From Acaryochloris marina S15 (lineage in GTDB: Bacteria > Cyanobacteriota > Cyanobacteriia > Thermosynechococcales > Thermosynechococcaceae), in contig NZ_CP064923.1 of NCBI RefSeq assembly GCF_018336915.1, positions 2,010,001 through 2,042,000 on the forward strand: DNA of 32,000 bases, in the 5' to 3' direction. Numbering within the stretch: position 1 is the stretch's first letter; every line of letters begins with the position of its first letter. A model generated the notes under the pieces. It searched no databases. It worked only from the letters and a program-made list of their open reading frames with translations, and was not told where the DNA came from. Positions 1 through 32,000 of this stretch are shown here, in pieces. The translations under genes were made by a program, and so were the position numbers.

Positions 1-360
1 CACTGCCTTCGTGCTGATCAGTTTTATCTATTCCAAGACGCGGGTGCCGCGTTCCCCGCCGTTGTGATGGTGGCTTTAGCGGCTGAACTGATGCAGCAAC
101 CCTTACAAGGGGCTGAGACTCCTGCTTGTCTGCAAGCCTTAAAGCCTTGGATTGCAGAATATCTCAATCCCCTTAGCCCTTTAGCCCACCCTCAACCGCT
201 GTTATCGGGGTCAGCCTTGATGAAGTCCCTGAGCTTATCGCCGGGGCCAGAAGTGGGGCGTTTGCTCTCACAACTGGCCCTAGCTCAAGCAGAAGGTAGC
301 ATCACCACATCAGAAGAAGCATTGAAGTTGGCCCAAACCCTAGTTAGCTCGCCTTCTTAA
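1..360 (+). CDS. 3' part of a CCA-adding tRNA nucleotidyltransferase / poly(A) polymerase family gene (5' end outside window)
   Basis: Frame 1 is open from base 1 to the TAA at 358-360, so the ATG at 64 is internal. The tail ...PLLSGSALMKSLSLSPGPEVGRLLSQLALAQAEGSITTSEEALKLAQ resembles the C-terminal helical tail of cyanobacterial CCA-adding enzymes. Recognised by eye only. Confidence 0.45.
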   Translation, partial: HCLRADQFYLFQDAGAAFPAVVMVALAAELMQQPLQGAETPACLQALKPWIAEYLNPLSPLAHPQPLLSGSALMKSLSLSPGPEVGRLLSQLALAQAEGSITTSEEALKLAQTLVSSPS

Positions 361-1450
361 ATGGCTGAGAACGGTTGGCCGCTACCCAAACAACAATAAA
401 ACCAAGCACAACGGAGAGTAGGCTTAACCCCATTACGCCTAAGAGGGCAAAGCCTTGACCATATCCATAGCGGCTAATTTGGCCTGCCGGTAGCATCCAA
501 TTAGGGCTGTAAATGGCTAGCCAGCCGATTCCTAAGAGGGTCATGCCCCAAACAAGTCCAAACCCCAAGGACCAGGGCCATGCTTGTAGACGAGCAGGCT
601 TTGGGGATGTCAGTTGCTTTCCCTTTGTGTGTCCCAAGCGCCAGCCTAAGCCTAAGCCTCCCAACCAAACTAAGCCCAGTAATACTTGAGAGCCGTATTT
701 GACGGGATAATAGGCCCATCCTACGGGGGCCTGTATTGTGAGTGCGATCGCATTACCCGGCAGCTCAGTAAACTGACCCGTCAAAACATCCCCTTTTCTC
801 GTGAACTCAGGTGTTGTCGCAACTTGCCACTTCGGGGGTAGGTAAATGGTGACATCTAATCCGCCAAAGGCTGACCAGGCTTTCGCAGGGGCAAGGACGT
901 AAGCAAATTGGTGATAAATCGTGGGTTTGCCTAACAAATGGGTGGCGGTTTGGGCTGAATACTGAACCTTGAGGTTCTGCTTCCTGGGAGGAATCGTGAC
1001 GCTTAAGGCCATTGGGGTGACCTGAGTAGAATGGCGCAGATAATCTAAGGGCTGGTGATCAATTCCTGGCGTGTACTCTGGTGCTTCCCAATTTTGAGGT
1101 AATGGAGCATTAGGGGCAGGCTGACTGGTAATGACTTGATCGTTTAGCCAGACCTGAAAGTTTTCAGTGCCTAATGTTCCTAGGGCAAACAGTAAGTCGA
1201 GCTGTTTCTCGTCCCCTTCATTCTGGAGATGATAGACCGCTTCTACCTGGGCTAAGTCTTTTTGGGCGATGGGGCGGAGGTCGATGGTCAGGGTTTCACG
1301 GGTGATTTCGATGTCTTCAATACCAATCGGTTCGGCAGTGACCTGCCCTCCATAGGAGGGGGGGCCTAGATTGGCCCAAGCGATTGGCATGAGCATTCCT
1401 GCGACTATCATCCATCCAAACCATCGCCATACCCTCATCATCACTTGCAA
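344..1450 (-). CDS. Hypothetical exported/membrane protein (N-terminal signal-like helix, large soluble domain, three C-terminal TM helices)
   Basis: Long 368-aa ORF. N-terminus WRWFGWMIVAGMLMPIAWA looks like a signal peptide. The C-terminal third has hydrophobic stretches (VLLGLVWLGGLGLGW, SLGFGLVWGMTLLGIGWLAIY, FALLGVMGLSLLSVVLGFIVVWVAA). Contains a HIP1 site. Family not recognised. Start could also be one of the Met codons 3-4 residues in. Confidence 0.6.
   Translation of the reverse strand: MQVMMRVWRWFGWMIVAGMLMPIAWANLGPPSYGGQVTAEPIGIEDIEITRETLTIDLRPIAQKDLAQVEAVYHLQNEGDEKQLDLLFALGTLGTENFQVWLNDQVITSQPAPNAPLPQNWEAPEYTPGIDHQPLDYLRHSTQVTPMALSVTIPPRKQNLKVQYSAQTATHLLGKPTIYHQFAYVLAPAKAWSAFGGLDVTIYLPPKWQVATTPEFTRKGDVLTGQFTELPGNAIALTIQAPVGWAYYPVKYGSQVLLGLVWLGGLGLGWRLGHTKGKQLTSPKPARLQAWPWSLGFGLVWGMTLLGIGWLAIYSPNWMLPAGQISRYGYGQGFALLGVMGLSLLSVVLGFIVVWVAANRSQPFKKAS
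744..751. repeat. HIP1 palindrome GCGATCGC
   Basis: Exact 8-mer read in sequence. Confidence 0.95.
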
Positions 1451-1869
1451 CCTTACTGAACATCCAACCTTCTCAGGCTACTAAAACGAGTGCCTCTGTA
1501 GCCTAGATTCAGTAGTAAATCTTTATGAGTTATTGGAATTTAAGACTTTACTGGAGGATAGGTTTAAGTGTGCCAGAGGTGATTCAAAGATTCTTGGAAG
1601 TTGGAAGAAAAATTTTGCTCTAGCAGAATTTTTTTAAAGATATAGGGAACAATATGGTTTGGGAATAGCTCTGGTTAATTGAATTGATTGACCAATATAT
1701 TGTCAGCAACTGAAATAGGTGATTGAGTATTTTTGATTGATGACCCTATTGACTATCCCAGAAATCTCTACTTCTTTCTGCATCAGCCTTGGTGGTGTCT
1801 TTAGTAGATGTGAGAAGTTTAGGGTTTTAAGAAAAGCAATCTATTGAATTAGGGATAAATAAGAAACGG

Positions 1870-2172
1870 ATGAATATACTAGGTATTGGAATCATATTAT
1901 TAGTCTATACATTAGTAATCCTACTGTTTATCACTAATGCGAATAAAGTTGCCGTGTATATTAACAATACATTTAATAAAAAAAGCAAGAAAAGAATCAC
2001 GCAATGTGATGTGTTGATATATTCTGGCAGCTGGCTAATTGCCATGACTGTTTTCAGCCAATATTTCAATAGTTCAGGTAGTGGTGGTTGGGGGACAACG
2101 ACTTTTGATATTTGTAGTGTTCTCTATGGGATATTTATGCTTGTTTTTGGCTATATTAAAAAACGTCAGTGA
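1870..2172 (+). CDS. Small hypothetical membrane protein inside an AT-rich islet
   Basis: 100-aa ORF with about 3 hydrophobic helices (ILGIGIILLVYTLVILLFI, WLIAMTVFSQYF, ICSVLYGIFMLVFGYI). Composition is strongly AT-rich and unlike the neighbours. No recognisable family. Confidence 0.35.
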   Translation: MNILGIGIILLVYTLVILLFITNANKVAVYINNTFNKKSKKRITQCDVLIYSGSWLIAMTVFSQYFNSSGSGGWGTTTFDICSVLYGIFMLVFGYIKKRQ

Positions 2173-2340
2173 TAGGATGCTGAGAGCGTTCAAAATCAGC
2201 TATACATTCCGATTCTTGCAGTGTCTGTATTAATTGTGGATGAACTGATAGAAATTGCTCTGCCGTTTAATTGATATATTTTCCAATAAAAAAAAGCTAT
2301 TTTAAAGAATATATGGGGATAAAAATTTTAGTTTTTGACC

Positions 2341-2676
2341 ATGAAAACGGTACGAGTTTTACTCAGGTTGATGTGTGGGTTCACCATACTATCCATCTTT
2401 GGTATATGGCTATATGCATTTGCGCCTATTACTGCTCCATGGGCTGAATTTGGATATTACGGTAAATTTCATCAGGTTCAGCGAATTATCCTAGAGACGC
2501 CTGAATTAAGCATTATTGACCAATGGCAACATCGTGACGTCAGCCTGGAAGACTTCGGCTTCACGGTCCAACGGAAGGATGGCTCAACTACCCAGATTGA
2601 CTTTTATGATCACTCCGACCAAATGCGGCTGAGTTCAGATGAAGAAATCCGCAATTACATAGCCAGCTTTATCTAA
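2341..2676 (+). CDS. Hypothetical N-terminally membrane-anchored protein
   Basis: The ORF track starts at TTG 2335, but an ATG at 2341 (MKTVRVLLRLMCGFTILSIFGIWLYAF...) is the more likely start. One N-terminal TM helix followed by a soluble ~75-aa domain. No family recognised. Confidence 0.45.
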   Translation: MKTVRVLLRLMCGFTILSIFGIWLYAFAPITAPWAEFGYYGKFHQVQRIILETPELSIIDQWQHRDVSLEDFGFTVQRKDGSTTQIDFYDHSDQMRLSSDEEIRNYIASFI

Positions 2677-2777
2677 AACTTAGCAACTAGCCCCCTATGA
2701 TTTGAGAGGGGGGCAGCAATCTCACGAGCAAAAACCATCCGTTATTGATTAGGTAAAGCTGCAGTCCATCCTTCCTC

Positions 2778-2821
2778 TATAATCGAGACTCTGGTATTGC
2801 ACTCATCCCACAGGGATGAGT
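2778..2821 (+). promoter_or_regulatory. Possible lysS promoter -10 box plus 5'-leader hairpin
   Basis: Perfect TATAAT at 2778-2783. A 9-bp perfect stem ACTCATCCC/GGGATGAGT (2801-2809 / 2813-2821) with a 3-nt loop, followed by TGTGATTTG, lies about 50 nt upstream of the lysS ATG. Confidence 0.3.
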
Positions 2822-2871
2822 TGTGATTTGATCTAGAACTTGGTTTGAAGTTTTTCATTTAAGGATTATTT

Positions 2872-4425
2872 ATGGCTGCTGATCGGGCGTCTGAGTCACC
2901 CAACCAGGGCTCCACTTTAGAAGAAGTGAGAGCCAATCGTTTGCAAAAGGTTGAGCAGCTCAAACAAGCAGGCTTAACCCCCTATGCCTATCGGTGGCAG
3001 TCTACCCATACCGCCCAGGCCCTACAAGAGAAATTTGTAGATCTGGCCAATGGTGAAGAGGAGAGTTTTGACGTTGCGATCGCAGGTCGTATCCTCGCCC
3101 GTCGAGTCATGGGGAAGTTAGCCTTCTTCAAACTCCAGGACGAAACGGGGACCATCCAGCTCTACCTGGAAAAAAAACGTATCCAAGAGCAGATGGGTGA
3201 GCAAAACGAGCAAGCCTTTAACCTCCTGAAAAAGCTGACAGATGTCGGTGACTTTATCGGTGTTCAAGGGACGATCAAACGTACTGATAAAGGTGAACTC
3301 TCTGTCTATGTCAGGGAATACACTGTTCTTACCAAGTCTTTATTACCTCTGCCCGATAAATGGCATGGCCTTACAGATATTGCCAAGCGGTATCGCCAAC
3401 GCTACGTGGATCTGATCGTCAATCCCACCGTGCGAGAGACCTTCCGACGACGGGCTCAAATTACCGCTAGCATTCGCCGCTATCTAGACGAGCAGGGGTT
3501 TATTGAAATTGAAACCCCTGTATTGAACTCCGAAGCAGGAGGAGCGGAGGCTCGCCCGTTTATCACCTATCACAACACGATGGAGATGGATCTGTATTTG
3601 CGGATCGCGACGGAACTGCATTTGAAGCGGTTAATTGTCGGCGGCTTTGAAAAAGTCTTTGAACTGGGACGGGTATTCCGTAACGAAGGAATTTCCACCC
3701 GCCATAACCCCGAATTCACCACCATCGAAGTCTACCAAGCCTATGCCGACTACAACGACATGATGGATTTAACGGAAGCGTTAATTTGTACAGCGGCAGA
3801 ACGGTCCGTGGGCAGTTTGCAAGTGCCTTATCAAGGTGAAACCATCGATCTCACTTCACCTTGGCGACGAGTGACCATGCATGTTGCGGTACAAGAGAAA
3901 ACAGGACTAGATTTTTCCACCTTTAAGACAGTAGAAGCAGCCCAAAAAGCAGCCACGAAGGCAGGCATCACTGGAGTGGCAGATTGCGAGAGTGTGGGCC
4001 ATGTCCTCAATGAAGCCTTTGAGCAAAAGGTGGAAGCGACTCTTATTCAACCCACCTTTATTCTTGACTATCCAGTCGAAATTTCTCCCTTAGCGAAACC
4101 CCATCGGTCACGGCCTGGATTGGTGGAGCGGTTTGAATTATTTATCGTCGGTCGGGAGACGGCTAATAGTTTCTCAGAATTGACCGATCCAGTGGATCAG
4201 CGCCAGCGTTTAGAAGCCCAGGCCGCTCGTAAAGAAGCAGGGGATTTAGAAGCCCATGGAGTTGATGAAGACTTTATCACGGCGTTGGAATATGGCATGC
4301 CCCCCACGGGTGGATTAGGAATTGGCATTGATCGCTTAGCGATGCTCCTCAGTGATGCGGCCAGTATTCGGGATGTGATTGCGTTCCCCCTCTTAAAACC
4401 AGAGAAAACTGAGGATGAAGGATAA
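2872..4425 (+). CDS. lysS: Lysine--tRNA ligase, class II
   Basis: 517 aa. N-terminal OB-fold region ([27 protein letters not shown]). Class II motifs: [66 protein letters not shown] Shine-Dalgarno-like sequence upstream. Confidence 0.95.
3076..3083. repeat. HIP1 palindrome GCGATCGC
   Basis: Exact 8-mer read in sequence (inside lysS). Confidence 0.95.
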
Positions 4426-4479
4426 ACCGATTTTGAAATAGATAGGCTGTTCAGGTCACATCTATTTCAAAATCGGTTT
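4424..4479. terminator. Bidirectional hairpin between convergent lysS and tolC-like genes
   Basis: Perfect 20-bp inverted repeat AAACCGATTTTGAAATAGAT (4424-4443) / ATCTATTTCAAAATCGGTTT (4460-4479) with a 16-nt loop. It starts inside the lysS stop codon and ends 34 nt before the tolC-like stop. Confidence 0.6.
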
Positions 4480-4512
4480 GATATTAGGATGGCATGACCT
4501 CCAATTTGGTTG

Positions 4513-6186
4513 TTATGCCTGATTGCATAGTTGTGCGCCAGGGGAGGGAACTTCACCGACTCTGGCCTGCTGTTGCCGATGACCGACAAATCGCTCCAAT
4601 GCAATTAAAGCCCGATTGTAATCAATGATCGCCTGCAAACGATTGCTACGGGTGCGAGTCAGTTCTGTTTCAGCATTACTGACCTCGAGTTGAGTTCCAA
4701 TCCCGGCTTTGGAGCGCAATCGAGCTAGCTCTAAACTTTGCTCTGCCTGGATGACTGCACATTCATTCGTCGCGATATTCTTAAAGCTAGATTGCAGGGT
4801 AAAGTAATTCTGCTCGACTTGAAATCGAACCAGATTTTTAAAGTTGGCAAACTGAGTTTCGGCGATTTTCGCACCCAAGGCTTGCTGTCTAGCGTTGGCT
4901 TTGGTTGCGCCTCCATCAAATAGCAACTTGGTGACTTGCCCACCTAGGGAATAACCAAAAGCCTCTGTCAGGTCATCTAAATCAACCGCAAAGTTACCAC
5001 TAGCAGCCACACTGACCTGGGGCCCAAAACTTCCCTTAATTAGTCGTTCATTCTGCTGGGCAATTTGTCGCTGATCCAAGATTTCTCCTAGTTCAGACCG
5101 ATTTTGTTGGGCCTTGGCAATCGTATTCGTGAGAGAAATGGGCCATAACCCTGCAATTTTGACAGAGTCGGCTGCCGATAAGGTGGCTCTGGGATTAAGG
5201 CTTAAACGCTGAGCCAATTGGCGTCGAGCAGTGAGCTGTTGACTTTGGGCTTGAGAAAGTTGCTGTTGTTGGTTCGCCAGCTGTACTTCTGAACGCAAGA
5301 CATCAAACCGAGTGCCTAAACCAGCCTGTTCCAAAGCCCGAGTATTATCCAAGGTTTCTTCGGCATTTCTCACGGCTGCCTTGGCAATCTGAACTAACTC
5401 ATCCGCCTGCTGCATATCGTAATAGTCATTGGAGACGTCTAGGCGTAGCTGCTGCAACTGGGTTTCTAGGGACTTCTCAGCGGCCTTGAGGGCAGACTCG
5501 GCAGCACGAATACTGGCTGGGCGTTGTCCGGAAGTGAATACATCGTAATCCAGCTGAACGCTAGTGTTGAACAGATTGCTCACAGAAGGAAAAAGAGAGG
5601 GCTGATCTCGAACCGTTTGAATTTGAGCCTGCAATCCTTGAATGGTCTGATTCAAAATCGCTGTTTGAGCTGCATTGGCCCCAGGTAATTGGGCCTGTAA
5701 CTGCTGAATTTGATCTTCAATCCCTTCGACTTGGGTTTCTACCTGCTGCTTGTTGATGATCCGTGATGTGGCCGAATCTGTTCGATTGAGGCTCGCCTGA
5801 GCACTGATGGTTGGGAGTTCAGCGGCTTTGGCTTCTGCTAATGCTGCTTTGGACTGGCGCACCTGCAATTCCACCACCTGCAAATCTCGATTGTTGCGCT
5901 TGGCCAGTTCTAAGGCTTGTTCCAATGTAATCGCCTGGTCGAGGTCCGGGTCGATGGTGACATCTTCCGGAGCAGTCGGTACGTCCAATACTTTGGGATC
6001 AGGATTCAGTATTTTGGGATCCGTTGTGGGTAGACGCAGGGGTTGCTCATTGATCTCCGAAGGCTTCAGATCACTCGCAGATGGGATATCCTCTTGAGCC
6101 TGGATTGGAACAAGCGATCCACCCATCACCAATGCTGCACTCAAGCAACCGACTTTGCTCCATTTTATCCACGATAGGTGTTGCAT
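4513..6186 (-). CDS. tolC: TolC-family outer-membrane efflux/secretion factor
   Basis: 557 aa with a signal peptide (CLSAALVMGGSLVPIQAQE). The two halves are repeated in the TolC manner: ITLEQALELAKRNNRDLQ..., AEAKAAELPTISAQASL, ARRQLAQRLSL, and a final NRLQAIIDYNRALIALERFVG. Q-rich coiled-coil segments. Confidence 0.85.
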   Translation of the reverse strand: MQHLSWIKWSKVGCLSAALVMGGSLVPIQAQEDIPSASDLKPSEINEQPLRLPTTDPKILNPDPKVLDVPTAPEDVTIDPDLDQAITLEQALELAKRNNRDLQVVELQVRQSKAALAEAKAAELPTISAQASLNRTDSATSRIINKQQVETQVEGIEDQIQQLQAQLPGANAAQTAILNQTIQGLQAQIQTVRDQPSLFPSVSNLFNTSVQLDYDVFTSGQRPASIRAAESALKAAEKSLETQLQQLRLDVSNDYYDMQQADELVQIAKAAVRNAEETLDNTRALEQAGLGTRFDVLRSEVQLANQQQQLSQAQSQQLTARRQLAQRLSLNPRATLSAADSVKIAGLWPISLTNTIAKAQQNRSELGEILDQRQIAQQNERLIKGSFGPQVSVAASGNFAVDLDDLTEAFGYSLGGQVTKLLFDGGATKANARQQALGAKIAETQFANFKNLVRFQVEQNYFTLQSSFKNIATNECAVIQAEQSLELARLRSKAGIGTQLEVSNAETELTRTRSNRLQAIIDYNRALIALERFVGHRQQQARVGEVPSPGAQLCNQA

Positions 6187-6362
6187 AATGGCTCCCAGAC
6201 CTGCTGTCTCCGTTTAGTACTCTACCAAATCTAGTTCTGGCTGGCGTTGTAAATATGCCAGAAAACCATTTATTCAAGTAAGCTGCATCGGCTTAACTTT
6301 AGTAAAACCGCGATATCCGGGAATCTTGAGAATAATATCCTTTCCTGGTTGGTGCTCTGGCT

Positions 6363-7901
6363 ATGCCCTTATCCGTAAGTGTACGAGACATTCAGACCTT
6401 AATCCTGTCCTATCACCCCGTCATTGTGATTGAAACCTTAGAGGAAGATCGAGTCCAAACCCTTCTTAAAAAAGCGACAGAGGAAATGTCTATTCCGATG
6501 TTTGAATGGAGCATTGCTCAGGGACTGATTCGTTCTCCTGGCACCTTTGATGCGCCTTGGGTGAATGAATATGCTCCCCCAGGCACCCTCAAACCTGCCG
6601 CCATTGGGAATACCGCCGAACCCTTAGCCGTCCTTAAACATGTCCAGGATATGTCCATTAAGGCTTTGTTCTGGCTTAAGGATTTTGGCAAACACTTTGA
6701 AGATCCAGAAACAGCCCGCCACTTTCGCGAAGCGGCTCAGCTCTTTTCCCAAAAGCGCTCTGCCTTTGTTCTTACCGGGGACAATATCGAGTTGCCCAGG
6801 GAAATTGAGCATGATGCTGTGGTGTATGACCTGAAGCTACCTGATCGCGATGAACTCTCTCGGACCGTCAAAGAGGTGGTGCGGACCATGAGGCACAAAC
6901 ACCGCACCATCGTCGAATTAGAAGATCAGGATATGCAGGCCCTGGTTCAAGCCATGACGGGTATGACCTTGAAACAAGCCCGACAAGTGCTGGCCTATGC
7001 GGCCCTCGATGATGGCAAATTGACCACAGATGATGTGGAACGCATTCTCCACCGAAAAGCCCAACTGATCCGGGCTGGTGGGGTGCTTGATTATCTTCCT
7101 GTCGAAGGCAATCGTGTGGAATGGGGTGGGTTTGCCAATCTCAAGAACTGGCTGGGGCGAGCCAAGGTCGGATTTAGTCCCGCTGCTAAAGCCTTGAATC
7201 TGACGCCGCCGAAGGGCATTTTGATTGTGGGGATTCAAGGATGTGGCAAATCTCTAGCAGCTAAAGCGATTGCTAGAGAATGGAAAATGCCATTACTGAA
7301 GTTAGATGCAGGTCGTCTCTACGATAAATTTGTGGGGGAATCTGAGAAGAATTTTCGCAAAGCCATCTCTTTAGCAGAATCCATGGCTCCTGCTGTGCTT
7401 TGGATTGACGAAATTGAAAAAAGTTTAGGGGCAACTGGGTCTGATTCGGATGGTGGTCTGAGTCGGCGAATGTTTGGGTTCTTCCTGACCTGGATGCAGG
7501 AAAAGTCCCAAGAGGTTTTTGTGGTGGCCACTGCCAACGATATTTCCCAAATTCCACCAGAGCTTTTACGTAAAGGCCGTTTTGATGAGATTTTTTATGT
7601 GGATTTACCGGATTTGCAAGAACGAGGGGCAATTTTTCGCATTCATCTAATGCTGCGTAAACAGGATCCCAGCCATTTTGATATGCCCACCCTATTGCAG
7701 GCATCGGAAGGCTATAGTGGTGCTGAAATAGAGCAGGCCGTCGTGGCAGCCCTTTATCGTGCTCTCTATGTAGAAAAACCGTTGGATACTGAGTTACTGG
7801 TTCAGGAAATTCAAGGCATGATTCCGCTATCTGTTTCGCGACAAGAACATTTGAAGCAGCTTCGCAACCTAGCTCAAGATCGATTTATGAGTGCGAGATA
7901 A
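6363..7901 (+). CDS. ycf46: AAA+ ATPase, Ycf46-like
   Basis: 512 aa. N-terminal [16 protein letters not shown]... domain. C-terminal AAA module with Walker [16 protein letters not shown], Walker [10 protein letters not shown], sensor [30 protein letters not shown]. The overall layout matches the cyanobacterial/plastid Ycf46 family as I recall it. Confidence 0.75.
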
Positions 7902-7988
7902 CCCTTGAATATCAGTTTGACCTTCCCTTTTGCAGGTCTGATAGCCCCCATCTGAACCTTTTCTCTATCGTTTTCGTCTGTTGGATGT

Positions 7989-9446
7989 ATGCATAAATCC
8001 CTTCACCTCTCCACCATCCTTTTAGGTACTACAGCTGCATTAGTCTGGGTTCAGCCGCAAGCTCAAGCATTGAGTGCAGCAGAAGTGAGTAAGCTGGCCA
8101 AGAACGTCACAGTTCGGATTAGCAGTCCTGGCGGTTTAGGATCAGGGGTGATTGTCAAAAAAGAAGGTGATACCTACACTGTTGCGACTGCGGCCCATGT
8201 GGTTGACCTACCCAATACTTACGACATTCAAACCCCTGATCAGCAAACTCATACCGTCACGTCTTCCAGCATCCAAAAATTTCAAGGGGTGGATCTTGCG
8301 GTGGTTCAATTTGCCAGTTCCCAGACCTATGCAGTCGCCACAATGGGTAATGTCAATGATGCGCCAGAAGGCACCCCTATTTACGTTGCAGGTTTTCCAG
8401 CACTCACCCTGGCTCTGACGGAGTCGATCTATAACTTCACAGAAGGGAAAGTGACGGCTAATGCGACTAAGCCCCTGGCCGATGGATATGCACTGGTTTA
8501 TTCCAACAGCACCTTACCTGGCATGAGTGGTGGTCCTGTCTTGGATAAGCAAGGGCGATTGGTGGCCATTCACGGCCGGGCAGACACCGCAACGATCCGA
8601 CCCCAAGATGAAGCAACCAATCCCGACATTTATATCAAAACCGGCTTCAACCTAGGGATTCCTATCAATACTTTTCTCAATTCATTGCCCTCAACCCTCA
8701 CATCCCTAAATCTAGGGACCCTTGATCCGCGGCCAAATGCGAATGAACCTTCTGCTGCAGATTTCTATTTACAAGGGGGGGATAAACTTAAGAGAAAAGA
8801 TTATAAGGGGGCGATTGCTGATTTCTCCCAAGCCATTGAGCTAGACCCTGAATATGTGGAAGCTTACTATGGTCGTAGTCTTGGCCACTATCGGCAGCGA
8901 GATTCTTTCAAGGCGATTGAAGACCTGTCTCAGGCGATCAAGCTAAATCCAGATTATACCCAAGCCTTTGTACAGCGGGGAGTGGTGAAAGCCAATTCTA
9001 GAGACACTCCGGGGTCGCTCAATGATTACCGGAAAGCCTTAACCCTCAGTCCCTTGGATGCCACAATTCTATATCGGCAAGCCTTGTCAGAAATACAGCT
9101 TTGGCGATACCAGGGAGCAATGTTTGCTCTGAACCGTGCGATCGCATTCAATCCCCGATTGGCGGAAGCGAAGGTGATGAAAGGTGCCGTTCAGGTTTTG
9201 CAGGATAAGTCAAACGGAAGCAACCTGGCAACCTATGCCCAAACAATTGCCGAGCTGGAGCGAATTAGACAACTGCCTTTTAACTCAGCAATCACCGATA
9301 TTCATAAGGGGCTACTCAGCAGCTTGAAAGGCGATAAGCAAACGGGCCTCCGCCTACTACAAACTGCTGGGTTTAAAGCTCAACGGGAAGGGGATAATCA
9401 GTTGAATGAGATTATCCGTGCCATGATCTTAAAGCTGTCGCGGTGA
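7989..9446 (+). CDS. Secreted trypsin-like (S1) serine protease fused to C-terminal TPR repeats
   Basis: Signal peptide LLGTTAALVWVQPQAQA. Catalytic triad contexts TVATAAHVV (His), GVDLAVVQF (Asp), LPGMSGGPVLD (Ser). The C-terminal half has TPR-like repeats (YKGAIADFSQAIELDPEYVEAYYGRS, AIEDLSQAIKLNPDYTQAFVQRG). Confidence 0.8.
   Translation: MHKSLHLSTILLGTTAALVWVQPQAQALSAAEVSKLAKNVTVRISSPGGLGSGVIVKKEGDTYTVATAAHVVDLPNTYDIQTPDQQTHTVTSSSIQKFQGVDLAVVQFASSQTYAVATMGNVNDAPEGTPIYVAGFPALTLALTESIYNFTEGKVTANATKPLADGYALVYSNSTLPGMSGGPVLDKQGRLVAIHGRADTATIRPQDEATNPDIYIKTGFNLGIPINTFLNSLPSTLTSLNLGTLDPRPNANEPSAADFYLQGGDKLKRKDYKGAIADFSQAIELDPEYVEAYYGRSLGHYRQRDSFKAIEDLSQAIKLNPDYTQAFVQRGVVKANSRDTPGSLNDYRKALTLSPLDATILYRQALSEIQLWRYQGAMFALNRAIAFNPRLAEAKVMKGAVQVLQDKSNGSNLATYAQTIAELERIRQLPFNSAITDIHKGLLSSLKGDKQTGLRLLQTAGFKAQREGDNQLNEIIRAMILKLSR
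9138..9145. repeat. HIP1 palindrome GCGATCGC
   Basis: Exact 8-mer read in sequence. Confidence 0.95.
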
Positions 9447-9471
9447 TAAGTTTTGTGAGTAATGTCCCTGA

Positions 9472-9927
9472 TTAATCGTCGTACATCCGAGCTTCAGGTG
9501 CATTGGGAAACTCTTCACAATATTGTTCAAAATTGCTTTTGGGTTTTTCAACGAAATCACTCTTTTTGAGGATGTCGCTAATGGAAATAACCCCGAGGAG
9601 ATGATCTTTAACCACTGGGGCTCGGCGAATGCCTGTATTGGCAAATAAACGAGCGACGTACTCAACCCCTAAATCAGGATTAACAACAATACAAGGTTTG
9701 GTCATGATTTCATAGACCTTCATCTTTTTGGGGTCATAACCAAAGGCTGCGACTTTGTAGACAATGTCGGTTTGGGTCACCATCCCATAGGGATCACCTG
9801 CATATCGAGGCTCAACGATTAAGGCTCGAAGACTTTTCTCTTTCATCTTACTGACTGCCTCGCCGATGGTCGCTGAGCCACTAATAGCGACGACATCTCG
9901 GGTCATGATTTCTTCGGCTTTCATCAT
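9472..9927 (-). CDS. CBS-domain pair protein with a CP12-like C-terminal tail
   Basis: 151 aa. Two CBS motifs (IMTRDVVAISGSATIGEAVSKM...; IMTKPCIVVNPDLGVEYVARLF...RRAPVVKDHLLGVISISDIL). The last ~20 aa, NFEQYCEEFPNAPEARMYDD, resemble the CP12 C-terminus (xxLExYCxxNPExxECRxYDx) with the second Cys replaced by Ala. Confidence 0.7.
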   Translation of the reverse strand: MMKAEEIMTRDVVAISGSATIGEAVSKMKEKSLRALIVEPRYAGDPYGMVTQTDIVYKVAAFGYDPKKMKVYEIMTKPCIVVNPDLGVEYVARLFANTGIRRAPVVKDHLLGVISISDILKKSDFVEKPKSNFEQYCEEFPNAPEARMYDD

Positions 9928-9988
9928 GGTTATAGACTCCTGAAAAATTGCGATTCAATGAGGTTGTATCTAGGATTATTGAACTTGC

Positions 9989-10267
9989 TCATCTAGATGA
10001 GTTCATCGGCAAGGGAGGCTTGTCTAGGGAGCGTTGAGTAGAGTGTTGATAGGTTGATATCCCTTCTGCATAGGCCTCGACGACTTGACCATTGACAGCG
10101 CAAGATACCAGCAAATAATCACAACTGGGACACTCAACCTGGTTAACTAGTCCGTCAGGGCATTTAAGATGAGTCGAATACGAACTCGTAAAATGTAGCC
10201 GCCGTGCAGGGGAGCCACATTGAGGACAGCAAATGGTTTGGGTCGTATTCGTTCTAATTTGACTCAT
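9989..10267 (-). CDS. Small Cys-rich zinc-ribbon protein, function unknown
   Basis: 92 aa with CCPQCG ... KCPDG ... ECPSCD. Two CxxC knuckles about 30 residues apart suggest a zinc ribbon. It sits between trxA and the CBS gene on the same strand. Confidence 0.5.
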   Translation of the reverse strand: MSQIRTNTTQTICCPQCGSPARRLHFTSSYSTHLKCPDGLVNQVECPSCDYLLVSCAVNGQVVEAYAEGISTYQHSTQRSLDKPPLPMNSSR

Positions 10268-10302
10268 ACTTATTTTTGGGTCGATGATGATGGATCGACG
10301 GT

Positions 10303-10623
10303 TTAAAGGTGTTTATCCACGGCGCTGGTAAATTTCTCGTAGGGACTCATGCCTACTAGGGTTTCGACCAGTTCGCCGGATTTGAAAACTAGCACTGCTG
10401 GAATACTGCGAATGCCATATTGCTTGGCAATACCTTTATTCTTGTCAACGTCAACTTTGGTGACTTTAGCCCGACCGTCATAGTCGGTTGCCAATTGGTC
10501 CATCATTGGACTGACTTGTTTGCAAGGCCCGCACCAGGTGGCTGTAAAGTCGACCACAATGATGGACTCATCCTTGAGTAACTGTTCGAACTCGTTGTCT
10601 TGTATGTAAGTTACGGTACTCAT
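10303..10623 (-). CDS. trxA: Thioredoxin
   Basis: 106 aa. Canonical active site FTATWCGPCKQV. Also IAKQYGIRSIPAVLVFKSGE (cis-Pro loop). Confidence 0.92.
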   Translation of the reverse strand: MSTVTYIQDNEFEQLLKDESIIVVDFTATWCGPCKQVSPMMDQLATDYDGRAKVTKVDVDKNKGIAKQYGIRSIPAVLVFKSGELVETLVGMSPYEKFTSAVDKHL

Positions 10624-10637
10624 AATCTTTCCAAAAC

Positions 10638-10937
10638 CTAAAGTAGTGCGTCTTCTTGGTGGGTTTGAATGGTGCAGTCTGATACGGGGTAGGCAACGCA
10701 GGTTAGGACGAATCCAGCATCCATTTGATCGTCATCTAAAAAGGATTGATCGGATTGGTCTACTTTTCCTGAGACGACCTTGCCTGCACAACTAGAGCAA
10801 GCCCCTGATCGACAAGATACAGGTAAATCAAGATCATTCTCTTCTGCTGCGTCAAAAATATACTGATCGTCTTCAACGGCTATCGTGGCGTCGATACCTT
10901 CTGCTTCATTGATCAGTCTGACGTTATAGGTTGCCAT
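10638..10937 (-). CDS. petF: Plant-type [2Fe-2S] ferredoxin
   Basis: 99 aa. [15 protein letters not shown]..., cluster ligands in [14 protein letters not shown]...LTCVAYP, C-terminal CTIQTHQE. Only 14 nt separate it from trxA. Confidence 0.9.
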
Positions 10938-11343
10938 TAAATGAAATCCTTGTAAGTTTGGTATTTAAGGTGAACAACGATCAAGAGGGTTGCTGTCGTA
11001 TCATGAGCCGATAATGGAAACTGCAGCTCATGATGCTGGGGTGCCCATAAGGTTTCACCTAGGTTTTGATTGAAAAAAGGCTCTAACTGCGTCTATACGG
11101 CGAATGGAGGAGTGATGTTACTCAACTTGAATTAAGATGTCACCAGGGGTATTGGCCTTTTGCTTTAGGTGTGAAGCCAAAAAATATTAAGACCTTTTTA
11201 TTCTAAAGCTCATGACCAATAAGGTTTCTGGCGAAAGGCTTGTAACATTTCCTTAGTATACACCTTTAGGGCGTATATTCATTGTCTTATAGAATGTAAA
11301 TCTGTTTCCTTGTAACATTCCTTTTGGATCTATCGAACCCCTT

Positions 11344-11697
11344 ATGTCTGCTGAACAATGGCATGTGAATGAAGTGAGCCGTCGGCTCAATGAAGGCCGC
11401 CAAGCGAAGGCGGCTCAGGGTGGGTATGTAGGATATGGTTCTCCCCCTTTTGGCCAGCTTTCCCATAAAGGGGAGTTGGTTGCTAATCCTCGGGAAACGG
11501 AGATTATTGATCTGATTCGCCGTCACCACAAATCTGGTAAATCTCTACAGCAGATTGCTGATTGGCTGAATCACAATGGTTATCAGACCAAGCGAGGGCG
11601 TTTGTGGAAGCGTATTTCTGTGAAGCGAGTGTTAGATCGGTTGTATGGCAAAACGGCTCGGATTTCAGGAGGGACTAAGCAACGTAAACCAGATTGA
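11344..11697 (+). pseudogene. Serine-recombinase 'recombinase domain' fragment lacking the N-terminal resolvase catalytic domain
   Basis: The 117-aa ORF begins within what looks like the alpha-E/linker region (RRLNEGRQAKAAQGGYVGYGSPPFG) and continues through a recombinase-domain-like stretch (ETEIIDLIRRHHKSGKSLQQIADWLNHNGYQTKRGRLWKRISVKRVLD). No catalytic Ser-containing domain in any upstream frame that I could read. Confidence 0.5.
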
Positions 11698-11754
11698 TCC
11701 TATTTTTTAACCCCTATTCGTTACCTGGATTTGTCCAGTTGGGTGTGTGTACTG

Positions 11755-12729
11755 ATGCAGCAAAATGAGCCGATGGTGGGTACTCCCAATTTGGAGGAGG
11801 CCATCAATTACCAGCCCTTAACCTTGACACCAGAAACGGCGTTAGTGGATGTGATTGCTCGCATGAGCCAAACTCCCTTCAGTTCCTGCGATTTGGGAGC
11901 ACCTCCACAAGCTTCTTCGGATTCAGAAACGGAAGCTTTTCGACCCACTTGTGCTCTGATTATGCAGGATCAGGAGATTTTGGGGATTTTGACGGAGCGA
12001 GATATTGTCCGATTTGCTGCCGCAGGAATGGATTGCGATCGCATCACCGCTGCCGATGTCATGGCCCATCCAGTCAAGACCTTACCTTTGGCTGATTTTA
12101 AGGATATTTTTGCGGTTATGTTCCTGTTCCGGCGGTATCGAATTCGCCATTTACCGATCCTGGATGATCAGAACAAGCTAGTGGGCATCACGGAACCCAG
12201 TAGTCTACGACGAGTGTTGAGGCCCGCTAACCTTTTAAAGCTTCGCCGGGTGTCTGAGGTGATGTCACAGTCCGTCATTCACGCCCCTCCCCATTGTTCG
12301 GTGTTGAGCCTGGCCCAATTGATGGCTAAACATCGGGTGAGTTGCGTCGTCATTGTAGAGCCTGCACCAGATGATGGCCTTAAACCGATTGGCATCGTCA
12401 CAGAGCGAGATATCGTTCAATTTCAGGCAATGCAGTTTGACATTGGCAGAATTATGGCGACAGAGGTCATGAGTTCTCCGCTGTTTTTACTGAATCCTGG
12501 AGATTCCCTCTGGTCTGCCCATCAAGAAATGCAGCGCAGACGAGTCCGGCGCTTAGTGGTGTCCTGGAATTGGGGACAAGATTTAGGAATTGTGACTCAA
12601 ACCAGTCTATTAAAGGTGTTTGATCCTCTGGAGATGTACGGCATTATTGAAACCTTGCAACAAACGATTCAACAACTAGAGACGGAAAAAGAATCCTATT
12701 GGCGTCATCAAGACGCTGAAGTGAGCTAG
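11755..12729 (+). CDS. Protein with two CBS-domain pairs (four CBS motifs)
   Basis: The track starts at TTG 11731; an in-frame ATG at 11755 is more likely. Repeated CBS signatures: ILGILTERDIVRF, VMAHPVKTL..., RHLPILDDQNKLVGITEPSSL, VMSQSVIHAPP..., PIGIVTERDIVQF, VMSSPLFLLNP..., RRLVVSWNWGQDLGIVTQTSLL. Confidence 0.75.
   Translation: MQQNEPMVGTPNLEEAINYQPLTLTPETALVDVIARMSQTPFSSCDLGAPPQASSDSETEAFRPTCALIMQDQEILGILTERDIVRFAAAGMDCDRITAADVMAHPVKTLPLADFKDIFAVMFLFRRYRIRHLPILDDQNKLVGITEPSSLRRVLRPANLLKLRRVSEVMSQSVIHAPPHCSVLSLAQLMAKHRVSCVVIVEPAPDDGLKPIGIVTERDIVQFQAMQFDIGRIMATEVMSSPLFLLNPGDSLWSAHQEMQRRRVRRLVVSWNWGQDLGIVTQTSLLKVFDPLEMYGIIETLQQTIQQLETEKESYWRHQDAEVS
12035..12042. repeat. HIP1 palindrome GCGATCGC
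   Basis: Exact 8-mer read in sequence. Confidence 0.95.
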
Positions 12730-12747
12730 TAAAGAAGGGGATAAGGC

Positions 12748-13131
12748 TCACTTGTCCTGGGATTTATGGGCAACTTTTTGGACATTTTGCTCCCAATTCA
12801 CGCCATCAAAGGGCACCACTTCCATAGAGTTGGGTTGAGTATCGAGACAACGAACGTTGATATCGTAGCCATCGGGGTTAGAACGAGGAATGTAAAACGG
12901 CTTGACGCCACAGATCCGGCAGAAGGTATGCTGAGCAATGCCCGTATTGAATCGATAGGTCGTTAGGGCATCTTGCCCTTGCAGTAAATTGAACTTGGAT
13001 GGAGGGACGATGAGATGCAAAAATCCCGCTTTTGAGCAGATAGAGCAGTTGCACTCATCGACCTGGATGTCTTTGGGAGCCTCAACTTCGAACTGAACCG
13101 CGCCACAATGGCAACTGCCTAAATATTTCAT
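12748..13131 (-). CDS. GFA (glutathione-dependent formaldehyde-activating / CENP-V-like) family zinc protein
   Basis: 127 aa. GSCHCGAVQFEV at the N-terminus, then CNCSICSKAGFLH and TFCRICGV, the typical Cys pattern of the GFA family. Confidence 0.8.
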   Translation of the reverse strand: MKYLGSCHCGAVQFEVEAPKDIQVDECNCSICSKAGFLHLIVPPSKFNLLQGQDALTTYRFNTGIAQHTFCRICGVKPFYIPRSNPDGYDINVRCLDTQPNSMEVVPFDGVNWEQNVQKVAHKSQDK

Positions 13132-13211
13132 GGAACGTTCCCCAGTCTACGGGCGATAGATCTATCTTATGCTGTGCAAAGATTGAGTAATGGCAGAATT
13201 TTGCTGCCCAG

Positions 13212-14144
13212 ATGATCATGCAGCAGTTATTGATTGACCGTTTTCGAGGATTGTTTCTGGGAGTCGCTGTCTTAGAAGCCCATTGCCATAGACAGGGCAA
13301 TTCACACCGAAATAGCACATTGGCTGAAGGGCAGGATCTTCCGTTGCCAAGCGAGCCATGGAGATGGTGCGAAGCCCTTGCCATCGGGAAGTCTGAGGTA
13401 ATTGCCCATTCAAGTCAAGGGCAAAATGAACCTCCAGTTCCTGTTTTAGACCCTCCCTCTTCTGAGGGTGATATTGAATTAGCTATCTTGATGGCCCAGA
13501 TGCTACCAGTAGCTCTGTTTTACCATGAGAATTTACCTCGCCTCGAAGAATATATTTGTGGCTATCGACTGAGGGGAGCCAGGCCAGACTTGCAGGCCGA
13601 GATGTTGGGTATTGGAGTTGCGATCGCACTCCTCTGCAAGGAACAGGCCAGTCCCCAAACCCTGATTCCCCAACTGCTGGCCCATGATTTCCTCTCGGGA
13701 ACGAACTTGCATGGTCAGCTTCAACAAGTGCAAACTCTTCTGCAAAAACAATCCAGCCTCTCGGTGGTCTGGCGTGAGGTCAACCCAGAACCCGCTTCAG
13801 GGATTTCACCTTTGGGGACTGCCCTAGCAATGGCCTGTTACTGCTGGTCAAGTACAGCAGATACGTTTGCCTTGACGGTGACTCGGGCTCTGACCTTACC
13901 CCAATCCCCTACGATTGCAGCCTTGATTGCTGGTGCTTTATCTGGCGTATTCAACGGTGTACATGGCATTCCGTTGGCTTGGCAAGGGGCATTCTCGACT
14001 CATTCCGGTTCTCGTGCATCTATCCTTGCCCAAGCGGATCAACTTTTGGGGGCTTGGTCAGGTTATTTGAGCTATGAAGCCTCTATCCTCCCACTAGAGA
14101 AAACGGCGGTGTCTGCGCCGGGTGTTCTTCGGCCTCGTGGGTAG
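13212..14144 (+). CDS. ADP-ribosylglycohydrolase-like protein with substituted metal-site positions
   Basis: 310 aa. N-terminal DRFRGLFLGVAVLEA (family consensus D+xxGxxxGxAxGDAxG). C-terminal TIAALIAGALSGVFNGVHGIPLAWQ (consensus GGDTDTxAAIxGALAGAxxGxxxIPxxW). The acidic DxD/DTDT positions read LEA and PQSPT here. Confidence 0.5.
   Translation: MIMQQLLIDRFRGLFLGVAVLEAHCHRQGNSHRNSTLAEGQDLPLPSEPWRWCEALAIGKSEVIAHSSQGQNEPPVPVLDPPSSEGDIELAILMAQMLPVALFYHENLPRLEEYICGYRLRGARPDLQAEMLGIGVAIALLCKEQASPQTLIPQLLAHDFLSGTNLHGQLQQVQTLLQKQSSLSVVWREVNPEPASGISPLGTALAMACYCWSSTADTFALTVTRALTLPQSPTIAALIAGALSGVFNGVHGIPLAWQGAFSTHSGSRASILAQADQLLGAWSGYLSYEASILPLEKTAVSAPGVLRPRG
13620..13627. repeat. HIP1 palindrome GCGATCGC
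   Basis: Exact 8-mer read in sequence. Confidence 0.95.
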
Positions 14145-14366
14145 TTCCGCCTTTGCGGCCCACAGGTTTTGAAGCTGACCAAAGCTCCAGTCTAGGGGCA
14201 CAAAAACCGCCGACCGTAGTATTAAAGAGTGATTTGACTATAATTGAAGGACTTGAACAACAGTTGTGGACAAATCAAGGACACCGTTATGCGAGCACTA
14301 CTGACTTCTGACTTCAGGATATTTCGCAATTGAATGGACTGTATGCCTTAGTTGCCTAACCATCCA

Positions 14367-16709
14367 ATGAAGAAATTATTCCGTTCTCAGCAGGTGCGTC
14401 TGAGCCGCTGGCTATCTTCCTCTGCCGCGTCACGTATTCCTTCGAACCGTTCTGCTCGTCGTTCTCTCAAGCAGCAATCGCCCTTGTTGTTTGTAGTGTC
14501 TGTGGCCGCTTTAACGAGCGTGATCGGCCATCGGTTCTACAACGAGCCGCAATTGATGATTGGTACCGTTGCCCCGGAAACGATTAAGGCCCCAGAGTCT
14601 GCTCAAGCCCCCGATCCCATTGCGACGTCTGCAGCCCGTGAAGCCGCCTTTCGGAATGCGGTGAGCGTGTATATGGTGAACCCATCTCAAACCGCTGCTA
14701 TTCAAGCGGATTTGGATTCTTATTTGGCAGATGTGCAAAAATTTCGAGGGTCAGCGGGAGAATTTCCCTATACAGCGATTCAGACGTTGTCCCCTGCCGT
14801 TCAACATTTTCTGCGACAACAGAATACTGGGGACTTTCAGACGCTGCTAAAGCGGGTCAATGCGACCACTCCCACTTCTACGGCCTGGCTGAAGACCAAG
14901 AATGCACAAGCTGCAATTAGAGCGCTGCGAACCTATAGAGCCAAAGAAAAAGATGGGGTGAAGTGGTCTGCCCTGATGCGTAGCATCACCCAAGCCCAGC
15001 AAGATTATCAGGCTGCTTTAGGTGCTGTTCCTCCTCGCTTACAGGGATTCTCCAGTCGGACCCTCTTAGAATTTACTGAACCTGAGTGGGCTATGGCTCA
15101 GAGAAGGCTGCGGACTGCGTTAAAACGCATTCTTACCCAAGGGATTCCGCCAGGATTGCCAGGGACAGTAATGCGGAGTGCCATCAAGGTCCAGCTCCAG
15201 GACTATCCTGCCAAAGTCCAAGCCCTGGGCATTAAATTATTGCCGATTGTTCTCAAGCCCAACCTCAGTATTGACCCCACCGGCACCTTGCGTCAGCGGG
15301 AAATTATTGCTGAGCAGATTCCCCCAATTCTGATTCCCATCAATAGAGATGAGGTCATTGTTAACTCGGGTGAGCGAATTTCCCAAGCTGACTTTGCCTT
15401 ACTGGAACATTTTGGCTTGAGTCGACGGGGCATCAACTTACTGGGCTTGTTTGGGACGATGGCAGCAGTCAGTGGGGGGATTGCAGTGTTTTTAGTCGTG
15501 CAACGACGCTGTCGTCTTGCATTTGACCGACGAGACTATCTGTTGGTGTTAATGCTGTCGGCCAGTGCATCCCTACTGATTTGGACGACGGCTCTGCGAT
15601 ATACCAGTTTGCCTGCGGTCGGTCTGCTAGTAGGCAGTTTCTATGGGCCTGTTTTAGGGGCAACGGTAGTCGTTATTCTCACGGGTCTGATTCCCTTAGG
15701 GCTCAATAGTGGCTTTATCGAATTGGGGGCCATTGCTGCTGGCAGTTTGGTGGCCAGTTTAGTTGCTCGTCAACGGCGTTCTCGGGAAGAGATTGCCCTG
15801 TTGGGGGTGATTGTCGCCATTACTCAAGGGGTGGCCTTATTTATCCTGATGACTCTAGCTGGGGCTCCAGTCTATAGCATTTTGGGTTTGTCTCTGATTC
15901 AGGGCTTAGTGGGATTAGGGTGGACTATTGTCGCCTTGGGTATCAGTCCCTATATCGAGCACGTGTTTGACCTAGTGACGCCCATTCGGTTGGCAGAATT
16001 GGCTAATCCCAATCGACCTTTGCTCAAGCGTCTGTCGAAGGAGGCTCCTGGAACCTTCCAACACACCATGTTTGTGGCCACTTTAGCTGAAGCAGGGGCC
16101 AGCGCTTTAGGCTGTAATGTCGAACTGGTGAGAACGGGAACCCTCTACCATGACATTGGCAAAATGCATGACCCGCAATTTTTTATTGAGAACCAGCGTG
16201 ACACCACCAATAAGCACGATCTGCTTAATGATCCTTGGCAGAGTGCTGAGATTATCAAGAAACATGTCTCTGAAGGGTTGGTAATGGCCCGTAAATGTCG
16301 TTTGCCCGCAGCCGTGCAAGCGTTTATCCCCGAGCATCAGGGCACAATGGTGATTGCGTTTTTCCACCATCAAGCCCAACAGCAGGCAGCTGCTAATCCT
16401 GACCTTGATGCGGTTCAAGAGTCTGACTTTCGCTATCCTGGCCCAGTGCCCCAATCCCGAGAGACGGGGATTGTGATGTTGGCGGATTCTTGTGAAGCGG
16501 CGTTGCGATCCCTCAAAGATGCCACTCCCGACTTAGCCTTAAAAACCATTAACAAGATCTTCAAAGGGCGCTGGCAGGATAATCAGTTAGTGGATTCTCA
16601 GCTGACCCGTGACGAGTTAAATGTATTAGCAGAGGTGTTTGTGGAAGTATGGATGCAGTTTCATCACAAACGCATTCCCTACCCCACGGCAACCATCCCC
16701 CCCAAGTAA
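14367..16709 (+). CDS. 7TM-receptor HD/HDIG phosphohydrolase (7TMR-HD, PgpH/YqfF-like)
   Basis: The track starts at TTG 14352; ATG at 14367 preferred. Large N-terminal extracytoplasmic region, then about 7 hydrophobic helices (aa ~365-540), then a C-terminal HD domain with HTMFVATLAE, LYHDIGKMHDPQFFIENQ, IPEHQGT, MLADSCEAA. Confidence 0.85.
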   Translation: MKKLFRSQQVRLSRWLSSSAASRIPSNRSARRSLKQQSPLLFVVSVAALTSVIGHRFYNEPQLMIGTVAPETIKAPESAQAPDPIATSAAREAAFRNAVSVYMVNPSQTAAIQADLDSYLADVQKFRGSAGEFPYTAIQTLSPAVQHFLRQQNTGDFQTLLKRVNATTPTSTAWLKTKNAQAAIRALRTYRAKEKDGVKWSALMRSITQAQQDYQAALGAVPPRLQGFSSRTLLEFTEPEWAMAQRRLRTALKRILTQGIPPGLPGTVMRSAIKVQLQDYPAKVQALGIKLLPIVLKPNLSIDPTGTLRQREIIAEQIPPILIPINRDEVIVNSGERISQADFALLEHFGLSRRGINLLGLFGTMAAVSGGIAVFLVVQRRCRLAFDRRDYLLVLMLSASASLLIWTTALRYTSLPAVGLLVGSFYGPVLGATVVVILTGLIPLGLNSGFIELGAIAAGSLVASLVARQRRSREEIALLGVIVAITQGVALFILMTLAGAPVYSILGLSLIQGLVGLGWTIVALGISPYIEHVFDLVTPIRLAELANPNRPLLKRLSKEAPGTFQHTMFVATLAEAGASALGCNVELVRTGTLYHDIGKMHDPQFFIENQRDTTNKHDLLNDPWQSAEIIKKHVSEGLVMARKCRLPAAVQAFIPEHQGTMVIAFFHHQAQQQAAANPDLDAVQESDFRYPGPVPQSRETGIVMLADSCEAALRSLKDATPDLALKTINKIFKGRWQDNQLVDSQLTRDELNVLAEVFVEVWMQFHHKRIPYPTATIPPK

Positions 16710-16754
16710 GAAAAAATATGTAACACTACTTTGGGTATCTCTGGTTTTTAACCA

Positions 16755-16793
16755 GGGATAAATGAACCATCCAAATATTTATCCTGTTTTTTG
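16755..16793 (+). terminator. Candidate rho-independent terminator after the 7TM-HD gene
   Basis: Stem GGATAAAT (16756-16763) / ATTTATCC (16777-16784) with a 13-nt loop, followed by TGTTTTTTG. It ends about 12 nt before the bcp ATG. Confidence 0.4.
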
Positions 16794-16805
16794 TGAGGAA
16801 ACCCT

Positions 16806-17243
16806 ATGGCTTTAACCGCTGGCATTGCCGCTCCTGCGTTTACGACTAAAGACACCAATGGCAACACGGTTTCCCTTGCCGATTATGCCGGGAAGACTGT
16901 GGTCCTGTATTTCTATCCCAAAGATGATACACCGGGCTGCACCAAAGAAGCCTGTAGCTTTCGCGATAATTACAGTGCTTACCAAGGCAAAGATATTGTG
17001 GTCTTCGGTGTAAGTGGTGACGATGAAAGTTCTCACCAAGACTTTACCAGTAAGTTCAATCTGCCTTTTCCTCTATTAGCTGACGTTGACAATAGCCTGA
17101 TGCAAGCCTACGACGTTGATGGCGGTGGGTACGCCCAGCGGGTGACTTATGTGATTAATGGTCAAGGCCAAATTGACAAAGTTTATAACTCCGTTAAGAC
17201 AGACACTCATGCCACCGATATTTTGGCTGACTTAGGTCTCTAA
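16806..17243 (+). CDS. bcp: Thioredoxin-dependent peroxiredoxin, Bcp/PrxQ type
   Basis: 145 aa. VVLYFYPKDDTPGCTKEACSFRD (peroxidatic/resolving Cys context), FGVSGDDESSHQDFTSKFNLPFPLLAD. GAGGA Shine-Dalgarno-like sequence upstream. Confidence 0.9.
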   Translation: MALTAGIAAPAFTTKDTNGNTVSLADYAGKTVVLYFYPKDDTPGCTKEACSFRDNYSAYQGKDIVVFGVSGDDESSHQDFTSKFNLPFPLLADVDNSLMQAYDVDGGGYAQRVTYVINGQGQIDKVYNSVKTDTHATDILADLGL

Positions 17244-17294
17244 GGTCTGGCTTAAGGTCATGATATTGCGGTAGCAAAGACTATCAGTGATCAA

Positions 17295-17337
17295 GAAAAA
17301 CGCCAAAACAGCATCTTTGCTCTTGGCGTTTTTCTTG
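17295..17337 (+). terminator. Rho-independent terminator of bcp
   Basis: Stem GAAAAACGCCAA (17295-17306) / TTGGCGTTTTTC (17323-17334) with a 16-nt loop, running into a T-rich tract. Confidence 0.65.
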
Positions 17338-17416
17338 TATCTCGCTTAAATATCCTAATTTGGTAAATTAAGTTCTAATGAGTACCTATAGGGACTTATA
17401 GCAGTCGCCACTCTAA

Positions 17417-18291
17417 TTAGGACGCTAGGTACAACACATGTTCCATTGCTTCTCTAAGTGAACCGAAGTGCTCTAATTGGTGTCTAATTCGACTTTTAAT
17501 CCAAGCCCACGACCGTTCAATCTTATTCAAATCAGGAGAATAGGGTGGCAAGTACCACACTTCACATCCTGCGGCTTCTACCAGTTGCTCAATTCGCCCT
17601 CCCTTATGGAAGGTGGCATTATCAATGACTAACTTCTGCCCCGGTTTGAGCATCGGTATCAAACAAGTCTCAAGCCAAATTTCAAATACGGTGCGATTGC
17701 AAGCCCCTTCAATCGTGAACGGGGCCATGAGCTGCTTTCCTCTCAAAGCTGCAATCATATTGACTCGTCCACTTCTGCTACCAGACTTTAAAGCATAGAC
17801 CCGCTCACCTTTGGGACCATAGCCATAGTCATACTCATCTCGATTGTCCATCCCTGACTCGTCAGCATAGACGATATCGTCTGGGTCTACTGTTGTTAAC
17901 TTTTGGACGAACTCAGCCCGTTTGTGCTCATCGCGTTGGCGGTAGCCATAGGTCTTTTTTTTCGAGTAAATCCAATATTCTTCAGCGCTCTTGAAATAGT
18001 ACGCTCACTGATTTGCCCCTCCCACAACTCGGCCATCTGAGCTTGGGTTTTATAGCGATGTTCTTGAGCAAAAGCTCGAAACTTGTCCCAGTCTGTGATT
18101 TTGTGGCTATGGCCAAGGTGTTGTCTAGGGATGGGATGAAGATCACCTGTTTCTGCTTTGAGACGTTGCCATAGATTAATGGTGTTACGACTGATATGAA
18201 AGGTGTCACTCGCTTCTGAGGGAGGCATGCCATCAAGTTCAATAGCATCGATCACTTTGCAACGTAAATCGTAGCTGTAGATCAGGGGCAT
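17417..18291 (-). CDS. IS630-family DDE transposase expressed via -1 frameshift (orfA 17896-18291, orfB frame to 17417)
   Basis: N-terminal HTH ORF (…ISRNTINLWQRLKAETG…ISERTISRALKNIGFTRKK). The downstream frame is open from the A-run and reads KTYGYRQRDEHKRAEFVQKLTTVDPDDIVYADESGMDNRDEY… It carries DDE contexts YADESG, LVIDNATFHK, LPPYSPDLNKIERSW. Confidence 0.75.
17955..17962 (-). other. Slippery A8(G) run: putative programmed -1 ribosomal frameshift site of the IS630 transposase
   Basis: The minus strand reads ACT CGA AAA AAA AGA in frame 0. Slipping back one nucleotide gives AAG ACC TAT GGC ..., which joins the HTH and DDE frames without a stop. Confidence 0.6.
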
Positions 18292-18364
18292 CCATTGAAA
18301 GATATAACAGTATCTCTAGTTTATTATGTCCTGAATAAAATGGCGCTTGCTATAGTTCCAGGAA

Positions 18365-19786
18365 TCACTCCAATTGACGACGCTTGATCAAAATATAGCC
18401 AGTCCCTAGCCAAAATAAGAGTAGTCCTGTAGTTAATAATAGGATTGCCACCAGGCCAAAACGAGCAATCAGAGCAGGAGCCGCAGCCGTAAAGAGTCCC
18501 CCTCCGACAATAGGTTCAAAAAATAATTGTTTGTAGGCAAACCCTTCAAAGGCACCAGAGCGATTGTCACGATCCACCATGCGCAGTAACAGAATCCCCG
18601 TTGCGGTAACGCCCATCGATTGACCCAAATCTCCAATACCTCGTTCAAACCAATGATCAGGAAAAATCTTAGGGGCGTAGTAAAGGAAAAAGACGATATT
18701 CCAAGTAATACCGACTAGGCTGAGAATCACAAAAACCCCTAAATTACTGCCAAGAACCTGCAATGAGATAGAGACTAAAGCAGTGGCGACCACAACGTCT
18801 AAAGCCAAGCCCGCAATACTCTTCATTAAAGGCTTAATAATCAGTGGACTCAAGTTTAATCGGTTCAAAATCATCTGAACTAAAATCCCCCCAATTAAAG
18901 CCATGGGAAACAAGGGGACATAGATCATGACTTCAACACCGGATCGGCCCCAAGTTGCAGCTTCTAGCCATGTCAATCCATTCAGAATTAGCCAGCCGAA
19001 GACAATGGCTATGCCCACAATGCCAAAGTTGATCGAAAGCGGATCAATCAATAATCCTTGCATCAGTTTGGCTCGACGCTTTCTGATTTCAGGTGTTTCT
19101 GTGGCAGATAGTTCTGGAATATCCTCAACATCCCCAACTCGCCTAGTGACAGATTGAATATGCTCTTGCCGACGTCCCCAACCCGCTAAAGCAGTTCCCG
19201 AAATAATGCCCGAAACAATTCCTACGGTCGCTAACCCCAAGGCCAAGTCACCTCCGTCCTGAAATCCTAGTGTCCCTAGAGTTTTAGCCATTCCACCAGC
19301 AGTGCCATGTCCCCCTTCAAAACCAATCTCGATCAATGCTCCAGAGATAGGATGGGCACCAAATACGGGCTTAAGTACCAATAGTGTGACTAGAAGCCCG
19401 ACAACGTATTGTCCCCAAGCGAGACTCTGACCAAAAACAACTTGCGGGGCAGCTTTGCGCCAAATTTCCTTGAGGCTAGGTATCTGTTCTCCCAAAAAGA
19501 GGGCAGCAAACACGATATTAATGAATAGGCCAGGAGACTGGGACCAAACGGCACGGATCGGTTCTGAGAAAATTCCATCCGCAAAGAAAGCGCCTTTTCC
19601 CAGAATCATCTGAACTAGTGCACCTAATATTTGCGGGCCTAATAGCAACCCTAAGAATCCAGCCACAATCGATTCCGGTAGGTGCAGTTGCTGGAGCCAA
19701 CGAATCTTCTGTTTAAGGTATCGACCTGCTAGTAATAGCAATGATAAAATCACGAATGCAAAAAATACGTCTTTTAGACTAAACAT
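18365..19786 (-). CDS. gltS: Na+/glutamate symporter, GltS (ESS) family
   Basis: 473 aa, polytopic. The N-terminus ILSLLLLAGRYLKQKIRWLQQLHLPESIVAGFLG parallels E. coli GltS LLLGRKL...IPEPVAGG. Conserved loops IEIGFEGGHGTAGG and GQSMGVTATGILLLR. Confidence 0.78.
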   Translation of the reverse strand: MFSLKDVFFAFVILSLLLLAGRYLKQKIRWLQQLHLPESIVAGFLGLLLGPQILGALVQMILGKGAFFADGIFSEPIRAVWSQSPGLFINIVFAALFLGEQIPSLKEIWRKAAPQVVFGQSLAWGQYVVGLLVTLLVLKPVFGAHPISGALIEIGFEGGHGTAGGMAKTLGTLGFQDGGDLALGLATVGIVSGIISGTALAGWGRRQEHIQSVTRRVGDVEDIPELSATETPEIRKRRAKLMQGLLIDPLSINFGIVGIAIVFGWLILNGLTWLEAATWGRSGVEVMIYVPLFPMALIGGILVQMILNRLNLSPLIIKPLMKSIAGLALDVVVATALVSISLQVLGSNLGVFVILSLVGITWNIVFFLYYAPKIFPDHWFERGIGDLGQSMGVTATGILLLRMVDRDNRSGAFEGFAYKQLFFEPIVGGGLFTAAAPALIARFGLVAILLLTTGLLLFWLGTGYILIKRRQLE

Positions 19787-20097
19787 GGCGTCTCTACTAG
19801 CGAATGAGTTGGGTGCTCAGAAGTTTTAAGAAGTGGCAGTCTATTTTTTAGAACTTATTGTTTGGGGCAGCTATAACTGGTGCTGTGCTTCAGAGGTCCC
19901 ATTAGCATCGCGATAAGCAAATTATTTGAGACTAAAAGATTTCCACCTTTATAGAATCTTGCATATCTTCTATGACGAAGTACGAGTCTCGTAACGTCAA
20001 TCGTTTCCTAAATTGGCCTCTCTCTATCGGGAAAGAACATCAAGATTACTTCGAGATTGCTTGATACTTTTCCATCGGTTTGTTTTGACTTTAAGGT

Positions 20098-22695
20098 TCA
20101 ACATGGTTGGTCGATGGGCACAAACTCTATCTCGAGACTGTTGGAGTTGCACTGCATGGGTTGAATTAAGACTTGAGGAGGATTCTTACGATTACCATTC
20201 GGCTCGAATTCAATATTGCCTGTTGCTCCCCAGGTTTTAAAGTTTGGGGCTGCTAGCGTCGATTGGGTGCCTTGACGGCTAGGCGCTTTTTGTGAACGTA
20301 ATGCTTGAATTAAGACCCGAGTCGCATCATAGGCCAATGCCGTTTGGGCTTGGACTTGCTGACCCCATAGGCTGTCTGCATGGTTCGAAAAGTCTGGGTT
20401 TGGACTTGCGTCGTGGTGCCAAGGGACAGAGACAGCTAAGGATTGTGGCAGCGACTGGGGGAGAACAGATAGCGTCTTTGGATTGTCTAATCCCCATGAA
20501 CCAACAATAGGATGTTGACCTGAATTTTCTTCAATCAGTTTGAATGCATTGTCTTGAGCTAAAGATACCTCACCATCTGGGACGATCAGTAGCGGGATGT
20601 CATTTGGATCTCCATACTGCTTTAGAGCAGCAATGGCTCCAACTGGGTCAAATTCGGAAGAGGCTAAATCTGAGAGTGGATCATTTTGTACAACAGGACT
20701 AATCACTTTCCCCCCTGCCTGTTCATAGATCTCCTTGAAATCATCCCAGAATGAATGAGTAAAAGGACTTTCAGGATTATAAAAAACCTTCACGGTGCGT
20801 TTGTTGATCACCTTGAGAAGATAATTGGCTACGGATCTTGCTTCCACGGAGGTGGTAGGAACAGTTCGAAAAAAATAACCATCCCCCTTGATTGCCAGCT
20901 CCTTGGCTGTTGAACCCGGTGAAATGATGGGTAATTGATGTTGTTTATAGATATCAAGGGTAGGTTTAGACATGTCACTGGCATAGTGACCCACAACTCC
21001 TAAAACTTCTGAAGTTTTTGATAACTTTATTGCTCGGTCTTTAGCATTTTTAATCTTATTGAAGTCATCTGCAATCACAACCTTCAGGCCGATCTTGTTG
21101 CCAATAGGATTGGGGGTGAGAAACGGAATATCCAACTGAGTGGATAGATCTGAAATATTCAAGTTCGCTTCTGTCTGGGCTTGAGCGACTCCCCTAAGCA
21201 GACGATAGGCCAATTTATGGCTAGTCAGTTTTTGGATGTTGGCATCATGCAAGAACGGAACACTTATCGCAATAGTGCGGTATTCAGCGTTCATGTTATC
21301 GAGAATGGCGTTATTGAGATAAATGAGCGTTTCAGGATCATTGCCATCATCTTGCCAGGACTCCAGCAGATTCTGGATACCTTGCGGATAGTTTTTTTGG
21401 GCTATGGCATCAGCAGCATTTCTCTTGTGACCCGGACGAAGACCTAAAACCTCCTCACCCATACTCGTAAAGTCACCGAGTTGTGGGGATGTATCTGTCC
21501 AGACATTGGTTGCCCAGATACTGACCACCATGGCACTAAGACTTAACGCTAAGAGAATCCAATATTTCAATCGGAAACCTAGAAACGAAAATCTTTGTTT
21601 GTTAGGAAGAGATGGCGTCGGCCAAGTGAGGGTTTCCACCCCAGGTTGTTGAAAAATGATGGGCAGCCAAGTCGCGTAGGGAAACTGGTCTTGAATTGAC
21701 TCTAGATCGTGGCGTGCGGAGAGCACCGCATTGTGCACTGAATTGCCTTGGGAAAAATACTGAACGAAGGAGGCTAGAAACTTGTGAGCGACTTGATCGG
21801 GTACAGGCTCTCGCATATAAACAATATAGGGAATGCTGAGACCCGAAAGATGGTGGGCTAGTCCTAAGCCATCACAAGAGTTGAGGATACACACTTGCAA
21901 TCCTCGATGGGCTGCGATGCTGAGGTGATGATGGAGGTCCTTCAGCGTTAAGCTATCGGTTTCATTGATTGAAATCACGCCCTGGTGATCTTCTGTACGA
22001 CTATGTCCAGCAAAAAATAGAAGGTCCCAACCTTTCTCATCCTTCAATGCCCTAGCGACCTGATCTCGACTTGGCTGTTTGAGGAATGTTAGGTCAATAT
22101 CAGGGATGCCCATAAGAATATCTTGCTCATGATCAAGGTCAATATTGTGATCACTTCCAAGAATCGCTAATACTCGAACAGGGATTTCCAGAGCCTTGAG
22201 CTGGGCCTGCCGATATTCTAGAGGGCCTAACGAAATTGGAATTTGAGGATTGCGCTGCACATGGTCCCAGAGCTGCCAAGGTAAACGTTGTAGTTCAGTA
22301 TCATCGGTGCGAATCAGCAGGCGTAAGTCTTTCGATGAGCCATAAAGTTCAGCGAGTTGACGGGTGATTCGCTGAAAGTCGGCTGAATCATGGTTTAACC
22401 ATTGATTCATGAGTTCTTCAAGCTGCTGGGCAGTCTGAACGCACTGTTTTTTAGCGTTTCGCAATTGAGACAGGTGCTGGTCTGACTCCGCCACAAACTC
22501 CAATCGTGTTGCTGAGCCCAAATCTAAATAGTGTTTTTGCCAGTCTGTATAGAGGGCTGCTAGATCTGTTTTAGGGGGGAGTGTTCCTTGCAAAGTGCCT
22601 TCAATGTGGAGGCTATTCTCCTGTCTCCATTCAAGGGTGGCTTGTATTCCCTGAGATAACTGACCTTGGAGTCTCAATATCACAACCCGCATCAT
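20098..22695 (-). CDS. Transmembrane CHAT (caspase-like) protease fused to an extracytoplasmic type-I (LivK/Peripla_BP_6-like) solute-binding domain
   Basis: 865 aa. aa ~120-350 form a CHAT-like domain with dyad contexts LLFFAGHSR (H231, codon 22003-22005) and VCILNSCDGLG (C274, codon 21874-21876). Single TM helix YWILLALSLSAMVVSIWATNVW (aa ~378-399, 21499-21564). aa ~405-865: helical linker (…NDPETLIYLNNA…), then a solute-binding fold (IAISVP…LRGVAQAQ…VVIADDFN…VLGVVGHYASD…PIISPGST…YFFRTVP…TALAYDATRVL…GATGNIEFEPNGNR). Confidence 0.8.
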   Translation of the reverse strand: MMRVVILRLQGQLSQGIQATLEWRQENSLHIEGTLQGTLPPKTDLAALYTDWQKHYLDLGSATRLEFVAESDQHLSQLRNAKKQCVQTAQQLEELMNQWLNHDSADFQRITRQLAELYGSSKDLRLLIRTDDTELQRLPWQLWDHVQRNPQIPISLGPLEYRQAQLKALEIPVRVLAILGSDHNIDLDHEQDILMGIPDIDLTFLKQPSRDQVARALKDEKGWDLLFFAGHSRTEDHQGVISINETDSLTLKDLHHHLSIAAHRGLQVCILNSCDGLGLAHHLSGLSIPYIVYMREPVPDQVAHKFLASFVQYFSQGNSVHNAVLSARHDLESIQDQFPYATWLPIIFQQPGVETLTWPTPSLPNKQRFSFLGFRLKYWILLALSLSAMVVSIWATNVWTDTSPQLGDFTSMGEEVLGLRPGHKRNAADAIAQKNYPQGIQNLLESWQDDGNDPETLIYLNNAILDNMNAEYRTIAISVPFLHDANIQKLTSHKLAYRLLRGVAQAQTEANLNISDLSTQLDIPFLTPNPIGNKIGLKVVIADDFNKIKNAKDRAIKLSKTSEVLGVVGHYASDMSKPTLDIYKQHQLPIISPGSTAKELAIKGDGYFFRTVPTTSVEARSVANYLLKVINKRTVKVFYNPESPFTHSFWDDFKEIYEQAGGKVISPVVQNDPLSDLASSEFDPVGAIAALKQYGDPNDIPLLIVPDGEVSLAQDNAFKLIEENSGQHPIVGSWGLDNPKTLSVLPQSLPQSLAVSVPWHHDASPNPDFSNHADSLWGQQVQAQTALAYDATRVLIQALRSQKAPSRQGTQSTLAAPNFKTWGATGNIEFEPNGNRKNPPQVLIQPMQCNSNSLEIEFVPIDQPC

Positions 22696-22732
22696 TTCAC
22701 CTACACTTTCGTAATGACATCAGTCCCCTTAT

Positions 22733-23698
22733 TCAGATCACAAAATTCTCGGTATGCTTTGCGCTGCCATAGATGAGGTCTACTGAAAAATGTTCGCAAG
22801 GGGCAGCAAGAAAGGGACGAGTCACTAGATCACCTTCGTGGCTGGAGAGGGAAAGCTGTTGGAAGGTTTGTCCATCTTCATCAATAACTGCTAACTGAAG
22901 TGTATCTGGTAATTCTTGCTCAACTACAGGTTCAACCATGATTTCGATTTGGAATTTGCCTTCTTGTTTGGGGGCCAGATACATCACCAGTTCTAAATCA
23001 AGGTCTTGTACTTGCACGATTTTGGAGACGAATACAGGGGCTTCACTATGACTCTTAAGAGGTTCTGGCACATCATCACTTTCAAAACGCATATAGGCTA
23101 AATTCAAATTCTGAGATAACTGCCAATCTGAACAAGTATTTCTAAGCGGTTCTGACAGTGCAGCAAGCTGTTGTCTTTGCTCCTGAGCCCAACTCCATAT
23201 TGTTTGGAGAACAGTCGTTTTGCAGTCAAATAGGAATTGGGGTAATTCGTCAATGGGCTGAATTTGGTGGAGATCAATTTCTCCATCGGAGGAGACAGGT
23301 TGAGAGTTAAAGCCTAAAATTTGAGCTTGCTGATAGTGCTCTTCAAGTCGAACAACGACATAGGCTAGGCGGTCATCTTGAGCATCAATCGGTACTTGAA
23401 CGCTAGTGTCCCCAGCCAGTACTGGGCAGCATTCCAACTTGCCATAGCCCTGAACCATTAGATCTGCACTCTCTAGGAATTGGGAGAGAATGGAGTCATT
23501 ACTATCACTTGCCTCAGGCTTAATTTTAAAAGCCATGCATCGCAGGTAAAAATCGACCGCGTAGAGCGCCAATCTTTTCCGAAATTCTTGCTGATTGTGA
23601 TCCGCATCAAATTTTGGATGGATATGGCTTTGTGCTTTTGCCCAGACTTTAGATGTCAAGGGTACTGGAAAGCCAAAGGAGGGAATTGCAGAGGTCAT
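22733..23698 (-). CDS. DUF1822-like protein (candidate anti-sigma/adaptor)
   Basis: 321-aa acidic soluble protein. The N-terminal segment …EFRKRLALYAVDFYLRCMAF… resembles the conserved N-terminal helix of the cyanobacterial DUF1822 family, which I recall sitting next to CHAT and sigma-like genes. Recollection only, not verified. Confidence 0.5.
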   Translation of the reverse strand: MTSAIPSFGFPVPLTSKVWAKAQSHIHPKFDADHNQQEFRKRLALYAVDFYLRCMAFKIKPEASDSNDSILSQFLESADLMVQGYGKLECCPVLAGDTSVQVPIDAQDDRLAYVVVRLEEHYQQAQILGFNSQPVSSDGEIDLHQIQPIDELPQFLFDCKTTVLQTIWSWAQEQRQQLAALSEPLRNTCSDWQLSQNLNLAYMRFESDDVPEPLKSHSEAPVFVSKIVQVQDLDLELVMYLAPKQEGKFQIEIMVEPVVEQELPDTLQLAVIDEDGQTFQQLSLSSHEGDLVTRPFLAAPCEHFSVDLIYGSAKHTENFVI

Positions 23699-23743
23699 AG
23701 GATGCCGAGACAGTAAATTACAATTTGAGCAGGATAAGTCGCT

Positions 23744-24568
23744 CTAAAGATATCGTTTGAAATAAGGCAATAATTTTCTTAAGGTTCGTTGAAAAAAACT
23801 GGATAAGGTTCTAAATGAGATTTCCGTTTGAGCCGATAAATCTGTCCAGGTTTCTCCTTGGATATGGCGAGAAATAGCTAGGAATTGGAATGTGATATCA
23901 GGATGATTTCTCACCCAGTAGGCAGCAAGTTTTTGCTCTGGATCGGTCTCTAGAAACAACCTGAGATTGTAATAATCCGTTGTTTCAAAATCTTCAATGT
24001 CAACTTTAGAGTCTAATTTTTCTAGCACGAAGGGGTCATAGAAACAGGTGCGTCGAAATTTTTGTTCATTGAGAACATCCAAAAATTTATATTTAAAATT
24101 GCTATTTACCCAAGCCAATATAGGTTTCTCGGGTCGATAGAGTTCAGGGTTATTACAGATATACATCCATGCTTTCTGCTTAGCTTCGTTGTAGAGGTCT
24201 GTAAACATGGAGGTTGGATAGCTGTGAGCATACTTCCTTAAGCGAGTGAGTCGCCCTGACTGCTCAATGATGATAATAAGTCTTGTCAGCCTTTGCTGTC
24301 TGCTGACCGATTCTGATGGATGGCTACGAGCCTCCAATATTAGTTCTAGTAACTGCCGCTCCAGTGAATCCTCATGAGTTCGCCCCGTTAACTGCGCGAG
24401 TTGGGCTAATGCTTGCTGTTGGGGGATCGATCCCGGTAAATGGCTGCGAGCTTGCAAAAGTAATGCTAATAATTGTTGATCCATTGGGATAGAGATATTC
24501 AGACTTTGATGGGAGGCTTCTTGCACACGAAATCTGGGCAATGGTTGGGGGCTAGATTTCGTGTGCAT
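23744..24568 (-). CDS. Divergent sigma-70 family (ECF-like) RNA polymerase sigma factor
   Basis: 274 aa. Region-2-like TDLYNEAKQKAWMYICNNPELYRPEKPILAWVNSNFKYKFLDVLNE. Region-4-like HTH GETWTDLSAQTEISFRTLSSFFQRTLRKLLPYF. The N-terminal helical extension is internally duplicated. Confidence 0.6.
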   Translation of the reverse strand: MHTKSSPQPLPRFRVQEASHQSLNISIPMDQQLLALLLQARSHLPGSIPQQQALAQLAQLTGRTHEDSLERQLLELILEARSHPSESVSRQQRLTRLIIIIEQSGRLTRLRKYAHSYPTSMFTDLYNEAKQKAWMYICNNPELYRPEKPILAWVNSNFKYKFLDVLNEQKFRRTCFYDPFVLEKLDSKVDIEDFETTDYYNLRLFLETDPEQKLAAYWVRNHPDITFQFLAISRHIQGETWTDLSAQTEISFRTLSSFFQRTLRKLLPYFKRYL

Positions 24569-24920
24569 AGGGTCGCGTCCTGCAATTAAGAATATGTATT
24601 AGAGGCCTATGTCAGCCATCGCTGTAAGTTATTAGCTCTCATAAACTAGAACTTCTGCATTTTTTACAAAAGTTCATTAATTGTGTAGAGCAGAAAAAAT
24701 TAAATTCATGCATCAGAAATTATGAACATACCGTACCTGTGCTGTTTTAAGAAATGCACTTTGTACTTAAAGCTGTTTCTAAGTCTCCTGGAAATATGGC
24801 TTATGTTCTGAGTTCATATCGAGGAGTCCAAAGAAAAGAATTTGCAGAAAAATATCTCATATTCCATATCTATATGCAGAAGTGAAAATTCTTTTCAACT
24901 CGATTGATACTGTAAGCATC

Positions 24921-26048
24921 ATGTTCAATAAAAAGTGGACTTCATGTATTCGAAACCAAAATCTAAACCGGCGGCATCTTCTGGCTGGTGCGGCATCGTT
25001 GACCTTAGTAACGGCCTGTGGAAAACCAGCTTCTTCTCCAAAGGTGATTCCCAATCCGAGCATTACATGGCGGATGATCACCAGTTGGCCCCAGTCATTG
25101 GATGTTATTTTTGGAACCTTGCAGACCTTTACCCAGCAGATCAGCAAGATGACCGATGGTCGATTTACGATCGATCTATTTGCGGCGGATGAAGTGGTCC
25201 CGGCTCTTAAGGTGATGGATGCGGTCAGTGATGGCTCAGTTGAATGTGGCCATACGGCTTCCTATTACTATTTGGGAAAACAACTCGCTTTGGCCTTTGG
25301 CACCACGATGCCTTTTGGCCTGACTGCTCAGCAGCAGAATGCTTGGCTCTATCACCATGGAGGATTGGAGGCCATTCAGGCTCTTTATGCAGACTTCAAT
25401 CTGATTAACTTTCCAGCGGGCAATACGGGAGGGCAGATGGGGGGCTGGTTCAAACGCAAGATTAACTCGACTGCTGATCTCCAAGGATTGAAAATGCGTA
25501 TTCCTGGTTTAGGTGGGGAAATTATGAGTCGTCTTGGCGTTAATGTCCAAGTGATTCCAGGTAGCGAGATTTTCTTAGCTCTGCAGCAGGGGGCAATTGA
25601 TGCGGCAGATTGGATTGGCCCGTATGACGATACCAAGTTGGGATTAAACAAGGCTGCTAAATATTACTATTCACCTGGGTGGTGGGAACCTGGTGCGACT
25701 CTTGATGCTCTGGTCAATCGCTCAGCCTGGGACAAACTGCCTCCAGACTACCAGCAAATTTTTAAGACAGCCGCCTACGAAGCTAATCTCAGCATGTTGT
25801 CTCAATATACGGTTCTCAACCAAAAAGCTGTTTCCCAGTTGCAAAAGGACGGCACTCAAGTCTTGACCTATGGCAATGATATTTTGCAGGCGGCTCGCAG
25901 AGAGACATTTGAGCTGTACCAGGAAAAAGCAGAACGGGATCAGACATTTAGAAAAATTTATGAACCTTGGAAACGGTTTTGCGATCGCGCCACACAATGG
26001 CATCAACTCAACGAATTGAAATTTAGCCAGTTTGTCGCTAGCCCCTAG
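24921..26048 (+). CDS. dctP: TRAP transporter substrate-binding protein, DctP family (Tat-type lipoprotein signal)
   Basis: The track starts at GTG 24882; ATG at 24921 gives MFNKKWTSCIRNQNLNRRHLLAGAASLTLVTAC (twin-Arg plus lipobox). The mature part (ITWRMITSWPQSLD…, GHTASYYYLGK, GGQMGGWFKRKI, WIGPYDD, YYYSPGWWEPG) matches the DctP subfamily often annotated as the mannitol/chloroaromatic type. Confidence 0.85.
   Translation: MFNKKWTSCIRNQNLNRRHLLAGAASLTLVTACGKPASSPKVIPNPSITWRMITSWPQSLDVIFGTLQTFTQQISKMTDGRFTIDLFAADEVVPALKVMDAVSDGSVECGHTASYYYLGKQLALAFGTTMPFGLTAQQQNAWLYHHGGLEAIQALYADFNLINFPAGNTGGQMGGWFKRKINSTADLQGLKMRIPGLGGEIMSRLGVNVQVIPGSEIFLALQQGAIDAADWIGPYDDTKLGLNKAAKYYYSPGWWEPGATLDALVNRSAWDKLPPDYQQIFKTAAYEANLSMLSQYTVLNQKAVSQLQKDGTQVLTYGNDILQAARRETFELYQEKAERDQTFRKIYEPWKRFCDRATQWHQLNELKFSQFVASP
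25981..25988. repeat. HIP1 palindrome GCGATCGC
   Basis: Exact 8-mer read in sequence. Confidence 0.95.
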
Positions 26049-26089
26049 CCACATTGGGACTTAGAAGCTAAGGGTCTTACCGCAGCTAA

Positions 26090-26695
26090 TTGCTTAATCA
26101 ACCCATCGAACACTCAAGGCATGGACTTGAGAAGGATACCCCTGTGTTTAAATTACTCAAATATTGGTCACTTAAAATTGACGGAATAAGCACCCGTATT
26201 GGCTCGCTTAGTTCCTGGTTCGTCTTATGCATGATTTTGATTGGAGCCTGGAATGTAGTGGGTCGATATGTGGGCCGTATTATTGGCACTAATTTATCGT
26301 CGAATACACTTCTGGAGCTACAGTGGCAGCTATTTGCAGCGGTCGTATTTCTAGGGGCTGCCTGTACCTTAAAGCAGAACGAGCATGTCCGGGTGGATGT
26401 GTTTTATAAGGACTTAAACCCGAGACAAAAAGGTCTTGCCAATCTCTTGGGCACGCTGGTATTTCTAGTGCCCTTTAGCATCACCCTTATCTATGTCTCT
26501 TGGCGCTCCGTCTGGAATGCCTGTGCTATTTGGGAAGTTTCGCCCAACCCCGGTGGGTTGCCCCTGTGTCCCCCGAAAGCGCTGATGATCCTTGGCTTCT
26601 TGCTCTTATTGGCCCAGGGATGTTCGGAAGCGATTAAAAGCTGGGAAATATTCAGAGCTGGATTGCCTACAAGCGAGGACAAGCATCATGGCTGA
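26090..26695 (+). CDS. dctQ: TRAP transporter small permease, DctQ family
   Basis: About 4 TM helices (SSWFVLCMILIGAWNVVGRY, LQWQLFAAVVFLGAACTL, LANLLGTLVFLVPFSITLIYV, ALMILGFLLLLAQG). Lies between dctP and dctM. Start uncertain (TTG 26090 or GTG 26144). Confidence 0.7.
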   Translation: MLNQPIEHSRHGLEKDTPVFKLLKYWSLKIDGISTRIGSLSSWFVLCMILIGAWNVVGRYVGRIIGTNLSSNTLLELQWQLFAAVVFLGAACTLKQNEHVRVDVFYKDLNPRQKGLANLLGTLVFLVPFSITLIYVSWRSVWNACAIWEVSPNPGGLPLCPPKALMILGFLLLLAQGCSEAIKSWEIFRAGLPTSEDKHHG

Positions 26696-28019
26696 AGGCG
26701 GATTTGGATTACTGATGTTTGCAGGGGCTTTGGCACTTCTGTCTTTGGGGTACCCCGTTGCCTTCTCTTTGGGAGGGGTTGCCATTGGCTTTGGTTTTAT
26801 TGGGGTGGGGTTTGGGGTGTTCGATCCCATCTTTTTGACAGCCTTGCCCTATCGCATTTACGGCATTATGGAAAACTACACGCTCCTGGCCATTCCCTAT
26901 TTTATTTTTCTAGGAGCGATGTTGGATAAAACGGGGATTGCTAAGCGCCTACTGGAAACCATTGGACTACTCTTAGGACGTGTCCGAGGTGGGTTAGCCA
27001 TAGCTATTATTTTGGTTGGCGCATTGCTGGCAGCATCAACAGGGGTTGTTGCTGCCACTGTGGTGATGATGGGCCTTATTTCGATGCCGATCATGCTGGA
27101 GCATGGCTATAGCAAAGAATTAGCGGCGGGCGTGATTGTCGCCTCTGGAACCTTGGGGCAAATCATTCCCCCCAGTTTGGTACTGATTGTTCTGGGCGAT
27201 CAACTAGGAATATCCGTTGGAGACCTATTTATGGGGTCTGTCATTCCCGGTCTCATGATGGTGGGTGCTTTTGTCGGCCATGTGCTTCTCATGGTTCACT
27301 TAAAACCAGAAATGGCTCCAGCGCTTCCTCCTGAAGCATCAAAAGTGAATCGTATCTGGCTTAGACAACAAGTGTTGAGAGCCGTATTGCCCCCTCTTTT
27401 CTTGATCATATTGGTCCTTGGCAGCATCTTTTTTGGGATTGCGACCCCCACTGAGGCAGGGGCTGTGGGATGTATCGGCACCATGGTTCTCGCCCAAGCT
27501 TATGGCCAATTGAATGGGCCTGCTCTGCAAGAAGTCTGTCAATCCACCCTGCGATTTACTTGCATGGTGATCTTTATTTTGATTGGCTCCACTGCCTTTT
27601 CACTCGTGTTTCGAGGTTTACAGGGCGATCGCTTATTGTTTGATCTATTGGTCAATTTGCCGGGTGGAAAAATCGGGTTTCTACTGGTCAATATGCTGGT
27701 TATCTTTTTGCTGGGATTCTTTATTGATTTCTTTGAAATTGCCTTTATATTGATGCCCATTTTTGCTCCAGTTGCTGAGTCGTTAGGGCTAGATTTGGTT
27801 TGGTATGGTGTCGTCATTGGAGCTAATTTGCAGACCTCATTCTTGACCCCACCTTTTGGGTTTGCGCTGTTTTTCTTAAGAGGGGTTGCGCCACCAGAAG
27901 TGACCACTCAAGATATCTATCGGGGGGCCATCCCGTTTATCTGTGTGCAGCTAATCATCCTGGCTCTAATCATTATCTTTCCAAGTACAGTCACTTTTTT
28001 GCCTTCAACTCTAAGTTGA
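26688..28019 (+). CDS. dctM: TRAP transporter large permease, DctM family
   Basis: The track ORF begins at 26592 inside dctQ. The ATG at 26688 (MAEGGFGLLMFAGALALLSLGYPVAFSLGG…) gives the typical DctM N-terminus and an 8-nt ATGGCTGA overlap with the dctQ stop. Polytopic throughout. Confidence 0.9.
   Translation: MAEGGFGLLMFAGALALLSLGYPVAFSLGGVAIGFGFIGVGFGVFDPIFLTALPYRIYGIMENYTLLAIPYFIFLGAMLDKTGIAKRLLETIGLLLGRVRGGLAIAIILVGALLAASTGVVAATVVMMGLISMPIMLEHGYSKELAAGVIVASGTLGQIIPPSLVLIVLGDQLGISVGDLFMGSVIPGLMMVGAFVGHVLLMVHLKPEMAPALPPEASKVNRIWLRQQVLRAVLPPLFLIILVLGSIFFGIATPTEAGAVGCIGTMVLAQAYGQLNGPALQEVCQSTLRFTCMVIFILIGSTAFSLVFRGLQGDRLLFDLLVNLPGGKIGFLLVNMLVIFLLGFFIDFFEIAFILMPIFAPVAESLGLDLVWYGVVIGANLQTSFLTPPFGFALFFLRGVAPPEVTTQDIYRGAIPFICVQLIILALIIIFPSTVTFLPSTLS
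27625..27632. repeat. HIP1 palindrome GCGATCGC
   Basis: Exact 8-mer read in sequence. Confidence 0.95.
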
Positions 28020-28305
28020 ATTTGCTTGAACTATAACGAGTCAATAGATCTCATTCTTGATGTAGTTTGAAGTTGGTTTAGTGCTTTGTCTTAATTGCTT
28101 GAGGTAGATGCTCAATTGTGTGCTTAGTCACTCTTTTGATAGCTAGATTTAATGAGAATAACTCCAGATTTGAAATCGATTTAAGCCCTGAGTTATTGAT
28201 TTTAGAAATTTGCAGAAACTGGAGATCTTTTCCATATAGATCAATAAGCTAGCCGCCTGCTCAATGCAGTGGAACTTACCAATATCAAAAATATGGAGAC
28301 AAATA

Positions 28306-29070
28306 ATGAAGCACTTCCTCTATTGGTTTTTAGGTGATACTGCTGGGCGAACGATTGTAGCTTGGTGGAATTGGTTGTGGGGAAAGCCCCTGGAGTCTGG
28401 AGGGGAAGTGACCCTAGAAGCAGCAAAAGAATCCCTGGCTCAAATGCAGGGTTCTGTCCAAAAATTAACTGAATCAGTCTCTAGAGTGATGGCTGTTTAC
28501 CAGCAGGCTCAGGGGCGATACGAAGTCAAGAAAAAGGAACTTAGCCATGCTGAAGAACAAGCCGGTTTGGCTATGGATCAGGGCAATGATGAGGCAACTA
28601 GAATTGCGATCGCAAGAGTGATCTCCTTAGAGCAACTCCTGCCGCAACTCCAAGAGCGAGTTGAACAAGCCCAGAATATGAAGCGGGAATCCCAACAAAA
28701 ACTGCAAGCAGAGCGAGAAAAGCTAGAGGCTTGCAAATTGGAGATGGGAAATCTCAAAGCTATTTCAGAAATGAATGAAGCGTTGAACCAGGTCATGACC
28801 CTAACGAGTGAATTTGGCCTAGACACTGCTCGATCTCAGTTTGATGATTCTGAGCAAGCCATCAAAAATCGTCATCTCCAGATTAATAGCCAGTTCGAAC
28901 TATCGCGAAATCCCCACGAGCAATTTGAACAACAACTAAACCAGCTCAGCCAAGCTGATGCCATTGAGCAGCGGCTGCAAAAACTGCGTCGACAAAAAGA
29001 GGCGCATTTAAAAGCAGTCCCAGATATTCGGCAAACCCGTCCCGCAAAATCTGAGCCAGAACCAGGATAA
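28306..29070 (+). CDS. PspA/IM30 (Vipp1-like) family coiled-coil protein with an atypical Trp-rich hydrophobic N-terminus
   Basis: ATG 28306 is preceded by GGAG at 28295-28298. Coiled-coil register parallels PspA/Vipp1: LEAAKESLAQMQGSVQKLTESVSRV…, HAEEQAGLAMDQGNDEATRIAIARVISLEQLLPQLQERVEQAQ…, KLEACKLEMGNLKA…, ARSQFDDSEQAIKNR. The N-terminus MKHFLYWFLGDTAGRTIVAWWNWLWG is unusual for the family. Confidence 0.55.
   Translation: MKHFLYWFLGDTAGRTIVAWWNWLWGKPLESGGEVTLEAAKESLAQMQGSVQKLTESVSRVMAVYQQAQGRYEVKKKELSHAEEQAGLAMDQGNDEATRIAIARVISLEQLLPQLQERVEQAQNMKRESQQKLQAEREKLEACKLEMGNLKAISEMNEALNQVMTLTSEFGLDTARSQFDDSEQAIKNRHLQINSQFELSRNPHEQFEQQLNQLSQADAIEQRLQKLRRQKEAHLKAVPDIRQTRPAKSEPEPG
28606..28613. 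repeat. HIP1 palindrome GCGATCGC
   Basis: Exact 8-mer read in sequence. Confidence 0.95.
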
Positions 29071-29116
29071 CGCCACCCATCGCAGAAAAAAATAATGAAA
29101 CTACTTGTAGGTGAAT

Positions 29117-30472
29117 ATGATGCAATTTAAAGCTGCCCTCCCTAAAATCCCCCCTATCCTCTATTTACTAGGCATAGGGGGAGTTATGGGATTTTCTCTT
29201 AATGCTCCCAACTGGCTTGATCGGCAGCCGGATAGTCTAGCGAACCGTCGTAGTCTGGGACAAATCAGCTTTAGTCAAGCCAATGCCAGTGAAGCAGAAC
29301 GCCAAGGTATTCAAGCGTTTGCGGACGGAAACTATAATGCTGCTTCAACTTATTTCACTTTTGCCAGCAAGGCTTCTCCCTCTGATCCCATTCCCCTCAT
29401 CTATGGTGAAAATGCTCGGTGGATAAACCAAAAACCGCTGCATGTAGCTGCCATGGTTCCCCTGGGGAGCAACCGAGAAGTTGCCCTAGAGATGCTACGG
29501 GGGCTAGCTATGGCCCAACAAGACTATAACCGTGGCCCTAATAAGGTGGTCATCGAAATATTTAACGATGAGAATGATCCAGAGTTAGCAAAAACCATTG
29601 CCCAGCAGATTGTTAAAGATGCCAGCATCAAAGCCGTGATTGGTCCGAATGCCTCGAATGCTGCGTTGCATGCAGGTCCTATTTTCAATGCGGCTGGAGT
29701 GGTGATGATTACGCCTACTAGTTTTGCCAACCAGCTGTCGGGGCTTGGAGAATATATTTTTCGAACCACTCCCAAGATTCGGCATCTCACCGATACCCTT
29801 GCCCACTATTCAGTCCACCAAGTTCGGCGAAAAAAGGTAGCAGTTTGTTATGACTCGGATGCCGCCGACAACCTTTCTTTTAAGGATGAGTTTATTGCTG
29901 CTCTACTGGAGCAAGGGGGAACACATATTCCCACAGACTGTGATTTTTCATCTCCTGCCTTTGATGCTAAGGATATGGTCGCAAAGCTGATTAGTGATGG
30001 TGCAGATGCCGTTCTCCTCACCCCTCATATCGATCGATTGGATCGCTTGATAGATCTATCCCGTGAGAACAAATGGCGAATGGTGTTAATGGGTAGCCCC
30101 AGTCTACAAACCCGAAAGATTTTGGAAATTGGTCAGGGAGATTTGAATGGCGTTGTTATTCCTGTTCCCTATCATGCTGAGATGCCAACTGCTCAAGCCT
30201 TTGCCAAGGAGGTCAAAGCTCAGTTTGAGGTTGTTCCCACCTGGCGAACCTTTGCCTCCATGGATGCCCTCAGTGCCATTCTAAAAGTGGGGCAGCATTC
30301 CACCCGTCGACCGCAATTTCAGCAACGATTGCGGTCAGCCAACTTCAAGATGAGTGGATCTGCAGAAGACGTCCGATTCTTGCCCTCCGGTGATCGGATC
30401 GGGAACAGTGTCTTAGTTCAAATTCGCCCCGCAGCCAAGGGATATCACTTTCGCCTGATCAGTTCGAAATAA
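29117..30472 (+). CDS. Membrane-anchored type-I solute-binding protein (LivK/Peripla_BP_6-like), paralogue of the CHAT protein's sensor domain
   Basis: The track starts at GTG 29111; ATGs at 29117 and 29120. N-terminal TM PPILYLLGIGGVMGFSL. Then SLGQ…ERQGIQAFADGNYNAA…DPIPLIYGENA, followed by VAAMVPLGSN…LRGLAMAQQDYN…IEIFNDENDP…AVIGPNASN…VMITPTS…YIFRTTP…WRTFASMDAL…GSAEDVRFLPSGDR. Same order of motifs as aa 405-865 of the CHAT protein. Confidence 0.75.
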   Translation: MMQFKAALPKIPPILYLLGIGGVMGFSLNAPNWLDRQPDSLANRRSLGQISFSQANASEAERQGIQAFADGNYNAASTYFTFASKASPSDPIPLIYGENARWINQKPLHVAAMVPLGSNREVALEMLRGLAMAQQDYNRGPNKVVIEIFNDENDPELAKTIAQQIVKDASIKAVIGPNASNAALHAGPIFNAAGVVMITPTSFANQLSGLGEYIFRTTPKIRHLTDTLAHYSVHQVRRKKVAVCYDSDAADNLSFKDEFIAALLEQGGTHIPTDCDFSSPAFDAKDMVAKLISDGADAVLLTPHIDRLDRLIDLSRENKWRMVLMGSPSLQTRKILEIGQGDLNGVVIPVPYHAEMPTAQAFAKEVKAQFEVVPTWRTFASMDALSAILKVGQHSTRRPQFQQRLRSANFKMSGSAEDVRFLPSGDRIGNSVLVQIRPAAKGYHFRLISSK

Positions 30473-30593
30473 CTCAGATTCATAGACTGTCATTTTTCTG
30501 AGAGATGAGTCGAGAGATAGGTACATTAGGATGGATTGTTGACTTCATACCTATTTCCTAACTACCCAACTCGGTCCCCTTTTTTTATCAAGG

Positions 30594-31520
30594 ATGAGCT
30601 GCATGCTACCCATTGTCTATTCAGATCGCTTTCTTGAGCATTTGACGGGTCCCTATCATCCAGAAAAACCAGAACGCTTAACGGCGATCAAAACAGCACT
30701 AGAGCATGCACCCTGGGCTGATCAATTACAGTGGCTACCGCCAACTCCTGTAACTCAACGAGATCCCTTAAATTGGATCAACCGTATTCATACCACCGAC
30801 TATATCCAGCAAGTTCAATCCTTGGCTGAAGCGGGGGGCAGTTATCTCGATCCCGACACAGTGGTGTCTCCTCAAAGTTATGAAGTGGCTTTGCTGGCAG
30901 TGAATGCTTGGTTAGATGGAGTGGATCAGGTGCTAGCCCACCAATTCCCCGCCTTTGTGTTGGCAAGACCCCCAGGACACCATGCTGTACAAGAGACGGG
31001 CATGGGTTTTTGCCTGTTTTCGAATGCTGCGATCGCAGCCCACTACGCCCTCACTCAACCCGGAATAGAACGAGTCGCCATTCTTGATTGGGATGTTCAC
31101 CACGGGAATGGCACTCAGGCGATTGTTGAGTCTCATCCCCAAATTGCCTACTGCTCCCTTCATCAATCCCCTTGCTATCCCGGTACAGGGACTGCGGGTG
31201 AAACCGGTTTACATGGCAATATCTTGAATTTACCGATGCAGGCAGGCAGCACCCTAGCGGACTATGAGCCACAATTTAGAAACAAAATTATGCCTTTTTT
31301 TGAGGTTTTTAAGCCAGATCTACTGTTGGTCAGCGCTGGTTACGATGCCAACGCCGCCGATCCATTAGCGGGAGTTAATTTAGCGCCCCAAGATTATGGT
31401 GTTTTTACTCAGTACTGCCTACAACTGACCTCCAAGATACTATTTGGTTTAGAGGGCGGATATGACTTACCTGCTTTAGCTCAGTCTGTGTTTTCCACTA
31501 TTGAAATCTGTTTGAAATGA
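30594..31520 (+). CDS. Histone deacetylase-family (HDAC/AcuC/acetylpolyamine amidohydrolase-like) Zn-dependent deacetylase
   Basis: 308 aa. HPEKPERL, ARPPGHHA, GFCLFSNAAIA, ILDWDVHHGNGTQ, SLHQSPCYPGTG, VSAGYDA, LEGGYD: the complete HDAC class signature set. Confidence 0.88.
   Translation: MSCMLPIVYSDRFLEHLTGPYHPEKPERLTAIKTALEHAPWADQLQWLPPTPVTQRDPLNWINRIHTTDYIQQVQSLAEAGGSYLDPDTVVSPQSYEVALLAVNAWLDGVDQVLAHQFPAFVLARPPGHHAVQETGMGFCLFSNAAIAAHYALTQPGIERVAILDWDVHHGNGTQAIVESHPQIAYCSLHQSPCYPGTGTAGETGLHGNILNLPMQAGSTLADYEPQFRNKIMPFFEVFKPDLLLVSAGYDANAADPLAGVNLAPQDYGVFTQYCLQLTSKILFGLEGGYDLPALAQSVFSTIEICLK
31029..31036. repeat. HIP1 palindrome GCGATCGC
   Basis: Exact 8-mer read in sequence. Confidence 0.95.
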
Positions 31521-31709
31521 CTGGGCGGCCATTGTTTTTAATGAACGGAAATAGGGTAGATTTTTCTAAATTGAATCTGATCCTGCTGTGACTTGCAGTA
31601 GCAGAGCTTCTTATCTAAAATGCTTGATCTACTTGTCATTCTTTATCCAAGTAAAAACATGGGTATCCTAATCCCAAAGAATTAAGCTGCCTCTACAGCC
31701 ATATTAGTG

Positions 31710-32000
31710 ATGCAATATTCTAAAGCTTTACTCTGCGTTGTCACGTTGCTCAGCATCCCTCTAATCAGTTCGTGCAAAGAAATGACCCAAATTCAAGCTC
31801 AAAATAAGTATCTCAATGCAACCCTAAAGCCTGGAGTTGGCTTTGGCGATATTAACCTGCGCTCTACTACCCTGAGAGAAATCACTGCCCAGCTAGGACG
31901 GAACTATAAACGGAAAGTGCGTGGGTTTACTGAATCAAAATGTGATAACGGAGTATGTACATCTAGCCCCTTGGAACTCATCACCATTAACTATAAATCC
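31710..32000 (+). CDS. 5' part of a putative lipoprotein gene (runs off the window)
   Basis: Not in the ORF track. From ATG 31710 the frame stays open to base 32000 (97 codons by my own translation): MQYSKALLCVVTLLSIPLISSCKEMTQ…. Signal peptide with a lipobox-like LISSC. Confidence 0.4.
   Translation, partial: MQYSKALLCVVTLLSIPLISSCKEMTQIQAQNKYLNATLKPGVGFGDINLRSTTLREITAQLGRNYKRKVRGFTESKCDNGVCTSSPLELITINYKS

Follow-up and report, generated by a model that had tools for sequence, protein, structure and literature searches.

A CHAT-family membrane protease encoded with a DUF1822 protein and a divergent ECF-like sigma factor in Acaryochloris marina S15

Described protease–sigma systems and the place of this locus

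The closest described systems are those of Kaur, Iyer, Burroughs and Aravind (eLife 2021, PMC8195603), in which EACC2 plus caspase proteins with variable sensor C-termini adjoin an ECF sigma factor and DUF1822, and for which stimulus-induced activation of the protease was proposed, with the sigma factor as the output. Their account is purely computational, about one paragraph long, and contains no DUF1822 cleavage, promoter motif or regulon; it favours autoproteolytic activation over cleavage of DUF1822, which counts against the explanation that we prefer below. The locus analysed here lies in a window of 32,000 nt from Acaryochloris marina S15 (contig NZ_CP064923.1) and has the same design: a constant N-terminal alpha+beta domain precedes the caspase, the C-terminal sensor varies, and ECF sigma and DUF1822 genes lie alongside. 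With its CHAT domain bearing a His-Cys dyad, its EACC2-like N-terminus, its own variant of the sensor and the two adjoining genes, it is a member, with a solute-binding (PBP) sensor, of a system known computationally since 2021 (PMC8195603). The novelty claimed in the first-pass annotation was thus overstated as far as the triad itself is concerned; what stands is that no experimental study of it was found in the literature searched. In the ECF reclassification paper, CHAT and DUF1822 both go unmentioned in the main text.

The freeing of a sigma factor by a protease has experimental precedent in Craspase/Csx30/CASP-sigma and CalpL/CalpT/CalpS, and this counts in favour of the preferred explanation. 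Like our locus, the type III-E Craspase ties a CHAT-family protease to an ECF-like sigma factor through a third protein, and its proteolysis frees the sigma factor, a parallel drawn in the first-pass annotation that agrees with the literature. The window protein differs in architecture (EACC2-CHAT-TM-PBP rather than TPR-CHAT) and in input (a periplasmic ligand-binding domain rather than target RNA); neither a gRAMP/Cas7-11 partner nor a CRISPR array was found at the locus, whose flanks carry transporter and housekeeping genes, and DUF1822 has no detectable similarity to any solved structure, Csx30 complexes included if these are deposited. The CalpL-CalpT-CalpS and SAVED-CHAT/PCaspase/PCc-sigma systems (linked to type III-B CRISPR or CBASS) likewise co-encode a signal-activated protease, a partner and a sigma factor, but they sense cyclic oligoadenylates in the cytoplasm via SAVED domains, the Calp protease is Lon-like, and the Calp and PCaspase partners are not detectably related to DUF1822.

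In classical ECF control, the membrane anti-sigma RseA is cut by DegS and RseP and then by ClpXP. The pathway proposed below would resemble it in that an extracytoplasmic signal leads through proteolysis to the release of an autoregulated ECF sigma factor with an AAC-containing -35 element, whereas in the window the membrane sensor would be the protease itself, caspase-like rather than S1 or S2P, and the putative anti-sigma would be soluble. Natriuretic peptide (ANF) receptors and mGluR have PBP-type ectodomains, and the window protein is comparable to ANF receptors in that its ectodomain matches Pfam ANF_receptor and mGluR7 ligand-binding domains and is joined by a single transmembrane helix to an intracellular enzyme, here a caspase-like protease in place of a cyclase or GPCR. 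The CHAT domain is also shared with the cyanobacterial CHAT protease HetF; orthology to HetF was rejected, the match to NCBIfam NF045509 being weak and partial (E=2e-7) and its score of 29.6 far under the 1200-bit cutoff.

The operon and its three proteins

The locus is a real cyanobacterial operon, in which a membrane protease is encoded together with a DUF1822 protein and a divergent sigma factor of ECF type. Its three ORFs are intact, all on the minus strand and separated by 45 and 37 nt, in agreement with the co-directional genes first reported (Table 1). Tandem or CRISPR-like repeat arrays were absent from the window.

Table 1. Features of the triad and its surroundings, in window coordinates.
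Feature	Position	Strand	Remarks
GltS-like Na+/glutamate symporter	18365..19786	-	311 nt downstream of triad, same strand
CHAT–TM–PBP gene	20098-22695	-	865 aa ORF
Periplasmic type-1 solute-binding sensor (Peripla_BP_6 / ANF_receptor)	20101..21438	-	Pfam and structure matches
Single transmembrane helix, aa ~380-400	21496..21558	-	predicted; hydropathy maximum 1.93 at aa 380
CHAT / caspase-like protease domain, aa ~160-365	21601..22218	-	Pfam CHAT
Catalytic residues	His231 nt 22003-22005; Cys274 nt 21874-21876	-	predicted dyad
N-terminal constant domain, aa 1-150	22246..22695	-	corresponds to the 'EACC2' module of Kaur et al.
DUF1822 gene	22733-23698	-	321 aa ORF
DUF1822 linker motif	23084..23158, aa ~181-205	-	conservation over 146 DUF1822 sequences
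Sigma-like gene	23744-24568	-	274 aa ORF
Sigma regions	region 2 ~aa 120-170; region 4 ~aa 198-270	-	within 274-aa protein
Conserved upstream block GAACTTTTGTAAAAAATGCAGAAGTTC	24649..24675	-	holds -35-like TTTTGTAA; conserved footprint
PspA/IM30-like gene, then stand-alone PBP	28264..30472	+	neighbours of the triad

The fusion of CHAT, transmembrane and solute-binding parts recognized in the first-pass annotation was borne out by Pfam matches of the 865-aa protein to CHAT (E=5e-11, aa 195-332) and Peripla_BP_6 (E=6e-22, aa 537-837) and by one transmembrane helix in the hydropathy profile. The flanks of this helix are K/R-rich on the N side and acidic on the C side, and the sequence supports a topology with the N-terminus inside the cell, CHAT in the cytoplasm and the PBP domain outside. 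The dyad, described from the start as intact, is invariant (H231 and C274) in 35 homologues, where it falls within FFAGHS and NSCDG. The N-terminal domain was assigned to EACC2 with our own HMM of aa 1-150, a public EACC2 model being absent, and this HMM matched the N-termini of 63/63 CHAT proteins adjoining DUF1822, including the CHASE2 types listed by Kaur et al. The nearest solved relatives of the sensor are LivJ/LivK and related proteins (E=3e-8 to 1e-6) and the mGluR ligand-binding domain, so that it belongs with the HAAT-family or LivJ-type amino-acid-binding PBPs, with a type-1 fold akin to that of Leu/Ile/Val-binding proteins. On the constant protease module the sensor part varies (PBP, CHASE2, kinase+CHASE2, pentapeptide+TM, VHL-like, TPR), reproducing the published picture of small-molecule-binding domains, CHASE2 with TM helices, kinase, TPR and trypsin-like peptidase (PMC8195603). 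A variable sensor on a constant protease is what one would expect of a signalling family.

The 321-aa protein matches Pfam DUF1822 (E=3e-31) and is soluble and acidic (47 D/E against 22 K/R), both as originally described. In an AF2 model (pLDDT 79), an alpha+beta domain at the N-terminus (aa 10-160) is followed by a long helix and then by a linker modelled at low confidence (aa 181-218), and aa 222-320 form an Ig/FN3-like beta-sandwich at the C-terminus; the alpha+beta domain plus beta-sandwich differs from the 'TPR protein' of Kaur et al. (PMC8195603). The linker carries a motif with the family consensus L.QWL...F..GWQ..E.LL...LA..FR across 146 DUF1822 sequences, in which L181 and W192 are invariant, the Arg is ∼80% conserved and pLDDT is < 50. 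The motif may be a docking helix and/or a cleavage segment, and its place in a low-confidence linker between two folded domains counts for the preferred explanation. The DUF1822 profile found no match among PDB sequences at E<=10, and Foldseek with the model returned generic Ig/FN3 beta-sandwich matches only; one of these matches is to RsgI4, which we rejected as a sign of anti-sigma likeness because the matched part is its extracellular sensor domain, not a sigma-binding one. Neither sequence nor fold linked DUF1822 to known anti-sigma factors (class I ASD and others), Csx30 or CalpT, which counts against the preferred explanation. On the other side, fusions of HTH or ECF-HTH domains to DUF1822-type proteins are listed by Kaur et al. 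(PMC8195603, supplementary file 17).

The sigma regions 2 and 4 proposed in the first-pass annotation hold at the level of the family profile and have no counterpart in Pfam searches with the window protein itself, which matched no Pfam sigma model, a point against the preferred explanation. Its match to NCBIfam PRK12536 is weak and partial (E=3e-4, aa 130-180, 20.6 bits against a cutoff of 250). The family comprises ∼760 representatives at 50% identity with a median length of 224 aa and mostly fails the Pfam sigma models (Sigma70_r2 was matched by 20/96 members, Sigma70_r4_2 by 23/96). Its profile matches the solved ECF sigmas SigK, RpoE and SigE (E=5e-4 to 3e-3), hhalign aligned it to regions 2.2-4.2 of Escherichia coli RpoE with 93% probability (the RpoE sequence having been entered by hand), and NCBI names the homologues sigma-70 family. 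The profile homology covers sigma regions 2 and 4 only, without region 3 or 1.1. The window protein has in addition a lineage-specific N-terminal extension of ∼60 aa with an internal duplication (aa 29-68 versus 69-108, 14/40 residues shared). Its AF2 model is mediocre (pLDDT 68), which also weighs against the preferred explanation, and gave nothing significant in Foldseek. The 274-aa protein thus appears to be a divergent ECF-like sigma factor, sigma-like at the family-profile level, with binding to core RNA polymerase as a prediction.

Conservation of the triad and its promoter motif

To place the window in context, we sampled the neighbourhoods of 80 DUF1822 loci from diverse cyanobacteria in GTDB genomes. 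The sigma gene lies directly upstream of DUF1822 in 69/72 of these cyanobacterial loci, the EACC2-CHAT module directly downstream in 62/74, and both flank DUF1822 in 54/67. Counted reciprocally, 18 of 20 metagenomic CHAT-PBP genes have DUF1822 upstream and 17 of 20 the sigma gene as well; in five further CHAT-PBP contexts DUF1822 is directly upstream in four, three of which also have the sigma gene. The linkage that the first-pass annotation had asked to see is far above chance, and the triad is a conserved unit across cyanobacteria. Two observations count against the preferred explanation, namely that ∼16% of DUF1822 loci have no adjacent CHAT gene and that orphan CHAT-PBP genes occur (e.g. 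Moorena L083). At locus L018, a trypsin-like protease and TPR gene stands in the place of CHAT, overlapping the end of an intact DUF1822 gene, and this replacement suggests that what the partner conserves is its proteolytic activity.

We found a conserved ECF-type promoter motif (TTTTGTAAC, a spacer of ∼16 nt and GCATAAAA) upstream of the sigma genes and also of genes nearby. The bipartite motif is present in 26/118 sigma-upstream regions, whereas the reverse-complement control gave 3 and shuffles 0.8. Its strict form was counted 41 times where 1.7 were expected, 20 of these copies preceding sigma genes and 14 preceding genes next to them. The sequences suggest a sigma family that behaves like autoregulated ECF sigma factors with their own promoter motif and a candidate AAC-type -35 element, and because the motif sits upstream of sigma genes, the triad operon is probably sigma-dependent. 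In the window, the -35-like element TTTTGTAA is found ∼100 nt upstream of the sigma ATG, inside the block GAACTTTTGTAAAAAATGCAGAAGTTC, which is also an 11-bp imperfect inverted repeat and whose footprint is kept at three other loci (L167, L169 and L082). That only this -35-like half is present, within an inverted repeat, counts against the preferred explanation; a -10 element is hard to make out in this subclade. The motif offers an immediate experimental handle, through reporters and regulon prediction. Candidate regulon genes near CHASE2-type systems include those for two-partner secretion (TPS) exoproteins and an inverse autotransporter. TPS exoproteins and inverse autotransporters are typical of contact-dependent competition.

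Possible wiring of the module

Starting from the observed gene identities, topology, intact dyad, conservation of the triad with its modular sensor, and promoter motif, we propose that the module would act as a three-component, one-way signalling pathway. The 865-aa protein would be a single-pass membrane receptor whose LivJ-like periplasmic domain has a small-molecule ligand, probably an amino acid or a similar compound; the ligand would cause reorientation or dimerization across the single helix and thereby activate the cytoplasmic EACC2 and CHAT domains, in the manner of the proximity activation of caspases. The active protease would then cut a cytoplasmic partner, for which we infer soluble DUF1822 to be the likeliest substrate, within its conserved flexible linker. 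Uncut DUF1822 would bind the divergent ECF-like sigma factor and keep it inactive, and the freed sigma factor would direct RNA polymerase to promoters with the TTTTGTAA(C) -35 element, those of its own operon (positive feedback) and of nearby genes. The chain from ligand through CHAT activation and cleavage of DUF1822, as candidate substrate, to sigma release had been put forward in the first-pass annotation and appears plausible on our analysis; taken whole, we lean towards it.

The same parts could be wired otherwise, with CHAT cleaving itself (releasing or activating the EACC2-caspase part) or cutting the sigma factor as a pro-sigma, and with DUF1822 serving to inhibit the protease or as an adaptor or scaffold. 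Kaur et al. propose that EACC1/EACC2 systems are activated by autopeptidase activity (PMC8195603), PCaspase of the type III-B cascade cleaves the sigma-like PCc-sigma itself while the small protein PCi inhibits PCaspase, and the N-terminal extension of the window sigma could be a pro-sequence; yet most members of the sigma family lack such an extension, and the conserved motif in a flexible linker belongs to DUF1822, not to the sigma factor, so that we regard this wiring as unlikely, with some chance of being right. Less probable still is that the sigma factor simply activates the operon without being proteolytically controlled, the CHAT-PBP protein being the output, either as a protease on other membrane- or periplasm-linked substrates or as a non-catalytic receptor. 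Such a reading, which we give very little credence, accords with the probable sigma-dependence of the operon and with the orphan CHAT-PBP genes, but gives no account of why DUF1822 is near-obligatory and the EACC2 module constant; an input role is a better match for the variable-sensor/constant-protease design and for the exchange of CHAT for another protease.

A conflict or programmed-cell-death system, in which a caspase-like effector degrades many proteins on an invader- or kin-related signal and the sigma factor mounts an accompanying response, seems improbable to us. PADLOC 2.0 defence-system models, CRISPR/Cas models included, gave 0 matches at E<=0.01 to the three proteins (which also counts for the preferred explanation), the locus holds no toxin or nuclease partners and looks chromosomal, its synteny with transporter and housekeeping genes being stable, and the sensors (PBP, CHASE2) bind small molecules outside the cytoplasm and do not sense nucleic acid or phage. 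These points are set against the secreted and surface proteins among the candidate regulon genes near CHASE2-type systems, the occurrence of at least two paralogous systems in several genomes, and the grouping of EACC2-caspase systems by Kaur et al. with apoptosis- or immunity-like systems of multicellular bacteria (PMC8195603).

If the preferred wiring, with DUF1822 cut and the sigma factor freed, is right, it would describe widespread transmembrane signalling in cyanobacteria (the CHAT-PBP search yielded > 3,900 matches and the sigma family has ∼760 clusters at 50% identity) with a caspase-like protease as the output enzyme of a receptor and a sigma factor as the response. DUF1822 would gain a function, and the logic of a protease releasing a sigma factor, experimentally shown only in CRISPR-linked systems, would extend to ordinary environmental sensing. 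More tentatively, and somewhat short of what we would call likely, cyanobacteria may hold a large, unrecognised class of receptor-to-caspase pathways, built on single-pass receptors with interchangeable extracytoplasmic sensors (PBP, CHASE2 and others), in which the caspase-like domain cuts DUF1822, a new soluble anti-sigma, at the linker motif and frees a divergent ECF sigma factor, which would switch on a self-amplifying regulon of the TTTTGTAAC type, secreted or surface proteins among its products. On this reading the class would be a housekeeping counterpart of Craspase independent of CRISPR, and would add to the known modes of ECF control one that Pfam-based sigma models apparently largely miss.

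Two sets of neighbouring genes may bear on the triad. The synteny of the GltS-like gene is kept in the 83% ortholog, not more widely, and its tie to the triad is uncertain. The stand-alone PBP and the sensor domain belong to one subfamily (24% identity, E=4e-20), and in three lineages PspA-like genes are again found close to PBP-type triads; that this pair is a target or accessory of the triad is a weak possibility.

Triad architecture and its linkage across genomes

The three closely spaced minus-strand ORFs lie exactly where the first-pass annotation had placed them, with gaps of 45 and 37 nt, and encode a sigma-like protein, a DUF1822 protein and a CHAT protease joined through a transmembrane (TM) helix to a periplasmic solute-binding (PBP) sensor domain. 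The middle protein is DUF1822-like, acidic and without a TM segment, as had been claimed. The fusion architecture of the third is likewise borne out by Pfam, which places CHAT at aa 195-332 (E = 5e-11) and Peripla_BP_6/ANF_receptor at aa 534-837 (E = 6e-22), and by a single hydrophobic helix at about aa 380-400, whose K/R-rich N-flank and acidic C-flank argue for a cytoplasmic CHAT and a periplasmic PBP part. The PBP domain is nearest to LivJ/LivK-type amino-acid-binding proteins and mGluR ligand-binding domains. The dyad noted earlier as intact, His231 (FFAGHS) and Cys274 (NSCDG), is invariant in 35 homologues with identity down to 33%.

The association seen at this one locus was confirmed across genomes, and linkage of the triad is overwhelmingly beyond chance. 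Sampling one genome per GTDB species around DUF1822 gave 80 loci, almost all from cyanobacteria, whose neighbouring ORFs were scored with HMMs built in this analysis. Directly upstream of DUF1822 and co-directional with it, a sigma-family gene was present in 69 of the 72 loci with room for one; in 62/74 the next gene downstream encoded CHAT preceded by the N-terminal module of the window protein, and both flanked DUF1822 in 54/67; elsewhere in the ∼1.3 Mb flanking these loci, sigma-family matches were almost absent. A second sample, drawn from metagenomes, took the CHAT module as its anchor. Among CHAT-PBP genes preceded by 2 kb or more of sequence, DUF1822 was directly upstream of 18/20 (sigma also in 17/20); for genes of other CHAT subtypes the counts were 32/39 and 23/39. 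Pfam annotation around the genes of five diverse CHAT-PBP proteins showed DUF1822 immediately ahead of four of them, in three cases with sigma too, and the locus of the 83% ortholog (L167) matches the window in gene order throughout. Several genomes carry at least two DUF1822 loci, and no fusion among the three components was found in 170 loci. One variant locus (L084) has a 469-aa protein, matching neither Pfam nor the sigma HMM, ahead of a long 415-aa DUF1822 and two tandem CHAT-PBP genes.

The novelty of the three-way association is lower than the first-pass annotation claimed because exactly these neighbourhoods have been described (Kaur, Iyer, Burroughs and Aravind, eLife 2021, PMC8195603). 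Those authors found that proteins combining EACC2, the constant module preceding CHAT, with a caspase domain carry variable C-termini (small-molecule-binding domains, CHASE2 with TM helices, kinases, trypsin-like peptidases), that the TRADD-N-independent majority of them adjoin an ECF sigma factor and DUF1822, and proposed stimulus-induced protease activation with the sigma factor as the final step; their supplement includes HTH and ECF-HTH fusions to DUF1822-type proteins. Full-text literature searches found no experimental work on the EACC2-caspase/DUF1822/sigma system and only two papers in which DUF1822 is named, and CHAT and DUF1822 are both absent from the main text of the ECF reclassification paper. 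Experimentally established analogues (Craspase-Csx30-CASP-sigma, CalpL-CalpT-CalpS and SAVED-CHAT/PCaspase/PCc-sigma) are all CRISPR- or CBASS-linked. The locus is thus a PBP-sensor member of a system known computationally only; what is new here is the quantified linkage, a putative promoter motif with a candidate local regulon, a predicted fold and linker motif for DUF1822, and one case of protease replacement.

Coordinates of features in the window and in related loci of other genomes (L-numbers)
Feature	Locus	Position	Strand	Basis or detail
Sigma-like gene	window	23744-24568	minus	ORF, 274 aa
DUF1822 gene	window	22733-23698	minus	ORF, 321 aa; Pfam DUF1822 E=3e-31
CHAT-TM-PBP gene	window	20098-22695	minus	ORF, 865 aa; Pfam
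Repeated sigma hairpin	window	24245-24484		aa 29-68 and 69-108
-35-like half	window	24663-24670	minus
Inverted repeat	window	24649-24675	minus	11 bp, imperfect
Motif copies outside sigma genes	L124	13241
	L134	9803, 13838, 3640
	L078	9064, 8216, 7336
	L076	8775
	L075	5498, 4884
PspA/IM30-like gene, then stand-alone PBP	window	28264-30472	plus
PspA/IM30-like gene near triad	L169	255-1016
PspA/IM30-like gene near triad, then stand-alone PBP	L104	3618-5728
Variant locus	L084	970-9552
DUF1822 truncation by MITE-like element	L001	8480-9010		'Moss Beach' pMB01
AAA ATPase, then Trypsin_2+TPR protease	window	6363-9446	plus
IS630-family transposase	window	17417-18291	minus	HTH_Tnp_IS630, DDE_3
ORF-poor stretch	window	9989-11697
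Thioredoxin-like gene	window	10303-10623		by eye from translation
2Fe-2S-ferredoxin-like gene	window	10638-10937		by eye from translation

A divergent ECF-like sigma family and its putative promoter motif

The first-pass assignment of sigma-70 region-2-like and region-4-like segments held at the level of the family profile and failed in direct HMM searches of the protein itself, which has no Pfam sigma match and only a weak partial NCBIfam match. Neither phmmer nor a shallow profile matched any PDB sequence, and AF2 run on a 10-sequence alignment produced a mediocre model with no significant Foldseek matches; identification succeeded only with a deeper family profile. Exhaustive profile search yielded a family of ∼760 cluster representatives, mostly 205-240 aa long, and among 96 diverse members 20 match Sigma70_r2 and 23 match Sigma70_r4_2. 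The 96-sequence profile matches the solved ECF sigma factors SigK (4nqw, E = 4.8e-4), RpoE (2q1z) and SigE in alignments covering regions 2 and 4; hhalign of the family against E. coli RpoE gave 93% probability, which we take as a lead only; and NCBI names two homologues 'sigma-70 family'. We conclude that the protein is a divergent ECF-like sigma factor, of a family mostly escaping Pfam.

A strand-specific bipartite element lies upstream of the sigma genes, consisting of AAgTTTTGTAAC, a spacer of ∼16 nt and GC(A/G)TAAAA (also written TTTTGTAAC-N16-GCATAAAA). Of 118 non-redundant sigma-upstream regions, 26 contain its loose form; the reverse-complement control gave 3 and shuffled sequences 0.8. 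The strict form, TTGTAA[AC]-N11-16-GC[AG][TG]AAA, has 41 copies in the full set of loci, where block shuffles yield 1.7. An AAC-containing -35, a fixed spacer and autoregulation are typical of ECF sigma factors, so the motif, with its AAC-type -35 and apparent autoregulation, lends the sigma assignment independent support. Twenty strict copies precede sigma genes and 14 precede neighbouring genes. Among the latter are genes for PAS histidine kinases, a DAHP synthase, an MVL lectin and three exoproteins with a TPS domain, as well as small ORFs, all candidates for a local regulon of the family.

In the window only the -35-like half is seen, with no clear -10. A block that is kept in orthologs only 55-83% identical, TTTTGTAA-AAAATGCAGAA, encloses it. 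This block, sited between the sigma gene and the divergent TRAP gene, forms an imperfect inverted repeat of 11 bp (GAACTTTTGTA...TGCAGAAGTTC) and could also serve another regulator as operator. Matches to the -35 half alone in PBP-type loci were rejected as a regulon, since they precede a mixed bag of genes (UbiE methyltransferases, response regulators) and are probably noise.

The window sigma protein also carries a lineage-specific N-terminal extension of ∼60 aa with an internal duplication, the first helical hairpin being repeated with 14/40 residues shared. Its 28-aa leader is kept, with an in-frame indel, in 86-93% homologues, and both leader and duplication are confined to the Acaryochloris-like lineage.

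DUF1822, modular sensors and the proposed pathway

The AF2 model of DUF1822 (34-sequence alignment; pLDDT 79 overall, ∼90 in folded domains) shows, with confidence, an alpha+beta domain at the N-terminus (aa 10-160), after which come a long helix, a linker of low confidence (aa 181-218) and, at the C-terminus, a beta-sandwich. The model has no TPR solenoid and does not support the literature label 'TPR protein'. Foldseek returned generic Ig/FN3-like sandwiches only and nothing for the N-domain, and the DUF1822 profile matched no PDB sequence, which places DUF1822 outside any known anti-sigma class; neither search detected kinship with Csx30 or CalpT. Across 146 DUF1822 sequences the linker carries the motif L.QWL...F..GWQ..E.LL...LA..FR (Arg ∼80% conserved), which we infer may be a fold-on-binding docking helix and possibly a cleavage site.

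The first ∼365 aa are homologous in all CHAT proteins of DUF1822 loci, and the remainder varies: among 63 CHAT proteins adjoining DUF1822 in the genome sample none has a PBP domain, the sensors being CHASE2 (commonest, ∼780 aa), kinase+CHASE2, N-terminal pentapeptide+multi-TM, VHL-beta-like and TPR. A constant protease with a variable sensor is the design expected of a signal-input protein. One locus (L018) is a clean non-homologous replacement of CHAT, in which intact sigma and DUF1822 genes are followed by a Trypsin_2+TPR protein overlapping the DUF1822 gene end. A second apparent displacement, on a plasmid of Acaryochloris sp. 'Moss Beach', was downgraded because the locus is degraded, its DUF1822 gene being cut off after ∼65 codons by a small inverted-repeat element (∼500 bp, terminal repeats GGGGTTGAGCCGAGGTACGAGTAAAAAG ... 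CTTTTTACTCGTACCTCGGCTCAACCCC, MITE-like in appearance).

ANF-type receptors and caspases are both activated by dimerisation. The reading we mildly favour as a whole is that a periplasmic ligand would bind the PBP ectodomain and switch on the cytoplasmic caspase-like module, plausibly via dimerisation, that the activated protease would cleave DUF1822, and that the released sigma factor would activate transcription of its own operon and of targets nearby. Architecture and three-gene association speak for this pathway as first put forward; its DUF1822-cleavage step stays a proposal. The protease might instead cut itself or the sigma factor, with DUF1822 as adaptor or inhibitor, which we think unlikely. 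A conflict or cell-death effector appears quite improbable, given that PADLOC returned no matches and the sensors are of small-molecule type, and we give very little credence to a sigma factor that merely transcribes the operon, with the protease as output.

Flanking genes

Around the triad lie a GltS-like symporter and the divergent TRAP transporter, together with a PspA/IM30-like gene and, after it, a stand-alone PBP belonging to the sensor-domain subfamily. Synteny of GltS, TRAP and HDAC is confined to the closest ortholog, and a stand-alone PBP occurs in only 3/29 PBP-type loci; neither this PBP nor an amino-acid transporter is a general feature of such loci, and both were rejected as conserved neighbours that might hint at the ligand. 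PspA-like genes lie near PBP-type triads in three lineages, two of which (the window and L104) have the stand-alone PBP after them, and in L104 the TTTTGTAAC element (as AAAGTTTTGTAAC) lies 70 nt upstream of the PspA-like gene; a link of this neighbour to PBP-type triads is a weak lead.

Scanning the whole window for Rfam families, tRNAs and tandem repeats gave no hits. The window also encodes, after an AAA ATPase gene, a Trypsin_2+TPR protease equal in architecture to the CHAT-replacing protease of L018 and 45% identical to the 'serine protease' beside the 'Moss Beach' sigma gene and DUF1822 remnant. An IS630-family transposase, split in two ORFs, separates the GltS-like gene from the peroxiredoxin gene; L167, syntenic in other respects, lacks it, which points to recent insertion. 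An ORF-poor stretch holds small genes, including a Cys-rich 92-aa ORF and a 117-aa recombinase-like fragment (identities by eye), with thioredoxin-like and 2Fe-2S-ferredoxin-like genes at the positions tabulated.

Follow-up and report, generated by a model that had tools for sequence, protein, structure and literature searches.

The gene at positions 20098 to 22695 of the window (i.e. the whole stretch of 32,000 nucleotides of Acaryochloris marina S15 DNA that was analysed) on balance probably codes for a receptor-protease that crosses the membrane once and belongs to the cyanobacterial EACC2-CHAT family, with proposed ligand-gated control of a sigma factor. The 865-aa product consists, in order, of an alpha+beta domain, a CHAT domain, one transmembrane (TM) helix, a TPR-like cap and a LivK-type Venus-flytrap domain. 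The order of CHAT domain, TM helix and LivK-type domain is the one given in a first-pass annotation made from the sequence alone, and it was recovered here by Pfam, AF2, Foldseek and profile searches. That annotation had taken the protein to be a one-component receptor. The receptor architecture stands, but the gene does not stand alone, coming third in a conserved cassette that also contains genes for an ECF-like sigma factor and a DUF1822 protein. The receptor corresponds to the EACC2-caspase systems, accompanied by ECF sigma factors and DUF1822 proteins, that have been described computationally (Kaur et al. 2021, PMC8195603); it is thus of a kind already predicted, and the assignment is by architecture, neighbours and description. 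[quoted passage not shown]

Architecture of the receptor and its protease half

The receptor gene and the parts of its product are as follows.

20098..22695, minus strand: open reading frame of the CHAT receptor (865 aa), last gene of the three-gene cassette
22336..22695, minus strand: N-terminal alpha+beta domain, aa 1-120; three beta-strands and then three long helices, packing on the CHAT domain
21640..22335, minus strand: CHAT (caspase-fold) domain, aa 121-352; Pfam PF12770, 43 bits
22003-22005, minus strand: codon of the putative catalytic His231, in the FFAGH motif
21874-21876, minus strand: codon of the putative catalytic Cys274, in the LNSCDG motif
21499..21570, minus strand: single TM helix, aa 376-399; the sole hydropathy peak
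21292..21438, minus strand: three-helix TPR-like cap, aa 420-468, predicted to be extracytoplasmic; holds the invariant DPETLIYLNNA
20098..21291 (including the stop codon), minus strand: LivJ/LivK-type (type I, HAAT family) Venus-flytrap domain, aa 469-865; Peripla_BP_6

Pfam matched CHAT at aa 195-332 (43 bits, threshold 24) and Peripla_BP_6 at aa 537-837 (79 bits, threshold 31.7; 6e-22), and ANF_receptor was also matched. The layout is not a product of chance, because the same three Pfam domains are common to more than 100 full-length cyanobacterial homologues and because H231 and C274 are invariant in all of the aligned homologues (40/40 in one alignment and 34/34 in a second). The closest match to the receptor is 95% identical, and a protein from a Thermosynechococcaceae MAG is 56% identical.

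Most database records describe proteins of this type as ordinary ABC-transporter substrate-binding proteins. The NCBI and JGI names of the homologues and the strong LivK-family match speak for this reading, but the architecture effectively refutes it: the receptor has no signal peptide or lipobox, its 400 N-terminal residues form an intact protease with a TM anchor, no ABC permease or ATPase genes adjoin the receptor gene either here or in the related loci, and the gene belongs to a conserved cassette with a sigma factor. The lack of an N-terminal signal peptide, which had been claimed previously, agrees with the highest hydropathy value of only 0.53 over the first 30 windows of the protein.

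In the AF2 models of the N-module, strands at aa 3-12, 16-25 and 31-39 are followed by helices at aa 43-63, 72-101 and 105-120 and then by the CHAT domain at aa 124-349. The models of aa 1-365 had pLDDT values of 88-91 and a pTM of 0.90, which indicates that the alpha+beta domain and the CHAT domain form one rigid unit. The modelled aa 1-120 fit EACC2 as described by Kaur et al., this comparison having been made by description rather than by an EACC2 profile. When aa 1-122 were used as a phmmer query, 105 cluster representatives were found, with the match at the N-terminus in nearly all of them and with protein lengths that ranged from 80 to 1767 aa. The C-termini of the 37 N-module paralogues that were scanned vary: 26 have CHASE2 and five a kinase domain, and pentapeptide repeats as well as trypsin-like, COP23, PsbP-like and PBP domains were also seen. 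The separate alpha+beta domain (aa 1-120) and the three-gene cassette are two points that were absent from the first-pass annotation.

The sequence motifs lie where they had been placed, i.e. FFAGH starts at aa 227, which makes H231 its histidine, LNSCDG starts at aa 271, which makes C274 its cysteine, and DPETLIYLNNA starts at aa 453. Structure prediction and a Foldseek search of the protease half, which had been suggested as a check, returned a caspase-type fold; the matches for the CHAT part were separase (1e-10), SAVED-CHAT (8tl0, 3e-9), Csx29 (7y85, 3e-7), DdvA (2e-5) and caspase-6/CED-3 (3e-3). In the alignment with 8tl0, H231 and C274 fall on chain residues H355 and C402, whose spacing of 47 is that of the mutationally proven SAVED-CHAT dyad, H375/C422. 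The earlier proposal of a caspase-fold dyad therefore agrees with this alignment. From the invariant dyad and its alignment with H375/C422, the CHAT domain looks active. It could instead be a catalytically dead scaffold that signals by protein-protein interaction only, as some CHAT domains are incomplete and the active site of DdvA is without three helices. However, the His-Cys dyad and its flanks (FFAGHS and NSCDG) are invariant across homologues with only 30-40% overall identity, and we regard a dead scaffold as very improbable.

Membrane topology and the binding domain

Only one stretch of the receptor, aa 376-399, exceeds 1.6 on the Kyte-Doolittle scale in 19-residue windows. The first-pass annotation had placed a single hydrophobic helix at aa 378-399, i.e. 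nucleotides 21499-21564, and this is exactly where it was found; the AF2 helix across the membrane segment spans aa 373-395. Of 40 homologues, 39 show just one hydropathy peak, and in the homologues the flanks of the segment contain a mean of 3.85 K+R on the N-terminal side vs 1.68 on the C-terminal side. In the binding domain, C849 and C865 covary, as both are present in 20 homologues, both are absent from 18 and one only is present in two; a disulfide outside the cytoplasm would give such a pattern. From the hydropathy profile, the charge bias and analogy, we infer that the protease is inside the cell and the binding domain outside. This is the N-in/C-out topology that had been predicted previously, and it is favoured by the positive-inside bias, by the covarying cysteine pair in the outer domain and by the paralogues in which CHASE2 or a kinase has been swapped in. 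No result put both halves on one side, the outcome that had been named as refuting this topology.

The TPR-like cap between the membrane and the binding domain is modelled by AF2 as helices at aa 422-432, 436-450 and 454-467, and its residues P454, E455, Y459, N461 and N462 are invariant among the aligned homologues. Pfam TPR_19 matches the equivalent cap ahead of the second PBP in a related locus (L014). The unit formed by the TM helix, the cap and the PBP is also found joined to Pkinase, in loci L071 (two genes), L075 and L032.

The LivK-type Venus-flytrap fold that had been proposed for the C-terminal half was found by each of three approaches. In addition to the Pfam match, a PDB profile search with the binding domain matched 3td9 (9e-29), 4mlc (1e-28) and LivJ (1z15, 3e-22), and Foldseek gave TM-scores of 0.79-0.84 against solved LivJ/LivK-family structures. 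The lobe-1 residues that contact the carboxylate in LivJ are retained: Ser79 corresponds to S573 (40/40 homologues) and Thr102 to T596 (T or S in 32/40). Tyr150 of LivJ corresponds to F645 in the receptor, with Y or F in 34/40 homologues. The lobe-2 contacts differ, with Tyr202 replaced by G708 (variable) and Glu226 by W734 (W, S or D in homologues), the alignment of this lobe being uncertain. With these lobe-2 differences, the small nitrogenous metabolite that the first-pass annotation suggested as trigger is a candidate ligand only.

The three-gene cassette and the proposed signalling route

The cassette genes upstream of the receptor gene, and an element ahead of them, are as follows.

22733..23698, minus strand: DUF1822 protein, 321 aa, middle gene of the cassette; Pfam DUF1822, 3e-31
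23744..24568, minus strand: divergent ECF-like sigma factor, 274 aa as an open reading frame, first gene of the cassette; assigned by hhalign against RpoE
24663..24680, plus strand: HLR1-like (RpaB-type) direct repeat, about 100 nt ahead of the sigma open reading frame; weak, 13/16 positions

The cassette order is thus divergent ECF-like sigma factor, DUF1822 protein, CHAT receptor. When the sigma family profile was compared by hhalign with E. coli RpoE, the probability was 86.6% (E 4e-6) over 155 columns, covering RpoE 17-173. A PDB profile search with the sigma protein matched RpoE (2q1z, 2e-4) and SigK (8e-3), and some of its homologues match Sigma70_r2 or r4_2. The protein encoded in the window is described as a divergent ECF member because its own Pfam scan gave no match above threshold.

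Ahead of the sigma genes in the related cassettes, HLR1-like elements (consensus from PMC6525291) are enriched, with strong sites in L007, L044 and L049. The k-mer enriched upstream of sigma genes has a single copy in the 32 kb window, the one ahead of the sigma gene, and chance alone would account for it. An ECF-type -35/-10 reading of the motif (GAAC...TCTGA) was rejected, as the spacing is inconsistent between loci and an HLR1 direct repeat fits better. A generic promoter and terminator scan gave nothing beyond shuffled expectation.

Of 63 related loci, 44 have a DUF1822 gene immediately ahead of the CHAT gene, and 35 have the sigma gene as well. The median intergenic gaps in the cassettes are 78 and 33 nt. 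The three genes have co-evolved (Mantel r 0.75-0.86, a level reached by 0/2000 permutations), with an r of 0.86 for DUF1822 vs the CHAT N-module. For the DUF1822 protein, a profile search of the PDB gave no match at E <= 1, and Pfam scans of 30 DUF1822 members matched DUF1822 alone, with no anti-sigma family. Proteins of this kind were labelled TRADD-N+TPRs by Kaur et al. (PMC8195603), and we consider the DUF1822 protein a candidate adaptor or substrate.

In the remaining 19/63 loci no DUF1822 gene was detected upstream of the CHAT gene, and the protease may therefore also work without DUF1822. These loci would suit a membrane-anchored CHAT protease with an unlinked substrate, the part of the sigma factor and DUF1822 then being limited to controlling or aiding expression. 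HetF, which has a CHAT-TM-C-terminal layout, acts in this way on PatU3, a substrate encoded elsewhere, and the receptor has weak NCBIfam similarity to HetF. However, the score with the HetF model (NF045509) is 29.6 bits vs a cut-off of 1200, the cassette genes are only tens of bases apart and the three genes co-evolve tightly, and we judge an unlinked substrate to be quite unlikely.

Another alternative is that the cassette is a conflict or immunity system, in which the outer domain would sense an invader-derived or danger molecule, the caspase-like domain would bring about dormancy or suicide and the sigma factor would turn on a defence programme. Kaur et al. (PMC8195603) place EACC2-caspase proteins among the apoptosis-like conflict systems of multicellular bacteria, and three features of the present data are consistent with this: the N-module is joined to highly variable C-terminal domains, the cassettes are duplicated inside genomes (L017, L025, L051, L053 and L057), and the structural neighbours SAVED-CHAT, Csx29 and DdvA are defence proteases. 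On the other hand, PADLOC gave no match for any of the three cassette proteins, and no conserved defence genes were found nearby. In the 108 flanking ORFs of PBP-type loci that were scanned for further conserved neighbours, no family occurred more than five times, and the neighbours of the cassette in the window are transporters and housekeeping genes. The LivK fold of the sensor is of the metabolite type and also occurs in Ser/Thr kinases, and the relative from the Thermosynechococcaceae MAG, at 56% identity, may likewise count against a conflict role. We consider such a role unlikely, while giving it some weight. Among the neighbours, a Na+/glutamate-symporter-like gene downstream of the receptor gene (18365-19786) was rejected as a conserved partner, as it recurs only in L072.

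For the receptor-protease that we favour, the likeliest route is that a ligand bound outside activates proteolysis inside, which would in turn control the sigma factor. A small ligand, probably carboxylate-bearing and amino-acid-like, would close the flytrap outside the cell. Closure would be passed through the TM helix, probably in a dimer, and would switch on the CHAT protease inside. The protease would then cut either itself or the DUF1822 adaptor, and the sigma factor freed or activated by this cut would produce a transcriptional response. The logic would be akin to that of Craspase-Csx30-RpoE or CalpL-CalpT-CalpS, but with an extracellular input. Kaur et al. 2021 (PMC8195603), who described the same organisation, proposed signal-induced peptidase activation coupled to an ECF sigma factor.

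A bolder reading, which we regard as possible rather than probable, is that an outside small molecule directly switches on the caspase-like protease, which then cleaves the TRADD-N/DUF1822-type adaptor and so releases the dedicated sigma factor. If true, bacteria would here signal across the membrane in a way that differs from that of histidine kinases, Ser/Thr kinases, cyclases and classical regulated intramembrane proteolysis, and the wiring would recall the death-receptor, adaptor and caspase signalling of animals. Should the mechanism hold, a compact three-gene cassette would make ligand-gated proteolytic signalling across a bacterial membrane tractable. Its binding domain, of a soluble type, would lend itself to ligand screening, a catalytic-dead protease would serve as the control, and the dedicated sigma factor would provide the read-out. 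The cassette would also provide a first experimental entry into the large EACC2-caspase class of cyanobacterial systems, described computationally so far, and the hundreds of records that name such proteins ABC-transporter binding proteins would need correction. The sensor module is common to Ser/Thr kinases, and the two kinds of receptor therefore constitute a natural experiment with one sensor and two outputs.

Comparison with known systems

[quoted passage not shown] Neither the text nor the supplement of that paper mentions a sensor of the type I periplasmic-binding-protein kind, the text having only "several small-molecule-binding domains". Those systems were framed as conflict or apoptosis devices, whereas the sensor here looks metabolite-like.

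Genetic coupling of a signal-activated protease to an ECF-type sigma factor is also seen in the CRISPR type III modules Craspase (Csx29 TPR-CHAT/Csx30/RpoE), CalpL-CalpT-CalpS and SAVED-CHAT, two of which use a CHAT protease with a fold and dyad close to those of the receptor. However, these modules work in the cytosol and respond to target RNA or cyclic oligoadenylates, whereas the input domain of the receptor is predicted to be extracytoplasmic, and PADLOC assigned none of the cassette proteins to CRISPR or CBASS. DdvA-DdvS of Myxococcus xanthus (PMC11506125) likewise pairs a single-pass membrane protein, a TM anti-sigma factor carrying a TPR-CHAT domain, with an ECF sigma factor. The topology of DdvA is the opposite one, with a periplasmic CHAT domain and a cytoplasmic zinc anti-sigma domain, while the CHAT domain of the receptor is predicted to be cytoplasmic. 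Neither Pfam nor NCBIfam found an anti-sigma domain on the receptor, and its similarity to DdvA is confined to the CHAT fold.

HetF of Anabaena PCC 7120, a CHAT-TM-TPR protein, cleaves PatU3, and its proteolysis has been proven experimentally (PMC8406250, PMC9457339). Like the receptor, it is cyanobacterial and has an N-terminal CHAT domain, one TM segment and a non-catalytic C-terminal domain. The receptor is not an orthologue of HetF (29.6 bits vs the cut-off of 1200); HetF has TPRs instead of a binding-protein fold, lacks a sigma/DUF1822 cassette, and acts in cell division and heterocyst differentiation.

The binding half of the receptor resembles LivJ/LivK, the ANF/mGluR-type receptors and the cyanobacterial Pkinase-TM-PBP proteins, with which it shares the type I binding fold (TM-score about 0.8). 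It differs from the LivJ/LivK proteins in having an internal TM anchor after 375 residues, no secretion signal and no ABC importer genes alongside, here or in the related loci. With the flytrap receptors it shares the arrangement of an outside flytrap linked by a membrane span to a cytoplasmic output, and its kinase-linked paralogues have the same TPR-like cap; in contrast to those receptors, the output here would be a protease and not a kinase, a cyclase or a GPCR.

The receptor and its orientation in the membrane

The reading frame at 20098-22695 (-) encodes 865 aa. Its Pfam matches, each above the curated threshold, are CHAT at aa 195-332 and Peripla_BP_6 and ANF_receptor at ~aa 534-837. 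The CHAT-TM-LivK receptor described in the first-pass annotation is confirmed: Pfam, AlphaFold2 and Foldseek agree on the domain order, and H231 (in FFAGH), C274 (in LNSCDG), DPETLIYLNNA (from aa 453) and the TM helix (residues 378-399, nt 21499-21564) all lie where it had put them. The sole hydrophobic segment is aa 376-399, and hydropathy analysis found no hydrophobicity at the N-terminus, in line with the claimed absence of a signal peptide. Modelled in full with AlphaFold2 (pLDDT 88), the receptor comprises:

aa 1-120: three beta-strands and three long helices
aa 124-349: CHAT fold
between CHAT and the TM helix: linker of low confidence
aa 373-395: helix
aa 422-467: three short helices
reaching the C-terminus: two-lobe alpha/beta domain

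The C-terminal half matched LivK/LivJ-family structures in the PDB (Foldseek, target-normalised TM-score 0.79-0.84), including 3td9, 4q6b, 4gnr, 4n0q and Atu2422 (3ip5), and profile searches of PDB sequences gave the same assignment (9e-29 to 3e-22), upholding the Venus-flytrap fold of LivK type. Modelled separately, aa 1-365 (pLDDT 90.7, pTM 0.90) matched separase (1e-10), the SAVED-CHAT filament 8tl0 (3e-9), Csx29 TPR-CHAT 7y85 (3e-7) and DdvA, an anti-sigma factor (2e-5), with weaker matches to caspase-6 and CED-3. In a profile of 34 N-terminal modules, the residues of 8tl0 that align with H231 and C274 are H355 and C402 (chain numbering), as proposed for a caspase-fold dyad; these two are 47 residues apart, as are H375 and C422, the pair whose mutation abolishes SAVED-CHAT function. 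Both halves match the expected folds and the dyad aligns, and none of the three outcomes that the first-pass annotation named as refuting was observed.

Among 5.8 billion proteins searched, more than 100 full-length relatives carry the identical three Pfam domains; those with an organism name are all cyanobacterial, and the usual label is "ABC transporter substrate-binding protein". Since so many carry the same three domains, the CHAT/binding-domain combination is judged not to be a chance fusion. When 40 relatives (32-83% identity) were aligned, the dyad was intact throughout, H231 and C274 being invariant together with the surrounding G230, S232 and N272; P454, E455, Y459, N461 and N462 of the cap (the TPR-like segment carrying DPETLIYLNNA) were also invariant, and 39 of the 40 had exactly one hydrophobic segment, in the same place. 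We conclude that the receptor-protease is real, is conserved and has been mis-annotated, its protease activity being predicted.

The protease had been placed inside the cell and the binding domain outside, and we regard this N-in/C-out topology, taken jointly with the architecture, as very probable because five lines of evidence agree. The TM helix has a positive-inside bias (N-side four K/R and no acidic residues, C-side four D/E and no K/R; mean K+R 3.85 vs 1.68 in the 40 relatives), there is no signal peptide, and the domains are by nature a thiol protease and a periplasmic-type binding fold. The only cysteines in the outer domain, C849 and C865 (20149-20151 and 20101-20103), occur together in 20 homologues and are missing together in 18, with one of them alone in 2, a covariation that suggests a disulfide pair acting as an optional staple of the domain's last two strands. 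Finally, 26 of 37 paralogues join the N-terminal module (~40% identity over aa 1-358) to CHASE2, whose role as an extracytoplasmic sensor is known.

The sigma-DUF1822-receptor cassette

Two further genes lie upstream of the receptor gene:

22733-23698 (-): DUF1822 gene (Pfam), directly upstream of the receptor gene, 37-nt gap
23744-24568 (-): sigma reading frame, 274 aa, upstream of the DUF1822 gene, 45-nt gap

The product of the sigma frame in the window has no Pfam match of its own. The profile built from 23 homologues can be aligned with E. coli RpoE from sigma-2 to sigma-4 (hhalign, 86.6%, E 4e-6) and, in a PDB profile search, matches 2q1z and 4nqw, both structures of ECF sigma factors; these results identify the product as a predicted divergent ECF-like sigma factor. 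Its N-terminus carries ~60 aa absent in 22 homologues, which repeat the protein's own first conserved helix region (aa ~31-62 being similar to aa ~73-104); the start codon is provisional.

We compared 80 loci, one genome per species, 63 of them with sufficient upstream sequence. DUF1822 was directly upstream of the CHAT gene in 44 of the 63, with the sigma gene too in 35 of those 44; for the binding-protein type the counts were 16/22 for DUF1822 and 13/22 for both, and all these are lower bounds because detection relied on tblastn with the divergent window proteins. Median gaps in related cassettes were 78 and 33 nt. Pairwise distances of the three proteins correlate (Mantel r 0.86, 0.75 and 0.79; 0/2000 permutations as high), and a flanking-gene scan of related loci found no further conserved neighbours. 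The conserved unit is therefore sigma factor, DUF1822 protein and CHAT receptor; the first-pass annotation had the receptor's architecture right and overlooked this cassette. Two cassettes stand side by side in L041, L047, L051, L053 and L057, and receptor genes in tandem in L017 and L025; such local duplication in filamentous cyanobacteria points to a lineage-specific expansion of sensors.

Upstream of the sigma genes, k-mer enrichment found TTTGTAA[AC], the reverse complement of the RpaB-bound HLR1 direct repeat (consensus from PMC6525291), in 14/32 loci, compared with 7.6% of background upstream regions. HLR1 matches of >=14/16 occurred in 12/32 sigma upstream regions, whereas the rate in 466 background regions was 9.2% (p 4e-5); loci with such a repeat upstream of the sigma gene include L007, L044, L049, L023, L058 and L065. 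This suggests light/redox control as a lead at family level; it is no finding for the window, since the copy there (24663-24680 (+), overlapping an inverted repeat at 24649-24675) matches 13/16 positions, a level attained by 25% of background regions.

Other genes of the window surround the cassette:

14352-16709 (+): 7TM-HD receptor (7TMR-HDED, 7TM-7TMR_HD, HD domains), upstream in the window
17417-17851 and 17896-18291 (-): IS630-family transposase in two frames (HTH_Tnp_IS630, DDE_3), split by programmed frameshifting or by decay of the copy; located downstream of the gene next to the cassette
18365-19786 (-): Na+/glutamate-symporter-family gene, 311 nt downstream of the receptor, same strand; among the related loci only L072 has a homologue near the cassette (67% identity)
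24882-28019 (+): TRAP transporter operon (DctP, DctQ, DctM), divergent from the sigma gene

Exchangeable modules

A search of 1.84 billion proteins with aa 1-122 alone gives 105 cluster representatives; these are 80-1767 aa long, and nearly all are matched at their N-terminus. The sensor half (TM, cap and binding domain; 34-36% identity) is joined to N-terminal Ser/Thr kinase domains in four genes of other cyanobacteria, and 1234-aa Nostocales CHAT receptors (L014:6001-9705) carry its binding domain twice in tandem. It also occurs as stand-alone anchored proteins, one of them inside the window, directly downstream of a PspA/IM30-like gene (28264-29070 (+)).

L071:2627-4996, L071:5089-7440, L075:5002-7413 and L032:3626-6043: kinase-sensor genes, by sensor-half match
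29111-30472 (+): stand-alone TPR-capped LivK-type binding protein of the receptor's own clade, 24% identity to receptor aa 389-846, N-terminal hydrophobic anchor

Because the sensor serves two types of output domain and the protease module takes many different sensors, the receptor looks like a protein built from exchangeable parts.

Proposed mechanism and known systems

To the observed architecture, intact dyad, co-evolving cassette and modular exchange we add a tentative mechanism, somewhat less than an even bet as a whole. A small ligand would close the flytrap outside the cell; the signal would pass through the single TM helix, probably within a dimer, on the model of other flytrap receptors and proximity-activated caspases; CHAT would become active and cut itself or DUF1822, and the sigma factor would be freed or activated. 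In LivJ, Ser79 and Thr102 hold the ligand carboxylate, and they align with the invariant S573 and with T596; Tyr202 and Glu226 fall on variable positions, where the alignment is less certain. Our best guess is a carboxylate-bearing, amino-acid-like ligand; for the small nitrogenous metabolite suggested in the first-pass annotation, the evidence speaks neither for nor against.

Kaur et al. [quoted passage not shown] In their supplement, "DUF1822 family" (NCBI) proteins beside EACC2+CASPASE genes are TRADD-N+TPRs. Every defining feature that was testable is present in the receptor and cassette, and judged by these features the receptor most probably belongs to this kind; their text and supplement make no mention of a binding-protein variant. 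Its main interest is as an experimental entry point into a kind so far described by computation only. A cyanobacterial metacaspase with a fused ANF-receptor domain had already appeared in a 2010 catalogue, and PADLOC gave no matches for the cassette proteins. The nearest studied layout is HetF (CHAT-TM-TPR), which cleaves PatU3 (PMC8406250, PMC9457339) but is not orthologous to the receptor. DdvA has the opposite topology (PMC11506125). Craspase, CalpL and SAVED-CHAT have the protease-to-sigma logic in common with the cassette, although they are cytosolic and CRISPR-linked.
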